A stretch of DNA of 64,000 nt from positions 94,224-158,223 of IMG/VR virus record IMGVR_UViG_3300046839_000055. One strand, 5' to 3'. Positions 1-64,000 of the stretch are shown piece after piece. This DNA is from a virus. Its lineage: Duplodnaviria; Caudoviricetes. The position numbers and the translations under genes were made by a program. The notes beneath the pieces are model-generated. The model was not told where the DNA came from. It did not search any database and saw nothing but the letters and a program-made list of their open reading frames with translations. The stretch's first letter is position 1; each line of letters begins with the position of its first letter.

Positions 1-1838
1 CACATACGCTTTGCTGCAAGATCTTCATTCACCACCTCATATTCCTCGCCCGGCTTCAACTTCATCTGCCGGTTCAGGAACTTCTCAATGTCAAACAGGT
101 TCTTCTTGTCGCAGTCCCCGGTCAGGTAATAGTTCGGATGCTTCGTCAGATCATACTTGGATGATAGGAATGGCCGGACACCTCTGAGCTGCAAAATGCA
201 CTTGGATCCATCCAGCACCGCGAGTTCATCAACGGACAGAAGATCATGCCCAAGCTTCTGATAGTTCAGACTGTGGGACAGTTCCCGTCCCCGGTTCTCT
301 CCGGTGTTGTAGGTATCGATCGTCTCTTTGCCGAGCGCCTGATTCAGCTCCTTTAGTGTTGTTGGTTCCGTGCCGCCAAGGAAGATCCGCGAATCCATGT
401 TGCCGATGATCGTATCTGCGTTGTCCTTGTAGATCGCCTTGAGCTGCGACTGCGCCTGCAGCACCAGACAGGCAGAGATCTCACGGCTGCGGATCGTTGC
501 AACCAGCTTTTCCAGATTCGGGATCTGACCGATGTTGGCAGCCTCATCAATGAGACACCGCACATGCACCGGCAGGCGTCCTCCGTAGACATCATCCGCC
601 TTCTCACAGAGCAGGTTGAACATCTGCGTGTAGATCATAGCGATCAGAAAGTTAAATGTGGCATCGGTATCCGACATGATCAGAAAGAGCGCCGTCTTCC
701 GGTCTCCCAGCGTATCCAGCTCCAGTTCATCGTACATGGTGATATCCCGGACTTCCTGAATGTCAAATGGAGCAAGTCTTGCGCCGCAGCTCACAAGTAT
801 ACTTTTCAGGGTCTTGCCGGCAGCCATCTTGAACTTCACATACTGTCTTATCGCAAAATGATTGGGATTCTTCTCTTTCAGCCGCTCAAAAAGGATATCC
901 ACCGGGTTCTGGTACTCTTCATCATCTTCCCGGACATCCATCGAATTGAGCATCTCCAGAAGTGTCGCAAAGTTCTGTTCTTCTTCCGGTGCCTCGTAAT
1001 GAATGTATCCGATCAGCGCCGTGTAGAGCAGCGTCTCCGCCTTGGTCCAGAACTCATCCCCGGCTTTTCCTTCTCCTTTCGTATTGGCGATGAGCGCTGT
1101 AACGAGCTTCAGGATGTCCTTCTCCGAGTGAATATAGGCAAAGGGATTGTATTTCATCGATTTCCTGAAATTGATCGTATTGAAGACCTTGATGACATAC
1201 GGTTCCCGGATCACCATGCCCTTCTTATCCTTCAGGGGATTGCCTTTCTCATCCAATTTTGGAGCACCGTGCAGAAGTGCATTCCCGCATTCTACCAAAA
1301 CACTGCCTTTTGGATCTGTGATCACATAAGAGCTATGCATCTGGAGAAGATTCGGCTTCAGCCAGAACCTTGTCTTACCGCTGCCAGAACCGCCAACGAT
1401 CAGGACGTTCTTGTTCCGGGCATTACCGGGATTCTTCGGGCGATTGCTCATCATGAGCAGCTCTGTTTTCGTCAGAATCACGTTGTTCTGGAAAACCGGA
1501 TCTTCAAACGGTGCAATATCCTGATGCGTTCCCCATCTTGCCGAGCCATATTCTGTATTGTGACGGTACTTCTTCGCGTTCTTGCCCCTCATATAGACGG
1601 CAAACCGGAACAGGCAGGCACAGCAGAGACCAATCAAAAGATCAAGCGAATGCACGCTGGGAAGTGGATTTTCAAATGCCATTCCAAGCGTTGTCATCAA
1701 TGACGCTGCCTTTTCAGATGCATCCGCTCCCTCCGCAAGCCGCCAAGCTTCTCCGAAGTTGGTACAGACGAGTCCAAAGATGAGATAGGGAATGCTCAGA
1801 ATCAGTTTTTTCCTGCGGTCACCAGCGTTCAATTCCAT
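1..1838 (-). CDS. virD4: VirD4/TraG type IV coupling protein (stop codon just outside window)
   Basis: Missing from the ORF track because no stop lies in the window. Manual translation from ATG 1838 (RBS GGAGG): MELNAGDRRKKLILSIPYL...; Walker A GGSGSGKT, DEAANIGQ, ATIRSREIS, LQLRGVRPF. Confidence 0.92.
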   Translation of the reverse strand, partial: MELNAGDRRKKLILSIPYLIFGLVCTNFGEAWRLAEGADASEKAASLMTTLGMAFENPLPSVHSLDLLIGLCCACLFRFAVYMRGKNAKKYRHNTEYGSARWGTHQDIAPFEDPVFQNNVILTKTELLMMSNRPKNPGNARNKNVLIVGGSGSGKTRFWLKPNLLQMHSSYVITDPKGSVLVECGNALLHGAPKLDEKGNPLKDKKGMVIREPYVIKVFNTINFRKSMKYNPFAYIHSEKDILKLVTALIANTKGEGKAGDEFWTKAETLLYTALIGYIHYEAPEEEQNFATLLEMLNSMDVREDDEEYQNPVDILFERLKEKNPNHFAIRQYVKFKMAAGKTLKSILVSCGARLAPFDIQEVRDITMYDELELDTLGDRKTALFLIMSDTDATFNFLIAMIYTQMFNLLCEKADDVYGGRLPVHVRCLIDEAANIGQIPNLEKLVATIRSREISACLVLQAQSQLKAIYKDNADTIIGNMDSRIFLGGTEPTTLKELNQALGKETIDTYNTGENRGRELSHSLNYQKLGHDLLSVDELAVLDGSKCILQLRGVRPFLSSKYDLTKHPNYYLTGDCDKKNLFDIEKFLNRQMKLKPGEEYEVVNEDLAAKRM

Positions 1839-1853
1839 TCGCCTCCTTCCTGC

Positions 1854-2342
1854 TCACAGGGAATGCTCCTGTTCCTTGTTTCTCACCTTGTTCGGAATCG
1901 CCGCAGCGATTGCCTTCAGCTTCGACAGTTGCTTCAGCAGAGATGGCCTCTCCTTCCGGCGCAGCTGCTTCTGCGTATAATCCTCTACAATCGCTGTCAG
2001 CGCATCGGCGTCCTTAGCCTTAAAGAATATTGTGTACTTCGGAGGAATCTGGTTTTTATCCTTGGTCACAGCAAAATCTACGCCGTACTTTCTTGCTGAC
2101 CGCTCAAAATCCCGGATCCGGCTGTCATCCAGCGGGATAGAGCTGACTCCCTGTTCCTTGCCGATCAGTTCCTTCACCGTCATCTTGCCATGCGGTCCTT
2201 CGGCATTCTTTGCCAGTTTCTGACTCTTCGCCTTTGCCCTGTGATTCAGATAGGTTCTGATTCCTGCAATGATGGTATGTCCTGCCAAACGAGTCGTCGT
2301 GATCGCAAGGTTAATGGTCCTGTTTTCGATCTCTTCCTGCAC
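1854..2342 (-). CDS. PcfB/DUF3801-family conjugation protein
   Basis: GKMTVKEL, FERSARKYGVDFAV, FFKAKDADAL motifs; immediately upstream of virD4; GTG start at 2342 after GGGGAGGGG. Confidence 0.85.
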   Translation of the reverse strand: MQEEIENRTINLAITTTRLAGHTIIAGIRTYLNHRAKAKSQKLAKNAEGPHGKMTVKELIGKEQGVSSIPLDDSRIRDFERSARKYGVDFAVTKDKNQIPPKYTIFFKAKDADALTAIVEDYTQKQLRRKERPSLLKQLSKLKAIAAAIPNKVRNKEQEHSL

Positions 2343-2690
2343 TCTGATCACCCCTCCCCGCACGACTGCTTTCCTTCCTGCTCAACAGCAATGCATACTG
2401 ATGGAGCCTTGCCCTGTTTCTGATTCTGCTTAGTTCCTCAGCGTACATCTGCAGATGTCTTTTCATATGTCCTCTTCGTCCTCCTCAAACTCCTGCAGCA
2501 TTCGTATTTTGCTGCACAGCTCATCTCCGACATACAGGGAAAAGCTGGCTGTATGCGATCATAAGCTCCTCAAAATCATCCGTCATCTGCTCTAAGAGTT
2601 CTGCGCACCGCTCGACCGCATCGCGCCTTGCTTCGGCTGCCCTGCTTCTGTTCTGGAAAAACTCTGATGTTTTCACCTACATCTCCTCCT

Positions 2691-3500
2691 TCACAATTCC
2701 ATTTCGCTTTTATTTCGTACTGCCTTCTCCGCCGATGCCTTTAGGGCCGTCTTGTTCGAAGACAGCTCTGTGAGAACGGAGTGTCTGTCTTCCTTCTCGT
2801 GGAGCTTACGTTCCTGGAACTTTTCTCCAATCTCCAGCTTCCGTTGTGTAGCGTCGAAGTGATAAACGTTATCCGAAAGAAAATCTTCATGGGAAACCTC
2901 GGACCGGTTCACGGAACGGACGATCTCCTCCATATCCTCCAGCGCAATAGAACCGTCATCTTTAAGAAGCAGTACCTCATGAACCGATGAAGGAATCACA
3001 TAGAAATCACCGCCAAGCTCCTGTGCTGCCTTCTCCATAAAATGGGGATAGAGGATGACGCCTGCACCATTAGCCATGTCCGGCATGGATGCGACGTAGA
3101 GTTCTGCCGCAGTCCCTTCCTCAACGACGAGAAAGGAACTGAGCTTCGCCATGCCTGCAGGATAGTTTCTCTCCGATGCAGCAATGGCATCTTTCATGAA
3201 TTGTTCTCTGTCAATTTCCATTGCATTAAGGGCATTAGCCGTAACAACAAGATTCTTGGTTATCCCTTCGCTCTGCGGCACGAATGCATGTACGATCACG
3301 GAGAGATCTTCAACCTCCTTATGGACTGCGGTCTTCAGTAATTCTCTATGTGCTTCCGTCGGTACAAGTGCTATCCGAAGCTGACTCATCAAGCGGCTAT
3401 ATTGTTCTTCACTAACCACTCTTTGCGATGCATTCATTTCTCCGCTATTAGCGCTGATTGTCTGATCTTCGCTATAATTCTTCATATCTTTTGCCTTCAT
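2691..3500 (-). CDS. DUF5688-family protein
   Basis: C-terminal GAGVILYP...GGDFYVIPSSVHEVLL...FLSDNVYHFD signature. Confidence 0.7.
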   Translation of the reverse strand: MKAKDMKNYSEDQTISANSGEMNASQRVVSEEQYSRLMSQLRIALVPTEAHRELLKTAVHKEVEDLSVIVHAFVPQSEGITKNLVVTANALNAMEIDREQFMKDAIAASERNYPAGMAKLSSFLVVEEGTAAELYVASMPDMANGAGVILYPHFMEKAAQELGGDFYVIPSSVHEVLLLKDDGSIALEDMEEIVRSVNRSEVSHEDFLSDNVYHFDATQRKLEIGEKFQERKLHEKEDRHSVLTELSSNKTALKASAEKAVRNKSEMEL

Positions 3501-3566
3501 TCATTTTTTCCTTTAAAAAAGACGCCTCACCCTGAAGGTAAAGCGTCTGTACTAAAAAGTGATGTA

Positions 3567-4508
3567 TTATCGCTCCATGCTGCGATCTCGTTTTTTCATC
3601 CACTGATCCAGCAGTTTGAAAATCGTGTCCTCCATTTGCCTTGGCGTGTAGGATTTCGGAAAATATTTCCGAATCTCACTTCCATTTAGAACCAAACGAT
3701 CCGCAGGATTCTTTTTTTCCTCATCCATCACACTGCGCATGGTGGCCAGGGTGCATTTTCCTTCCTGGCTTGCCTTCTTCAGCCTCTGTGCCTGAGAGAG
3801 CGATGGTGAGGTCTGTGCTTCCTCCATCGCCTGCACAAACTCCCTCTGCTCTTCCTTTGGCAGGTAGGAAAGCTCAACGGCAGGATTGAAAGCAATCTTT
3901 TTGTCATCGACCAGATCCAGAATCTCCGGGATCAGGTTGTTCAGGCGCATATAGCGCTGAACCTGACGCCCGCTTTCCCCTGTTTCTTTTCCAATCGCAT
4001 CCGCAACTTTTAACTTGTCGACAACTTGTCGACAAGTTCCATCCTCACCTTTCTGAAGATCCTTCCGCTCTCCCTGATGTTTCAACGCCTCCATCTTCAT
4101 CTGGTAGGCTTTAGCCCGCTCGCTTGGAAGAATATGTTCTCGCTGGAGGTTGGAATCCACCATGAGAATCGTTGCGGTGTCATCATCCATCTCCCTGATG
4201 ATCACCGGCATGGTCTCTTTCCCGGCAAGCATGGATGCATACCTTCTGCGATGACCGGAGATCATTTCATACTCACCGTTCTCCATTGGCCGTACAATCG
4301 CCGGGACTAGAACACCGTATTCCCGGATACTGTCTGCTGTCTTGCGCATGTCCTCATCGTCAGTCACCTTGAACGGATGATTTTTGAACGGATGGATCTT
4401 CTCCAGATTCATCATAATGACATGCTCGCCTGTATCATTTCTGGCTTCATCGGTCTTGAAGATGTCATCGTAGCTGTTCAAGCTGATGTTTGCGCCTTTT
4501 CTCGGCAT
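3567..4508 (-). CDS. parB: ParB/Spo0J partition protein
   Basis: SIREYGVLVPAIVRP, ISGHRRRYA (arginine patch), DSNLQRE, HTH; follows parA. Confidence 0.92.
   Translation of the reverse strand: MPRKGANISLNSYDDIFKTDEARNDTGEHVIMMNLEKIHPFKNHPFKVTDDEDMRKTADSIREYGVLVPAIVRPMENGEYEMISGHRRRYASMLAGKETMPVIIREMDDDTATILMVDSNLQREHILPSERAKAYQMKMEALKHQGERKDLQKGEDGTCRQVVDKLKVADAIGKETGESGRQVQRYMRLNNLIPEILDLVDDKKIAFNPAVELSYLPKEEQREFVQAMEEAQTSPSLSQAQRLKKASQEGKCTLATMRSVMDEEKKNPADRLVLNGSEIRKYFPKSYTPRQMEDTIFKLLDQWMKKRDRSMER
4012..4038. repeat. 16-bp perfect palindrome plus overlapping 1-mismatch copy inside parB (candidate parS)
   Basis: AACTTGTCGACAAGTT at 4023-4038; AACTTGTCGACAACTT at 4012-4027. Confidence 0.45.
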
Positions 4509-5316
4509 TTCTCAGTACCTCCTTTATCGTCTCCTGATAGGCTTCCGCTACCTTGCCCTTGGGATCATAGGCAAATATGCTTTTTCCTTCTGCACTGATC
4601 TCCGCAGCCCGGATGGAACGCGGAATCTCAGAATTAAAGATTCGGATTTTGGATCCATAGGTTGCCCGGATCAGGCTGCTGATGTCCTTTGCGTAATTCG
4701 TCCTGCCATCCACCATCGTCAGAAGAATCCCCTCGATCCGCAGCTTCGGATTGATCTGTCTTTTTACCTTGTTGATCGTCTGCAGAAGCTGCTCAAGGCC
4801 CTTGGCAGACAGGTAGTTGGCCTGTACCGGGATCAGTGCAGAATCCGCAGCGACGAGCGAATTCACTGTCAGCATCCCCAGACTCGGCATGCAGTCCAGC
4901 AGCACATAGTCGTATCTGCCCTTGATCGGTTCAAGAAACTGTTTCAAAACCCTCTCCCGGTTCATCGCATTGACCAGAGCCACCTCCAGTCCTGCCATCG
5001 CAATGTTGGATGGGATCAGGTCTACTCCTTCCTGCTGGTGAAGAATGCCCTTTGATATGTCTACGTAGTTGTCATTGATCAGCGACGCAAGCATATCGGC
5101 CAATGTCATCTCCAGATCATCCGGCTTCGGATAGCCGAGACAGATCGTCAGCGATGCCTGCGGATCAACATCCACAAGCAGCACCTTCTTCCCGCATCTG
5201 GCAAGTCCGATCCCGAGATTCTCCACCGTTGTAGTTTTTGCTGTGCCACCCTTCTGATTGACGACAGCCATTACTGTAGTTTTGTCTTTCATCTGCCTTT
5301 CTCGCTTTCTTATCAC
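4465..5316 (-). CDS. parA: ParA/Soj ATPase (start may be ATG 5292)
   Basis: Deviant Walker A NQKGGTAKTTT, DVDPQASLT, DCMPSLG. Confidence 0.93.
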   Translation of the reverse strand: MIRKRERQMKDKTTVMAVVNQKGGTAKTTTVENLGIGLARCGKKVLLVDVDPQASLTICLGYPKPDDLEMTLADMLASLINDNYVDISKGILHQQEGVDLIPSNIAMAGLEVALVNAMNRERVLKQFLEPIKGRYDYVLLDCMPSLGMLTVNSLVAADSALIPVQANYLSAKGLEQLLQTINKVKRQINPKLRIEGILLTMVDGRTNYAKDISSLIRATYGSKIRIFNSEIPRSIRAAEISAEGKSIFAYDPKGKVAEAYQETIKEVLRNAEKRRKHQLEQLR

Positions 5317-6311
5317 GTCCCGTACAAATCGTGATTGACCTGTGCCCGGTAGTAGTGGTCAATCGTCAGCGGTGCGTTATACAGCATCGTCAGCATATAT
5401 GCCCTGATATTGCGGATATCTGAGGTCTGATCACGAAAGCAGTTCAAAATGTATTCCATGTGACTGTAATCCAGCTTCATGATCTGGCTTTTTACCAAAG
5501 CTGCCGGCTTATCCTCCCGGTTCACCCGGATTACAGGACTGGTACTGCACATGATGTCCACGCACATATCTAGTAGCTCGTCCACGGTCTGCGTCTCAAA
5601 CTGACGATTCTGCTTCAGACTTTCAATTTCCAGCTTTTCCCGGAAGTAATCCTGATATTCCTTTCTCGTTTGCAAAGAATCATGTGATATCCCATCGATC
5701 TCATCGTTTCCTGTTCCGTATTGCTCCAGAGGTTCTTCGCGCGGGGTAGTATCTGGATAGATAGGATTGATAGGATTCATATTATTAATTTCAGTCTGGT
5801 TATTATCAGTCTTATTAGTGTGTGATTCGCACACTTCCAGAGATGTGATATTCACACCCGCAGAAATGTGATTTTCACACTTCTGGACCTCCTCATTTGC
5901 TTCAGAAGTGTGATTTTCACACTTCTTGAAATGTGATTCTGAAGTATGGTCTGAACTTCCTGTGGAAAACTTCAGAACATAGGTCAGAGACGGCTTTCCA
6001 AGTCCCTGCCGCTTGCGTCTGATCAGTCCTGCCTTTTTCTCCAGCTCACTCAGCAGCTTCACCGCTTTCTGGTTACCGCACTGCAGATCGCTCATGATGT
6101 CTTCCACTGTGTAAATGATGTATGCTCTGTTCTGATCATCAAACCATCCATTTTTCATCGACAGGGACAGGCGATCCAGCATCAGCCCGTATAAAAGTTT
6201 TGCTTCAACGGAAACTTCGCGGAATTCTTCGCCGGTGATCAATGTCTTCGGAATCCGGTAGAACAGAAACTGTTCCGCATCTTCCTGTCCGTAGAAATAA
6301 TCGAATGCCAT
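5313..6311 (-). CDS. repA: RepA_N-family replication initiator with DUF6017-like C-terminus
   Basis: FYRIPKTL, EAKLLYGLMLDRLSLS..NGW.D, RQGLGKP; C-terminal IRNIRAYMLTMLYNAP. Confidence 0.9.
   Translation of the reverse strand: MAFDYFYGQEDAEQFLFYRIPKTLITGEEFREVSVEAKLLYGLMLDRLSLSMKNGWFDDQNRAYIIYTVEDIMSDLQCGNQKAVKLLSELEKKAGLIRRKRQGLGKPSLTYVLKFSTGSSDHTSESHFKKCENHTSEANEEVQKCENHISAGVNITSLEVCESHTNKTDNNQTEINNMNPINPIYPDTTPREEPLEQYGTGNDEIDGISHDSLQTRKEYQDYFREKLEIESLKQNRQFETQTVDELLDMCVDIMCSTSPVIRVNREDKPAALVKSQIMKLDYSHMEYILNCFRDQTSDIRNIRAYMLTMLYNAPLTIDHYYRAQVNHDLYGT
5819..5938. repeat. Iteron-like repeats in centre of repA (candidate oriV)
   Basis: TGTGAnnnnCACAC units at ~5821, 5844, 5867 and 5909; perfect IR AGAAGTGTGA-TTT-TCACACTTCT at 5904-5926. 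Confidence 0.7.
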
Positions 6312-6558
6312 CGTCTTTCCCTCCTTTCCTGAATTTCTGCAAAGAAAAAGGACGCCAATCTACTGGAAATGCCAGTAAACTAACGTCCTCTAATGACTAT
6401 GTATATTTGTCTGTTCTGAATCTGGTTTTACATTGCTACTGTAACGAGGTCTAAAGCTATCACCACTGTGATGTACTTTTCCACCCGTTTTCCGCGGTCA
6501 GACCAAGCCGTTTTGTCGAAGGTGAAATGTTCGAAAAAGTGCTTGAATTCAGCGATTT

Positions 6559-6627
6559 CTACGAGTTTGTGCGTGATAGCAACACAATGGTCTCCACGTG
6601 GCTCGATTGCTCCAGATTGATGTCAAG
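6559..6627 (-). other. Hybrid att site containing a displaced rumA/rlmD 3' end
   Basis: 6600->6559 reads CAC GTG GAG ACC ATT GTG TTG CTA TCA CGC ACA AAC TCG TAG = HVETIVLLSRTNS*, the RumA C-terminal motif; other arm carries TTGATGTCAAG (6617-6627); palindromic core CACGTG. Confidence 0.8.
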
Positions 6628-6850
6628 TATGTAGCCAAATTCGCGTTCGTTCGCGGGAATTTATCAAAGAGTGTTTTTGCCGTAAAACACACCGATTTTT
6701 ACCCCTGTACGTTCTCGGAAACAGGTCAAAGACCTTGCTCCTACCTATATTATGCAAATCCACAGATTTGCCGACCGCTTCAAGACTTCGCTCCGAGGGA
6801 ACAAGTCCGAAATCCCATCGCCTCAACTCTAATCTTCCGTTCCCGAATGT

Positions 6851-8047
6851 TCAGAATGGAAGTGCTGCTCGCTTTAAAAAAGTATCATCATCTGATACAG
6901 ATACAGTTTGCAAGTCAAAGAAAGGATTCGCATGATAAAATTTTCCAGTTCCGTCCTGCATAGACTTAATCATTGCTATCTGAGGATCGGCTGTAGAAGT
7001 ATCCTTGATATATTTCCTATACTTTACTATGTTATCTTTTCCTACCGTATCATCGGCTGTTGCAACATATCTACCTACAGCAGTTTTATAATCATCCGCT
7101 GAAGTGATAAGTATCGATGTAAAAGGACAATCCGCTGCTTTTATTTCACCTTCATTATTTCTTAGGAGAAGTACATAAATCTCATTGGGCATTGCATCGA
7201 AATGTTGTTGTGAAACAATATATGGTAATGAGAAGGATGATAGCTCGCTATCCTTCATATACTGCTGATAAACTTTGATGCCATCATGATAACGTCCCGA
7301 AACATGGAGGTCATTCTTAAACTCCGCAGAAAAAAACGTAAGAAATTCTATATAGCTATCCTCCGTGAATTTTATCGCTTGCTGCATCTTATCTTTAAGA
7401 TCGGCCTTTTCATGCTGCTCACCGTTTCTGAGAAAAGCTCCCATGTTCATCTTGTTCTCGCAGCCAAACAATCCTATCGAAATCTGATTATTTATAAAGG
7501 CTGTATGCTTCACACGATTACATACAGCATCAATATACTTGAATTCATCATCGCTATCAGTCTTTGAAAACCATGCTGATGTAAGCGGAAATTCTCCAGA
7601 GTACGTTTGCTGTTGAAATCTATCCTTCATTGCCGGGAAGTCTGTTTTGTCTACTTTCTTCCCTTTATTAGCCAACAATCCAGCGTTTGCAATTTGTCCG
7701 ATACTATCAAAACTATTTCTAAGATACTGATAAAAATCCCGTATTAGTTTCTGTATCAAGAAAAAACCATCGACATCATTGCCTGCGATATCTATTAAAA
7801 AGTCTGGTAGATCCGCATCAGTTATAGCAACACTCTTGTGGTTTATTATTTTCTCTGATATTTCCTCGTTGTTCTTATGTGCATCTTCAGTCATTTTTGC
7901 AGAAATCGCTGTGATGGTGTCCAGACAATACTGTGCTACCCTTATATTTGCATTCGTATTTTCAATAAATTGCCAAGCCGTATAAACTTTGTGCTCAGCA
8001 AGTTCTTTTTTTAACACATTAAAATCCATTGTCAGACATCCTCTCAC
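6851..8047 (-). CDS. Hypothetical protein, possible HEPN-like (Cthe_2314-like) N-terminal domain
   Basis: 398-aa AT-rich ORF at the end of the defence cluster; FYQYLRNSFDSIGQIAN and YIDAVCNRVKH loosely resemble HEPN helices/RxxxxH. Confidence 0.45.
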   Translation of the reverse strand: MRGCLTMDFNVLKKELAEHKVYTAWQFIENTNANIRVAQYCLDTITAISAKMTEDAHKNNEEISEKIINHKSVAITDADLPDFLIDIAGNDVDGFFLIQKLIRDFYQYLRNSFDSIGQIANAGLLANKGKKVDKTDFPAMKDRFQQQTYSGEFPLTSAWFSKTDSDDEFKYIDAVCNRVKHTAFINNQISIGLFGCENKMNMGAFLRNGEQHEKADLKDKMQQAIKFTEDSYIEFLTFFSAEFKNDLHVSGRYHDGIKVYQQYMKDSELSSFSLPYIVSQQHFDAMPNEIYVLLLRNNEGEIKAADCPFTSILITSADDYKTAVGRYVATADDTVGKDNIVKYRKYIKDTSTADPQIAMIKSMQDGTGKFYHANPFFDLQTVSVSDDDTFLKRAALPF

Positions 8048-8454
8048 TCAATCCGCTTCAACAGTTCCTTTGGCGACAGTTTCCAGAGCCCTCTCTCTTG
8101 CCGGAGTAAGTCTACCGTGCCATGATTGATGATATAATCCTGAGCCTCCTGCTGCGATAATCCTTCCGTGCTCATAAGATAAGACTCCAGTTCGCGGCAT
8201 GGGTAATTAATCGTTCTCTCAATTCTGATCTGTTCCTGAGCTTCATTTTCTCTAAGGCCATAGTACTTCTGGAGAAGACGAACTATTTCAGCGTCTTTTG
8301 TTTTAGATTCATAAAGTGCCGCCGTCAAAATCGATATCCCAGCTTCTCGCTCCTGCTGCGCTGTCTCATCGTCATGCCTCAAAACCGCTTCTCGCGTAGT
8401 GTCGAGCAAAAAGTATCCAGCACCTGCCAGAAAATCCGTAAAATTTCGTCCCAT
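8044..8454 (-). CDS. Hypothetical protein (small, helical)
   Basis: 136-aa ORF whose stop overlaps the start of the next ORF; no recognisable motif. Confidence 0.65.
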   Translation of the reverse strand: MGRNFTDFLAGAGYFLLDTTREAVLRHDDETAQQEREAGISILTAALYESKTKDAEIVRLLQKYYGLRENEAQEQIRIERTINYPCRELESYLMSTEGLSQQEAQDYIINHGTVDLLRQERGLWKLSPKELLKRIE

Positions 8455-8473
8455 ATATGCTCACCCGCTTTCT

Positions 8474-10537
8474 TTATTCATCAGCTTGTTTACTGTATGA
8501 CTGCTCGATCAGTTCCATCACATCGTCAATCTCTGACGTATGTTCAAAAAACACCTCAACATCACCATTGCCCCATCTGCCAAGACCGGTGATGTCTTTG
8601 CACAGTCCTTTTGGATCATGAATCTCTGAAAACTTCATATTCAAAGAAATTCGAAGGCGCTGTTTCTGAACAACGATATCAACGAAATTGGTATCCAACT
8701 TGTAGGCGATATACAGCTTCTTAAACTCACGCTTCACATCCGGTGACAGATTACAAATTCGTCTGTCGAGCATATCAAAAAGCGTCCGTGTAAATGCATT
8801 GATATCGTAAGAGTCAATCGTGTATTTCTGGGCAGGCTTTTCCTCTACCTGATATGGCGCAAGTTCAGCAGCAGTAATCTCAGGATAAGTCCATATCTGT
8901 TCTGCCTTTTCGGCCAGCAACTTTGCACGTTCTTTTATGTGCTGTTCATTCCACTCTGTCAGCTTTACCAGATAGGCATTAAGACGCAGAGCGCTTTCTT
9001 TGAATCCACCCTCCATATCCATTTTTACCATAAATGGATTATCGCTCATTTCCGAGTTATAAGCTGTTAGTGTCAGGTTTCCTATTGTATGCAGATAGGT
9101 CTTCTGAACCTCTTTCCAATTTGCGCCAAGCATAGTCTTCCACTCGTCACGTGGATTGCTGTTCTGTGGCATAATGTGTTCAATCGTATAATTCTCGATA
9201 ATGATTGGAGCTTTGTTACCGAAGTTTTCAAGGTGGCTGAGAATGAAGTTTCTGGAACGCATATTGTAAATGTCACGGGACACAAATGCCTTCTCGAATT
9301 TCTCATCATCCGGGAACTCTTTATAGTCATCGCGCAGTACGAAGAAGGCCTTAATAGAATTCATATAATCATCGGTCTTGATTTCATTACGCAGCGTCGC
9401 AAACGTCTTATTAAGCGAATTCGTCGGAATGTCGCAGATGCTTCTACGAAATACATAACTGATGCACATCTTGATAATCTCAATAAGATCATCTTCCGTG
9501 ATAACGCCCTCTGTGCAATCGTTATGCACTTTGAGCAAGAACGGGAATGCTACTTCCATGCGAAGATCGCCAATATCTGAGTACAAAGATTTTAAGACAG
9601 GCTTGTCACTCCTGCGGAATACCATGTTTGTATAGTATGTAGCATAGGTCAGCAGGTCGGCGCAAAGTTCCCGAATCGTGCTGAATTCACAATTCAAGTG
9701 ATAGGCTTTGAATCCCTCATAAACCCGGTCGATCTTCGGGATACGCGTAGTCTTCATCGTCAGGTAATCACGGAAAAATCTATCCATGACAGAGTCCTGC
9801 TTCTCATAATCAAAGAGCAGCTCCATCGGTCTCCACATGTGCTCATATACATATCGTTGTTCTGACGGTTCAAGCCCCATCAGCACATAGTTTCGGATTA
9901 AGTCAGATTCAGACAATTCTTTACCTGTAGAGTTCAAGCTCTCGAAAATTGCCTGCGCATCATCCACATTTCGATCAAGCGTAATATTGACAATCTGTAG
10001 TTTACCTATAGCCTCGTAGACATCTTTCGGCTGCAACTCCATATCAGCTATTTTACCGGCAAAAAAGTTATAGTTCGACAAGATGCGCGACAGACCGGGA
10101 TCACTAATTGGCTTCTTCTCAACGAGACTAATCAGCAGGTCACGGTCAGTTTCTGTAAGAAGCAATTTGTACCTCTCGTCACCATCCTCATATTCGTTCT
10201 TCAGAAGCATATTATCGATGCGACGAGCATTGATAGTGCCATCTTCCGGATGTTCTTCCGCATAGTCGCGGAGGGCAATCAGCAGCAAGCTCAGCGTGGT
10301 TAACTGCCCATCAATTATCATATATTTCTGAACACCAGTCGGCATTGCCTGTTCCGCAATATTTACGATAGAGCCAACAAAGTGACCGACCTTATCCTTT
10401 TTCTGCATGTCAACGATATCATTCCAAAGGCGACTGCATTGTTCCGTCTCCCAACTGTAGTATCTCTGATATACAGGAATGAGAAACTGCTTATTTCCAT
10501 TTAAGATGGCGTAGATATTACCTTTTGTCGCGTCCAT
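8474..10537 (-). CDS. GmrSD-family (DUF262+DUF1524+DUF5655-like) type IV restriction protein with DGQQR motif deleted to DGQ
   Basis: IPVYQRYYSW, IIDGQ--LTT, IFESLNSTG (DUF262); TIEHIMPQ...IGNLTL..YNS (HNH, DUF1524); C-terminal KLYIAYK...GRWGNGD. Confidence 0.88.
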   Translation of the reverse strand: MDATKGNIYAILNGNKQFLIPVYQRYYSWETEQCSRLWNDIVDMQKKDKVGHFVGSIVNIAEQAMPTGVQKYMIIDGQLTTLSLLLIALRDYAEEHPEDGTINARRIDNMLLKNEYEDGDERYKLLLTETDRDLLISLVEKKPISDPGLSRILSNYNFFAGKIADMELQPKDVYEAIGKLQIVNITLDRNVDDAQAIFESLNSTGKELSESDLIRNYVLMGLEPSEQRYVYEHMWRPMELLFDYEKQDSVMDRFFRDYLTMKTTRIPKIDRVYEGFKAYHLNCEFSTIRELCADLLTYATYYTNMVFRRSDKPVLKSLYSDIGDLRMEVAFPFLLKVHNDCTEGVITEDDLIEIIKMCISYVFRRSICDIPTNSLNKTFATLRNEIKTDDYMNSIKAFFVLRDDYKEFPDDEKFEKAFVSRDIYNMRSRNFILSHLENFGNKAPIIIENYTIEHIMPQNSNPRDEWKTMLGANWKEVQKTYLHTIGNLTLTAYNSEMSDNPFMVKMDMEGGFKESALRLNAYLVKLTEWNEQHIKERAKLLAEKAEQIWTYPEITAAELAPYQVEEKPAQKYTIDSYDINAFTRTLFDMLDRRICNLSPDVKREFKKLYIAYKLDTNFVDIVVQKQRLRISLNMKFSEIHDPKGLCKDITGLGRWGNGDVEVFFEHTSEIDDVMELIEQSYSKQADE

Positions 10538-10541
10538 TAGG

Positions 10542-13500
10542 TTAGTCCTCCTTCTTTGTTCCGTATGGCGCAGGTTCTTCCGCTACCATCTGTAAATCCT
10601 GTGCTTTTTTACTGAAAGCCTCAGCATAGTTAACTACCCGATGCTCCATATCGTTATTGTCTGTCCATAGCTCACACTGAAGCATTACTGTAGCAACCGC
10701 ATCATCCATGCCCTCCGGCGGATATTTATGTTTCTTAAGAAGTCTCTTAATCATCATGCGCATCTTGGCACGCGCTGAATCACGCTTTTGCCAATCGATG
10801 GATCGATTCTTTCGTAGTGCCTCTGTAAGCTCTTTTGTTATAGCAATCAGCTCATCATTTTCATAGAAGTCCTTAATCGCCTGCGGCTTGGTAAGAGCAT
10901 CATAGAATGCCAGCTCATCTTCAGAGAGACCAAGCTCATCTCCTGCATCGTGAGCCTCTCGGATATGCTGTGCCATTTTCAGGAGTTCTTCGATGACTTC
11001 CTCATTGGTAAGCATTCCGTTCAGATACCGGTTCATGACGCCCTGTATTATTTCACTGAACTTTTCGGATTTGACCACATTTGTTCGTCTGTAGATCTGT
11101 ATCTGCTCGGCGATCAGCTTTTTCAATAGTTCAACAGCAAGGTTTTTCTCCTTCATCTTTGAGATTTCCTCAAGGAATTTAGGATCAAACAGGGAGAACT
11201 CCTCTTTAACATCAGAGAACAAATTTATAACACCATCGCTCTTGATGCTTGATTTCAGAAGCTCATTGATACGAGCGTTCATTTCCGGCAGAGATATCTT
11301 CTTACCCTCGCCCTGATTCATCAAGCGCATAACAAGCACGCGGACAGATTCAAAGAATGCCGCCTCGACACGTAGGTCACGCTCTACAAGAGATGAGCAT
11401 AGAGATAAAGCCTGACGCAACAACAGTGCCTCTTTGATGAAGTCTTCGCGTTCTCTTTCCTTGTCAGTGCCTACAATGAAGTTAACCGCACCGGTGATAG
11501 CCTTTGAGCGTTCAAGATCGGTGCCGTTCGTAAACTTGGAATAGTCATATCCGTGGAATAGATCACGGCAAACGGAAAGCTTCTCAAGAAACTTCGGATA
11601 CGCAACTTTGGCGATATCGGTATCACCATAGTTCTTTTTATCACGAGCTGTGTAGTCATTCATGGCCTGCTTCAATGCTGACGCAATGCCAACATAGTCG
11701 ACGATTAAACCGCCCTCTTTATCTTGAAAGACACGATTGACGCGGGCAATGGCCTGCATCAGGTTATAGCCCTGCATTGGCTTATAGACATACATCGTTG
11801 CAAGAGAAGGAACATCAAATCCGGTCAGCCACATATCAACGACTATGGCGATCTTCATTTCGCTATTATTGTCTTTGAATTCCTTGGCGAGCTCATCCCT
11901 GCGGCGCTTATTTCCAATAACAGCACGCCACTCTTCTGGATCTTTATTGCTCTCGGTCATTACAACCTTAACCTTTTCTTTCCAGCTTGGGCGCAGTTCA
12001 AGAATACGGTTATAAATCTTCATAGCGATTGCACGGGAATACGCGACAACCATAGCTTTTCCTGTCAGGAGCTCGGCTCGGTAATTTTCATAGTGATCAA
12101 GAATATCATTAACCAGTGAATCTATGGTAGCGTCATTTCCGAGAACAGCCTCCATTTGACCAAGCTCTTTCTTGCTCTTTTCAACCACTTCAGGATCAGC
12201 ATTATTTGCCATGATGTCATATTCCTGATCGATCAGATGAAGCGTAGCCTCATCGAATTTCAGCTTGATTACGCGGCTCTCATAATAGACCGGTCTCGTA
12301 GCGCCGTCCTCTACGGCCTGCGTCATGTCATAAATATCGATATAGTCGCCGAAAACCTCACGGGTATTTCTATCCTTTGCAGCTATAGGTGTTCCGGTAA
12401 ACCCAATATATGTAGCATTTGGAAGGCTGTCACGAATGATACGTGCCGTTCCGACCTTTATCTCGCCGGTCTTGGCGTCAACTTTTTCCTTCAATCCATA
12501 CTGGCTACGATGCGCCTCATCAGCCATAACGATGATGTTGCGGCGCTCTGAAAGCGGCTCTGATGATTCTTCAAACTTCTGCATCGTCGTAAAAATGATG
12601 CCGTTTGCCTGCCTACCGTCCAGCCAGTCCTTCAATCCTATATCATTCTTACCGGAAGTCTCTGTCAATTTCCTGCAGGTAGCATGCACCGGTTCCTGAC
12701 GCAGAAAATCTTTGCACTTAGCAAACTGTCCGTAAAGCTGATCATCAAGATCGTTACGGTCGGTAATTACTACGATAGTTGGGCTATCCAGCGCTTCCTG
12801 TAGAAGGTGTGCATAAAAGACCATAGACAGAGATTTTCCGCTGCCCTGTGTATGCCAGAATACGCCACCTTTACCATCAGTTACTGTCGCGTTCTTTGTA
12901 GATTCGATAGCCTTTCGAACTGCAAAATACTGGTGATAGCCAGCCAGAATCTTAAACTTCTTCAATCCCTCATTGGAGAAGCAGATGAAGTTTTTGATGA
13001 TGTCCAGCAGGCGCTCTTTTTCAAACATTCCCTCAAAGAACGTATCAAACTGAGCGTATTGCGTATTTTCATAGCTGCCGTCTTTTGTTTTCCATTCCAT
13101 GAAGCGATCCTCACCGGAAGTGATGGTTCCGGCCTTGCTGGTCAGATGATCGCTGATGACGCAGATGCAGTTATAAATAAACATTGACGGGATTTCCTGC
13201 ATATAGTTTCTGATCTGCAGATAGCCCTCGGAAGCATCTGTTTCCTCACGAGATGGCGACTTCAGCTCAATAAGCACGACCGGCAGACCATTCAGGAACA
13301 GAAGTACATCTGGACGCTTGTTGCTATTTTCAATGAAAGTCCACTGGTTTGCTACGACAAAGGAGTTATTCTCAGGATTTTTATAGTCGACAATATAGAC
13401 GAGGCCGGAGCGCTCCTCGCCCTTAACGAAATACCGGACTTCGATCCCATGCTGAAGATAATCCATAAAAAGTTCATTTTTCTGGACAAGTTCAGCATTT

Positions 13501-13712
13501 TCAAAATTCTTCAACTTGAACAGCGCGTCCGTAATAGCATCCTCCGGCAATTTCGGATTCAGCCTGTGCAACGCTGATACCAACTCTTCTTCATATAGAG
13601 GGCTACGGAAGTCACGCTCCAAATCCGGCGCGTAGACATACCTGTATCCCATGTTCTGGAATAATTCGATTATCGAATTCTCATAGTCCGCTTCGGTATA
13701 AAATCCTGACAT
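10542..13712 (-). CDS. hsdR: Type I restriction endonuclease subunit R
   Basis: RPDVLLFLNGLPVVLIELK nuclease motif, HTQGSGKS, DEAHRSQY, FTGTP, MWLTGFD, QAIARVNR; ATG 13712 after AAGGAG. Confidence 0.96.
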   Translation of the reverse strand: MSGFYTEADYENSIIELFQNMGYRYVYAPDLERDFRSPLYEEELVSALHRLNPKLPEDAITDALFKLKNFENAELVQKNELFMDYLQHGIEVRYFVKGEERSGLVYIVDYKNPENNSFVVANQWTFIENSNKRPDVLLFLNGLPVVLIELKSPSREETDASEGYLQIRNYMQEIPSMFIYNCICVISDHLTSKAGTITSGEDRFMEWKTKDGSYENTQYAQFDTFFEGMFEKERLLDIIKNFICFSNEGLKKFKILAGYHQYFAVRKAIESTKNATVTDGKGGVFWHTQGSGKSLSMVFYAHLLQEALDSPTIVVITDRNDLDDQLYGQFAKCKDFLRQEPVHATCRKLTETSGKNDIGLKDWLDGRQANGIIFTTMQKFEESSEPLSERRNIIVMADEAHRSQYGLKEKVDAKTGEIKVGTARIIRDSLPNATYIGFTGTPIAAKDRNTREVFGDYIDIYDMTQAVEDGATRPVYYESRVIKLKFDEATLHLIDQEYDIMANNADPEVVEKSKKELGQMEAVLGNDATIDSLVNDILDHYENYRAELLTGKAMVVAYSRAIAMKIYNRILELRPSWKEKVKVVMTESNKDPEEWRAVIGNKRRRDELAKEFKDNNSEMKIAIVVDMWLTGFDVPSLATMYVYKPMQGYNLMQAIARVNRVFQDKEGGLIVDYVGIASALKQAMNDYTARDKKNYGDTDIAKVAYPKFLEKLSVCRDLFHGYDYSKFTNGTDLERSKAITGAVNFIVGTDKEREREDFIKEALLLRQALSLCSSLVERDLRVEAAFFESVRVLVMRLMNQGEGKKISLPEMNARINELLKSSIKSDGVINLFSDVKEEFSLFDPKFLEEISKMKEKNLAVELLKKLIAEQIQIYRRTNVVKSEKFSEIIQGVMNRYLNGMLTNEEVIEELLKMAQHIREAHDAGDELGLSEDELAFYDALTKPQAIKDFYENDELIAITKELTEALRKNRSIDWQKRDSARAKMRMMIKRLLKKHKYPPEGMDDAVATVMLQCELWTDNNDMEHRVVNYAEAFSKKAQDLQMVAEEPAPYGTKKED

Positions 13713-13805
13713 GAGTCTCACTCCTTCGTTTATTTCTTACATTATCCTCTTCTTAGAGGTGGTTTTCATTCATCTTTGCTCCGTTTCAAACAAGAATTTA
13801 GCAGC

Positions 13806-15047
13806 TTAAAGGTCAAGGTCGGAAGCATCAATTTCACCGGACATGAGCTTTGGTAGTAGAGCATCACGCATATTCGCAAGCTTTTCATTCTGGAGTCCAT
13901 TTGCAAATATGACGTCAAAAACCGAATGACAAAATGCATCAAATTTTTCTACAAGCTCTACCGGCGGCAATATGATAGGTTCGGTCTCTATGAAACCGGA
14001 GATATCAAGGTTTTTAATACCTGTTGTCCCGTTTTCATACAGGAAGAAGACGTTTTTGTCATATAGATACTGCCAATAGTAGTACACGAACATGCTATAA
14101 CCCGATTTAGGTTTCATCGCTTTACAGAAATTTGTGCAAACCATACCTTTGTCGTAACGATCAAGGAGCGACTGGGAAATTGATGCAATCCTTCCTGTTG
14201 ATTGTGTGGGACTTCCTCCGGAAATCTCTACAACAACATCGCCAGCGACGAGATGCTTTGCAACATAGTTCTTTGGCAAGATAAAGCGAGTAGGCATTTT
14301 ACCTTTATTGCCGCTTTTGACATCAGGGATGTCAGCGCCTCGAATGCAATAGACCATCTCAGTATTGTTACCGAGTGGGGAATCCTTTCCCCAGTCACCG
14401 GCAATCATGGTATCAATAATGTCGCTAAAAGTGCCTGTTTCCCAAGAAGAGGATTCAGGTGCATCAATGAACCATGATTTGAAGATAGATTGAGCTTGCG
14501 CTTCTAAATTCTTGTTTACCTCCGTATTCTGTGTTATTTTCCTATCCAAGCTACCAAGAACATCTGCAATCTTTTTCTGCGTGGCAAGATCAGGAATTTC
14601 TATTTCCAAATTCTCAATATCTGACGGCTTGATTGATGGATATGCAGATGTACTTTGCTCTGCAATTGCATGGAGCGCTTCCACAAGAGTAGCTTGCGTA
14701 AGCAGATAATAAAGAAAATCCGCATCTAACACTTGGGCATCTGTATCAATAACCGCAAATCCTGTCGACACAAGAAAGTTCTCCGGCTGTGATTTAACGA
14801 TTCCAAAGTGGCGCTGATTCGGGCGCACCGTAGAATATATGATGCTGTCCTTTTTAACTTTCCTTCTTGCCCTGCTTGGGAGTTTTTCGTTCTTTACATC
14901 TATATACTGAATGGAATCAATCTTATTATCGGTAATGTTACCAGTATCCAGATAATTGACAAAATTCCACTCTTCTTTAGGAGAATACGAATCCATATTT
15001 GTTTTGCAAACATCACCTAATCTGATTTTTCTCCATGCTTCCATCAT
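13806..15047 (-). CDS. hsdS: Type I R-M specificity subunit, currently full length (two TRDs)
   Basis: Two TRDs, central PDLATQKKIADVLGSLDRKI..N..NKNLE and terminal LANMRDALLPKLMSGEI conserved regions. Confidence 0.93.
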   Translation of the reverse strand: MMEAWRKIRLGDVCKTNMDSYSPKEEWNFVNYLDTGNITDNKIDSIQYIDVKNEKLPSRARRKVKKDSIIYSTVRPNQRHFGIVKSQPENFLVSTGFAVIDTDAQVLDADFLYYLLTQATLVEALHAIAEQSTSAYPSIKPSDIENLEIEIPDLATQKKIADVLGSLDRKITQNTEVNKNLEAQAQSIFKSWFIDAPESSSWETGTFSDIIDTMIAGDWGKDSPLGNNTEMVYCIRGADIPDVKSGNKGKMPTRFILPKNYVAKHLVAGDVVVEISGGSPTQSTGRIASISQSLLDRYDKGMVCTNFCKAMKPKSGYSMFVYYYWQYLYDKNVFFLYENGTTGIKNLDISGFIETEPIILPPVELVEKFDAFCHSVFDVIFANGLQNEKLANMRDALLPKLMSGEIDASDLDL

Positions 15048-15056
15048 GTCACCGTC

Positions 15057-16046
15057 CTAACCTATATATTTTCTGTGTGCCAATTTTACATTGCTTTGTT
15101 TTACCATCGCATATTGCAGCGTCGTATCAATCCGCTTATGACCAAGCAGCTGCTGCAGCTGTTCAATCGGCATCCCTTTGTCAATTGCCATCGTAGCAAG
15201 TGTACGGCGGAACTTGTGCGGATGTACTTTCTCTATATCCAACCTTTTCCCAAGCTCTCGAAGCCTACGCTCAATGCCGCCGATCTTCAGCCTCTCATGC
15301 GGAGCCCGGAGCGATACAAACAGTGCCGGATTATCATCAGTGCGTTCTTGCAGGTAGTTCTGTAAATGAATCTTAGCCCGTGCGTCAAAGTACACCATCC
15401 GTTCTTTGCTACCTTTACCGAACACAACACATTCCCGTTCCTCGAAGTTGATGTCATCCCTGTTAAGCAAAACCAGCTCTCCGACACGCATCCCCGTTGA
15501 GGCAAGCATATCTATCAGTGCCAGATCTCTTGGCTCCTCGCAATTGTCGCGCATTTTCTCCAAGGCCTCATCGGTATATGTCTCCTTGATAGTCAAGGCT
15601 GCCTTCACCTTATGGATACGGCGTGCCGGGCTCTTTAGGATATAATCCTCATCCTCCAGCCAAGAGAAGAAGCTCGACAGAATTCTTCTGATATTGTCCA
15701 CCGTGACCTTGCTGGAGTTTTTCTCCCGCTGATATTCTGTCAGGTACGTACGCAGGTCATCCGTTTCCATCTCTCGGACATTCTTTTTAACCTTTGCTGT
15801 CATCGTTTCTATCGTAGTCCGATAATAAGTCAACGACTTTTCAGAACATCCCTCGATCCGCTTTGCCGCGAGAAAATTATCCAAAAGCTGTTCATTTGTT
15901 AACGTCGCATTTACTTCTTCCTCCGTCTCGCTTACTTGCTTATGGAACAATGCGTGTTCCAGCACTTCTTGCAGTCTTTCCAACTGCACATTGTTGAGGC
16001 AGCCGAGCATGCCCTGCATAACCTCGTTGATTACTTTCTGTTTCAT
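15057..16046 (-). CDS. Tyrosine recombinase (hsdS invertase)
   Basis: TGMRVGEL, GKGSKER, HPHKFRRT, LLGH, TLQY catalytic residues; lies between hsdS segments; ATG 16046 after AAAGGAG. Confidence 0.92.
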   Translation of the reverse strand: MKQKVINEVMQGMLGCLNNVQLERLQEVLEHALFHKQVSETEEEVNATLTNEQLLDNFLAAKRIEGCSEKSLTYYRTTIETMTAKVKKNVREMETDDLRTYLTEYQREKNSSKVTVDNIRRILSSFFSWLEDEDYILKSPARRIHKVKAALTIKETYTDEALEKMRDNCEEPRDLALIDMLASTGMRVGELVLLNRDDINFEERECVVFGKGSKERMVYFDARAKIHLQNYLQERTDDNPALFVSLRAPHERLKIGGIERRLRELGKRLDIEKVHPHKFRRTLATMAIDKGMPIEQLQQLLGHKRIDTTLQYAMVKQSNVKLAHRKYIG

Positions 16047-16134
16047 AGTCTGTTCTCCTTTTCTATCGTAGAGAAAGACTACGGAGTGGCAATCCCTCTT
16101 TTTAACTCTTGCCACTCGCAAGAGTTATGGTTGT

Positions 16135-16782
16135 ATGTTAAACAAGAATTTACTTGAGCAAGTACGGGCACTGTACAAAGATCGCTTTATAGACCTAATG
16201 CCATTTGGTGGTTCTATGCCTTCAGATTGGCATCTCGGCACTGTGTCCGAAATCATCGAGCTTCACGATTCGAAGCGAATCCCACTTTCAAGTCGTGAAC
16301 GCGCAGAGTTGGATAAAATTTATCCATACTACGGCGCAACCTCTGTAATGGACTATGTGGACAGGTACCTTTTCGATGGAATCTATCTGCTCCTCGGAGA
16401 GGATGGTACTGTTATTGACGGGCAAGGTTTCCCAATCCTTCAGTATGTTGAGGGTAAATTCTGGGTTAATAACCATGCCCACATAATCACTGGTAAGAAC
16501 GGATTCACAGTCGAACTGCTATACCTTTTATTCAGTTTAACAAATGTGCAGTCCATTGTTACCGGAGCCGTTCAACCGAAGATCAGTCAAGCCAATCTGA
16601 ATAAGGTTCCTATCGTTATTCCGTCAGAAGCAGAACTAAAAGCATTTGATGAGAGTATCCAGCCGTTCTTTGCAGAAATCCGTAATTTACGGGCTGAAAA
16701 CGATAGGCTTGCTACTGTACGAGATAGCATGTTACCACGCTTAATGTCCGGAGAGCTTGACGTATCCGATCTGGATTTTTAA
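16135..16782 (+). CDS. hsdS: Inverted, probably silent hsdS 3' half (one TRD plus C-terminal conserved region)
   Basis: Starts at the inversion site (NKNL) and ends LATVRDSMLPRLMSGEL; opposite strand to the operon. Confidence 0.88.
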   Translation: MLNKNLLEQVRALYKDRFIDLMPFGGSMPSDWHLGTVSEIIELHDSKRIPLSSRERAELDKIYPYYGATSVMDYVDRYLFDGIYLLLGEDGTVIDGQGFPILQYVEGKFWVNNHAHIITGKNGFTVELLYLLFSLTNVQSIVTGAVQPKISQANLNKVPIVIPSEAELKAFDESIQPFFAEIRNLRAENDRLATVRDSMLPRLMSGELDVSDLDF

Positions 16783-17315
16783 GCTGCTAAATTCTTGTTT
16801 ATCTCAGTGTTCAGTTGAATCTTGTCATCTAATGCCTTCAGCAATCCTCCTATTTTCTTTTGCTCATCGAAATCGGGAACAGCTATTCGCAAGTTAGCCA
16901 CCACGTCAGTTTGAACTCTTTGCCTACCGGAAGACCCAACCATAGATTTAATCGCCGGATCACGTACAAGCGGACTGCAAATCAGATAGTACAAATAGTC
17001 CGGATCGGTTCCTTCTTTTGCTCTGAAAACAATGTATTCAGTGGAGCCAAAGCCGACTTCTCCATTATCAAGGCATCTGACCTGAGCGGTTTTCCCGTTC
17101 TCAAGGCAAGGAGTAATTCTTGCCATGATCGTATCCATGTTCCTGAACTTTGTCCCGCCTTTGAATTCCTCCATCTGATAGCCGGGAACATCTCTCGTAA
17201 AAGGTTGAAGCACGTCCATAGGGATTTTCTTCGCTACTGATCCTTTGCTTATTGACTCACGAGGATTTATCTGGGCGATGTCAGAAATGCTTCTTGTTAT
17301 CCATTCAGATTTCAT
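16779..17315 (-). CDS. hsdS: hsdS 5' half (one TRD), currently ending NKNLAA*
   Basis: ATG overlaps hsdM end; ARITPCLENGK TRD, PDFDEQKKIGGLLKALDDKIQLN conserved region, stop 2 codons after the inversion site. Confidence 0.9.
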   Translation of the reverse strand: MKSEWITRSISDIAQINPRESISKGSVAKKIPMDVLQPFTRDVPGYQMEEFKGGTKFRNMDTIMARITPCLENGKTAQVRCLDNGEVGFGSTEYIVFRAKEGTDPDYLYYLICSPLVRDPAIKSMVGSSGRQRVQTDVVANLRIAVPDFDEQKKIGGLLKALDDKIQLNTEINKNLAA

Positions 17316-18813
17316 ACCCAATCGCCCCCAGCTTCTTTCTGATCTCGTCCTCAAGTTCATGAGACTTCTTGAACATCTCGGAAAGCTCAGAAGTCAGGCG
17401 GTCCATTTTCTCCTCGAACGGTTCGCCGTCGTCTTCCTGCTCCTCGATGCCGACATACCGGCCCGGTGTCAGAATGTAGTCCTGCTTTGCGATGTCCTGC
17501 GTGGTGGCAACGGCGCAGAATCCCTTCACGTCCTCGAGTGTTCCATACTGGAAAGCCGAGAAGGTGTCAGCGAGCTTCTGGATGTCCTCGTCTGTGAAGT
17601 CGCGGTGCTTCCGGTCGACCATATGCCCCATCTTCCGGGCGTCGATGAAGACCGTCTTGCCTTTCTGTTTCTTGTTTTTCGTGATGAACCAGAGCGTGAC
17701 CGGGATCGTGACGCTGTAGAAGAGCTGCGTCGGCATGGCGACGATGCCTTCGATCAGGTCGTCATTGATGATGTTTTTGCGGATCTCACCCTCGCCACTC
17801 GACTGCGTAGAGAGAGCGCCATTCGCCAGCACCAGACCGATCTTGCCGTTTGGAGCAAGGTGGAAGATCATGTGCTGAATCCACGCATAGTTGGCGTTCC
17901 CGGCAGGCGGCAGGCCATACTTCCAGCGCTTGTCTTCCTTCAGGTCTTCCTGCCCCCACGGATGATAGTTGAAGGGAGGATTTGCGAGGATGTAATCTGC
18001 CTTCAAAGTCGGATGCAGGTCGTTGGTGAAGGTGTCCGCATTGTATGGCCCGAGGTCAGCGTCGATTCCACGGATGGCCATGTTCATCTTCGCCATCTTC
18101 CAGGTATCCGGATTTGCCTCTTGACCATACACAGAAATCACGCCGCGATTATGGCTGTGACCCTCCGCGAATCGTTCACTCTGTACAAACATTCCACCGC
18201 TGCCACAGCAACAATCGTATACGCGGGAATTCGGCTCCGGCTTGAGTATTGCGACCAGCGTTTTGACGATGCTGGACGGCGTATAGAATTCGCCGCCGCC
18301 GACGCCTTCCTTCTCCGCAAACTGCGCAATGCAATACTCATACGTGCGCCCGAGCAGATCTTCACTCGCCTGCGTATCAGACATGTCGATGTTGTTCGTG
18401 AAGATGTCCACGACATCGCCAAGGACCTTCTTATCCAGATCCGGCGAAGCGTAGTTCTTCGGCAGCACGCCTTTCAGACTCTTGTTGTCATCCTCGATAG
18501 CGCGCATCGCCTTGTCGATGACTGTTCCGATCTCCGGTGTATGAGCAGCTGCAGCGATGGTTTCCCAGCGCGCTTCCTTTGGCACGAAGAAGATGTTGTC
18601 CATCAGGTAGGCGTCCGGATCATCCTCGAACCCATCGCCGTCCTCGACCAGCTTCTTGTACTGCGCCTCGAACGCAGCCGAAATGTAGCGAAGGAAGATA
18701 AGGCCGATGATGACCTTCCTGTACTCCGCCGCCGGAATGTGTCCCCACAGGACGCACGCCGCATCCCATATCTGTTTCTCAAAGCCAATATTGGCATTCG
18801 TCTTTTCAGCCAT
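17305..18813 (-). CDS. hsdM: Type I R-M methyltransferase subunit M
   Basis: GEFYTP, YDCCCGSGGMF, ILANPPFN, YILTPGRYVG. Confidence 0.96.
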   Translation of the reverse strand: MAEKTNANIGFEKQIWDAACVLWGHIPAAEYRKVIIGLIFLRYISAAFEAQYKKLVEDGDGFEDDPDAYLMDNIFFVPKEARWETIAAAAHTPEIGTVIDKAMRAIEDDNKSLKGVLPKNYASPDLDKKVLGDVVDIFTNNIDMSDTQASEDLLGRTYEYCIAQFAEKEGVGGGEFYTPSSIVKTLVAILKPEPNSRVYDCCCGSGGMFVQSERFAEGHSHNRGVISVYGQEANPDTWKMAKMNMAIRGIDADLGPYNADTFTNDLHPTLKADYILANPPFNYHPWGQEDLKEDKRWKYGLPPAGNANYAWIQHMIFHLAPNGKIGLVLANGALSTQSSGEGEIRKNIINDDLIEGIVAMPTQLFYSVTIPVTLWFITKNKKQKGKTVFIDARKMGHMVDRKHRDFTDEDIQKLADTFSAFQYGTLEDVKGFCAVATTQDIAKQDYILTPGRYVGIEEQEDDGEPFEEKMDRLTSELSEMFKKSHELEDEIRKKLGAIGYEI

Positions 18814-18819
18814 TTGTGA

Positions 18820-19068
18820 TTACTCCTCGTTTTCCGTTTTCTTTATTGATTCAACCGCCGGTTCTTCATCCTTTACGATCTCCATAATGTCGGAGACTTC
18901 GCAGTTGAGGGCTACGCATATTCGGAGAAGGACATCAGTGTTCACGTTGCCGCCTTTAGCGAGTTTTGCGATTGAGGTGGCGCTGACTCCGCTCATTTCC
19001 CGTAGCTGTTTCTTTTTAATGTTTCTGTCGATCAATAGCTTGAACAATCTGTTATAGCTAAAGCGCAT
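18820..19068 (-). CDS. Small Cro/C1-type HTH protein upstream of hsdM
   Basis: SYNRLFKLLIDRNIKKKQLREMSGVSATSIAKLAKG...LLRICVALNC..DI. Confidence 0.85.
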   Translation of the reverse strand: MRFSYNRLFKLLIDRNIKKKQLREMSGVSATSIAKLAKGGNVNTDVLLRICVALNCEVSDIMEIVKDEEPAVESIKKTENEE

Positions 19069-19115
19069 ATCGTTGCCTCCGTACTTTCACCCTTCTATAT
19101 AGCTATGAATGCTTA

Positions 19116-20942
19116 TTACTTCACATCATTTAAAAACCCATACCGTTTACCCGGTTCCTCGACTTTCTCGAACGTGGTGACAGTCGCACCGCTGCCTTCA
19201 TAATCCAGGTTCGGAATATGGTCGAGATTTTCTATAATGATGAGCTGTCCCTCGTCCTGATGATTCATGAAATAACGGTAGAGTCCAGCCCGCATGCTTT
19301 CTGGCATGCCTTCATCCACGCCGTCGTCGAATCCGTGGAGTGGTGTGTCGATGATGAATGTGTGCGGATCGAACTTTGCAAAATTGGCCAGGTATTTTCT
19401 GATCATCAGAATCATTACCGTGTTCAGATATGACCGGTATCCTTTTCCGTGACTTGTTCCCTTATCCTCGCCATTGACCATGATGTCGAACTTCGTGAAG
19501 TTGAATGTTGCCTTCAACAGATCAGAGTAATGGCATTCCTTGAGGATCGTCTGTGCATATTCCGACATGGTCGGAACGAAATCGTCGCTGAAGTATTCCT
19601 TCGGATGGTACTCGGTCGTCGTGTCGTTTTTCTGCTCGTTTTCAAGATCATCCAGATCGCTGCCAAAATCCTCTGCATAGGAATCGATGAGACTCATTTC
19701 CGTTTCAATCCGCAGGTAGGCCTTGTAGGAATTCACGATGTTCATCTGCTGAGACTCCTGTGGCCGGAGTTCCTTTTTGATTCTGGATTCAAGCGAATCA
19801 CGTTGCTCTTTGAGTTTCCGGAGATCCTCCTGTACTTCCTTCTTCTGGTCATCCACGTCCTTTTCAGTTTCTTGAAGGCCGGACAGCTGGGACATCGTTC
19901 GCTCCATAGTGATACGAGCTGACTGCATGTAGGACTTTCGCTTACGCGGATTGACCGGATTGTCACAGTACGGACAAATGAGCGGCTGCTGCACATTCTG
20001 GTATGCTTCCTCGCCCTCGGCGATAAGAGAAAGCCTCTGAATATCGCCTTTATACTGACTTGCAAGTTTCTGGTATCGGTTCAGAAGAACATTGCATTCT
20101 GCGATCTGCTGTTCGTCATCAAGAATGGCTGCGAGGATCTTCTGTCTTTCCTCCAGAGCCTGATCTATCTTTTTTCGCGTTTCATCAAGTGCCGCTGTAG
20201 CTTCAGCAATCTGAGCTTCCACATCTACGCCATCAAAGATGTGCAGATCCTCTTCGAGTTTTTTCTTCCGGTCCGTCGCATTCTGAATCTTCTGATTCAC
20301 GTAGTCCTTGACTGCCTTGCGGCGGGCCTTCTTTATTTCCTTTTTCTCCTGCGCATCTGTTTCGGTAAATGTCCGGCCAGTAATCAGATATAGGAGCGCC
20401 GACAGAAAGAGAGTGTTTTCCATATAACGATGGCTCGGTTCCACAATGGAATCGATGTCGTCCACACGGCCTTCATCCAGATAGAAGACGCGCAGCAGGT
20501 TCTTCCAAGTGAGGCGCTTTGTCTCGAACCGGGCATTTGTCACGATCATGACTTCTGGCTCTATGCCGATAAGCCGAAGCCATACATCATTCAGCGGAGG
20601 ATTCTTGGCGTTCTTCCTATAGTTAATGTCGTAGGTTCCGCTGTCAATTCCTGATATTGTGCTTGTGACGTCAACCTGGTTTTTCCCTACGGTACGACGA
20701 AGCGTTATTTCTCCGGGCTTGTCATTCGATCCCACGATCATGGTCACGCTATCGTACTTTGCCGAATCCTTGAACGGCTTGCTCACAGAGCCGCCGTATA
20801 TAAAGTCGATGCAGTTTGCAACACACGTCTTTCCGCTGTCTGAGCGGCCCTGAATGATGTTCAGGCCCGTGCCGAAGGTAACGCTGGCATCGCCTTTTTC
20901 GGCGCTGTTCGCTATGACTCTTTTGATATAGAATCCCGCCAC
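19116..20942 (-). CDS. SMC/Rad50-like ABC ATPase of an ABC three-component (Lamassu LmuB-like) system
   Basis: Walker A GRSDSGKT, coiled coils with central CPYC zinc hook, SHGKG signature, IIDTP Walker B. Confidence 0.85.
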   Translation of the reverse strand: MAGFYIKRVIANSAEKGDASVTFGTGLNIIQGRSDSGKTCVANCIDFIYGGSVSKPFKDSAKYDSVTMIVGSNDKPGEITLRRTVGKNQVDVTSTISGIDSGTYDINYRKNAKNPPLNDVWLRLIGIEPEVMIVTNARFETKRLTWKNLLRVFYLDEGRVDDIDSIVEPSHRYMENTLFLSALLYLITGRTFTETDAQEKKEIKKARRKAVKDYVNQKIQNATDRKKKLEEDLHIFDGVDVEAQIAEATAALDETRKKIDQALEERQKILAAILDDEQQIAECNVLLNRYQKLASQYKGDIQRLSLIAEGEEAYQNVQQPLICPYCDNPVNPRKRKSYMQSARITMERTMSQLSGLQETEKDVDDQKKEVQEDLRKLKEQRDSLESRIKKELRPQESQQMNIVNSYKAYLRIETEMSLIDSYAEDFGSDLDDLENEQKNDTTTEYHPKEYFSDDFVPTMSEYAQTILKECHYSDLLKATFNFTKFDIMVNGEDKGTSHGKGYRSYLNTVMILMIRKYLANFAKFDPHTFIIDTPLHGFDDGVDEGMPESMRAGLYRYFMNHQDEGQLIIIENLDHIPNLDYEGSGATVTTFEKVEEPGKRYGFLNDVK

Positions 20943-20946
20943 GCCA

Positions 20947-21393
20947 TTACCTCCTTAATACCTTCGTAGACTGTTTATTGATGATTCCGGATAGCTCGAC
21001 TTCTGACTTATTCCGGTATCGCCTGTGAACCTGTTTTATCACCTTCCTGTACATGGCCGCATATTCAGACTGGAATTTCCTGCTCATGGCAAGGCCTGAA
21101 CTGGAAAGCGAATAGATAATCCCTTCCATGCTGTCGGAGGCGGTGACAAGGCCGTCGAGTACCAGATCCTTGATGGCTTCCTTCATCAGCTTGCGCTTTG
21201 CAGTCAGTTCACTGAATGCGAATCCATTGTCGCCGTTCAGGGATTCGGCTTTGAATCCGAAGTCTGGCGCGTACACTGCTATGAAATCATAGTCTGTTAT
21301 CCGCTCGATGGTGAATCCGCCGCCGACGGAATCCAGGAGAAGCAGGATATGAAGCGACTGTTCAAACGGCGTGTTGAAAAGTTTATCAGCCAT
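20947..21393 (-). CDS. ABC-3C middle component (LmuC-like)
   Basis: 148 aa, LFNTPFE..L.ILLLL...YDFI..Y pattern; sits between CTD protein and ATPase. Confidence 0.75.
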   Translation of the reverse strand: MADKLFNTPFEQSLHILLLLDSVGGGFTIERITDYDFIAVYAPDFGFKAESLNGDNGFAFSELTAKRKLMKEAIKDLVLDGLVTASDSMEGIIYSLSSSGLAMSRKFQSEYAAMYRKVIKQVHRRYRNKSEVELSGIINKQSTKVLRR

Positions 21394-22363
21394 CGACTGT
21401 CACCCACGACTCAATTACGCCGTCATTAACCAGAATGTGGCAAATGCCTTTCTTTTCAAGATTCCCGATCAGGTTTCGCATCTGGCTTAGTACAGAGCCA
21501 TCAAGTGAAGTGCTCGTAATCTTCTCCAGCACAGCATTCAGTCTTGCATAGCCGTCCGGGTATTCCTTCCAGTAAGTAGTGTTGATGCCGTCCCATGCAT
21601 CGTCTTTCAGCCTTTGGAATTCATCCTCGCCCTCGTCGAATACATCCCGCACAGAGCGTTCGATACTGACGGCGCTGTAATACGCTTTCCGCTGCTCCCG
21701 GTAGTTTGCCTTCATACTTTTCGGGAGCAGGTCTAAATCGTCTCCAGTAAATGTTTCCCTGTGCAGCTTCTCCGCGAAGACCTCGTAGAGAGCTCGTATG
21801 TAGTCGAGTTCCTGCTCGGCTATGTTGTCCGGTACGAGAGCCCGGTCAATTGTTATAACCTCGCCTGCAATATGTAGTTTGTCGCCTCTGCGTTCAATTG
21901 ACGCAGGGGCGATATTTTTTAGCAGCTGACCTGATTCATAGCGCTTGTAGTCCAGCTTGACTACTTCGTCGGAAAGGCCCTCGGAGCGCCGCTTAATCAT
22001 CTGCGCGAGGATGTTCGCCAAAGCTCTGCCTACGTCATAGGAAGGCACATCGAATCCGTATTCTGCCAGCTTATCCCTTACATGATCCAGCGCATCCATC
22101 GAGTAGGTCTCTACGAAACCTGCAAATGTCTCTTCGGAAAGTCGCGGAACAATCTGGGCTGCCTTCTTTTGTGAAATGGGGCGCCTGCCACTGTAGTAAG
22201 CCTCAAGTGTGGATTTTCCGAGTCCATAAAGAGGATTCGGAGCGTCCTTTTCCAGCGCTGCATCGTCAAGGATGGCGTCAATCAATATGACGACGAATTC
22301 GCCAGCTTTTGCTTTTTCTTCATAGTTGTCGTGCATGAGCTTTGCGAACTCACAGAACCTCAC
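21386..22363 (-). CDS. ABC-3C effector-position protein: XRE-like HTH N-terminus plus ABC-3C C-terminal domain
   Basis: GLGKSTLEAYYSGRRPIS resembles the XRE recognition helix; C-terminal QRKAYYSA...GYARL..V...KKGICHILVNDGVIESW; GTG start after AAGGAGGAG. Confidence 0.7.
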   Translation of the reverse strand: MRFCEFAKLMHDNYEEKAKAGEFVVILIDAILDDAALEKDAPNPLYGLGKSTLEAYYSGRRPISQKKAAQIVPRLSEETFAGFVETYSMDALDHVRDKLAEYGFDVPSYDVGRALANILAQMIKRRSEGLSDEVVKLDYKRYESGQLLKNIAPASIERRGDKLHIAGEVITIDRALVPDNIAEQELDYIRALYEVFAEKLHRETFTGDDLDLLPKSMKANYREQRKAYYSAVSIERSVRDVFDEGEDEFQRLKDDAWDGINTTYWKEYPDGYARLNAVLEKITSTSLDGSVLSQMRNLIGNLEKKGICHILVNDGVIESWVTVDG

Positions 22364-22383
22364 GGCGCTCTCCTCCTTTCCGG

Positions 22384-22491
22384 ATGTAGGCATTCATGTA
22401 GGCAGATGTAGGCAAACGTACGAATTTCAAAATGCCGATTTCGTAAACTCATATTAGCGATTGAAAGTTACTGGGTAACACCGCAATCGCT
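22384..22491. promoter_or_regulatory. Divergent control region: 3x ATGTAGGCA and nested inverted repeat
   Basis: ATGTAGGCA at 22384, 22396, 22406; AGCGATTG/CAATCGCT (22456-22491) enclosing GTTAC/GTAAC. Confidence 0.55.
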
Positions 22492-22705
22492 GAAGACAGG
22501 AATACAAGATAATTTTACCACGCTCGCACGCAAAAATCTATTTAATTTTGTGAACGCGAAATAAATTTTAACTTCCTGTCACTGACTCAAGCGTTCCGGC
22601 TGCGCACTGACCGATCACCAGTGGCCCACACACCAGAGCGCAAACCAATTCATTAAAGGCGTGCCTATGGGCAGGAACGCCACATTACGTCACGGAGGAA
22701 AAACG

Positions 22706-22897
22706 ATGACAAAAACTGACAAGGAAATGTGGCGTATCAACATCGAGAACGACGCAGACGAAGTTTGCTCCATCTATGGAGCGGCGGCTGTCGATGGCGT
22801 GTTCCAGCGCTACGACGCGACCTGCTTCGACGATCTCAGCCCTTCCTATTACGAGGAAGTGTTCGGGGATCTGGAGCTGATGATTTACGACAACTGA
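22706..22897 (+). CDS. Small acidic phage protein, first rightward gene
   Basis: RBS GGAGG then ATG 22706; 63 aa. Confidence 0.7.
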   Translation: MTKTDKEMWRINIENDADEVCSIYGAAAVDGVFQRYDATCFDDLSPSYYEEVFGDLELMIYDN

Positions 22898-23080
22898 GAA
22901 TCTCCTATGAAACATATCGGAAAAGGGCTCCAAAACAGCCCGCAAAGCTCCATATGTTAAGAGGTTCGGATTTGCCCTGAGCAAGGCGTTAAAAGGCTCA
23001 CTGCCATAGCCGTTCACCCCGGTGCACAGAGGTGGCTCGAGCGGCTGTAGCGGTCACAAGTGAATAGGAAACCAGTCTAC

Positions 23081-23144
23081 GAGCGTGGCTGGCCGAACGA
23101 AACGAGTTGATTCCCGTTCCGTCTGGCCTGTCACGCTCCTTTTT
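23081..23144 (+). terminator. Leader terminator/attenuator upstream of sigma-like gene
   Basis: Long stem GAGCGTGGC...GTCACGCTC followed by CTTTTT. Confidence 0.6.
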
Positions 23145-23186
23145 GTGCGGCCTCCGGTTCGGGAGAAGCGAACGGAGGTATCGCAC

Positions 23187-23687
23187 ATGAAAACCAATGA
23201 CAATCAGAGTAAACGCATCTACGACAAGACCACAAAGCAGTGGTACGAAATCCCGGAGGACCAGTATAGGGAGTATGACCGCTCGCGCACCGCTCTTCGG
23301 AAACGCATGCAGTATCGAGGCGAGTGCTTCTGCCCGCGCAGCAAGTGGTGGCTGTGCGACGGCAACTGCCTCGACTGCGAATTTCACAACAACACGACCG
23401 TCTCTCTTGACGATCCGCTGCCGGACGGCGATGGAACGCTCGCCGACTATGTACCGGATGACGCTCCTCTTATTGAAGAGGTGCTTTCCGAGAAGGCGGA
23501 GCTGGATCAGCTGTTCGCACGTCTGCAGGAGCTCATGCCGGAGGCCAAGCGTATCGGCGAGCTCAGGGAGGAAGGCCTCTCCGACGAGGCCATCGCCGAC
23601 ATCATCGGCATCAAGCGCACGACATTCCTGTCACGCCTGAAGAAAGCCAAGGAAAAGCTGGCTAAGGAATTCCCCGACTGGTTCTGA
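23187..23687 (+). CDS. Phage sigma70 region-4-like transcription factor with Cys cluster
   Basis: VSLDDPL acidic linker, C-terminal HTH EGLSDEAIADIIGIKRTTFLSRLKK; CFC-x7-CDGNCLDC; RBS GGAGGT. Confidence 0.8.
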   Translation: MKTNDNQSKRIYDKTTKQWYEIPEDQYREYDRSRTALRKRMQYRGECFCPRSKWWLCDGNCLDCEFHNNTTVSLDDPLPDGDGTLADYVPDDAPLIEEVLSEKAELDQLFARLQELMPEAKRIGELREEGLSDEAIADIIGIKRTTFLSRLKKAKEKLAKEFPDWF

Positions 23688-23694
23688 TTCATCT

Positions 23695-23728
23695 GCTCCG
23701 GCTGCCATCAAGGTAGCCGGAGCTTTTT
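23695..23728 (+). terminator. Intrinsic terminator after sigma-like gene
   Basis: GCTCCGGCTGCC-ATCAA-GGTAGCCGGAGC-TTTTT. Confidence 0.8.
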
Positions 23729-23747
23729 CTGAAATTTCTCTTTTTCC

Positions 23748-23783
23748 TTCGTCAAAACGGTCTGCCCACCTCCAGTGGGAAGT
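23748..23783 (+). promoter_or_regulatory. Motif A copy 1 (TTCGTCAAAA-N11-CCTCCAGTGGRAAG)
   Basis: Identical boxes and spacing at 28290 and 61722. Confidence 0.75.
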
Positions 23784-23826
23784 GTAAGGAGCACGAAAAC
23801 AGGATGCTCCGGATTGGAGGCAAGCG

Positions 23827-24033
23827 ATGAACAAGACACGCAACAGAAGTCCCGCGGACACGGAGGCTATCGCAGTCCTTATTGCGATAAGCCATGTATC
23901 CGCAAGGCTGGCAAGGAACCTCTCGATTCTTGCCGCAGACAGACAACTCATGGAAGGAGGTAAAGAGAATGTCAAAAATGGCAGAAATGGATCAGACCAT
24001 CAAGGAACTGCGCGATGCCGCCGCTGCTATTAA
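23827..24033 (+). CDS. Hypothetical phage protein
   Basis: RBS GGAGG; LIAISHVSARLARNL helix. Confidence 0.6.
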   Translation: MNKTRNRSPADTEAIAVLIAISHVSARLARNLSILAADRQLMEGGKENVKNGRNGSDHQGTARCRRCY

Positions 24034-24301
24034 CAGCGCAGCCGACTGGCTCTACCAGCAGTTCTCCGGCAACGACGAGGAGCCCGCTCCGCAGCCTGAA
24101 ACTGCGCAGGCCGAGCCTGAGCCGAAGAAGGAGCTGAAGCTGGAGGATGTGAGGAAGGTTCTCGCCGAACGTTCCCGCGCAGGCTATACGGCGCAGATCC
24201 GCGAGCTTCTCCATAAGTACGGTGCGAGCAAGCTGTCGGCTGTCGATCCGAAGGACTACGAGGCCCTGCTCTTTGATGTGGAGGGACTCAATGAATTCTG
24301 A
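23969..24301 (+). CDS. Small phage protein preceding DUF2800 (often mislabelled Rrp5/DNA ligase)
   Basis: RBS AAGGAGGT; LEDVRKVLA..SRAG...LL.KYGA.KLS.VDP..Y. Confidence 0.75.
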   Translation: MSKMAEMDQTIKELRDAAAAINSAADWLYQQFSGNDEEPAPQPETAQAEPEPKKELKLEDVRKVLAERSRAGYTAQIRELLHKYGASKLSAVDPKDYEALLFDVEGLNEF

Positions 24302-25433
24302 AAGACAGCATGCGGTCCTCTCCGCATCAAGCTCCGACCGGTGGATTCACTGCCCGCCGTCGGTACGGCTTAGCGAGGGATTCGAGGACAAGGAAAGCGA
24401 CTACGCACTGGAAGGCACCTGCGCTCACGCGCTCGCCGAATACAAGCTCCGCAAGGCGCTCGGCTACCCGGCACAGGACCCGACCGAGGCCCTTGCCTTC
24501 TACAACGAGGAGATGGAGGAAGCAACAGATGGCTATGTCAGCTACGTACTGGAAAAGGTCGAGGCCGCAAAAGAGGCCTGCTCTGATCCGGTTGTTCTGG
24601 TCGAGCAGCGCGTGGACTACTCCCGCTGGGTGAGACAGGGCTTCGGCACATCCGATGCGCTGATCATCGCGGATGGCACGCTTTGGATCATCGATCTGAA
24701 GTACGGCACCGGCATCGCCGTGTCGGCGGAGGACAATCCGCAGCTCAAATGCTACTCGCTTGGAGCCTTGGATCTGTTCGACGGCATCTACGACATCGAC
24801 ACCGTCAGCATGACGATTTACCAGCCGAGACGGCAGAACGTCAGCGAATGGCAGATCAGCAAGAATGACCTGCTCGCATGGGCGGACGAGGTTCTGAAGC
24901 CTATGGCGGAGCTGGCGTGGGACGGCAAGGGGGAATTCTCCTGCGGCCCGTGGTGCCGGTTCTGCAAGGCGAAGACCATCTGCCGGAAGCGGGCCGAGGA
25001 GAACCTGAAGCTCGCGCAGCATGAGTTCAGGCTGCCGCCGGAGCTCTCCGACGCGGAGATCGAGGTCATCCTTTCCCAGGTGGACGAGCTGGTCTCGTGG
25101 GCGTCCGACATCAAGGAGTACGCGCTCCAACAGGCGCTCTCCGGCAAGGAGTGGCATGGCTTCAAGCTCGTCGAAGGCCGCTCCATCCGCAAGTACATCG
25201 ACGAGAACGCCGTCGCCAAGACGGTCGAAGACGCCGGATTCGATCCATTCGAGAGGAAGCTGCTCGGCATCACCGCCATGCAGAAGCTCCTCGGAAAGAA
25301 CCGATTCAATGAACTCCTGTCAGGCCTCGTTGAGAAGCCGCAGGGCAAACCAACACTCGTCCCGGACTCGGATAAGCGTCCGGCGATGAATACAGCAAAA
25401 AACGATTTTATGGAGGTCAAAAACTATGAGTAA
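24291..25433 (+). CDS. DUF2800 PD-(D/E)XK (Cas4-like) phage nuclease
   Basis: HAVLSASSSDRWIHCP, EGTCAH, FGTSD, IIDLKYG, QL.CY, WCRFCKAK..C. Confidence 0.88.
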   Translation: MNSERQHAVLSASSSDRWIHCPPSVRLSEGFEDKESDYALEGTCAHALAEYKLRKALGYPAQDPTEALAFYNEEMEEATDGYVSYVLEKVEAAKEACSDPVVLVEQRVDYSRWVRQGFGTSDALIIADGTLWIIDLKYGTGIAVSAEDNPQLKCYSLGALDLFDGIYDIDTVSMTIYQPRRQNVSEWQISKNDLLAWADEVLKPMAELAWDGKGEFSCGPWCRFCKAKTICRKRAEENLKLAQHEFRLPPELSDAEIEVILSQVDELVSWASDIKEYALQQALSGKEWHGFKLVEGRSIRKYIDENAVAKTVEDAGFDPFERKLLGITAMQKLLGKNRFNELLSGLVEKPQGKPTLVPDSDKRPAMNTAKNDFMEVKNYE

Positions 25434-26004
25434 GACAACTATGCACAATCCGATGAAGGTTATCACCGGTCCGAACACCCGCTGGTCCTACGCCAACGTG
25501 TGGGAGCCGAAGTCCATCAACGGAGGCACACCAAAGTACAGCGTGAGCCTCATCATCCCGAAGTCCGACACCGTGACGGTCGCCAAGATCAAGGCTGCCA
25601 TTGATGCCGCCTACAAGGAGGGCGAGGCCAAGCTCAAGGGCAACAGCCGCAGCGTTCCTGCGCTCTCTGCGATCAAGACGCCTCTTCGTGACGGCGACGC
25701 GGAGCGCCCGGACGACGAAGCCTACCGCAACGCCTACTTCGTGAATGCGAACGCCACGACCGCTCCAGGCATCGTGGATGCGGATCTGAATCCGATCATG
25801 AGCCGCAGCGAGGTGTACTCCGGCGTGTACGGCAGAGCCAGCATCACCTTCTATGCATTCAACAGCTCCGGCAACCGCGGCATCGCCTGCGGGCTCAACA
25901 ACCTGCAGAAGATCCGTGACGGCGAGCCGCTCGGCAGCAAGGCCAGCGCTGAATCCGACTTCGCTGACTTCGCAACCGACGACGACAGCGATTTTCTGAA
26001 CTAA
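25426..26004 (+). CDS. DUF2815 ssDNA-binding protein (T7 gp2.5-like)
   Basis: RWSYANVWEP, PLRDGD, VYSGVY, GLNNLQK..DGEPL, acidic tail ending DFLN. Confidence 0.9.
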   Translation: MSKTTMHNPMKVITGPNTRWSYANVWEPKSINGGTPKYSVSLIIPKSDTVTVAKIKAAIDAAYKEGEAKLKGNSRSVPALSAIKTPLRDGDAERPDDEAYRNAYFVNANATTAPGIVDADLNPIMSRSEVYSGVYGRASITFYAFNSSGNRGIACGLNNLQKIRDGEPLGSKASAESDFADFATDDDSDFLN

Positions 26005-26016
26005 GGAGGTGCCACC

Positions 26017-26214
26017 ATGAAGGACATTATGGAAATCATCCTCTACATCATCATGGCAGTCGGCGGCATCGCAGGAATCGGACTCCTGCTCTCCATGACG
26101 GTTCTCGCGATCCGCTCCGGCAAGGAGGAGCAGGCGCGTGAGGCTCGTCAGGAGGAGCGCGACAAGGAGTACCACGAGCGCCGCATGAAGGAGCTCGAAG
26201 CGCACCGCGACTGA
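26017..26214 (+). CDS. Small single-pass membrane protein
   Basis: RBS AAGGAGGT; N-terminal hydrophobic helix, charged tail. Confidence 0.7.
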   Translation: MKDIMEIILYIIMAVGGIAGIGLLLSMTVLAIRSGKEEQAREARQEERDKEYHERRMKELEAHRD

Positions 26215-26285
26215 TCCAGCAAGACCATAAATGCAATGGCGGGCGGCAGGGACTTATCTCTCTGCCGCCTTATTCGTGAATTGAG

Positions 26286-28283
26286 GTGAAAAATGTGAAA
26301 ACCATCAGCATAGACATTGAGACGTACAGCGATGTCGATCTGGGCAAATGCGGCGTCTACAAGTACTCGGAATCTCCGGCTTTCGAGATTCTCCTGTTCG
26401 GCTACAGCGTGGACGGCGGACCCGTGCAGGTCATCGACCTTGCATCCGGCGAAGACATCCCCGAAGACATTCTCGACGCACTTACAGATGAGACAGTCGT
26501 CAAGTGGGCGTTTAACGCTAACTTCGAGCGCGTCTGCCTGTCACGCTACCTGCGCGACCGGGGACGCAGCCTTGACCCGTTCCATGACAACCATCCACTG
26601 ACATTGGGGCCCGCGCGGTTTCTGAATCCGGAGGGCTGGCGCTGTTCGATGGTCTGGGCGGCGACAATGGGACTCCCGCTCAGCCTGAAGGGCGTCGGCG
26701 CAGTCCTCAAGCTCGAGGACCAGAAGATGGATGAAGGCAAGGCGCTCATCCGCTACTTCTCCGTCCCCTGCGCACCCACCAAGGCGAACGGCGGCAGAAC
26801 GCGCAACCTGCCCTCCGACGATCCCGGCAAATGGGAAACCTTCAAAAAGTACAACCAGCGCGACGTCGAGGTCGAGATGTCAATCCAGCGGAAGCTACGG
26901 AACTTCCCGGTGCCGGACTTCGTGTGGGACGAGTACCACATCGACCAGGAGATCAATGACCGCGGTGTGCGCATCGACATGGACCTTGTGGAGAAGGCCA
27001 TTGATATGGACACCCGCTCCCGCGGCGAGCTCACCGAGAAGATGCAGAAGCTGACCAATCTCGACAATCCGAACAGCGTGCAGCAGATGAAGCAGTGGCT
27101 CTCCGACAACGGCATGGAGGTCGACAGCCTCGGAAAGAAGGCCGTCGCAGCGCTCCTCAAGACCGCGCCGCCGGAGCTGGCCGAGGTTCTGGAGCTTCGT
27201 CAGCAGCTCGCCAAATCATCCGTGAAGAAGTATCAGACGATGCAGCGGGCCGTGTGCGATGACAGCCGGGCTCGCGGCATGTTCATGTTCTACGGAGCAA
27301 ACCGCACCGGGCGCTGGGCCGGACGGCTCATCCAGCTGCAGAACCTGCCGCAGAACCACCTGCCTGACATGGATGCGGCGCGGGCTCTGGTGAAGTCCGG
27401 CGACTACGACGCGGTGAAGCTTCTCTATGAGGATGTGCCTGATACGCTCAGCCAGCTGATCCGCACTGCGTTCATTCCGCGTGACGGCTGCCGGTTCTAT
27501 GTGGCGGACTTCTCCGCCATCGAAGCCCGCGTCATCGCATGGTACGCAGGCGAGCAGTGGAAATCCGACGCGTTCGCGAACGGCGAGGACATCTACTGCA
27601 GCACAGCAAGCCGCATGTTCCATAAGCCGGTCGTCAAGCACGGCGTCAACGGCGAGCTCCGCGCCAAGGGCAAGATCGCGGAACTGGCCTGTGGCTATGG
27701 TGGCTCGACCGGAGCGTTGAAGGCGATGGGCGCACTGGAGATGGGGCTCACGGAGGATGAGCTTCCGGACATTGTCTCCTCGTGGCGGGATGCAAACCAG
27801 CAGATCGTGAAATTCTGGTGGGATGTCGACAAGGCCGTCATGGCCGCCGTCAAGAACCACAAGACCACCCGGCTCGGAAAGCTCGTGTTCTTCTGGCAGG
27901 CGGGCATGCTGTTCATCACCCTGCCGTCCGGACGGAACCTTGCATATGTGAAGCCGAAGGTCGGCATGAACCGTTTCGGCGGCGAGTGCATCACCTATGA
28001 GGGCGTAGGCGGCACGAAGAAATGGGAGCGCCTCGAATCGTACGGTCCGAAGTTCGTGGAGAACATCGTGCAGGCCACCAGCCGTGACATCCTGTGCAAC
28101 AGCATGAAGACGCTCCGCTGCTGTGATATCTGCATGCATATCCATGACGAGCTTGTCATCGAAGCCGATCCACGCGTCTCCCTCGAAGCCCTGTGTGAGC
28201 AGATGGGCCGCGTCCCCGCATGGGCGGATGGTCTCGTGCTTCGTGCGGACGGGTATGCCTGCGATTTCTATAAGAAAGATTAA
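26286..28283 (+). CDS. Phage family A DNA polymerase
   Basis: DIETYS exonuclease motif, RTGRWAG, QLQNLP, ADFSAIEAR (motif A), R..GK..ELA.GYG (motif B), HIHDE (motif C). Confidence 0.95.
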   Translation: MKNVKTISIDIETYSDVDLGKCGVYKYSESPAFEILLFGYSVDGGPVQVIDLASGEDIPEDILDALTDETVVKWAFNANFERVCLSRYLRDRGRSLDPFHDNHPLTLGPARFLNPEGWRCSMVWAATMGLPLSLKGVGAVLKLEDQKMDEGKALIRYFSVPCAPTKANGGRTRNLPSDDPGKWETFKKYNQRDVEVEMSIQRKLRNFPVPDFVWDEYHIDQEINDRGVRIDMDLVEKAIDMDTRSRGELTEKMQKLTNLDNPNSVQQMKQWLSDNGMEVDSLGKKAVAALLKTAPPELAEVLELRQQLAKSSVKKYQTMQRAVCDDSRARGMFMFYGANRTGRWAGRLIQLQNLPQNHLPDMDAARALVKSGDYDAVKLLYEDVPDTLSQLIRTAFIPRDGCRFYVADFSAIEARVIAWYAGEQWKSDAFANGEDIYCSTASRMFHKPVVKHGVNGELRAKGKIAELACGYGGSTGALKAMGALEMGLTEDELPDIVSSWRDANQQIVKFWWDVDKAVMAAVKNHKTTRLGKLVFFWQAGMLFITLPSGRNLAYVKPKVGMNRFGGECITYEGVGGTKKWERLESYGPKFVENIVQATSRDILCNSMKTLRCCDICMHIHDELVIEADPRVSLEALCEQMGRVPAWADGLVLRADGYACDFYKKD

Positions 28284-28289
28284 CCGGTT

Positions 28290-28325
28290 TTCGTCAAAAG
28301 CGGTCCGTCTCCTCCAGTGGGAAGT
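28290..28325 (+). promoter_or_regulatory. Motif A copy 2, overlapping a terminator-like hairpin
   Basis: TTCGTCAAAA-N11-CCTCCAGTGGGAAGT; AAAGCGGTCCGTCTC pairs with GAGGCGGGCCGCTTT. Confidence 0.75.
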
Positions 28326-28379
28326 AGAGGCGGGCCGCTTTGTTTTGTCCGCCTGAATTTTTGAAAGGAGGATACCGGT

Positions 28380-28802
28380 TTGGATTACAGAAACTTTGAG
28401 GGCTATCCGGACCCGACATGCTGCGAGGCCTTGAGCCGCATCGAAATGGCGGAACGCAAGGCGCTCCGCGCGTTCCGGCCCATCATCTACGTCTGCTCGC
28501 CATACGCAGGAGACATCAAACACAACGTGGAGGCCGCACGCCGCTACTGCCGGTTCGCAGTCGAACAGGGATACATTCCGATTGCGCCGCATCTGCTGTT
28601 TCCGCAGTTCCTTGACGACACCGATCCGACTGAGCGTGAGCTCGGATTGTTCTTCGGCAATGCGCTGATGAGCAAGTGTACGGAGGTCTGGGTGTTCGGA
28701 AGACACATTTCTCGCGGCATGGCTGCGGAGATCCGGCGAGCCAGATGGAAAGGCCATCGCCTCCGCTACTTCACGGAGGATCTGAAGGAGGTGTACGACT
28801 GA
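28380..28802 (+). CDS. DUF4406-like (nucleoside deoxyribosyltransferase-fold) phage protein
   Basis: IYVCSPYAGD, PIAPHLLFPQF, C.EVWVFG..IS.GM..E. Confidence 0.75.
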   Translation: MDYRNFEGYPDPTCCEALSRIEMAERKALRAFRPIIYVCSPYAGDIKHNVEAARRYCRFAVEQGYIPIAPHLLFPQFLDDTDPTERELGLFFGNALMSKCTEVWVFGRHISRGMAAEIRRARWKGHRLRYFTEDLKEVYD

Positions 28803-31054
28803 TGTTCACCATCTATACGTCCGACGCCTACCAGCAGGAATCCAACTGCACCTACCCGCACCTAGTCCAGGTCACCGACGAGGCGAGCTTCAGGAAAGCC
28901 GTCTCGCACGACCACGTGTGCGCCAAGTACAGGAACAACTACCGCGGCAACGAGAACTTCATCTCCTCGGACTGCCTGCCGGTCGACTGCGACAACGACC
29001 ACTCAGAGAACCCGGCGGACTGGAAGACGCCAAGGGATATCGAGGCGGCGCTGCCCGGCGTGTTCTTCGCCGTCCACTACAGCCGCCACAACAACCGGCC
29101 CAAGGACGGCAAATCCGCAAGGCCGCGCTTCCACATCTTCTTCCAGATCGACCCGATCTCAAACTACGAAGCGTATGCCGCATTGAAGCAGCTCCTACAC
29201 GACATATTCCCCTACTTGGACGGGAATGCGCTCGACGCGGCACGCTTCCTCTACGGGACAAGGAACCCGGAGGTCGAGTTCCATCCCGGAGGCAAGACGC
29301 TCACGGACTTCCTGTTCGGCGACGAGTTCGACAGGGACATGCCGGGCGGCTACGAGAAGCAGGCCACGATTCCGGAGGGCAGCCGGAACAACACGATGTT
29401 CCACTGGGCAGTACGCTCCATGAAACGCTATGGCGATTCAGAGGAATCCAAGAACGCGTATTTCACGGAAGCGGAGAAATGCCAGCCGCCGCTCTCCACG
29501 GAGGAGCTGAACCACATCTGGAGAAGCGCACAGAAATACTATGCGAAGATCGCAAGCCAGCCCGGCTACGTGAGCCCGCAGGAGTACAACAATCCGGACA
29601 CCGGATGGAGCGAGCCGCTGCCGTTCTCACGGTACACGATGGCGCCCTTCCCGGTCGACGCACTCCCGCAGGCGATAGCCGACTATGTTCGTGCTGTCGC
29701 GGAGAGCACGCAGACCAGCGTCGACATGGCAGGCAGCATTGCAATCAGCGTCCTGTCGACCTGTCTTCAGAAGAAGTACCGGATTCAGGGCAAGTCCGAC
29801 TGGGTGGAGCCGCTCAACACCTACGTGATCGTCATCGCACCGCCGTCCGAGAGGAAGTCGTCGGTATTGCATCTGATGCTGCAGCCGGTCAACGACTACG
29901 AGGTCGAATACAACAAGACCAACGCCGCTGCCGTCGAGGCGGGACGCATGCAGAAGCGCGTGCTGGAGCGCAGGCAGAAGGCCCTCGAGGAGAAGGTCGC
30001 CAAGGGCAACGCCGATCCGGAGGAGCTTGAGCGCATCGCGCAGGAGGTCGCCGACTTCGAGGAAGTGAATCCGCTGCAATTGTATGTGGATGATATTACG
30101 ACCGAGAAGCTCGTCTCCGTCATCGCCAGCAACCACGGCCACGCCTCGCTGATCTCCAGTGAGGGCGGCATCTTCGACACGCTCTCCGGCATCTACACGC
30201 GGAACGTGAACATCGACGTCATGCTCAAGGGCTACTCGGGAGACACGATCCGCGTCGACCGTATCGGGCGTGACAGTGAAAGCATCATGGACCCGGCGCT
30301 CACCATCCTCCTGATGGCGCAGCCGAACGTCGTCTCCGCGGTCCTCAGCAACACGACCTTCCGCGGACGAGGGCTCACCGCGAGGTTCCTCTACAGCATG
30401 CCCGTCTCCAGTGTGGGAAGCAGGCGCTACCGGAGCGAGGCCGTGACCGACAGTATCTACCGCGCCTATGAGCGTCTGGTGGTGAACCTGCTGGACGACG
30501 AGTACCCGGAGAAGCCGCAGACCATCACGCTCAGCCCGGAAGCCGACCGCGAGCTTGAAGCATTCGCCAACTGGCTGGAGCCCAAGCTCACCACCGGCTA
30601 TGCGGAGATGGCCGACTGGGCTGGAAAGCTCGTCGGCAACGTGCTGCGCATCGCCGGGCTCCTCTGCCGGGCAGCCACCTATCAGAGCCACGACTTCCTC
30701 GACGTCCACAGCGCACTCACCGTATCGGGCGAGACCATGCAGAATGCGATCCGGCTTGGCAGGTACTTCCTGAACCACGCGCAGGCCGCCTACTCCGTTC
30801 TTCCCGAGGATGCGATGTACAAGAACGCCGACATGATCCTCCAGAAGCTCAAGGAGCGGAACATCGACCACTTCGACCGGCGTGACGCCATGCGTATGTG
30901 CCGGACCTTCAAGACCGTGGAGAGCATCCAGCCGGTTCTCGACTTCCTTGAGGACTACGGATACATCGCGCAGAGGCCGCAGAAGGCATCCGGGACCGGC
31001 AGACCGCCGCTTCCCAAGTATGCCGTCAATCCGTGGCTGAAGGAGCACAAGTGA
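28802..31054 (+). CDS. Primase (AEP-like + PriCT) fused to DUF3987/YfjI-type helicase domain
   Basis: DCDNDH, SRH...RPRFH, IPEGSRNNT...CQPPL..EL..IW.SA; FPVDALP, APPSERKSS, VDRIGR, RGLTARFL. Confidence 0.82.
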   Translation: MFTIYTSDAYQQESNCTYPHLVQVTDEASFRKAVSHDHVCAKYRNNYRGNENFISSDCLPVDCDNDHSENPADWKTPRDIEAALPGVFFAVHYSRHNNRPKDGKSARPRFHIFFQIDPISNYEAYAALKQLLHDIFPYLDGNALDAARFLYGTRNPEVEFHPGGKTLTDFLFGDEFDRDMPGGYEKQATIPEGSRNNTMFHWAVRSMKRYGDSEESKNAYFTEAEKCQPPLSTEELNHIWRSAQKYYAKIASQPGYVSPQEYNNPDTGWSEPLPFSRYTMAPFPVDALPQAIADYVRAVAESTQTSVDMAGSIAISVLSTCLQKKYRIQGKSDWVEPLNTYVIVIAPPSERKSSVLHLMLQPVNDYEVEYNKTNAAAVEAGRMQKRVLERRQKALEEKVAKGNADPEELERIAQEVADFEEVNPLQLYVDDITTEKLVSVIASNHGHASLISSEGGIFDTLSGIYTRNVNIDVMLKGYSGDTIRVDRIGRDSESIMDPALTILLMAQPNVVSAVLSNTTFRGRGLTARFLYSMPVSSVGSRRYRSEAVTDSIYRAYERLVVNLLDDEYPEKPQTITLSPEADRELEAFANWLEPKLTTGYAEMADWAGKLVGNVLRIAGLLCRAATYQSHDFLDVHSALTVSGETMQNAIRLGRYFLNHAQAAYSVLPEDAMYKNADMILQKLKERNIDHFDRRDAMRMCRTFKTVESIQPVLDFLEDYGYIAQRPQKASGTGRPPLPKYAVNPWLKEHK

Positions 31055-31350
31055 GTTTTGTCATTTCGTCCTATGCCTGTCCTGACCTTCAGGACAGGTT
31101 CAGGGACACGAAAACATCAGCATCCATGCGGCTTTCAGGGTTTTGTCCCTTTTGTCCGAACCCCTATAAAAAGCAAAAAAGACTTATTTATTTATTATCA
31201 ATTCTTCTACAAAACCATATGGAAATACGGATAGAGGGACAAAAGCGACAAAAGGGACAAAGCCTCAAAAACGTTGAAAGCACGGAGGTTTTAACACCAT
31301 GAACAATTCAGGACAAGTCTTAGGCATTGACGGCCTAAAGGACAAAAGCT
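31055..31350. repeat. Candidate phage replication origin
   Basis: TTTTGTCC(C) x2 (31141-31157) facing GGGACAAAA/GCGACAAAA/GGGACAAA (31236-31261) around an AT-rich core, directly after the primase. Confidence 0.6.
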
Positions 31351-31856
31351 ATCTCGCCCGCTGCCAGAAGACACTACGCAGCTGGGGAGCACCGTTCTCC
31401 GGATGGACATGCAAGGAGATCTACGACGTACGTGATGACGACTGGAACGCACCGCTCCACGCATGCGAGCTGTGCGGCTGCACCAAGGTCCGCTACGTTC
31501 ACGTCATGACGCACCCGGACTACTTCGAGGATGTATCCGTCGGCTGCATCTGCGCCGGAATCATGGAAGGCGACATCCTCGCCGCCAAGGACCGCGAACG
31601 GCTGATGAGAAACCGCTCCAAGCGGAAACGCAGCTTCCCGAAACGCAAATGGACAAGGACGACAAACGGCTGGAGTCTCACCTACCACGGAGAGCAGATC
31701 CTCATCGGGCGCAGCCGCCACAACCCGGAGCGCCTCGGCGTCAAATACAACGGCCAGTGCGTCTGGACATACAAGGGAAAGCCGATCACCGACTTCCTCT
31801 CCGCAGCCTACGCCGCATTCAACCTGGCCGACCCGGTTCCGGAGGCGAAACCATGA
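31299..31856 (+). CDS. Hypothetical zinc-ribbon phage protein
   Basis: CELCG..VRYVH.M.H...VGCICA; RBS GGAGGT. Confidence 0.7.
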   Translation: MNNSGQVLGIDGLKDKSYLARCQKTLRSWGAPFSGWTCKEIYDVRDDDWNAPLHACELCGCTKVRYVHVMTHPDYFEDVSVGCICAGIMEGDILAAKDRERLMRNRSKRKRSFPKRKWTRTTNGWSLTYHGEQILIGRSRHNPERLGVKYNGQCVWTYKGKPITDFLSAAYAAFNLADPVPEAKP

Positions 31857-32140
31857 GAAGTGAAAAGCAGATCGAGCAGAAACTCGCCAGCGAGGTGAAG
31901 CGCCGCGGCGGCATCGCGCCGAAGTTCGTCTCACCCGGCTTCGACGGGATGCCGGACCGGATCATCCTGCTGCCCGGCGCACGCATCGCCTTCGCAGAGC
32001 TCAAGGCACCCGGAAAGAAGCCAAGAAGACTGCAATATGCACGGCACCGACTCCTGCGGAAACTCGGATTCCGCGTCTATGTCATCGACAATCCAGAACA
32101 GATCGGAGGTGTGATAGATGAAATTGAAAATAGTCTGTGA
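31853..32140 (+). CDS. VRR-NUC domain nuclease
   Basis: EKQIEQKL, KFVSPG..G.PDR, F.ELKAPG, LQ. Confidence 0.9.
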   Translation: MRSEKQIEQKLASEVKRRGGIAPKFVSPGFDGMPDRIILLPGARIAFAELKAPGKKPRRLQYARHRLLRKLGFRVYVIDNPEQIGGVIDEIENSL

Positions 32141-32630
32141 TTGGTGCGGACGTGAATTCTTCCGAGATTCAGCCCAGCTTAAAGGCAAGAAGCACCACTT
32201 CTGCAGCAGACAATGCCTCGCGGATTTCAGCAGCAAAGCGAAGAACCCAGACGGCTATGCCAGCCTCAAGGACTTCACTAACATAAGCCAGCACATAACA
32301 AAGCTAAACGAGGAACTCAACCCGGATCGTATGACGCCTGAGACCAAGGAGAAACTCAGAGAATCCCGCCTCGGAAAAGGCAGATGCGACGGTTATTCCA
32401 AAATCCATGGACTCGCCGCACATCGCGTCGTAGCTGAACAGATGCTTGGAAGGTCATTGATGCCCGGAGAAGTCGTACACCATCGTGACGGAAACCGATA
32501 CAACAATTCTCCCGAGAATCTGGTCGTTTTTCCGTCGCAAAGTGCACACGCTCACCACCACAGCGAATTGAGATGGTTCATCAAGCAGATAAAAGAAATG
32601 GAGGCCGAAGAAAATGCAAAAACTAAGTGA
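32118..32630 (+). CDS. Free-standing HNH endonuclease with N-terminal zinc ribbon
   Basis: CDWCG...FCSRQC; HRVVAE...EVVHHRDGNRYNN.PENL. Confidence 0.85.
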   Translation: MKLKIVCDWCGREFFRDSAQLKGKKHHFCSRQCLADFSSKAKNPDGYASLKDFTNISQHITKLNEELNPDRMTPETKEKLRESRLGKGRCDGYSKIHGLAAHRVVAEQMLGRSLMPGEVVHHRDGNRYNNSPENLVVFPSQSAHAHHHSELRWFIKQIKEMEAEENAKTK

Positions 32631-33963
32631 CCTTCATTCCTACCAGAAATACTGCGTCTCCTATATCGAGACTCACAACACAGCTGCCATCTTCCTTGAT
32701 TGCGGTCTTGGGAAAACCATCATCACGCTGACTGCTGCCGTCGACCTTCTGTTTGACAGCTTCGAGGTCAGCCGGATTCTCGTAGTCGCGCCTCTTCGAG
32801 TGGCCCGCGACACCTGGCCCGCTGAAATCAGGAAATGGGAGCACCTCTCCGGTCTCACCTACGCCGTTGCAGTCGGAACCGCACGGGAACGCAAGGCGGC
32901 ACTCATGCAACAGGCGGATATTACGATCATCAACCGGGAGAACCTTGGATGGCTGATCGACGACTCCGGCATTCCCTTCACCTACGACATGGTGGTATTG
33001 GACGAGCTCTCCTCCTTCAAGAACCACAAGTCAAAGCGGTTCCGCGCCCTGATGAAGGTCAGGCCCAAGGTGAAGCGGATCATCGGCCTCACCGGCACGC
33101 CATCAAGCAACGGATTGATGGATCTGTGGGCGGAGTTCAAGGTGCTGGACAAGGGAGAACGTCTCGGACGCTTCATCACCCAGTACCGGACGGCCTACTT
33201 CATGCCCGACAAGCGTAACGGCGAGATCGTCTACTCCTACAAGCCTTTGCCGCACGCAGAGGACTCCATCTACCGGAGAATCGGCGATATCACGATCAGC
33301 ATGAAGTCCGCCGACCACCTCAAGATGCCGGAGCTCATCTCCACACAATACGAGGTGCAGCTGTCCGCCGACGAGCGCGAACGGTACGAGGAGCTGAAGA
33401 ACGATCTGGTGCTGGAGCTTCGCGGCGACGAAATCACAGCCGCAAACGCTGCAACCCTGACCGGGAAGCTCTCCCAGCTCGCCAATGGAGCCATCTATTC
33501 CGATGACGGCAAGATCATCGAATTCCACGACCGGAAGCTCGACGCATTGGAGGACATCATCGAAGCCGCAAACGGCAAGCCGCTCCTCGTCGCCTACTGG
33601 TTCCGACACGACCTCGAGAGAATCCGCCGACGCTTCAACGTCCGGGAGATCAAGACATCCGCAGACATTGCGGACTGGAATGCCGGGAATATTCCCGTTG
33701 CGGTCATCCATCCTGCTTCTGCCGGGCATGGTCTCAACCTGCAGGCTGGCGGTTCGACACTTGTCTGGTTCGGGCTCACATGGAGCCTCGAGCTCTACCA
33801 GCAGACGAACGCAAGGCTGTGGCGTCAGGGACAGGAAAGCCGGACCGTCGTCATCCAGCACATCATTGCGGCGAACACCATCGACGGGCAGATCCTCGAC
33901 GCGCTGAAGCGCAAGGACAAGACGCAGGCAGCACTGATTGCTGCCGTGAAGGCGGTGATGTGA
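32614..33963 (+). CDS. SNF2-like DEAD/H helicase
   Basis: GLGKT, LDELSSFK, GLTGTP, SAGHGLNLQ, Q.NARLWRQG. Confidence 0.92.
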   Translation: MQKLSDLHSYQKYCVSYIETHNTAAIFLDCGLGKTIITLTAAVDLLFDSFEVSRILVVAPLRVARDTWPAEIRKWEHLSGLTYAVAVGTARERKAALMQQADITIINRENLGWLIDDSGIPFTYDMVVLDELSSFKNHKSKRFRALMKVRPKVKRIIGLTGTPSSNGLMDLWAEFKVLDKGERLGRFITQYRTAYFMPDKRNGEIVYSYKPLPHAEDSIYRRIGDITISMKSADHLKMPELISTQYEVQLSADERERYEELKNDLVLELRGDEITAANAATLTGKLSQLANGAIYSDDGKIIEFHDRKLDALEDIIEAANGKPLLVAYWFRHDLERIRRRFNVREIKTSADIADWNAGNIPVAVIHPASAGHGLNLQAGGSTLVWFGLTWSLELYQQTNARLWRQGQESRTVVIQHIIAANTIDGQILDALKRKDKTQAALIAAVKAVM

Positions 33964-34184
33964 TGGACGAACCCTACGAGGGGCTGGCCAACGCCATCAT
34001 CCTGCAGGCCGTTCGCGACTACCGGACAGCACTCAAGGCCCTGCGCATGAATCCACGGAACAAGGCCGCGCAAACGGAGAAGGAATCCGTCGAACGGTTC
34101 TTCCGGTCCCAGTGGTATCAGGCGCTGACGACGGTTGACGGCGAGATGCTGATAAAAAAGCTCAACGAGGAGGTGATGAGATGA
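33963..34184 (+). CDS. Hypothetical phage protein
   Basis: YE.LANAIILQAV.DYR...E.FFRS.W family between SNF2 and the late activator. Confidence 0.75.
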   Translation: MDEPYEGLANAIILQAVRDYRTALKALRMNPRNKAAQTEKESVERFFRSQWYQALTTVDGEMLIKKLNEEVMR

Positions 34185-34594
34185 CTCCGAAGCAATATCT
34201 GAATCAGGCCAAGCACCTGGATGCGCTGATCCACGCGCGGCTCCGGGAAATCGACTACTGGAGGGAAATGTCCACCAGCGTCAGCGGCATGCGCTACGAC
34301 GGTATGCCGAGGAATCCGAACACGCCAAGCGACGCGCACTTCGTCACATGCCTCCACAAGATCGACGAGATACAGGCCGACGTGGAGAAGAAGGTGGCGC
34401 AGCTCATTACGCTGCGGGACGAGATCAACGCGCGGATCGACCTGCTGGCTGATCCCGAGGAGCAACTGGTTCTCCGCTACCGGTACATCGACAACTGCAC
34501 GTGGGAGGAGATCGCCACCATGCTGAACGTCAGCCTCCGAACGGTTCACCGCATTCACGGATCGGCGCTTCAGAACTTCACGATGCCGGATTAG
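34181..34594 (+). CDS. RinA/ArpU/DUF1492-like late transcriptional activator
   Basis: TPKQYL.Q, VLRYRY....WEEIA..LN.S.R.V.RIH..AL; last early gene. Confidence 0.85.
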   Translation: MTPKQYLNQAKHLDALIHARLREIDYWREMSTSVSGMRYDGMPRNPNTPSDAHFVTCLHKIDEIQADVEKKVAQLITLRDEINARIDLLADPEEQLVLRYRYIDNCTWEEIATMLNVSLRTVHRIHGSALQNFTMPD

Positions 34595-34600
34595 AAAAGT

Positions 34601-34636
34601 TGGCACGGTTTGGCACACTTTGGCACAGAATGGCAG
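34601..34636 (+). promoter_or_regulatory. Phased TGGCAC repeats, candidate late-activator binding site
   Basis: TGGCAC at 34601, 34611, 34621 and TGGCAG at 34631 (exact 10-bp period). Confidence 0.7.
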
Positions 34637-34745
34637 ACGCCTTCTGTGTTATCCTTACAATAGCGAAAACCATAAGAAGAACCAGAAGCCTTGCGAGCAC
34701 CATGCCCGCAGGGCTTTTCTTATGCCCGAAGGGAGGCGGCAGGCC

Positions 34746-35099
34746 ATGCCAATGAAACCGAAGCGGCCCTGCCGCTATCCCGGATGCCCGAACCTCTGCG
34801 AGGACGGCGAACAGTACTGCCCGGAGCACAAGGCTCTGATGGAGAAGCACTACGAGACGTTCACGCGCGGCTACTCGACCGGCAAACGATACGGCAGGCA
34901 TTGGAAACGCATCCGCGACCGCTACGTTCACAAGCATCCCCTGTGCGAGATGTGCCTTAAGCAGGGACGATACGTTGCGGTCGAGGAAGTCCACCACATC
35001 GTTCCCTTGTCGGAAGGTGGCACCAATGACGAGAGCAATCTCATGAGCCTCTGCAGGTCATGTCACGAGAAGATCCACAGGGAACGCGGCGACCGGTAG
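34746..35099 (+). CDS. Packaging-associated HNH endonuclease (HK97 gp74-like)
   Basis: PCRYPGC, HPLCEMC, VHHIVPL..GG....NLMSLC.SCH; precedes terS. Confidence 0.9.
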   Translation: MPMKPKRPCRYPGCPNLCEDGEQYCPEHKALMEKHYETFTRGYSTGKRYGRHWKRIRDRYVHKHPLCEMCLKQGRYVAVEEVHHIVPLSEGGTNDESNLMSLCRSCHEKIHRERGDR

Positions 35100-35190
35100 G
35101 GGCGGTCGGAATCTCTACGAGGCGGCCTCCCGGAAAACGGCGCGGGGCTTTCTGTGCGAAAAAAGCGAAATCAAAAGGGTAATAACCCGC
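35095..35190. other. Probable cos region
   Basis: GC-rich non-coding gap between the HNH gene and terS, the usual cos position in HK97-like phages; exact cut site not determinable. Confidence 0.4.
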
Positions 35191-35235
35191 TCCTTATCTA
35201 TTACGCGCGTAGTGCGCATGAAAGGCGGTGACGAA

Positions 35236-35787
35236 ATGCCAACAAAATCGAATAACACAGGCGGTCGCGGCGGCAGACGTCCCGGCGCTGGCCGGAAGAA
35301 AACCGCCGTCAAAGAGAAGTTCGAGGCCGGGAATCCGGGCGGCAGAAAGCTCGAGGTGCTCGACATCCCGGACACCGAGGGCGAGGACATGCCGGAGCCG
35401 CACGAGTTCCTTTCGGCGCGTCAGCATGACGGCTCCACTCTGGAGGCGGCTGACATCTACCGCGAGACCTGGGAATGGCTCGACAAGCTCGGCGTCGCGA
35501 AAGCCGTATCGCCGCAGCTGCTGGAACGCTACGCGATGTGCTCGGCTCGCTGGATTCAGTGCGAGGAAATGACAACCAAGCTCGGATATTTATCGAAGCA
35601 TCCGACGACTGGCAAGCCGATCCCGTCGCCGTTCATCAATATCGGCATCAACTACATGAATCAGGCGAACCGCCTGTGGGACGAGATCTTCCAGATCGTG
35701 AAGGAGAACTGCTCCGCCGAGTACGGCGGCGCGAATCCGCAGGATGACGTGATGGAGAGATTGCTCCGCGCCCGGAAAGGAATGTAA
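35236..35787 (+). CDS. terS: Terminase small subunit (P27-like)
   Basis: GGRRPGAGRK, GNPGGRKL, HPTTG.PI.SPF, DD.ME.LL. Confidence 0.88.
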   Translation: MPTKSNNTGGRGGRRPGAGRKKTAVKEKFEAGNPGGRKLEVLDIPDTEGEDMPEPHEFLSARQHDGSTLEAADIYRETWEWLDKLGVAKAVSPQLLERYAMCSARWIQCEEMTTKLGYLSKHPTTGKPIPSPFINIGINYMNQANRLWDEIFQIVKENCSAEYGGANPQDDVMERLLRARKGM

Positions 35788-37050
35788 ATGAACACACAAA
35801 GACTTGAACAGGTGCCAATCGACAAGCTGGTGCCTTACGCCCGGAACGCCCGGACACATAGTAAGGAACAGATCGCGCAGCTCCGCTCCTCCCTCCGGGA
35901 GTTCGGATTCGTAAGCCCTGCGGTCATCGATCAGGATTACAACATCCTCGTCGGCCACGGCAGAATCGCTGCTGCTCGCGAGGAAGGATACAAGACCGTC
36001 CCGTGCGTCTTCGCCGAAGATCTGACCGACACGCAGAAACGCGCCTACATACTCGCCGACAACCAGCTCGCGCTGAACGCCGGATGGGACGAGGAAATGC
36101 TGTCCGTCGAATTAGCTGACCTGCAAGAGAACGCGTTCGACCTCTCCCTGCTCGGTTTCGACGACAAGGAGCTGGAGAAGCTGCTCGGCAGCGATACAGA
36201 GGCTGAGGAGGACGATTTCGATGTTGATGCGGAACTGGAAAAGCCGTGCTTCTCAAAACCAGGCGACCTCTGGCATATCGGGAAGCATACGGTCGTCTGC
36301 GGAGACTCCACCGACCCGGAAACATTCGCGAAGCTGCTCGGCGACAAGAAGGTCAACCTCGTCTGCACCGACGCGCCGTACTTCGTCAACCTGGAGAATG
36401 CGTCCGGGAAGATTGCCAACGACGACCTCAAGGGAACGCAGGCTTATGACTTCCTGATGAAATGTTTCTCTAATTTCAAGAACGCTATGGCGGACGACGC
36501 TTCGATTTACGAGTTCTATGCGACCATGCAGGCGCGCGTGTTCTACGACGCCTTCGAGGACGCCGGATTCAAGGTCGGAGCCGGACTCATCTGGAAGAAG
36601 CCGCGCGCTCCGCTCATGCGCACCGACTGGAAGTTCAACATGGAGCCGATCATCTTCGGCTGGCGCAAGGACGGCAAGCACAAATGGTACGGCGACCAGA
36701 AGCAGAAAGCCGTATTCGAATTCGACGGCGTGAAGAACTCCAAAGAGGACGGCTTCGGACACCCTTCCAGCAAGCCCGTGCCGCTCATCGCCTACCTCAT
36801 CGAACAGAGCACCGCGACAAACGGACTCGTGCTTGACGGGTTCCTCGGCTCCGCCTCAACGCTCATCGCCTGCGACCAGATCGGACGCATATGCTATGGC
36901 GTGGAGCTTGAACCCAAATATGTAGATGTAGCCGTCGTCCGTTACCTGCATTCACATAATGAAGATTCAAGCGATGTGAAGCTCGTCCGTGACGGGAAGG
37001 AATACACATACGAACAGGCGCTTGAAATGATGGAGGCTGTTGATGAGTAA
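35788..37050 (+). CDS. ParB-like domain + N4/N6 DNA methyltransferase
   Basis: PYARNARTH, GHGR, ADN; TDAPY, HPSSKP, DGFLGSAST. Confidence 0.88.
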   Translation: MNTQRLEQVPIDKLVPYARNARTHSKEQIAQLRSSLREFGFVSPAVIDQDYNILVGHGRIAAAREEGYKTVPCVFAEDLTDTQKRAYILADNQLALNAGWDEEMLSVELADLQENAFDLSLLGFDDKELEKLLGSDTEAEEDDFDVDAELEKPCFSKPGDLWHIGKHTVVCGDSTDPETFAKLLGDKKVNLVCTDAPYFVNLENASGKIANDDLKGTQAYDFLMKCFSNFKNAMADDASIYEFYATMQARVFYDAFEDAGFKVGAGLIWKKPRAPLMRTDWKFNMEPIIFGWRKDGKHKWYGDQKQKAVFEFDGVKNSKEDGFGHPSSKPVPLIAYLIEQSTATNGLVLDGFLGSASTLIACDQIGRICYGVELEPKYVDVAVVRYLHSHNEDSSDVKLVRDGKEYTYEQALEMMEAVDE

Positions 37051-37654
37051 TGTGAAATACAACTTCTCGGATGATGGAACTACAGCTTATGGCGAATTGC
37101 CCAGCGGCGAAGTCTTTGTCCTCGACGCAGACATGCTTGCAGCAATCAATGGCATCAATTTCTATATAGGAAGCAAAGGACCACACTCTTCCGGTTTCTA
37201 CGTAATTGACTGCAACGGACGCGCTCTCCACGATTACTTGTTCGAACATAGAGATGGATTTGAAATTGATCACATCAATCTTGATACGCTCGATAATCGC
37301 AGATGCAACATCCGATATTGCACCCACCAACAGAATCAGATGAATCAACCGCTCCAGAAAAACAACACATCTGGAGTAAGCGGAGTCAGCTATTATCCTT
37401 CGCGGCACAAGTTCCGTGCAAGGATCAAAGTCAATCAGCATGAGATTCATCTGGGCTATTACGACACCTTCGAAGATGCCGTCATGGCAAGGAATGTCGG
37501 AATGCTCTGTATGTTCGGGCAATATGGCCGTTATAACGATGTCGGGAGAACCCCAGAATGGATTAAAAACAATGTTGCAGATAGATGTGCGCGCTTTGAG
37601 GAGTTATCTCAGAGTAGCGCATTTTTTGATTTCTGGAGAGTCGACGAAGTCTGA
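37040..37654 (+). CDS. HNH-AP2 homing-type endonuclease
   Basis: IDHINLDTLDNRRCN (HNH), NNTSGVSGV...ARI......HLGYY.T.EDA..AR (AP2); AT-richer than neighbours. Confidence 0.85.
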   Translation: MMSNVKYNFSDDGTTAYGELPSGEVFVLDADMLAAINGINFYIGSKGPHSSGFYVIDCNGRALHDYLFEHRDGFEIDHINLDTLDNRRCNIRYCTHQQNQMNQPLQKNNTSGVSGVSYYPSRHKFRARIKVNQHEIHLGYYDTFEDAVMARNVGMLCMFGQYGRYNDVGRTPEWIKNNVADRCARFEELSQSSAFFDFWRVDEV

Positions 37655-37729
37655 TTCCTTTGTGTACTAAGCACAGTTTCATGCCCTGATAATCGGCTTA
37701 TTTTCTACCGGAGAAATATCGCAGATTCG

Positions 37730-37780
37730 CTTGCTATTACAGGCCTTCAGAGTGATGTATAGACATGCCGAAAGGCACAG
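37730..37780 (+). promoter_or_regulatory. Motif B copy 1 (CTTGCTAT-N11-AGAGTGAT) plus TGCC-GAAA-GGCA hairpin
   Basis: Same boxes and spacing at 42507 and 61960. Confidence 0.7.
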
Positions 37781-37818
37781 GGCCTTCCGGACAAACGCAT
37801 ACCAAGGAGGTAAACACA

Positions 37819-38550
37819 ATGCGAATCAACTACAACGTAACAGGAGCACAGAGAAAAGAACTGGTCAAGGTCATCTCCGACACCACCGGAGCCAAGGCCA
37901 CCTACATGAAGATGCCAACCTGCAACTACGAGATCGACTGCTTCACCGTCACCAAGGATGGCGCACTCGAGTTCGACGACATGGCGGATTCCGAAGAAGT
38001 CGAGAAGGTCCTCGATGCCATCGCCGCCGCAGGATTCGAGCCAGAGCCGCAGGAGCCTGCGGAACCGGAGCCGGAGGAAGACGCCGAGGAAGCGCCGGAA
38101 ACCGATGAAACAGGCCTCACGGTCGAACTTCCGCTCGACAAGGTCGCGGTCGGAACGCTGACCAACATCCTCGAGGCCAAGGGAACGCTCATCAAGAAGG
38201 CGCTCGGCATCGACGACCTGCGGTTCGAGATCCGGGACGACAAGATCGCCTTCCCTTGGTTCAAGGAACTGCCCACGCCGGATGAAACCAGAGCCTACAC
38301 GATGTTTATCGCTCAGCTCTGCAAGCTCTCCAAGAATCTGAAACGCGCGAGCTCGACTGAGACACCGGTCACAAACGAGAAGTACGCATTCCGTTGCTTC
38401 CTGCTCCGGCTCGGATTCATCGGCAGCGAGTACAAGCAGGAACGGAAAATCCTGCTCCAGAACCTCGAGGGCAACTCAAGCTGGAAGAACGGCGTTCCTA
38501 AGAAGGAAACAACCGAGGAAGCCGCTGAGAACAAGGAGGTGCAGGCATGA
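37819..38550 (+). CDS. Conserved phage protein (so-called virulence-related protein family)
   Basis: RKELV..IS...G, K..LIKKALG, FPWF, NEKYAFRCFLLRLGFIG.EYK..RK.LL.NL.G. Confidence 0.8.
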   Translation: MRINYNVTGAQRKELVKVISDTTGAKATYMKMPTCNYEIDCFTVTKDGALEFDDMADSEEVEKVLDAIAAAGFEPEPQEPAEPEPEEDAEEAPETDETGLTVELPLDKVAVGTLTNILEAKGTLIKKALGIDDLRFEIRDDKIAFPWFKELPTPDETRAYTMFIAQLCKLSKNLKRASSTETPVTNEKYAFRCFLLRLGFIGSEYKQERKILLQNLEGNSSWKNGVPKKETTEEAAENKEVQA

Positions 38551-38771
38551 GGATGATCAGACCGGAGCAGCTTGAACAGCTGAAGAAAACCTACCCAGAT
38601 GGCACGCGCGTGGAGCTCGTCCGCATGGATGACATTCAGGCTCCACCTGCCGGAACCCGCGGCACCGTCTACGGCATCGACGACACTGGCAGCCTGCTGG
38701 TCCACTGGGACAACGGCAGCGGCCTCAACGTGATCTACGGCAAGGATTATGCGGTGAAAATCATTATGTAG
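38547..38771 (+). CDS. DUF4314 protein, C-terminus supplied by the RIT end
   Basis: YP.GTRVEL..M.D, GT.GTV..IDD.G...V.WDNGS.L; native tail EDIVRKVVE* lies at 42248-42277. Confidence 0.85.
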   Translation: MRMIRPEQLEQLKKTYPDGTRVELVRMDDIQAPPAGTRGTVYGIDDTGSLLVHWDNGSGLNVIYGKDYAVKIIM

Positions 38772-38832
38772 AGTATAGTGTCGGGAAGACCGTGTTTGCT
38801 ACGAACTTCCCGACAAACACTCAGCATAATAT

Positions 38833-39861
38833 TTACAATGATTTCCCGTATCCTTCGAGCCAAGATAGTAAATCTTTGTCCTCTGTCCAAAATGGGACAT
38901 CTGACGTATCGGGAACTATTGCGACTTTCTCCAATGCCTTTTTCTTCATTTCAAGGTTGGATCGGGCGTAGATACCGGTTGTCGCTATATTCACATGGCC
39001 GAGTATGTCCCGTATATAGACGATGTTCACACCCGCTTCGAGCAAATGCATTGCTTTTGAGTGTCTCAGAATATGAGGCGTGACCTTTTCCGGGATTGTG
39101 GGCTGCTCCGTCCGAGCGGCTGCGACATACTTTTGCAAGATATAACCTATACCAGACCGTGACAGTGCCTCGTTCCGCTGGTTAAAAAACACCGGATGCT
39201 CGTTCATCTGCCCTCCCTGCAACAGGTGATTCTCTTTCATGTAATTCGAGATGAGGGTTGCCGTCTGATCCATCAGTGGGACAACACGCTTCTTATTGCC
39301 TTTGCCAAGAAGTGTTACCTGTGCCGGAGCCTGCAATCTTACTGCCCCAATGGTCAAGTCGGCTATCTCCTGAACACGGCCGCCCGTATCATAGAGAACG
39401 CAAAGCAATGTCAAATCCCTGCGTCCTTTGCGCGTCGAAGTGTCCGGCTGCTTAAGGATTAATTCGAGATCCTCTTTGTAGAGATATGAAACAAACCTTG
39501 CCGGCGATTTGCGGTTTGGAATGTTCAGCACCTGCTGGCATAGGCTAATCAGCTGAGGTTCCTCACCTTGAACGTATTTGTAAAAGGAGTGTATTGCCGC
39601 CAACCTCTGGTTAACAGTGGATGCCGAGGATTTACGTTCATCTTCAAGCCACTTCAAAAAGGATTCCACCGTCCTACGGTCGGCATCCTTAAACTTGATC
39701 TGGTTCGGATCTATGTCCTTGGCTGCCTTCATATAGGATATGAAAAGTCTGAATGTGTCGCAATACGAAGCAATCGTGTTTGTACTGAATCTCCGCTGGC
39801 TGGGCAGGTAATCGCTCAGAAATTTTCCGAGCAGGTGTTGGAATTGATTATCCCTCCTCAT
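38833..39861 (-). CDS. ritC: RIT tyrosine recombinase C
   Basis: S.NT..SY.DTF, N.RLAAIHSF, YDTGGRVQE, GKG.K.R, PHILRHS.AMHLL, LGH, T..Y. Confidence 0.88.
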   Translation of the reverse strand: MRRDNQFQHLLGKFLSDYLPSQRRFSTNTIASYCDTFRLFISYMKAAKDIDPNQIKFKDADRRTVESFLKWLEDERKSSASTVNQRLAAIHSFYKYVQGEEPQLISLCQQVLNIPNRKSPARFVSYLYKEDLELILKQPDTSTRKGRRDLTLLCVLYDTGGRVQEIADLTIGAVRLQAPAQVTLLGKGNKKRVVPLMDQTATLISNYMKENHLLQGGQMNEHPVFFNQRNEALSRSGIGYILQKYVAAARTEQPTIPEKVTPHILRHSKAMHLLEAGVNIVYIRDILGHVNIATTGIYARSNLEMKKKALEKVAIVPDTSDVPFWTEDKDLLSWLEGYGKSL

Positions 39862-40849
39862 ACACGTGTCCTCCGTTTGGTATGATATACCCAAAGTACT
39901 TTTCTACGCGCCGCGTGATATCAGGGAAGACATCCGCCGTGAGCCGTAAGTACTTGTTTACTGAGCCGAGGTTTACATGCCCCATGTAGCTGGAAAGCAC
40001 AGGGAGAAGGGCATTTACCTGTTCTCCATCGTCAACCCATTTTTTGAGACAATGCACTGCAAATGTGTGCCGGAGATCATGAATTCTGGGGCCGTCGTCG
40101 TTTTTAGGAATGCCTGCGGAATGGAGTATCTGGTTCCACATGTATGTAACTGTGCTATGACCGTATTTGCCACCGCTTGGAGCAGAAAAGAAGATCCCGG
40201 AAGAATCAGCACCATCAAGCACTGTTTCTTGGTATGTTGCGCAACGGTCGGATAGCTGCCGGCTCATTGGGACATAACGGTCGACCTTGCTTTTGCCACC
40301 TTTTATCGTGATTATGCCGTTTTCAATGTCAACGTCTCCAATAGTAAGGGAGAGAGCTTCATTCAAACGGAGTCCGCACGAATATAGTACCCGGAAAAGG
40401 AGTGCCGCGACATCCCGCCTGTGTGGGCTTGATAACGGCGCATTAAGATTATCCGCGGCCTGGAATAGCCTTTTCAGTTCATCTGCTGTAAAGATATGCG
40501 GTATAAATGTCGAATCGCTGTGCGTATCTTCGGGCAGGATGATTGTCTTAGTACATGGCAGATCATGGGCAACGAAATAATCGGTGAGCTGGGTGGAAAC
40601 CGTGATCCGGGAACGCCATGTCTTCGTGCTTTCCGTTGGAGTACGAACGCTCCATGCGTCAATCAGCTCCTTTGGAAGCGTGTTCGGCGCTATGCCGAGT
40701 TCCTGGCTCAACCTGTCTATTTGGAGAAGCCTCCATGACTCGGAGGAATATTTGTATCCGAGCGCCCGTTTCTCTTCGAGGAACCCCTTGAGCTGCTCGG
40801 CTATAGGCCCAGTAAAATCCGGCATGAAAATACGGTTAGGTTCAGGCAT
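39848..40849 (-). CDS. ritB: RIT tyrosine recombinase B
   Basis: KRALGYKY, YSCGLRLNEA, GPRIHDLRHTFAV, LSSYMGH, YLRLT. Confidence 0.88.
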   Translation of the reverse strand: MPEPNRIFMPDFTGPIAEQLKGFLEEKRALGYKYSSESWRLLQIDRLSQELGIAPNTLPKELIDAWSVRTPTESTKTWRSRITVSTQLTDYFVAHDLPCTKTIILPEDTHSDSTFIPHIFTADELKRLFQAADNLNAPLSSPHRRDVAALLFRVLYSCGLRLNEALSLTIGDVDIENGIITIKGGKSKVDRYVPMSRQLSDRCATYQETVLDGADSSGIFFSAPSGGKYGHSTVTYMWNQILHSAGIPKNDDGPRIHDLRHTFAVHCLKKWVDDGEQVNALLPVLSSYMGHVNLGSVNKYLRLTADVFPDITRRVEKYFGYIIPNGGHVYEEG

Positions 40850-42074
40850 CGGCCATCACCTCCTCCGGATTTAATGCACAGAGACGAAGCTTTTCAATGT
40901 CGGCACGAAGATACCTGTTGGTTGATGCCGGGTCAGCATGGCCTAAGACGGCTGATATGGTTTCATACTCAATGCCCGCATCCATCATGTGGGTGGCCAG
41001 CGAGAAACGTAAGGTATGGGGACCGTGCGGCTTTTCGCTTTCAACACTAATTCCTGCAGTGCGTAAATACTTCTGCATTTGATACCAAAAGCGGTCTATT
41101 TTCCCGTATGGTGCTGAATGCCTTACAAATACATATGGGCTGGAATCTTCCGGGCGACCATGCTTTAGATAGTCAATGATAGCCTTTCCGATTTCCTCGC
41201 TCAATGGTAGCTCTTGTGGGACACCTGTTTTCTCCTGGGTGAACCGGATGATGCATTTAACCCAGTCGATGTTTTCGAACTTGAGGGAAACGATATCCCC
41301 CGATCGCATCCCGAGGTGTATCGCCAGCATAAAGATGGCGTAATCCCGTTTTCCGACGGAAGTCCCCCTCTCAATAGCCGCCAGCAACCTCTCCGTCTCA
41401 TCCGGCGTCCATGTGTGCGCAAGGCGCTGCCTGCGTCGGGAGGCCTTTGGAACATACAAAGAAAGATCCTGTTCCGTAAACTGCTCCTCATAAAGGAATT
41501 TGAGGAAGCTCCTGAGTACGTTGACCTTATCGGAAATGGTGTTCAATGCTCTTGCCGTAAGGAATTGTAGAAAACCGGAAACAGTATCTTTGTTAAGGTT
41601 TTTCAACTCAGGTGTTGACATTATTCCGCTCTGCTTCAAAAACATCAGGAACGGTCTGATAGTCCACATCTTACCATCAATGGTCCCTTGCCTTAAGTGG
41701 CGTTCCATGCAGGAAGACGTGAAACGGTTGAGAACCTCGGAATAGGATTCCAATGATATGACCCCAATCTTCGTGGTTCGTATCAGCCCGGCATCATTCT
41801 GTATGAGCAGGAGATAAAGAAGCGGACGGACCGTAGTATAATGTACTTTCTTGCAGTCAGCCGAATAAATGTCATCCCCTTCGATATCGATGTTGTATTC
41901 CTCTTGCAGGAATGTTCGTGCTAAGTCCCATGAGAATTCATCAATGCGATATTTCTGGGCGTAGATTTGAAGTTTACGCCAGATAGCAACATATTTCCTG
42001 ATGAAATCATCGCAGAACTTTTGCTCATGGAGCATTTGCGTTGCCGCAGCAACTAAATCTGTAACTTTTGCCAT
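40842..42074 (-). CDS. ritA: RIT tyrosine recombinase A
   Basis: GKRDYAI, LGMRSGDI, QEKT, YL..GRP, GPHTLR.SLA, LGH, Y...D...LR.CAL; ATG 42074 after AAGGAGGTG. Confidence 0.88.
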   Translation of the reverse strand: MAKVTDLVAAATQMLHEQKFCDDFIRKYVAIWRKLQIYAQKYRIDEFSWDLARTFLQEEYNIDIEGDDIYSADCKKVHYTTVRPLLYLLLIQNDAGLIRTTKIGVISLESYSEVLNRFTSSCMERHLRQGTIDGKMWTIRPFLMFLKQSGIMSTPELKNLNKDTVSGFLQFLTARALNTISDKVNVLRSFLKFLYEEQFTEQDLSLYVPKASRRRQRLAHTWTPDETERLLAAIERGTSVGKRDYAIFMLAIHLGMRSGDIVSLKFENIDWVKCIIRFTQEKTGVPQELPLSEEIGKAIIDYLKHGRPEDSSPYVFVRHSAPYGKIDRFWYQMQKYLRTAGISVESEKPHGPHTLRFSLATHMMDAGIEYETISAVLGHADPASTNRYLRADIEKLRLCALNPEEVMADA

Positions 42075-42278
42075 GTGGTGGCACCTCCTTTGAATTTGAT
42101 ACAAAAGAGTATGTGCTATCAGGCAAAAAGGCACAATATTATGTAGAATGTTTTTACGAAAAGGCAAGTAAAAATCACTATTTTATCCGCATACTCTACA
42201 TAATGATTTTCACCGCATAATCCTCGTTATGTAGAGCTCTACATAACGAGGACATCGTGCGGAAGGTGGTGGAATGAC

Positions 42279-42464
42279 ATGGACGAGAAAGTACGCGAAC
42301 AGATTATGGCCATCCGAGATACGGGCAAGGTCAATATGCTATCGATTCTCGAGGTTCAGCGGCTGGCGTTCGATTCCGGATACTACGAATTAGTCCTCTA
42401 CATTGAGGATCACCGCCGCGAATATGTGCATTTCATTATGACCGGCGAAACGCAGGAATCCTGA
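42279..42464 (+). CDS. DUF5049 protein
   Basis: EQI.AIRDTG..NM....VQ.LA...GYYELV.YI......Y..FI.TG. Confidence 0.82.
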   Translation: MDEKVREQIMAIRDTGKVNMLSILEVQRLAFDSGYYELVLYIEDHRREYVHFIMTGETQES

Positions 42465-42506
42465 TTTTCAGACACAGAAATTTATCAATTTATCTGGCCG
42501 AATTGA

Positions 42507-42557
42507 CTTGCTATATACCCTCGAAAGAGTGATGTATATACATGCCGAAAGGCACAG
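42507..42557 (+). promoter_or_regulatory. Motif B copy 2 plus TGCC-GAAA-GGCA hairpin
   Basis: CTTGCTAT-N11-AGAGTGATGTATATACATGCCGAAAGGCACAG. Confidence 0.7.
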
Positions 42558-42587
42558 AAAACAAGCGAAAATCAGGAGGAACGCACG

Positions 42588-43067
42588 ATGGAAAAGAACA
42601 CCTACTTCGAACACATGAGAAACACGGCGATCGCCTACAACGAGGCGCAGGCCATCCGCGAAAAGGAACGCGACGCCATGATCGCCGCTGATAACTGGGA
42701 CGGCGTCAAGGCCTTTGACAGGCGCGAAAAGGAGGAATTCCCGTACCCATTCACCGCCGGTCAGAACAAGGCGCTGGTCCTCTACGACCGGAGTCTCAGG
42801 AACGGCGCGGATGCCTTCGAGGCCGACGACCTGCCTTGGGACTACGAGCTGGCCGACTTCGTTGAAACGCTCCGGAACGCCGGAATCAAGGCAATTGTGG
42901 TGACCGACCAGAGCACCGGCCTGATGGACGGAATCTACGGACTGACAAACCTCGGCTGCCGGATGAACGGACTCAAGACCGTCACCAGAGCCGACGACCA
43001 CCGCTTCGGCAGCAAGGAGCCGGAACGCAGGAACGGCATCGAATTCATCATCAGCGAGGAGGCCTGA
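42588..43067 (+). CDS. Hypothetical phage protein
   Basis: RBS AGGAGG; 159 aa; FVETLR.AGI..I.V...STGL...I..L...GC. Confidence 0.75.
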   Translation: MEKNTYFEHMRNTAIAYNEAQAIREKERDAMIAADNWDGVKAFDRREKEEFPYPFTAGQNKALVLYDRSLRNGADAFEADDLPWDYELADFVETLRNAGIKAIVVTDQSTGLMDGIYGLTNLGCRMNGLKTVTRADDHRFGSKEPERRNGIEFIISEEA

Positions 43068-43069
43068 CC

Positions 43070-43297
43070 ATGTGGACAAACGGCAGCTTATTGATTGACG
43101 GCACAGTCGTTAAATACTGGGTAAAGCACTATGACGAGCCTTCCGAGGATTACGGAATCGACGGCGGACGCATTTCCAAGATGGAGCTGCGTGTGGGCGG
43201 CAAGGTCACACTGAACTACGACCGCGGCTGGGACATCGAGCCCGAAGACGAAGCAAGCCAGCTCGCCTACGCGGTGCTCATGAAGCAGTACAACTAA
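43070..43297 (+). CDS. Hypothetical phage protein
   Basis: K.YDEPS.YGI.GGRISK...YDRGWD..P. Confidence 0.75.
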   Translation: MWTNGSLLIDGTVVKYWVKHYDEPSEDYGIDGGRISKMELRVGGKVTLNYDRGWDIEPEDEASQLAYAVLMKQYN

Positions 43298-43372
43298 GCA
43301 ACACCAGAATTTGAATATTCCGAAAGCAGAGCCTGAGAACGGCTCTCGCTCTCGTACTGATAGAAATTACGC

Positions 43373-43398
43373 AGATCGCTTCGGCGGTCTTTTATTTT
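43373..43398 (+). terminator. UUCG-loop terminator before terL
   Basis: AGATCGC-TTCG-GCGGTCT-TTTATTTT. Confidence 0.6.
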
Positions 43399-43421
43399 GC
43401 CATGAAGGGAGTGATTTTCCA

Positions 43422-45029
43422 TTGGCAGTACGGAAATTGAAGAAATACAAGGTCACGCGGTTCATGGAGAAGACCTCCCATTACGACGAGAACCTCGCCG
43501 ACTATGCCTGCCTGTTCATCGAGCAGCTCTGCCATACCAAAGGCACCTGGGCCGGAAAGCCCTTCGAGCTCATCGACTGGCAGGAGCAGATCGTCCGCGA
43601 CCTGTTCGGCGTGATCAAGGAGAACGGCTACCGGCAGTTCAACACCGCCTACGTGGAGATACCCAAGAAGCAAGGTAAATCGGAGCTTGCCGCGGCGATC
43701 GCGCTGCTCCTGACCTGCGGGGACAATGAAGAGCGCGCCGAGGTGTATGGCTGCGCCGCCGACCGGAACCAGGCCAAGATCGTGTTCGACGTCGCGGTCG
43801 ACATGGTCCGCTTCTGCCCCGCTCTTTCAAAGCGCGTGAAGATCCTCGAATCGCAGAAGCGGCTCGAATACCTGCCGACGCACAGCTTCTACCAGGTGCT
43901 GTCCGCGGATGTCGCGAACAAGCACGGGTTCAACACGCACGGCGTCATCTTCGACGAGCTGCACACGCAGCCGAACCGCAAGCTCTTCGACGTCATGACC
44001 AAGGGATCCGGCGACGCGAGGATGCAGCCCTTGTTCTTCCTCATCACCACCGCCGGGAACGACACGCACTCCATCTGCTACGAGCAGCATGAGAAGGCGC
44101 TCGACATCATGAACGGCAGGAAGCACGATCCGACCTTCTACCCGGTCATCTTCGGAGCGGACGAGTCCGAGGACTGGACGGACCCGGAGGTCTGGAGGAA
44201 GGCGAACCCGAGCCTGGGCATCACGGTCGGCATCGACAAGGTCAAGGCGGCCTGCGAGAGCGCGAAGCAGAACCCCGGCGAGGAGAACGCCTTCCGGCAG
44301 CTCCGCCTCAACCAGTGGGTGAAGCAGTCCGTCCGCTGGATGCCGATGGACAAATGGGACGCCTGCGACTATCCGGTGAACGAGGACGACCTTGAGGGCC
44401 GCGTCTGCTACGGAGGGCTCGACCTTTCCAGCACGACCGACATCACCGCCTTCGTCCTCGTGTTCCCTCCGCAGGACGAGGACGACAGGTATGCGATCCT
44501 CCCGTACTTCTGGGTTCCCGAGGACACGCTCGACCTCCGGGTCCGCCGCGACCACGTCCCCTACGACCTGTGGGAGAAACAGGGCGTCATCCAGACCACG
44601 GAGGGGAACGTCATCCACTACGGCTATATCGAGAAGTTCATCGAACGCCTCGGCGAGCGGTTCAACATCCGCGAGATCGCCTTCGACCGGTGGGGAGCCG
44701 TCCAGATGGTGCAGAACCTCGAAGGCATGGGCTTCACCGTCGTCCCGTTCGGACAGGGCTTCAAGGACATGAGCCCGCCCACCAAGGAGCTCATGAAGCT
44801 CGTCCTTGAGAAGCGCATCGCGCACGGCGGGCATCCGGTCCTCCGCTGGATGATGGACAACATCTACATCCGCACCGACCCCGCCGGGAACATCAAGGCC
44901 GACAAGGAGAAATCCACGGAGAAGATCGACGGCGCGATCGCCACCATCATGGCCCTCGACCGCGCGATCCGCATGGGTAACGACAATGCCGAGTCCGTCT
45001 ATGACAGCCGCGGCATTCTTTTTATCTGA
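43422..45029 (+). CDS. terL: Terminase large subunit
   Basis: WQ, PKKQGKSEL (Walker A), IFDELH, ITTAG, GLDLS, KIDG; TTG start after AAGGGAGTG. Confidence 0.95.
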   Translation: MAVRKLKKYKVTRFMEKTSHYDENLADYACLFIEQLCHTKGTWAGKPFELIDWQEQIVRDLFGVIKENGYRQFNTAYVEIPKKQGKSELAAAIALLLTCGDNEERAEVYGCAADRNQAKIVFDVAVDMVRFCPALSKRVKILESQKRLEYLPTHSFYQVLSADVANKHGFNTHGVIFDELHTQPNRKLFDVMTKGSGDARMQPLFFLITTAGNDTHSICYEQHEKALDIMNGRKHDPTFYPVIFGADESEDWTDPEVWRKANPSLGITVGIDKVKAACESAKQNPGEENAFRQLRLNQWVKQSVRWMPMDKWDACDYPVNEDDLEGRVCYGGLDLSSTTDITAFVLVFPPQDEDDRYAILPYFWVPEDTLDLRVRRDHVPYDLWEKQGVIQTTEGNVIHYGYIEKFIERLGERFNIREIAFDRWGAVQMVQNLEGMGFTVVPFGQGFKDMSPPTKELMKLVLEKRIAHGGHPVLRWMMDNIYIRTDPAGNIKADKEKSTEKIDGAIATIMALDRAIRMGNDNAESVYDSRGILFI

Positions 45030-45049
45030 AACACACGGAGGACAAGCCC

Positions 45050-46390
45050 ATGGGCATATTCAAGGGAATATTCAAAAGCCGCGACAAGCCAAAGGACTCC
45101 ACCGCCGCAAGCAGCTACCGCTTCTTCTTCGGAGGCACCACCTCCGGCAAGACGGTGACGGAACGCTCCGCCATGCAGATGACAGCGGTCTACTCCTGCG
45201 TCCGGATCCTGTCCGAGGCGATCGCGGGACTCCCGCTGCACCTGTACCGCTACACGGAAAACGGCAGCAAGGAGAAAGCCATCGACCACCCGCTCTACGA
45301 GCTTTTGCATGACGAGCCGAACCCCGAGATGACGAGCTTCGTCTTGCGGGAAACGCTCATGACGCACCTGCTCCTGTGGGGCAACGCCTACGCGCAGATC
45401 ATCCGAAACGGCAAAGGCGAGGTCATAGCGCTCTACCCGCTCATGCCAAACCGCATGACCGTCGACCGGGACGAGAACGGGCACCTCTACTACGAATACC
45501 AGACCTCGCAGGACGAGGCTCACACGATGAACGGGAGCCTCGTCAGGCTCTCACCTTACGACGTGCTCCACATCCCCGGTCTCGGCTTCGACGGGCTCGT
45601 CGGCTACTCGCCCATCGCGATGGCCAAAAACTCGATCGGCATGTCGATCGCCTGCGAGGAGTACGGCGCGAAGTTCTTCGCAAACGGCGCGACGCCCGGC
45701 GGAATCCTCGAACACCCCGGCGTGGTGAAGGACCCGGAAAGGGTCCGGGAAAGCTGGAACACGGCCTTCGGCGGCTCCGCCAACTCCAACAAAGTGGCGG
45801 TCCTCGAGGAAGGCATGAAATACACACCGATCAGCATCAGCCCGGAGCAGGCACAGTTCCTCGAGACACGGAAATTCCAGATCGACGAGATCGCGAGGAT
45901 CTTCCGCATCCCGCCCCACATGATCGGCGACCTTGAGAAAAGCTCGTTCAGCAACATCGAGCAGCAGTCCCTGGAATTCGTGAAATACACGCTCGACCCG
46001 TGGGTCTCCCGCTGGGAGCAGTCCATGCGGAGGGCGCTCCTCCGCCCCGAGGAGAAGAAGGAATACTTCTTCAAATTCAACGTGGACGGGCTTCTCAGAG
46101 GCGACTACCAGAGCCGCATGAACGGATACGCCACCGCACGCCAGAACGGATGGATGTCTGCGAACGACATCCGCGAGCTCGAAAACCTCGACCGCATCCC
46201 GGCCGAGGAAGGCGGGGACCTGTACCTCATCAACGGCAACATGACCAAGCTCGAGGACGCCGGGATCTTCGCCGCCACGGCACCGCAGGAAACTGAGGAA
46301 CCCGACAGAACACAGGAAGAACAGACAGAAGAACCACAGGAACAATCGGAGTCCGATAACCGGCTCCGGGGAAGGAGGAAAACCCTATGA
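45050..46390 (+). CDS. HK97-family portal protein
   Basis: AVYSCVRILSE.IA.LP, LLWGNAY, G.SPI, FF.NGA.P.G, IARIFRIPP, NDIRELENL. Confidence 0.95.
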   Translation: MGIFKGIFKSRDKPKDSTAASSYRFFFGGTTSGKTVTERSAMQMTAVYSCVRILSEAIAGLPLHLYRYTENGSKEKAIDHPLYELLHDEPNPEMTSFVLRETLMTHLLLWGNAYAQIIRNGKGEVIALYPLMPNRMTVDRDENGHLYYEYQTSQDEAHTMNGSLVRLSPYDVLHIPGLGFDGLVGYSPIAMAKNSIGMSIACEEYGAKFFANGATPGGILEHPGVVKDPERVRESWNTAFGGSANSNKVAVLEEGMKYTPISISPEQAQFLETRKFQIDEIARIFRIPPHMIGDLEKSSFSNIEQQSLEFVKYTLDPWVSRWEQSMRRALLRPEEKKEYFFKFNVDGLLRGDYQSRMNGYATARQNGWMSANDIRELENLDRIPAEEGGDLYLINGNMTKLEDAGIFAATAPQETEEPDRTQEEQTEEPQEQSESDNRLRGRRKTL

Positions 46391-47121
46391 CAAGAAAATT
46401 CTGGCGATGGGCGCGAAACGAGACCCCGGACGGCTTCGGATCCGACCGCACGCTCTACCTCGACGGAGAAATCTCCGATGAGACCTGGTACGGCGACGAG
46501 ATCACCCCACGGGCCTTCAAGGACGAGCTCAACTCCGGCAAGGGCGACATCACCCTCTGGATCAACTCGCCAGGCGGGGACGTCTTCGCAGCCGCGCAGA
46601 TCTACAACATGCTGATGGACTACCCGTACGACGTGACCGTCAAGATCGACGCGCTCGCGGCATCCGCGGCATCCGTCATCGCGATGGCCGGTACAAGGGT
46701 CTGCATGAGCCCCGTCGCGATGCTCATGGTGCACAACCCCGCGACCATCGCGATCGGCGACAGCGAGGAGATGCAGAAAGCCATCGACATGCTTTCCGAG
46801 GTCAAGGAAAGCATCATGAACGCCTACGAGCTCAAGTCCGGGCTGTCCCGGAACAAGATCTCGAAGCTCATGGACGCCGAGACCTGGATGAACGCCAGGG
46901 AAGCGAAGAAGCTCGGATTCGCGGACGAGATCCTCTTCTCGGACGGCACCGGGCCAGCCGAGGAGGACGACACGGAGATCGGGATGCTCTTCTCACGGAA
47001 GGCCGTCACCGACTCGCTTCTCTCCAGGCTCATCCCGAAGCGCGCACCCGCGCAGAAAGACACGAAACCGGCCATCAAGGCCGCAGATCTACAGAAGCGC
47101 CTGTCGCTTCTCAGCCACTGA
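46387..47121 (+). CDS. ClpP-type prohead maturation protease
   Basis: INSPGGDV, AASAASVIAMAG, MVHNP, ETWM.A.EA...GFAD. Confidence 0.92.
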   Translation: MTRKFWRWARNETPDGFGSDRTLYLDGEISDETWYGDEITPRAFKDELNSGKGDITLWINSPGGDVFAAAQIYNMLMDYPYDVTVKIDALAASAASVIAMAGTRVCMSPVAMLMVHNPATIAIGDSEEMQKAIDMLSEVKESIMNAYELKSGLSRNKISKLMDAETWMNAREAKKLGFADEILFSDGTGPAEEDDTEIGMLFSRKAVTDSLLSRLIPKRAPAQKDTKPAIKAADLQKRLSLLSH

Positions 47122-47142
47122 AACGAAACGGAGGAATCAGAA

Positions 47143-48348
47143 ATGACCAAGATCATGGACCTTATGGAAAAAAGAGCCAAGGCGTGGGACGCCGCGAAGA
47201 ACTTCCTCGACACCCACTCCACGGGCGGCGGCAACGTGTCCGCGGAGGACGCCGCCACCTATGACAGGATGGAAAAGGAGGTCACCGACCTCACGCACGA
47301 CATCGAACGCCTGCAGCGCCAGGAGCAGATCGACAGGATGCTCTCCCAGCCGACCTCCGCGCCGCTCACCGGGAAACCGGGAGCAAAGGACGAGCCGGAC
47401 GACAAGCCGGGCATCGCGTCCAAGGCGTACAAGACGGCGTTCTGGGATTCCATCCGCAAGCGCAACTGGTACGACGTCAAGAACGTCCTCGAGGCCGGGA
47501 CCGACGCGAACGGCGGCTACCTCGTCCCGGACGAATACGAGAGGCAGCTCGTGCAGGCGCTGACCGACGAGAACTTCTTCCGCTCCATCGCCCACGTCAT
47601 CCAGACCGACAGCGGCACGCACACCATCCCGATCGTCGCATCCCACGGGACGGCGAGCTGGATGGAGGAGAACGGCCTGTATCCGGAATCCGACGAGACC
47701 TTCGACCAGATCACGCTGTCCGCGTACAAGCTCGGCACCGCCATCAAGGTGTCCGAGGAGCTGATGAACGACTCCGTCTTCGACCTCGAGAGCTACATCT
47801 CCACCGAGTTCGCACGCCGAATCGGTGCCGCCGAGGAGGAGGCGTTCCTCGTCGGCGACGGCCAGAAGAAGCCGGAGGGCGTCTTCACCAAGGTCAAGGC
47901 GACCGACGGGGCGACCACGGAGATCGCGAACACGAGCCTCACCTTCGACCAGATCATGGACGTGTTCCACTCCCTGAGAAGCGTGTACCGCAACCGCGCG
48001 GTGTGGATCCTGAACGACTCCACCGTCAAGGCGCTGCGCAAGATCAAGGACGGCAACGGGAACTACATCTGGCAGCCGAGCGTGGTCGCAGGCCAGCCGG
48101 ACACCATCCTCAACCGCCCGTACAGGACGAGCATCTACGCGCCGGAACTGGCGGCCGGGAACGTGCCGATCCTGTTCGGCGACTTCTCCTACTACTGGAT
48201 CGCCGACCGCCAGGGACGCTCCTTCAAGCGCCTGTCCGAGCTGTACGCGGCTAACGGGCAGATCGGCTTCCTCGCCTCCGAAAGGGTCGACGGCAAGCTC
48301 ATCCTGCCGGAGGCCGTGCGCGGCCTTTCCGTCAAGGCATCCGCCTGA
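47143..48348 (+). CDS. HK97-fold major capsid protein
   Basis: Coiled-coil delta domain, GGYLVP, KVSEEL..DS, KD.NG.YIWQP, FGDFS.Y, RVDG. Confidence 0.95.
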   Translation: MTKIMDLMEKRAKAWDAAKNFLDTHSTGGGNVSAEDAATYDRMEKEVTDLTHDIERLQRQEQIDRMLSQPTSAPLTGKPGAKDEPDDKPGIASKAYKTAFWDSIRKRNWYDVKNVLEAGTDANGGYLVPDEYERQLVQALTDENFFRSIAHVIQTDSGTHTIPIVASHGTASWMEENGLYPESDETFDQITLSAYKLGTAIKVSEELMNDSVFDLESYISTEFARRIGAAEEEAFLVGDGQKKPEGVFTKVKATDGATTEIANTSLTFDQIMDVFHSLRSVYRNRAVWILNDSTVKALRKIKDGNGNYIWQPSVVAGQPDTILNRPYRTSIYAPELAAGNVPILFGDFSYYWIADRQGRSFKRLSELYAANGQIGFLASERVDGKLILPEAVRGLSVKASA

Positions 48349-48367
48349 TCCGCGTGCTGACCATCAC

Positions 48368-48407
48368 ACGGGCATCTCCGGTTCTCCCGGAGGTGTCCGT
48401 CTTTTTT
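48368..48407 (+). terminator. Terminator after capsid gene
   Basis: ACGGGCATCTCCGG...CCGGAGGTGTCCGT-CTTTTTT. Confidence 0.75.
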
Positions 48408-48420
48408 ATGGAGGTGCCTT

Positions 48421-48708
48421 ATGGAAGTGACGCTTGACGAAGCGAAAACCTATCTCAGGGTCAGTTCCTCCGACGAGGACGAGCTGATCACACATCTCAT
48501 CGCATCCGCAACAGGCATCGTGCAGGACATCGCCCGTTTCCCCGACGAGGAACGGGAGGCGAGCGAGGAAAGGATCCTCATCCGCATGCGCATCGCCATC
48601 CTCTACACCGTGGCGTACCTCTACGAGCACCGGGAGGAGGCGGACCACAACCAGCTGAACCTCACGCTCCGCGCGCTGCTCTTCGGCGTCAGGAAGGAGG
48701 GCTTCTGA
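48421..48708 (+). CDS. Head-tail connector (gp6-like)
   Basis: VTLDEAK.YLRV....EDELI..LI, YLYEHRE. Confidence 0.88.
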   Translation: MEVTLDEAKTYLRVSSSDEDELITHLIASATGIVQDIARFPDEEREASEERILIRMRIAILYTVAYLYEHREEADHNQLNLTLRALLFGVRKEGF

Positions 48709-49040
48709 TGAACATCGCCGCGCTCCGCGTCCCCGTGACCTTCCAGAAGAACACGGTCACGGTCGACAAATACGGGAACCACATCTCGGCATGGACGGAC
48801 TACTTCACGTGCCATGCCACCATCGGCACGCAGACCGGCACCGAGTCGAGCGGCGAGATCATCAGCCCCGAGGAGTCCCTCGACTTCACCTGCCGCTGGT
48901 GCTCCGAGCTCGCCGTGGTCGAATCCACGAAATACCGGATCCTCGCCGAGGGCAAGACCTACAACATCACCTACGTGAACCCGATGGGATACAAACGCAA
49001 CTCGATCAAATTCAACTGCAGGCTGGAGAAGGACACATGA
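48708..49040 (+). CDS. Head closure/head-tail adaptor
   Basis: Position; D.YGN....W, RI...G..YNI. Confidence 0.8.
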   Translation: MNIAALRVPVTFQKNTVTVDKYGNHISAWTDYFTCHATIGTQTGTESSGEIISPEESLDFTCRWCSELAVVESTKYRILAEGKTYNITYVNPMGYKRNSIKFNCRLEKDT

Positions 49041-49417
49041 GCAGGAACACATCGATCGACGACATGGACTCCGCCATCATGACGGAGCTCGGGAAATACG
49101 CGGACCTCGCGGCGGACGACCTGAAGGACGCCGTGAAGGAAACGGCGAAATCCGTCCGCAAGGACATCCAAGACAACGCCCCGGTGGACACGGGGAAATA
49201 CAAGAAATCGTGGTCCGTGAAGAACGTCCACGAGGACTCCGAATCCATCGACCTCGTCGTGCACTCGAGGAACCGCTACCAGATCGCCCACCTGCTCGAA
49301 CACGGGCACGCCAAGCGAGGCGGCGGAAGGGTCGCCGCACGGCCCCACATCGCAAGCGCCGAGCAGCGCGGCAGCGAGAAGCTCGCCGAGACCATCGAAA
49401 GCAAGCTGAAAGGATGA
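49037..49417 (+). CDS. HK97 gp10-like tail-completion protein
   Basis: APVDTG.Y.KSW, HLLE.GHA..GGGRV...PHI. Confidence 0.85.
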   Translation: MSRNTSIDDMDSAIMTELGKYADLAADDLKDAVKETAKSVRKDIQDNAPVDTGKYKKSWSVKNVHEDSESIDLVVHSRNRYQIAHLLEHGHAKRGGGRVAARPHIASAEQRGSEKLAETIESKLKG

Positions 49418-49423
49418 CATCCC

Positions 49424-49750
49424 ATGACATTCGAGGAAACAAAAGCGATGATCGAGGAGACCGGGCTCCCCGTCGCCTACGACCACTTCGCCGAAGGCGA
49501 GTCCCCGGACCCGCCCTTCATCTGCTTCCTTTTCCCGGGAAGCGACAACCTGTTCGCGGACAACACGGTCTTCCAGAAGATCGACGAACTCAACGTCGAG
49601 CTCTACACGGACAGGAAGGATCCCGATATGGAAACCCGGATCGAGGACATCCTCGCCGCGCACGAGCTCCCCTTCGAGAAATCGGAGGTGTGGATCGCGG
49701 AGGAACGGATGTACGAGGTCCTGTACCAGACACAGATCATAGGAGGTTAA
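49424..49750 (+). CDS. Tail terminator protein
   Basis: GLP.AY.HF, PPFI, VELYT..KD; immediately before major tail gene. Confidence 0.75.
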   Translation: MTFEETKAMIEETGLPVAYDHFAEGESPDPPFICFLFPGSDNLFADNTVFQKIDELNVELYTDRKDPDMETRIEDILAAHELPFEKSEVWIAEERMYEVLYQTQIIGG

Positions 49751-49755
49751 CAGAT

Positions 49756-50361
49756 ATGGCTAACAAGAAAAACAAGGTCAAGTTCGGCCTCAAGAACTGC
49801 CACTACGCGATCGCGACGCTCGCCGAGGACGGCACGGCCACGTTTGGCACGCCCGTCGCCATGCCCGGCGCGGTATCGCTCTCCCTTGACGCGGAGGGCG
49901 ACAACGACCCGTTCTACGCGGACGACTCCGTGTACTACATGGTCTCGAACAACAACGGGTATTCCGGCGACTTCGAGCTCGCCCTCATCCCGGAGAGCTT
50001 CCTCACGGACGTGATGCACGAGACGGAGGACGCCAATGGCGTCATCGCCGAGAACAAGGACGTGGAGCCGGAGCATTTCGCGCTCCTTTTCGAGTTCTCC
50101 GGCGACCAGCGGAAGATCCGCCACTGCATGTACTACTGCTCGGCGATCCGCCCGTCCGTGTCCGGCTCCACGAAGGAGGACTCCACGGAGGTGCAGACGG
50201 AGACCCTCTCCCTCACCGTGTCCCCGCTTCCGTCCGGACTCGTGAAGGTCAAGACCGGCACGAACACTACCGACGCGGTGTACAACGCATGGTACGACAA
50301 GGTCTACGAGCCTTCGGCAAGTGCAACGGCATCCTCGTCCACGAGCGGCACAAGTGAGTGA
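49756..50361 (+). CDS. Major tail protein (phi13-like)
   Basis: KVKFGLKN.HYA, PGAVSLSL, FYADD..Y, FALLFEF.GD. Confidence 0.9.
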   Translation: MANKKNKVKFGLKNCHYAIATLAEDGTATFGTPVAMPGAVSLSLDAEGDNDPFYADDSVYYMVSNNNGYSGDFELALIPESFLTDVMHETEDANGVIAENKDVEPEHFALLFEFSGDQRKIRHCMYYCSAIRPSVSGSTKEDSTEVQTETLSLTVSPLPSGLVKVKTGTNTTDAVYNAWYDKVYEPSASATASSSTSGTSE

Positions 50362-50372
50362 GGTGAACGGTT

Positions 50373-50750
50373 ATGGCAGTGACAAAGACCATCGACCTTG
50401 ACGGCAGACAGGTGACGTTCCGCGCGTCCGCCGCGATCCCGAGACTCTACAGGAACAAGTTCCACAGGGACATCTACCGCGACCTGAACGAACTGCAGAA
50501 AGGCATCGACGAAAACGACGCCGAAAACTCCAGCCTCGACACGTTCAGTCTCGAACTGTTCGAGAACATCGCGTGGCTCATGGCGAAGCACGCGGACAAG
50601 ACCGTTCCGGACACTCCGGAGGAATGGCTGGACGAGTTCGGCACGTTCTCGATCTACGAGATCCTGCCGCAGATCATCGAGCTGTGGGGGCTCAACACGG
50701 AGCAGGAGGTGGCCGTTAAAAAAAACGGCATGCGACAGAACGGGAAATGA
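50373..50750 (+). CDS. Tail assembly chaperone (gpG-like)
   Basis: Between major tail and tape measure genes; ends at slippery A-run. Confidence 0.85.
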   Translation: MAVTKTIDLDGRQVTFRASAAIPRLYRNKFHRDIYRDLNELQKGIDENDAENSSLDTFSLELFENIAWLMAKHADKTVPDTPEEWLDEFGTFSIYEILPQIIELWGLNTEQEVAVKKNGMRQNGK

Positions 50751-50911
50751 CGACCCCGCTCTTCCTGCTCCGCTGCGTGCAGATCGGGCTTTCCATCTCC
50801 GAGCTCGACCTCCTGACGATCGGCACCGTCAACGACATGTACGCGGAGATGAGCAACGACGACTGGGACTACCCGGAAATCGCGACACAGGAAATGATGG
50901 ACAGATTCTAA
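50373..50911 (+). CDS. Tail assembly chaperone -1 frameshift product (gpGT-like)
   Basis: A AAA AAC at 50720-50726; -1 frame open as RHATEREMTTPLFLLRCVQIG...MMDRF* to 50911. Confidence 0.75.
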
Positions 50912-50926
50912 GGAAGGAGGCAGCGT

Positions 50927-53644
50927 ATGGCTGACAGAATCAAAGGCATCACAGTCGAGATCGGCGGCGATACGACCGGCCTCTCGAAGGCGCTGTCCGG
51001 CGTCAACAAGGAAATCCGAAGCACCCAGTCCCAGCTCAAGGACGTGAACAAGCTCCTCAAGCTCGACCCGACCAACTCCGAGCTCATCGCCCAGAAGCAG
51101 AAACTCCTCTCACAGGCGGTGGCGGAGACCAAGGACAAGCTCACACAGCTCAAGTCCGTGCAGGACCAGATGGACGAGGGCCTCAAAAGCGGCAGCGTCA
51201 CACAGGAGCAGTACGACGCATGGCAGCGCGAGATCATCGCCACCGAACAGGAACTCAAGAACCTCGAAAAGGAAGCGAAGAACACCGACTCCTCCATCTC
51301 CGCAACCCTGAAAGAGACCGGCTCCAAGATGCAGGAGGTCGGCGGCAAGATCAGCGGAGTCGGAGAATCCCTCTCCAAGGGTGTGACCGCGCCCATCGCC
51401 GCCATCGGCGCGGCCTCCCTTGCCGCGTTCGGCGAGGTGGATTCCGGCCTCGACATCGTGACGCAGAAAACCGGCGCGTCCGGGCAGGCGCTCGAAGAGA
51501 TGCAGCAGAGCGTCAAGAACCTCGCGACCCGGATCCCTACGGATTTTGAAACTGCGGGCGCCGCCGTCGGCGAAGTCAACACGAGGTTCGGGCTCACCGG
51601 GCAGGCGCTCGAGGACCTGTCCGGAAAGTTCATCAAGTTCGCGCAGCTCAACGACACGGACGTGTCCACCTCCGTCGACAACGTCTCCTCCGTCCTGAAC
51701 GCCTTCGGGCAGTCCACGGACGACGCGGGCGACCTCCTCGACGCGCTCAACACCACCGGGCAGGCGACCGGAATCTCCATGGACACGCTGGCGAACGACC
51801 TGTCCCAGAACGCCGCGCAGTTCAAGGAGATGGGACTCACCGCCCAGCAGGCCGCCGGATTCATGGGCATGGTCGAGATGTCCGGCCTTGACACTTCCAC
51901 CGCGATGGCCGGTCTCAAGAAGGCCATGAAGAACGCTGCGGACGACGGCATGACCCTCGACGACGCGCTCAAGGGCTTCTCCGACACGATGAACTCCAAC
52001 AAATCGGACACCGAGAAGCTGCAGGCAGCCTACGACCTGTTCGGAAGCAAGGCGGGCGCGTCCATCTACAACGCCGTGCAGAGCGGGAAACTCAACCTCG
52101 GCGACCTGTCCGGCACGCTCGGCGACTTCTCCGGCAGCGTGGAGAACACCTTCAGCGAGACGCTCGACCCGATCGACCAGTTCCAGATGACCCTGAACTC
52201 CCTGAAGGAAGTCGGGGCGGACATCGGAAACAGCCTCGCGACCGTCCTCCAGCCCGTCCTGCAGGACATGTCCGCAGCGCTCCAGAGGTTCGCGGACGTC
52301 TGGAACACCATCCCCGGCCCCGTTCAGGAGACCATCGTGAAGATCGCGCTCGTCGCCGCGGCCGTGGGGCCCGTGCTCATCATCGTCGGAAAGCTGATCA
52401 CATCGGTGGGGACGATCCTCACCGTCATCCCGAAGGTCACCTCGGCGATCACCGCGGTGAAGACCGTCATGACCGGGCTCAACGCGACCATGGCCGCGAA
52501 CCCGATCGGCCTCGTCATCACAGCCATCGGTCTTCTCGTCGCCGCGTTCCTCTACCTGTGGAACAACTGCGAGAGCTTCCGGGACTTCTGGACCGGCCTC
52601 TGGGACAACATCAAGCAGGTCGCTGTCACGGTGTTCACCGCGATCAAGGACTTCTTCACGACGATCTGGACGGCGATCACCAGCGTGTTCACCACCGCCC
52701 TGAACGGGATCAGCACTTTTATATCCGGCGCATGGAACGGCATCAAGACGGTTGTCGAGACGGTCATGAACGCCATCAGCACCGTGATCCAGACCATCTG
52801 GAACGGCATCACGTCGTTCCTCACGACCATATTCACGGCGATCCAGACCGTGGTGACGGCCTACTTCAACATCTACAAGACCGTCATCACCACCGTTCTC
52901 ACCGCCATCCAGACCGTGGTCAGCACCATCTGGAACGCGATCAGGACCGTGATCACCACCGTCGCGGGCGCGATCGGCACCGCCGTTTCCACGGCATGGA
53001 ACGCCATCTGGACCGCGACCAGCACCATCCTCTATGGCGTGAAGTCCGTCGTGACCTCGATCTGGAACGGCATCAAGTCGGCCGTGATGGCTGTCGTGAA
53101 CACGATGAAGAGCGGCATCACCGGAGCGTTCAATACGATCAAGAGCACGATCTCCGGGATCCTGAACGGCATCAAGGGCACGTTCTCCTCCGTGTTCAAC
53201 GGCATCTGGAGCTTCGTTTCCGGGATCGTCGGAAAGCTCGAGAATGTCTTCAACTTCAAATGGAGCCTGCCGAAGATCAAGCTCCCGCACTTCTCCATAA
53301 CCGGCAGCTTCAGCCTGAACCCGCCGAGCATCCCGCACTTCTCCGTCTCCTGGTACAAGAAGGCGATGGAAGGCGGCATGATCCTGAAGGACGCGACGAT
53401 CTTCGGACAGTCGAACGGCACGCTCCTTGGCGGAGGCGAGGCCGGGGACGAGGCCGTCGTCGGCACAGGATCGCTTCGCTCCATGATCCGCGACGCCGTG
53501 AGCGATGCCTCCACGGGCAACAACGGCCCGCTCATCAACATCGAGACGATGAGCGTCAGGAACGACGACGACATACGCAGAATCTCCCAGCAGCTCAACA
53601 CCCTGCTCGTGGGAAGCCGCCGCGCGAAAGGAACGGTGATCTAA
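50927..53644 (+). CDS. Tape measure protein
   Basis: 905 aa; IKGIT.EIGGDTT.L..AL, ANPIGLV, 11-residue Trp/Phe-periodic repeats. Confidence 0.93.
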   Translation: MADRIKGITVEIGGDTTGLSKALSGVNKEIRSTQSQLKDVNKLLKLDPTNSELIAQKQKLLSQAVAETKDKLTQLKSVQDQMDEGLKSGSVTQEQYDAWQREIIATEQELKNLEKEAKNTDSSISATLKETGSKMQEVGGKISGVGESLSKGVTAPIAAIGAASLAAFGEVDSGLDIVTQKTGASGQALEEMQQSVKNLATRIPTDFETAGAAVGEVNTRFGLTGQALEDLSGKFIKFAQLNDTDVSTSVDNVSSVLNAFGQSTDDAGDLLDALNTTGQATGISMDTLANDLSQNAAQFKEMGLTAQQAAGFMGMVEMSGLDTSTAMAGLKKAMKNAADDGMTLDDALKGFSDTMNSNKSDTEKLQAAYDLFGSKAGASIYNAVQSGKLNLGDLSGTLGDFSGSVENTFSETLDPIDQFQMTLNSLKEVGADIGNSLATVLQPVLQDMSAALQRFADVWNTIPGPVQETIVKIALVAAAVGPVLIIVGKLITSVGTILTVIPKVTSAITAVKTVMTGLNATMAANPIGLVITAIGLLVAAFLYLWNNCESFRDFWTGLWDNIKQVAVTVFTAIKDFFTTIWTAITSVFTTALNGISTFISGAWNGIKTVVETVMNAISTVIQTIWNGITSFLTTIFTAIQTVVTAYFNIYKTVITTVLTAIQTVVSTIWNAIRTVITTVAGAIGTAVSTAWNAIWTATSTILYGVKSVVTSIWNGIKSAVMAVVNTMKSGITGAFNTIKSTISGILNGIKGTFSSVFNGIWSFVSGIVGKLENVFNFKWSLPKIKLPHFSITGSFSLNPPSIPHFSVSWYKKAMEGGMILKDATIFGQSNGTLLGGGEAGDEAVVGTGSLRSMIRDAVSDASTGNNGPLINIETMSVRNDDDIRRISQQLNTLLVGSRRAKGTVI

Positions 53645-55549
53645 ATGGGATTCAGATTCAACGGACGGACATCCCAGAGCTTCGGCCTCGCCACACGGCA
53701 GACGAAGGAAAACAGGATGCCGGACTTCACCAACAACACGGTCACCGTCCCGGGACGCGAGGGCGTGTTCGACTTCGGCGAGACCATCGGCGAACGCAAG
53801 ATCGAGATCTCCTGCTTCATCCCGCCGGGCAGATCCGACGAGGAGTTCCTCGCCCGGAAGGACGAGATCATCGCATGGCTGAACCCGGACAACGGCCTCA
53901 AGGACCTCATCCTCGACAAAGAGCCCGGACGCGTGTACCGGGCAAGGCTCGAAGGCGGCTTCTCCTTCGACAAGGCCGTGCGGAACTCCTGCACCTTCGA
54001 CCTCACGTTCCTGTGCCCCGACCCGTACGCCTACGCCGAGGCGGACGAGACCTACGAGTTCACCGAGCCCGGCACCTTCACGGTGAGCCGGAGCCTCGGG
54101 AACGCGGACTCCCTCCCGGTCTACTCCCTCACGGCGGAGCTCACGAAGGAAACGAAAGCCGTCATCACCACCAACGGCAACGCGCTCGAAATAAGCGGAA
54201 GGCTCACCAAGGACGAGATCCTCGTGATCGACTCCTCGCTCATGACGGCAAAGGTCACGGACACGGATGGCAACACGCTCCGAAACGGCCTGCCGCTCGT
54301 CAACAGCCTGGACTTCCCGGAGTTAAAAGCCGGGGAGAACACGCTCGCGGTCGACGCGGACATCAGCACGACAAAGGCCGTGAAGAAGCTCAGCACGCAG
54401 GACGCGTTCACCGGGCAGGTGCCATCCTCATGGGGCGCGGACGGCCTGTGGCGGTTCAACGAATCCGAACCGGACTCATCCACGAGCCTCACGGACTCAT
54501 CCGGCAAGGGGCGCAGCGCCGTGATCAGCGGCTGGAGCGGTACGACCGCAAGCCTCCCGGCCGGGCACCTCGGACGGTCCTTCCGTATGAACATCAACGA
54601 CCCGCCGACCGAGAAGACCTACCTCAAGGTCACGAACGACGGCACGATCTTCCAGACGCTCGGCGAAACGATCGCCGTCGGCGGATGGTTCATGCCGACC
54701 ACCTACTCGGTCGGAAACACGTTCTGCCCGCTCTTCAACACGCGCTACGGCCCGGGCCAGCCGATCCTCTACCTGTCGCTCCTGTCCGGAAAACCGAGGA
54801 TCATGCTCTACGATTCGACCGGCACGCTGATCCTCGACAAATCCGTGACGCCGTCCTTCACGCTGGAGAACGCCGCCTGGTATTTCATCGCCTGCCTCAT
54901 CAAGCCGGTCGCCAAGACCGCCCAGTACATCCTCGGCAGCCGGAGCACCGGCACGGTCTGGCAGTCCGACGTCCTCGGCTTCACCGGGACGCTCAACGCG
55001 TCCTGCACGGCGGACCTCGTCTGGGGCATGCACGCCGACTCCTACTGGTACGCGGGGAACTTCGACGACTGGTTCCTCGACTGCGACTCCGACCTCACCG
55101 CGGACGACATCTCCCTGTGGTTCAGGGAATCCCTGTCCGCGAACGCCGCCGACTCCGACGCCAGCGTGGACGGGCTCACGACCGAAAACGCCGTGACCCT
55201 GAAAGCCACGAGCGGCGCATACCCATCGTCCGGGACGCTCACCACCGCGGCCGTCACCTACGGGATCGAAGGCACCTGCCTTGTCTCCGTGGACGCGGAC
55301 CTGCCGGACGGGACCGGGATCAGCATCGAGACCTCGACATCGGACGACCTCATGGCGTGGAGTGACTGGGCGGCGACCGGGGATGACGGAAGCGTCAAGT
55401 CCGCGGCGGGACAGTACATCCGCTTCCGGCTCACGCTCGCGACGACCGACACATCCACGACGCCGACCCTCAGAAGCATCAGCCTCTCCGTGCCGGGGGA
55501 ATCGGCGTTCAGGAAACTCGTCATCAACGCGCACAGCAGATGGAGGTGA
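53645..55549 (+). CDS. Distal tail protein (Dit) with inserted LamG-like lectin domain
   Basis: N-terminal F.FNG..S, VPGR.G, F.CPDPYAY, FP.L..G.N; central LWRFNE...DSSG.G LamG-like insert. Confidence 0.8.
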   Translation: MGFRFNGRTSQSFGLATRQTKENRMPDFTNNTVTVPGREGVFDFGETIGERKIEISCFIPPGRSDEEFLARKDEIIAWLNPDNGLKDLILDKEPGRVYRARLEGGFSFDKAVRNSCTFDLTFLCPDPYAYAEADETYEFTEPGTFTVSRSLGNADSLPVYSLTAELTKETKAVITTNGNALEISGRLTKDEILVIDSSLMTAKVTDTDGNTLRNGLPLVNSLDFPELKAGENTLAVDADISTTKAVKKLSTQDAFTGQVPSSWGADGLWRFNESEPDSSTSLTDSSGKGRSAVISGWSGTTASLPAGHLGRSFRMNINDPPTEKTYLKVTNDGTIFQTLGETIAVGGWFMPTTYSVGNTFCPLFNTRYGPGQPILYLSLLSGKPRIMLYDSTGTLILDKSVTPSFTLENAAWYFIACLIKPVAKTAQYILGSRSTGTVWQSDVLGFTGTLNASCTADLVWGMHADSYWYAGNFDDWFLDCDSDLTADDISLWFRESLSANAADSDASVDGLTTENAVTLKATSGAYPSSGTLTTAAVTYGIEGTCLVSVDADLPDGTGISIETSTSDDLMAWSDWAATGDDGSVKSAAGQYIRFRLTLATTDTSTTPTLRSISLSVPGESAFRKLVINAHSRWR

Positions 55550-55554
55550 CAGGA

Positions 55555-56928
55555 ATGTCAGACCAGACAAGCCTTGTCGTCATGGACAAGGACGACAACA
55601 CGGAGGCCGTGCTCGAAAACGCCTACGACATCATCGTCACCGGCGAGATCAACGGCATCGACACGCTCGAATTCAACCTCCCGTTCCGCGACGGCAAACG
55701 GCGGCATCTCGAAAACGAGAAACAGGTCTCCGTCGGCGGCGACACCTACCGCATCCGCACGATCACGGACGAGAAGAACGAGCAGGGTACCGCCATCACC
55801 TCCGTGTACGCCGAGGCCGCGTTCTACGACCTCGGGTTCTCCGTGAAGAAAACGGAGCAGACCTTCAACGCGGACACGGCGGACGTCCCGATGGCCTACG
55901 CGCTGCAGGACACCGGCTGGGCGCTCGGGACCGTCAACATCCGCACGAAACGCACCTGGACATCCACGGAGAAAAACGCCCTCGCGATCCTCCGGAAGGT
56001 GCAGGACCTCCACGGAGGCGACCTCATCTTCGACAACAAAAACAGGACCGTGAGCCTTCTGACCTTCAGCGGCACGGACTCCGGCGCGCTCTTCTGCTAC
56101 AGGAAGAACATGAAGTCCATCAAGCGCGTCATCGACACACAGAGCCTCATCACACGGCTCTACGCCTACGGCAAGGACGGCATGACCTTCGCGTCCATCA
56201 ACGACGGCAAGGAGTACGTCGAGGACACCACGTACACGGACGAGATCCGCATATCCACGCTCGACTGCTCGAACTTCACGAACCCGTACCAGATGCTGGA
56301 ATACGCCAACATGCGCCTCGCCGACTACGCAAGCCCGCGCATCTCCTACGTCCTGAACGCGATGGACCTCTCCGTCCTCACCGGCTACGGGCACGAGACA
56401 TGGAAGCTCGGCGACATCGTGACCGTGAAGGACGACGAGCTGGACCTTTCCATCAAGACAAGGATCGTGCGCCGGGAGTACAACCTGCGCGAACCGTGGA
56501 ACACCGTCCTCGAACTGTCGACCACCCTCCGGGAGCTCGGCGACTCCTCCTCACAGTGGGATGCCGCCGCCGACACGTTAGCCGGTGCGAACCTCGTCGA
56601 CAGCCAGGAGATGAAGGACCTTGTCCCGTTCAACCATCTGAGAAACTCAAGAGCCGACTCAGGATTTTCTTACTGGGAGAATTCCGGATTCGAGGTGGAT
56701 ACGGAAAACGGCGTCTCCGGAACCGCATCCTTCAAATGCGAAGGTGTTCTCAATACGACAAAGAGCCTGACGCAGACCGTCACTCCGGCAAACCGCGACA
56801 GCTATACCTTCTCCTGCCAGATCGCGTCCGAGGATTTATCTATGGGCGACAACGGCCAGGTCGGTATCGAGGTGACATTCGAATATGAGGATGGTACGAC
56901 CGAGACTCGGTTCATTGACCTGATTTGA
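55555..56928 (+). CDS. Baseplate hub/Tal-like tail protein ending in a partial carbohydrate-binding jelly-roll
   Basis: EING...LEF, TRLYAYGKDG, SINDGK.Y, LGD.V.V.D; C-terminal NHLRNS...W...G. Confidence 0.8.
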   Translation: MSDQTSLVVMDKDDNTEAVLENAYDIIVTGEINGIDTLEFNLPFRDGKRRHLENEKQVSVGGDTYRIRTITDEKNEQGTAITSVYAEAAFYDLGFSVKKTEQTFNADTADVPMAYALQDTGWALGTVNIRTKRTWTSTEKNALAILRKVQDLHGGDLIFDNKNRTVSLLTFSGTDSGALFCYRKNMKSIKRVIDTQSLITRLYAYGKDGMTFASINDGKEYVEDTTYTDEIRISTLDCSNFTNPYQMLEYANMRLADYASPRISYVLNAMDLSVLTGYGHETWKLGDIVTVKDDELDLSIKTRIVRREYNLREPWNTVLELSTTLRELGDSSSQWDAAADTLAGANLVDSQEMKDLVPFNHLRNSRADSGFSYWENSGFEVDTENGVSGTASFKCEGVLNTTKSLTQTVTPANRDSYTFSCQIASEDLSMGDNGQVGIEVTFEYEDGTTETRFIDLI

Positions 56929-56940
56929 GGAGGTATTCAG

Positions 56941-57135
56941 ATGGCTTCTTTTAATCATATGGCGCAAGCGGTTTCTCCGCAAAATGGACGCGTGAAGAAA
57001 ATCCGCATCCGCGTCTGCGTGACGGACTGCACCGGCACAATTTACATCACGGATATGTTCCTGCAGGGCGGCTCTATCGCGACCGGCTGGGTGGGACATG
57101 TCAGCGAGATTCAGTGGACGCAGGACGGTGACTGA
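56941..57135 (+). CDS. Small tail protein (C-terminal half of jelly-roll)
   Basis: RBS GGAGGT; VTDCTGTIYITDMFLQGG..ATGW. Confidence 0.7.
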   Translation: MASFNHMAQAVSPQNGRVKKIRIRVCVTDCTGTIYITDMFLQGGSIATGWVGHVSEIQWTQDGD

Positions 57136-57137
57136 TT

Positions 57138-57719
57138 ATGCCGATATTCACAAGATTCACGGAGACAATCGATAAGAAAGAGGATAAGCGGATCGTGAGC
57201 GTCACCGTAAAGCCTGTGGTCACCGACTGCACCGGGACATTCTGGTTTACAGACCTCATGCTGCAGGAAGGCGCGATGCTTTCCGGGTATGTCATCAATA
57301 CCGAGACCTTGCAAAAGAAGTATGCGACCGGCGATGAATACGCTGTTTCCGGGAAGCGGTTCTTCAACGGTATCGTCAGAGGGAGCGCCACCTGCATTAT
57401 TTTTAATCTCGGCAAGACCTCGACCGGACTTGACTGGAAAATCTATCCGAATCAGAACATGAAATCCGGAAGCGTTTCCCTTGCCCTCGGTGCAGGAGCG
57501 CATAAGGCGACGTTCACGGATGCTGCAAATGCCGGTGATGAATTATCCCTTCTCGCATCAACCCGGCAGTGCTTAAAGAATGGCTCGGCAACCTCGAAGG
57601 ACGGGTTCTTCCAGTACTCCGCAGCCGGAGATAGCAAGCATCCTGTTGCAGTCGAGGAGAAGAAATCGGCGAGGCTGTATGTGGAGTTTCAGGAGATGGA
57701 GGACGGTGATGTGATATGA
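57138..57719 (+). CDS. Tail protein with paralogous N-terminal half-domain
   Basis: VTDCTGTFWFTDLMLQEG. Confidence 0.7.
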   Translation: MPIFTRFTETIDKKEDKRIVSVTVKPVVTDCTGTFWFTDLMLQEGAMLSGYVINTETLQKKYATGDEYAVSGKRFFNGIVRGSATCIIFNLGKTSTGLDWKIYPNQNMKSGSVSLALGAGAHKATFTDAANAGDELSLLASTRQCLKNGSATSKDGFFQYSAAGDSKHPVAVEEKKSARLYVEFQEMEDGDVI

Positions 57720-60196
57720 GTCTGGATATCTTAAAAGGCCGCAAATGCATGGTCTGGACGTTCATGGGAAACGCCCGGATGTACACTGCTCTTAAGAATT
57801 ACGGAGACCGCCTCTCGCAGGTAGGTCTCTTTTCTTTTAAGGTGGACGCTACAGGGACGATTACCGAGAGCGGTGTAGCCATATCCGACATGCTGACGTA
57901 CATCAACAAGTATCCGCGCATCACGTGGCTGCTGACCGTCCGCAACGACGGAACCTCGAGCGTGTTCACAGCCCTTCGCGAGAACACCGACGGTGCGCAG
58001 GACAAGTTCCTCACCGAGCTCGTGCGGATCATGGAGAAGTATCCGTGGTGCGCGGGAGTCGACATCGACCTCGAGCGCGGCGGCGACTATTCCACGCACG
58101 CCAAGTCAACGGCGATGTTCCGCAACATCTGGAACACGGTCAAAGCCTACGACGGCACGAAGAAGGTCAACATCTGCCTGCCCGGCATGGATTCCATCAA
58201 TGGCTCGGTCGGCGGCGAGAACTGGTGCGTATACGCTGACCTGAACGCGTACTGCGATACGGCGGCCATCATGAGTTATGGAATGGCGTGGGCTGGGAGC
58301 GCTCCGGGTCCGGTATCTCCAAAGGACTGGCTCGACGGCATCTACGACTACGCAGTCAAAGCAATGACGCCGGGAAAGGTGTTCATGGGACTTCCGGCAT
58401 ACGGCTGGAACTGGCAGATTTACGATACGCCGGAAAACCTCGGCAACACATATCGAGGAGTATCCAACACCTACTACGCCGCCAAGAACTGGATGACGGG
58501 AAAGTACAACTTCACGGACGACGCAGCTCCGCAGCCGTTTATCCCGATTCTCGCGTACTGGGACGACTACAACAAGGTGCCGTACGCCTTCCCGCAGGTC
58601 TACGACTTCGCTGAAGGTCAGGACGCAAGCAGCTACAACTACCCGCTGATGGCCGGAACCTACAACCGCAGGCGCTATCTCACCGCCTACAGCAAGATGC
58701 AAAAGACCTCGTTCGGAACGGTCTATGTAGATCATGACGGCACGCCGGACAGCTATACCGGCATCGTATCATCGAAGAACGGCGTCGCGGTCATGGGTGA
58801 CGAAGGAGAAGCGACCTACACCTTCTCCGTTTCAAGCTCCGGAACATACGACATTGCCGTCCGGCTCTGCTATCCATTCTGGGACAAGAACGGAATATAT
58901 GTCAGCATTGACGGGACGCAGAAGCATTTCACCGAGTCGCGGCTCTGGTGGCCGTACTGGCGCAGCACCTTCTGGGCTTCGCTCGCGGACGGCATCAGCC
59001 TGTCAGCCGGAACGCACACCATCACGGTATCGGTTGACGTGAAGGGCGTGCAGTTCTACGGATTCCGCGTCTGCTCGGATTTCAGCGAGGAGCCGTCAGC
59101 AGGAAGTGCGTCGTTCACGCTTTCTCCCCGCCACTTCATTGATGTGGATGGCAATGAGTGCCAACCTGATAAAGGCTTCAAGCTCACCTGTGAAATGCTG
59201 AGAAGGAAACCAGACTCCGCGCTTATCTGGTACGAGGATTTCGAGGATTACGGCATGCTCGAAACGAACTACTGGCAGACGCTGTCCGGCTCATGGAAAG
59301 TCTGGCGATCGGACGAGTATTCCGAATCCCGCGTTTATTCCCAACTCGACGGCAGCGGCAAATTTGCATGGAACTACGACGGATTCAAGGACGTTCACCT
59401 CCGGGCGCGGCTTGCGTTTCCAGCGGGAAGCACTGGCAAGGCGGGCGTCTTCTGCGGCAGCCTGTTCTGCTGTCTCAACTACAGCAGTCAGGCCGTGGAG
59501 CTGTGGAACGGAAGTACAAAGCTCGGAAGCTACTCGCAGTCGATTCAGCAGACGCCGACCGCAAGTCTCCGTACCGATCCAACCACCTACACCGTCGAGA
59601 TGCGGATTCGCGGCAGCACCGTGCGCGTCTATTCCGGCGCGTCAAATACGCTGCGGTTCACCGCAACGGTCAGCGGATTCTCAGGAGGAACCGCCGGATA
59701 CCAGTCTGACCAGAGGACGATCTGCGAACTGCTCCGCATGGGCGACGCGTGGACGTACGAGCCATACGAACGCTTCGACGTGACCTTCCCAGACGGCAGC
59801 GTCACCCAGTACGGACGCATCAGCCGGAGCAACTGCACATGGGACGACGAATTCCAGGTGTTCACGCTCACCTCGGATGTTGAGGAATCCACTACAAGAA
59901 GCGAATCCATCTCAATGGACTACGAATTCTACCACTCGGCACAGCTCGACCTCGAATGCGGGAAGGACTACACGGTGACGATCACGCCGAAGGACATCGA
60001 CATCTGGATCTCGCGGCTTTTCCTCGGAGACGCGGACGGATTTTCCATTCTCTACTATCAGGACGTGGATTCGCTCGTCTACTGGGCGAATCAGGCGGCG
60101 TACCACTGGGGACTTCGCGGCATCGCGATCTGGTCGCTCGGGCAGGAGGATTTAAGGCTCTGGGAGGCATTGCCGAAACAGACCGACACCTCATAA
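57716..60196 (+). CDS. GH18 glycoside hydrolase tail protein with CBM-like domains
   Basis: GVDIDLE catalytic motif, IMSY, PGPVSP.DW, GLPAYG.NW; C-terminal GLRGIAIWSLGQED closes the barrel. Confidence 0.85.
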   Translation: MSLDILKGRKCMVWTFMGNARMYTALKNYGDRLSQVGLFSFKVDATGTITESGVAISDMLTYINKYPRITWLLTVRNDGTSSVFTALRENTDGAQDKFLTELVRIMEKYPWCAGVDIDLERGGDYSTHAKSTAMFRNIWNTVKAYDGTKKVNICLPGMDSINGSVGGENWCVYADLNAYCDTAAIMSYGMAWAGSAPGPVSPKDWLDGIYDYAVKAMTPGKVFMGLPAYGWNWQIYDTPENLGNTYRGVSNTYYAAKNWMTGKYNFTDDAAPQPFIPILAYWDDYNKVPYAFPQVYDFAEGQDASSYNYPLMAGTYNRRRYLTAYSKMQKTSFGTVYVDHDGTPDSYTGIVSSKNGVAVMGDEGEATYTFSVSSSGTYDIAVRLCYPFWDKNGIYVSIDGTQKHFTESRLWWPYWRSTFWASLADGISLSAGTHTITVSVDVKGVQFYGFRVCSDFSEEPSAGSASFTLSPRHFIDVDGNECQPDKGFKLTCEMLRRKPDSALIWYEDFEDYGMLETNYWQTLSGSWKVWRSDEYSESRVYSQLDGSGKFAWNYDGFKDVHLRARLAFPAGSTGKAGVFCGSLFCCLNYSSQAVELWNGSTKLGSYSQSIQQTPTASLRTDPTTYTVEMRIRGSTVRVYSGASNTLRFTATVSGFSGGTAGYQSDQRTICELLRMGDAWTYEPYERFDVTFPDGSVTQYGRISRSNCTWDDEFQVFTLTSDVEESTTRSESISMDYEFYHSAQLDLECGKDYTVTITPKDIDIWISRLFLGDADGFSILYYQDVDSLVYWANQAAYHWGLRGIAIWSLGQEDLRLWEALPKQTDTS

Positions 60197-60280
60197 CTTC
60201 ATAAATCACAGAGTTTTTTCAAGGCTGTCAGCGTACCACTGGCGGCCTTTCATTTTGCTCAAAATCAAAGGAGGGACATT

Positions 60281-60697
60281 TTGATGAAGGAATTCTGGAA
60301 CACCATACAGCTCATTTTCGCGGCCATCGGAGGATGGCTCGGCTACTTTCTCGGAGGATGCGACGGGCTTCTTATCGCGCTGATCATCTTCGTGGTCTGC
60401 GACTACATTACCGGCGTGCTCTGCGCCATCGCGGACAAGAAGCTCTCGTCTGCAGTTGGATTCAAAGGAATCTGCAGGAAAGTCTTGATCTTCATTCTGG
60501 TCGGCATCGCCAACATCCTCGACATCCACGTGCTCGGACATGAGGGCGTGCTGAGAACCGCAATCATATTCTTCTACATTTCGAATGAAGGTCTTTCTCT
60601 CACTGAGAACGCCGCACATCTCGGACTTCCGATTCCCGGCAAGCTCAAGGATGTGCTTGAACAGCTTCACGACAGAAACGACAAGGAGGAACAGTAA
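60281..60697 (+). CDS. Phage holin (holin_4_1 type)
   Basis: GGWLGYFLGG.DG, DYITG, SS.VGFKGI.RK, NEG.S..EN...LG.P.P. Confidence 0.92.
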   Translation: MMKEFWNTIQLIFAAIGGWLGYFLGGCDGLLIALIIFVVCDYITGVLCAIADKKLSSAVGFKGICRKVLIFILVGIANILDIHVLGHEGVLRTAIIFFYISNEGLSLTENAAHLGLPIPGKLKDVLEQLHDRNDKEEQ

Positions 60698-60699
60698 TT

Positions 60700-61650
60700 A
60701 TGGCTATCAAGGGAATAGACGTATCGGTCTGGCAGGGAAACATCGACTTTGGCAAGGTCAAAGTGTCAGGCATCAATTTTGTGATTATCCGCGCCGGATA
60801 CGGCAACGGGAACAAGGACAAATGGTTCGATGAGAACTACCGGAAAGCAAAAGCAGCCGGGCTCCACATCGGCGCATACTGGTATTCATACGCCACATCC
60901 GCTGACGGTGCGAAGCAGGAAGCGCAGTCCTGCGCCAAGGTGCTCTCAGGCAAGCAGCTTGATTACCCGGTCTACTTCGACATCGAGGAGAAGTCCCAGC
61001 TTTCGCGCGGGAAGGATTTCTGCTCATCGCTCATCACGGCGTTCTGCACGGAACTCGAACGGCTCGGCTATTACGCAGGATTCTACACCTCGCTCTCAAG
61101 CCTGAACTCCGTGATATCTGACGCCGTGAAAAAGCGGTTCACCGTCTGGGTGGCGCAATGGTCGAGCAAGTGCAGCTACTCCGGCAGCTACGGCGTCTGG
61201 CAGTATTCGTCCAAAGGCAAGGTCAATGGAATAAGCGGAAATGTCGACATGGACTATTCCTACATCGACTTCCCGTCGGCAATCAAAAACGGCGGATTCA
61301 ACGGCTATGGCAAGAGCGCAGCGTCCACCATCACGACGACAGCAAAGAAATCTGTGGATGAGATTGCAGCCGAGGTCATCGCCGGGAAATGGGGCAATGG
61401 CTCTGACCGCAAGAACCGCCTGACCGCAGCCGGATATGACTATGCCGCCGTGCAGGCCAAGGTCAACGAGAAGCTCGGCTCTTCCGGTAAGAAATCGACC
61501 GCGACTTACTACACGATTCAGAAGGGAGACACGCTCTCCGGCGTCGCGAAAAAGTACGGCACGACCGTTTCCGCAATCCAGAAGCTGAACAGCTCGCTTA
61601 TAAAGAACGTGAACCTCATCCAGGTCGGATGGCGGATTCGCGTGAAATAA
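60700..61650 (+). CDS. Endolysin: GH25 muramidase + CW_7 + LysM
   Basis: GIDVSVWQG, YFDIEE, WQYSS.G...GI.GNVD; EVIAGKWGNG.DRK.RL...GYDY..VQ; Y.IQKGDTLS.VAKKYGTTV. Confidence 0.93.
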   Translation: MAIKGIDVSVWQGNIDFGKVKVSGINFVIIRAGYGNGNKDKWFDENYRKAKAAGLHIGAYWYSYATSADGAKQEAQSCAKVLSGKQLDYPVYFDIEEKSQLSRGKDFCSSLITAFCTELERLGYYAGFYTSLSSLNSVISDAVKKRFTVWVAQWSSKCSYSGSYGVWQYSSKGKVNGISGNVDMDYSYIDFPSAIKNGGFNGYGKSAASTITTTAKKSVDEIAAEVIAGKWGNGSDRKNRLTAAGYDYAAVQAKVNEKLGSSGKKSTATYYTIQKGDTLSGVAKKYGTTVSAIQKLNSSLIKNVNLIQVGWRIRVK

Positions 61651-61666
61651 CCACATCATCTCCTCT

Positions 61667-61712
61667 GGCCCACTGGTATTCCTTTATACGGGATTGCCGG
61701 TGGGCCTTTTTT
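61667..61712 (+). terminator. Terminator after lysis cassette
   Basis: GGCCCACTGGTATTCC...GGATTGCCGGTGGGCC-TTTTTT. Confidence 0.8.
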
Positions 61713-61721
61713 CGTTTTCGC

Positions 61722-61756
61722 TTCGTCAAAACAGGCCTCCAGCCTCCAGTGGAAAG
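61722..61756 (+). promoter_or_regulatory. Motif A copy 3
   Basis: TTCGTCAAAA-N11-CCTCCAGTGGAAAG. Confidence 0.75.
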
Positions 61757-61772
61757 CAGGAGGCGAAACATC

Positions 61773-61985
61773 ATGACGGAGGAAAAGAACTACTACACGG
61801 ACGAGCGCATCCGCAGTGATCTCGACTATCAGCGGGCGCAGAGGACTGCCAGATGCATGCTTGATTCAGGCCTTATTTCCGATGACGAATTCAACAAATT
61901 ATGCGACATCAACCGCGAAACTTTCTCTCCCTTGTTTGCGGAAATATATCCGAAAACTGCTTGCTATGTGTCCGAAACAGAGTGA
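61773..61985 (+). CDS. SHOCT-like small protein, candidate recombination directionality factor
   Basis: RBS AGGAGG; DY.RA......ML..GLIS.DEFNK...IN..TFSP; directly before the recombinases. Confidence 0.7.
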   Translation: MTEEKNYYTDERIRSDLDYQRAQRTARCMLDSGLISDDEFNKLCDINRETFSPLFAEIYPKTACYVSETE

Positions 61986-61995
61986 TTGATAGACA
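61960..61995 (+). promoter_or_regulatory. Motif B copy 3, inside the 3' end of the SHOCT-like gene
   Basis: CTTGCTAT-N11-AGAGTGATTGATAGACA. Confidence 0.65.
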
Positions 61996-62015
61996 CTGAC
62001 AAGGAGGCAGGCCAA

Positions 62016-63575
62016 TTGAAGAAAATCACAAGAATCGAACAGGCAAACAGGGGAAAAACAGAGTCAAAGAAGCTGCGTGTTGCCGCCTACTGCCGCGTCT
62101 CCACGGACTCGGACGAACAGCTTGAAAGCCTTGAAACACAGAAGACGCACTATGAAAGCTACATCACCTCTCGTGACGACTGGCGGTTCGCCGGGATCTA
62201 CTACGACGAGGGCATCAGCGGCACCGGCAAATCCAGACGTCCGGAGCTTGAACGGCTCATGCAGGACTGCAAGGCCGGGAAGATCGACATGGTCATCACC
62301 AAGAGCATCAGCCGATTCTCACGCAACACCACCGACTGTCTTGAACTCGTCCGAAAGCTCCTCGAGCTGAATATTCCCATCTGGTTCGAAAAGGAAAACA
62401 TCAACACCGGTTCGATGGAAAGCGAACTGTTCCTCTCCATCCTCTCCAGCATGGCAGCAGACGAATCCCTTTCCATCAGCCTGAACAGCAAATGGAGCAT
62501 CAAAAAACGGTTCGAGAACGGCACGTTCAAGATAAGCTATCCGCCATACGGCTACGACTGGGACGGCGAGACGATGACCATTAACCCGGAGCAGGCGCAG
62601 ATTGTCCGCCGTATCTTCTCAGAGACACTTGCCGGAAAGGGTACCGCTGCCATTGCCGCGGAGCTCAACCGGGAGCAGATCCCGACGAAGCGAGGCGGGC
62701 GCTGGAGCCCGTCAGGAATCCGCGGGATGATCGCAAACGAGAAATACTGCGGCGACTGCCTTTACCAGAAGACATGGTCGGATTCAGCCTACAAGCGGCA
62801 CCTGAACCACGGTGAACAAACACAGTACCTGCAGCAGAATCATCACGAGCCGATCGTCAGCCGCGAGGACTGGGAAGCCGCGCAAAAGCTCATCTCGCAG
62901 CGGGCTGATGAGAAGAATATCAGCAAGGGCGATGAAAAGTACCAGAACCGCTACGCATTCTCCGGCAGAATCATCTGCGGCGAGTGCGGCGCAACATTCA
63001 AGCGGCGCATCAACTACACAACAGACGGAAGCTACGCGGCATGGAGCTGCAAGACGCATCTCGCCGACAAGAGCAAATGCTCCATGCTCTTCATCCGGGA
63101 CAGCGACCTCAAGCTCGCATTCATGACCATGATGAACAAGCTCATCTTTGTGCACCGGCTGATCCTCAAGCCATATGCGGAAAGTTTGAAGCGGAATTCT
63201 ACGAGCCAGACACTCAGCCGAATACAGCAGCTTGAAACAAGCCTTGCCGAGAATGCCGACAAACGCAAGACGCTCACGAAGCTCATGGCGCAGGGATTCA
63301 TCGACCAAGTGATCTACAGCCAGCAAACAGCCGAGCTTCTCTCGCAGGCCGATGGCATTCGAAAACAGATAGACGCCCTGCAGAACACGACAAGCAGTGA
63401 AGCCACAGCTCTGATGCATGCAGAGGATCTGCTGCACTTCACCGAGAAAAGCTCGATGCTGGAATACTTCGACGACCGGCTTTTTACACGGTTCGTTGAA
63501 CGTATTGTCATTCGCTCACGGCACGAGGCAGTATTCCAGCTCAAATGCGGGCTCACGCTCACGGAAAGAATGTGA
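62016..63575 (+). CDS. Large serine recombinase (integrase)
   Basis: AAYCRVST, DEGISGT, TKSISRFSRN, PYGY, NEKYCG, CGECG zinc ribbon; TTG start after AAGGAGG. Confidence 0.95.
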   Translation: MKKITRIEQANRGKTESKKLRVAAYCRVSTDSDEQLESLETQKTHYESYITSRDDWRFAGIYYDEGISGTGKSRRPELERLMQDCKAGKIDMVITKSISRFSRNTTDCLELVRKLLELNIPIWFEKENINTGSMESELFLSILSSMAADESLSISLNSKWSIKKRFENGTFKISYPPYGYDWDGETMTINPEQAQIVRRIFSETLAGKGTAAIAAELNREQIPTKRGGRWSPSGIRGMIANEKYCGDCLYQKTWSDSAYKRHLNHGEQTQYLQQNHHEPIVSREDWEAAQKLISQRADEKNISKGDEKYQNRYAFSGRIICGECGATFKRRINYTTDGSYAAWSCKTHLADKSKCSMLFIRDSDLKLAFMTMMNKLIFVHRLILKPYAESLKRNSTSQTLSRIQQLETSLAENADKRKTLTKLMAQGFIDQVIYSQQTAELLSQADGIRKQIDALQNTTSSEATALMHAEDLLHFTEKSSMLEYFDDRLFTRFVERIVIRSRHEAVFQLKCGLTLTERM

Positions 63576-63580
63576 AAAAC

Positions 63581-64000
63581 ATGGGACACACACCATACGG
63601 ATACAGAATCGAAAACGGCAAAGCGGTCATCGATAAAGAGAAAGCCCAGCAGATAAGAAACCTCTACAAAAACTACCTTGATGGCATGGCGCTTGCCAAG
63701 GCTGCACACGAAGCGGGAATCCAGACCTGGCACGGCTCGGCAAAGCGCCTGCTCGAAAACAGACACTACCTCGGAGACGACTACTACCCCGCCATCATCG
63801 ACCAGCAAACCTACGACAAAGCACAAGCCGAACGCCTGCACCGGGCAGAGAAGCTCGGACGGACGAACAGAAAAAAGCAGTCGCCGGACACACGAAAACC
63901 GCCGACCCATTTCAAGCTGGCCGCTCCCGAGCAGGCCTATGACGACACAAAGCAGCAGGCGGAATACCTGTACAGCCTGATTGAAAGTGAGGCGCAGTGA
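63581..64000 (+). CDS. Short recombinase-domain protein (second gene of the serine recombinase cluster)
   Basis: TPYGYRI..G, L.N..YLGD.YYP.IID; lacks catalytic domain. Confidence 0.8.
   Translation: MGHTPYGYRIENGKAVIDKEKAQQIRNLYKNYLDGMALAKAAHEAGIQTWHGSAKRLLENRHYLGDDYYPAIIDQQTYDKAQAERLHRAEKLGRTNRKKQSPDTRKPPTHFKLAAPEQAYDDTKQQAEYLYSLIESEAQ

Follow-up and report, generated by a model that had tools for sequence, protein, structure and literature searches.

A Lamassu/ABC-3C gene trio of a gut phage, probably an interchangeable defence cassette with an unusual non-enzymatic output

The window, that is, the whole stretch of 64 kb that was analysed, belongs to a Heliusvirales-like temperate phage of gut Clostridia and contains a genuine Lamassu/ABC-3C system of the CTD6/MC2 class. 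The system is encoded by three genes of the same direction on the minus strand, which span positions 19116–22393. This trio is probably a prophage-borne short-type Lamassu that is carried as an interchangeable cassette in a leftward defence slot and has an unusual, non-enzymatic output. The anti-phage activity of the subtype is assumed from family membership. To our knowledge, the Lamassu systems investigated to date all release a cell-destroying enzyme, and we know of no demonstrated means by which a Lamassu without an enzymatic effector stops a phage, which counts against the defence reading. The relevant features are the following:

18820–19068, minus strand: small XRE/HTH_26 gene (VanU-like), directly after lmuB, a conserved companion
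19116–20942, minus strand: lmuB, short-type SMC/Rad50-like ATPase of 608 aa
20947–21393, minus strand: lmuC, ABC-3C middle component MC2, with an 8-nt overlap with lmuA
21386–22363, minus strand: lmuA, N-terminal all-alpha domain (N-dom), beta-meander and CTD6
21944–22363, minus strand: N-dom, residues 11–150 of the long open reading frame, 8–9 helices, no known family
22364–22720, no strand assigned: leader/intergenic region, which travels with the cassette (blastn)
22383–22414, no strand assigned: three direct repeats, (G/C)ATGTAGGCA on the plus strand, TGCCTACAT in the sense of lmuA
22706–23687, plus strand: first rightward phage early genes, a 63-aa open reading frame (22706–22897) and a sigma-70 region-4-like gene (23187–23687)

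The reading frame of lmuA is open as far as 22393. The likely start is GTG at 22363, where the earlier note had also placed it; this codon has a ribosome binding site, is preceded by AAAGGAGGAG, and agrees with the 325-aa length of most homologues. Pfam matches were obtained for LmuA with CTD6 (E 6.7e-37), for LmuC with MC2 (E 2.7e-38), and for LmuB with AAA_23, and the PADLOC models of LmuA (PDLC03857, E 9.4e-99), LmuC (PDLC03875, E 2.4e-45), and LmuB (PDLC03867, E 6.2e-217) matched all three proteins end to end. LmuB has a Walker A motif (GRSDSGKT, G32–T39), a CPYC hook at residue 323, and a Walker B motif (FIIDT) at 529, and it shows weak NCBIfam matches to Rad50 and ASRP. The pattern hhhhD[T] is that of Walker B in short Lamassu (PMC12663957), and its combination with Walker A and a CxxC hook counts for the short type. 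LmuB, an LmuC encoded between lmuA and lmuB, and the CTD of LmuA are thus all as expected for Lamassu/ABC-3C. These matches and the hook bear out the ABC-3C trio with a middle component and an SMC-like ATPase that the earlier note had recognized. The note had also called it the best candidate for an undescribed system in the window, but the full-length matches to existing PADLOC models mean that the subtype is already catalogued. The GC content of the cassette is 0.49–0.50, compared with 0.58–0.62 for the phage.

The AF2 model of full LmuA had a pLDDT of 79.8, and when it was compared with the PDB by Foldseek and in a VIA-wide search, the CTD alone was matched. The CTD model (residues 165–335) aligned with 9nxx_A (Z 10.6, rmsd 3.3, 134 residues aligned) and with 9hqx_A (Z 8.6), and thus has the same fold as the C-terminal oligomerisation domain of LmuA in short-type Lamassu (Vibrio cholerae DdmABC; Salmonella enterica LmuACB; PDB 9nxx, 9hqx). 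These systems share the gene order lmuA-lmuC-lmuB with the trio, and their LmuB likewise has about 600 aa, a Walker A motif, and the pattern hhhhD[Q/S/T/E]. However, the trio has no sequence-level match to any solved chain; searches of the PDB sequences with LmuA, LmuB, LmuC, and two N-dom profiles yielded nothing meaningful. In addition, a non-enzymatic all-alpha domain stands where these systems have the Cap4 nuclease head, and the trio adds a conserved small HTH gene and a fixed place in the phage genome. Lamassu systems with intact LmuB and LmuC and no recognisable LmuA effector have been described (PMC12663957). In contrast to these, LmuA of the window is not truncated, but keeps a conserved and well-folded head of 140 aa.

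By analogy with the solved Lamassu complexes, for which sequestration, release, and tetramer formation have been described (10.1101/2025.03.14.643221; PMC12663957), an LmuB dimer together with LmuC would hold monomeric LmuA via its CTD. An invading phage or plasmid would free LmuA through its DNA ends or replication intermediates, and the freed protein would oligomerise, driven by the CTD. The N-dom would then be a non-enzymatic module that is gated by oligomerisation, and its target would most likely be nucleic acid or protein. A widespread lineage with a non-enzymatic all-alpha output would suggest that the SMC-like and NLR-like immune sensors of bacteria have another kind of end-point, perhaps sequestration, silencing, or the control of transcription.

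The N-dom has about 140 aa, and AF2 modelling of the domain alone gave a confident all-alpha fold (pLDDT 89.5, pTM 0.84). In fold searches with Foldseek against the PDB and with VIA the best PDB match had a Z of 4.7, and no solved relative was found; the comparison with BFVD yielded three uncharacterised family members and nothing else. A feature search of the ESM Atlas was uninformative, while its structures included the N-termini of NACHT-SNaCT14 proteins (TM 0.78) and CTD11 proteins (TM 0.75). In total, 661 representatives of N-dom relatives were collected. Among 80 long relatives, the domain was combined with CTD6 in 17 cases, with CTD11 in 16, with NB-ARC/TPR in 4–6, and with HamA in one. 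On CTD6 and CTD11 proteins, STAND NTPases, and HamA it occupies the place that is normally held by effectors or adaptors.

Enzymatic functions of LmuA were searched for with Pfam, the PADLOC sub-models, and NCBIfam, and none of the enzymatic effector families (nuclease, protease, TIR etc.) was matched. Likewise, the structure matches of LmuA and the N-dom included no enzymatic fold, in accordance with the earlier note, which had seen no nuclease, protease, or TIR motif. An N-terminal enzymatic effector of the types found in Lamassu (Cap4, Mrr, PD-(D/E)xK, HNH, protease, lipase, Sir2, FMO) is therefore missing. The N-dom has no conserved catalytic-type residues, and it is acidic (median charge -9, pI 4.8).

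The earlier note had seen an XRE-like helix in LmuA. The modelling supported the N-dom as a confidently folded domain. As to the five-helix HTH fold, no HTH protein reached a Z of at least 2 against the model, but a sub-structure of about 45 aa could escape global aligners. None of the HTH families of Pfam matched LmuA at an E value of 0.1 or better. Comparison of the N-dom with the HTH_26 family by hhalign showed no similarity (probability at most 1%), and the Stl, TetR-type, and CI chains among the Foldseek matches all had E values of 1.9 or higher. Sub-threshold HTH_3 matches occurred in 10 of 119 N-dom relatives, the best with E 0.005. At the level of sequence, these matches hint only weakly at an HTH in the N-dom and do not demonstrate it. 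With an acidic domain and no significant matches to an HTH or any other fold, the notion of DNA binding is weakly founded.

These results bear directly on the possibility that the N-dom is an oligomerisation-gated DNA-binding head and that CTD6/CTD11 Lamassu and STAND sensors end in a transcriptional response instead of killing. A precedent would be the STAND-class regulators MalT and AfsR, which are signal-gated and bind DNA by genuine LuxR or SARP domains. The shared idea is that oligomerisation of a sensor gathers DNA-binding heads, and the N-dom is indeed found on proteins of the NB-ARC/TPR and NACHT types. In contrast to MalT and AfsR, however, it matches none of the HTH families significantly, and we regard this reading as unlikely. 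If it were true, a sensor of DNA ends would set the expression of its own operon via the triple repeats, and possibly that of cargo or phage genes, including a RecA-independent input to the lysis-lysogeny decision.

Alternatively, the oligomerised N-dom could be a Death-like or effector-associated adaptor that brings in a host protein or an effector encoded by a separate gene, so that the trio would consist of sensor and scaffold. The all-alpha, acidic nature of the N-dom, the lack of catalytic-type residues, and its N-terminal position on NACHT, NB-ARC, and ABC-3C proteins, a known place of adaptors, would fit such a role. Many of the 661 relatives are stand-alone N-dom proteins of about 135 aa, and these could supply the second member of a homotypic pair. 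However, the two stand-alone genes that were looked up are on contigs of about 1 kb, may be fragments, and have no gene context. Near the trio in the window, neither a stand-alone N-dom gene nor an N-dom-plus-enzyme gene was found, and Death or EAD families did not match the N-dom. An adaptor function is unlikely.

The preferred reading as an interchangeable Lamassu cassette also draws on the genomic context. As the earlier note had described, the trio is divergent from the early (lytic) operon, which begins at 22706 with the open reading frame and the sigma-like gene, followed by genes for DUF2800, an Enc34-type SSB, PolA, and primase. The note had proposed a survey of such trios opposite early genes, and the CTD6 lineage was found to be divergent from DUF2800/PolA-type phage early genes in 24 of the 32 GTDB loci with enough flank. 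Several other GTDB loci of this lineage adjoin different mobile-element early operons. Positions 17000–24400 of the window were also compared with 80 related viral loci by blastn. In viral contigs with early regions that are 90–95% identical, the homology is lost at about 22720; to near-identical phages, it begins only at about 22718–22724. The same slot in those contigs contains a PDC-S06-type SMC-like system, a PDC-M68-like trio, or a mad1-like HTH gene with type I RM genes. The trio was present in about 5 of 52 related viral loci, and the others carry unrelated cassettes; the occupant of the slot is thus not conserved with the phage lineage, as would be expected for a CI-type repressor. The presence of unrelated defence cassettes in near-identical phages shows that the slot is a defence hotspot and not a repressor position. 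Nevertheless, 24 of 32 loci at the switch region is tighter than expected for freely mobile defence cargo, which leaves room for a phage-specific role.

PDC-M68 and PDC-S06 are PADLOC candidates that occupy this slot in sister phages and are likewise multi-gene, SMC/ABC-ATPase-based systems with a small HTH gene. The PDC-M68A-like leader protein has an N-dom, too (positions 1–145 of the PADLOC LmuA model PDLC03857, E 1.7e-11), whereas the C-terminal docking domains, the middle components, and the ATPases differ from those of the trio. Interchangeable defence cassettes that are fixed beside the immunity or early region are also known from the prophage hotspots of P2/P4 and from lambda rexAB, which is co-transcribed with cI. 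In contrast to these, no canonical repressor was seen beside the cassette, and each cassette has a repeat-bearing leader. The Heliusvirales are a very common phage order of the human gut, and the hotspot defined here is a source of candidate systems and of a simple cis-element. Lamassu has been noted in prophage defence hotspots before (Millman et al.).

The exchangeability of the slot also argues against the central proposal of the earlier note, a lysogeny switch in which the N-dom would be the DNA-binding domain of the repressor and LmuB and LmuC would retain it or set it free depending on DNA ends, so that DNA damage or superinfection would flip the prophage independently of RecA. In favour of this proposal, the leftward genes opposite the early operon begin with lmuA, which keeps this position in the survey, the N-dom is non-enzymatic with weak HTH_3 hints, and operator-like repeats lie beside its gene. 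Furthermore, a complete, circularly permuted relative, PV036426, which shows the leftward cargo inside the phage genome, carries at the corresponding place an XRE gene of 113 aa and recurring operator-like sites. The lack of S24 and ImmA-type genes in the window, as previously noted, was also confirmed: Peptidase_S24 (PF00717) is absent from the whole 158-kb record, the lone M78 match (PF06114) is about 21 kb upstream of the start of the window, and neither an S24 autopeptidase nor an ImmA-type partner thus accompanies LmuA. The window also contains a single HTH_3-class gene, at 18820–19068. However, early regions of 90–95% identity stand beside RM or other defence cassettes in other phages, which rules out the trio cassette as the seat of the switch. 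The acidic N-dom lacks a significant HTH match by sequence profile or fold, and it is also the head of STAND NTPases and of a type I RM cassette. In addition, the HTH gene at 18820–19068 is a conserved VanU-like gene, and the record stops within the second serine recombinase, so the repressor may lie beyond this cut. Taken together with the position of the repeats described below, this makes a lysogeny switch very unlikely.

The repeats are three exact copies of 9–10 bp at the spacing of a helical turn, with start-to-start distances of 12 and 10 bp, and they stop 4 nt ahead of the ribosome binding site of lmuA (22370–22379). Further exact copies were not found elsewhere in the window, and a scan of 22364–22705 for the sigma-70 consensus revealed no promoter. 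Each of the 21 related loci that were examined showed the architecture at -56 to -26 of lmuA, with clade-specific sequences. Near the early genes, the repeat core occurred only sporadically and at no fixed position; operators that overlap the lytic promoter, as for CI, were thus not found. The confinement to the lmuA side suggests autoregulation of the cassette, and every cassette leader in the slot has 2–3 upstream direct repeats, each cassette with a leader of its own. It is probably through these repeats that a protein of the cassette, possibly the N-dom itself, autoregulates the operon. Alternatively, LmuC or a different protein of the cassette could bind them, or they could function in the RNA. 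The HTH_26 protein is unlikely to bind them, because its recognition helix hardly varies, in contrast to the repeats, which differ between clades. Covariation of a putative recognition helix in LmuA with the repeats was also considered: between the window and two relatives with 75% identity and different repeats (L003, L010), the helix differs at 5 of 6 positions. This was not counted, as LmuA diverges more strongly elsewhere, and LmuC as a whole has diverged further (57%).

Downstream of the trio follow the HTH_26 gene, a phase-variable type I RM system, and GmrSD as cargo. The HTH_26 gene product matched Pfam HTH_26 with E 1.1e-16 and NCBIfam VanU with E 4.5e-22, the latter under the family cut-off. 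The gene comes after lmuB in 30 of 37 related loci, and it heads other cargo operons in relatives without the trio. The N-dom-like p285 family heads mad1 plus type I RM operons in relatives. It is improbable that the trio is a DNA-end-responsive transcription controller of this cargo and not a defence effector: the short gaps (47 nt from lmuB to the HTH_26 gene, 6 nt from there to hsdM) without a terminator-like site, the p285 proteins, and the repeats upstream of every cassette leader would agree with it, but in most related loci other RM genes, or none, come after the trio and the HTH_26 gene, an SMC-like sensor would be an expensive device for a controller, and the similarity of p285 to the N-dom is weak (E 7e-5 to 7e-4).

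Two further observations concern the head of LmuA in relatives. One relative (L040) has an Mrr-like LmuA head, as judged by eye only. In some relatives, the same phage slot encodes LmuA proteins of 232–243 aa that do not have the N-dom.

The trio is probably a prophage-borne short Lamassu with a non-enzymatic output domain, which is autoregulated through leader repeats and serves the lysogen against competing elements; by analogy with solved relatives, it would sense its target and then release its output protein. It consists of three closely packed genes:

21386-22393, minus strand: lmuA, 335 aa (longest ORF), Pfam CTD6 (E 6.7e-37)
20947-21393, minus strand: lmuC, 148 aa, Pfam MC2 (E 2.7e-38)
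19116-20942, minus strand: lmuB, 608 aa, Pfam AAA_23

PADLOC assigned the products to LmuA (PDLC03857, E 9.4e-99, residues 12-334 aligning to model positions 2-326 of 327), LmuC (PDLC03875) and LmuB (PDLC03867, E 6.2e-217), and thus a defense-system catalogue already covers the whole subtype, with the N-terminal part of LmuA included. In LmuB the motifs GRSDSGKT, CPYC and FIIDT stand at residues 32, 323 and 529, respectively, and the protein follows the short-Lamassu pattern of hhhhD[Q/S/T/E] plus a single zinc hook (Haudiquet et al., PMC12663957). The GTG start at 22363 that had been proposed for lmuA is preceded by AAAGGAGGAG and agrees with the length of 325 aa of most of the 245 homologues found.

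The AlphaFold model of LmuA, built on an alignment of 26 sequences, has three parts: an all-alpha N-terminal domain (N-dom), a three-stranded meander and a C-terminal domain (CTD), which matched the solved LmuA C-terminal domains 9nxx_A (Z 10.6, rmsd 3.3, 134 aligned) and 9hqx_A (Z 8.6). The pLDDT of the N-dom was above 90 at residues 11-140, and the domain modelled by itself reached a pLDDT of 89.5 and a pTM of 0.84. The earlier note had read an XRE-like helix in this head, and the candidate, STLEAYYSGRRPIS, is plausible by eye; the tests by Pfam, hhalign, relatives and charge turned out weak or negative. No HTH family matched LmuA at E 0.1 in Pfam, hhalign of the N-dom against the adjoining HTH_26 family gave 1% at most, and among 119 diverse N-dom relatives sub-threshold HTH_3 matches occurred in 10 and MgtE_N matches in 13. 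The N-dom is acidic (median net charge -9, pI 4.8), and around the candidate helix the framework is conserved and the helix itself varies between clades. DNA binding by the N-dom is a hypothesis rather than an observation. Searches for solved relatives of the domain found none, with a top E of 1.9 (Foldseek) and a top Z of 4.7 (VIA-wide), a second VIA look at the model found no HTH protein at Z 2, and a PDB search with N-dom sequence profiles found nothing. No enzyme family or fold was detected in the head by any search, and its conserved residues (F13, N53-P54, G69, A78, D100 and Q131) do not look catalytic.

Against 1.84 billion representatives, a profile search retrieved 661 proteins with an N-dom, which lies nearly always at the extreme N-terminus. 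In 80 long relatives it is fused to CTD6 (17), CTD11 (16), NB-ARC plus TPR (4-6), AAA_16 (2) or HamA (1), and a shape search of the ESM Atlas gave TM 0.78 to the N-terminus of NACHT-SNaCT14 proteins and 0.75 to CTD11 proteins. These fusion partners and shape matches show that the N-dom is a mobile module of conflict systems, and it occupies the effector or adaptor position on sensors that work by oligomerization. This position would be compatible with an adaptor function, in which a separate effector is recruited; we consider that reading unlikely.

The genomic position of the presumed defensive Lamassu was surveyed from both sides. A scan with the LmuA alignment of one genome per GTDB species yielded 46 loci. 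In 24 of the 32 loci whose upstream flank exceeded 3 kb, early genes of the window type (the rightward phage genes from the orf at 22706-22897 onward) were found directly upstream of lmuA, on the opposite strand. The placement opposite the early genes, which the earlier note had emphasized, is therefore true of this CTD6 Lamassu lineage. Clostridia, Bacilli and Negativicutes are among the hosts, and the identity of LmuA goes down to about 32%. Several remaining loci oppose early operons of other mobile elements (L011, L012, L044, L045), and the pair L003/L010 opposes host genes. In 30 of 37 loci, lmuB is followed by the HTH_26 gene. A role of the trio as a DNA-end-responsive controller of the downstream cargo is quite improbable. 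At the same slot, directly left of the early genes, LmuA can be 232-243 aa long, lack the N-dom and be preceded by an ORF 'X' of no assignment (L025, L030, L034), or carry a divergent N-dom (L039-L047) or, in one relative, an Mrr-like head as judged by eye (L040). Lamassu effectors usually swap heads on a constant core, and the same is seen here with the constant CTD6/MC2/LmuB core.

In the reverse survey of 80 viral contigs (DUF2800 at 65-96% identity), the trio was present in only about 5 of the roughly 52 that had enough flank. Nucleotide homology to phages 90-95% identical in the early region ends at 22718-22724, and in others of these phages at 22972 or 23211. Left of the breakpoint, the relatives have unrelated cassettes:

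About 25 loci: 293-354-aa protein 'X', ~216-aa protein (212-220), mad1-like HTH_17, SMC-like ATPase of 760-790 aa (PDC-S06)
About 10 loci: 285-aa leader, mad1-like HTH, type I RM
2 loci: N-dom leader with PDC-M68A-like tail, small protein, PDC-M68B-like ATPase, HTH_26
Further type: single large proteins

The place opposite the early genes would suit the lysogeny switch that the earlier note saw in the trio, but near-identical phages hold a restriction system or other cassettes instead; the function of the slot is therefore accessory, and a switch is very doubtful. The slot is a defense hotspot. In the closest named relative, Acutalibacteraceae phage NatCom_11578 (Ca. Heliusvirales), the first leftward position is taken by an ordinary XRE gene of 113 aa and repeated operator-like sites, and the HTH_26 homologue heads a helicase/methylase operon. 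This genome is circularly permuted and its leftward accessory block is bounded by the early genes on one side and the recombinases on the other, and thus lies inside the phage genome.

The autoregulation assumed for the defensive Lamassu concerns the leader of lmuA, where (G/C)ATGTAGGCA is present in three exact copies at 22383-22414, with start-to-start spacings of 12 and 10 bp, ending 4 nt short of the RBS; the window has no other exact copy of the 9-mer. Two or three direct repeats occur at -56 to -26 of the start in 21 of 21 related N-dom loci examined, with clade-specific sequences (TGCCTACAT, GCATACAT, GGACAT, TGGACAG, GTGTAC, CGAACA, TGGGGTA, CGGGAT). Divergent-head loci without HTH_26 also have them (three copies of TTTGACC in both L039 and L042), as do other cassette types, and no consistent recurrence of the motif was found near early genes. 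The element looks like cassette autoregulation, and the binder is likely a cassette-encoded protein. The N-dom is one candidate; covariation of its helix with the repeats yielded no convincing case. The HTH_26 protein is an unlikely binder because its recognition helix stays nearly invariant across loci while the repeats change.

Some 50 nt before the sigma-like gene begins, in the part conserved among relatives, lies a 24-nt inverted repeat at 23081-23138 (79% complementary, 10-nt loop), which might act on the early operon as an operator or an attenuator. The VanU-like HTH_26 gene (18820-19068; L048 8479-8703, L075, L112, L119) is kept across these phages whatever cassette precedes it, often as the first gene of the cargo operon that comes next. 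Its product may regulate the accessory region in all of these phages, or may be the repressor that is missing.

The commonest slot occupant is the PDC-S06-type cassette (about 20 viral loci besides L052, L060, L081 and L100), whose SMC/Rad50-like ATPase matches PADLOC PDC-S06 at E 2.1e-190. Its 293-354-aa protein 'X' matched no Pfam, NCBIfam or PADLOC family, and together with the 212-220-aa protein, HTH_17 and the ATPase it may form an undescribed ABC-3C-like four-gene system. The p285 leader family (275-335 aa) heads operons of a mad1-like HTH and type I RM (L057 6202-7267, L062, L054, L083, L114, L127); the N-dom profile gives a weak match to its N-terminus (E 7e-5 to 7e-4), and CAGGTC occurs three times in the leader of its gene.

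The IMG/VR 'provirus' from which the window comes is 158 kb long and terminates within the second serine recombinase; the window is its final 64 kb. Two regions flank the trio:

From about 22.7 kb rightwards, GC 0.58-0.62: temperate siphovirus with, in this order, small orf, sigma-like gene, DUF2800, Enc34-type SSB, PolA, DUF3987 primase, SNF2, ParB-MTase, TerL and following genes, GH25 lysin, two serine recombinases
Left of the trio, GC 0.41-0.50: VanU-like HTH_26 gene, phase-variable type I RM, GmrSD, then conjugative-element genes

The 'provirus' is a phage of about 50 kb plus adjoining conjugative-element DNA, and therefore the CheckV value of '100% complete' does not describe one virus. 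RepA_N+DUF6017, ParB, DUF5688 and DUF3801 genes lie in window 1-6311 and record 1-116 kb, and GC is uniformly lower over the record's initial 116 kb. Within the phage of GC 0.6, three consecutive tyrosine recombinase genes at 38833-42167 (minus strand; 353, 333 and 441 aa; local GC about 0.49) resemble an inserted recombinase-in-trio element, with the ParB-methylase gene on one side and the terminase on the other. The type I RM specificity locus (13806-17360) looks like a phase-variable shufflon, with a full hsdS (13806-15047), a tyrosine recombinase (15057-16121), two half hsdS genes in opposite orientation (16135-16782, plus strand; 16779-17360, minus strand) and a 102-nt inverted repeat of 72% (13788-13889/16699-16800). 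At the far end of the accessory block that holds the trio is a GmrSD-type type IV restriction enzyme gene (8474-10537, minus strand), which encodes an additional C-terminal DUF5655 domain and matches Orf5/HEC-06 and PDC-S18 in PADLOC.
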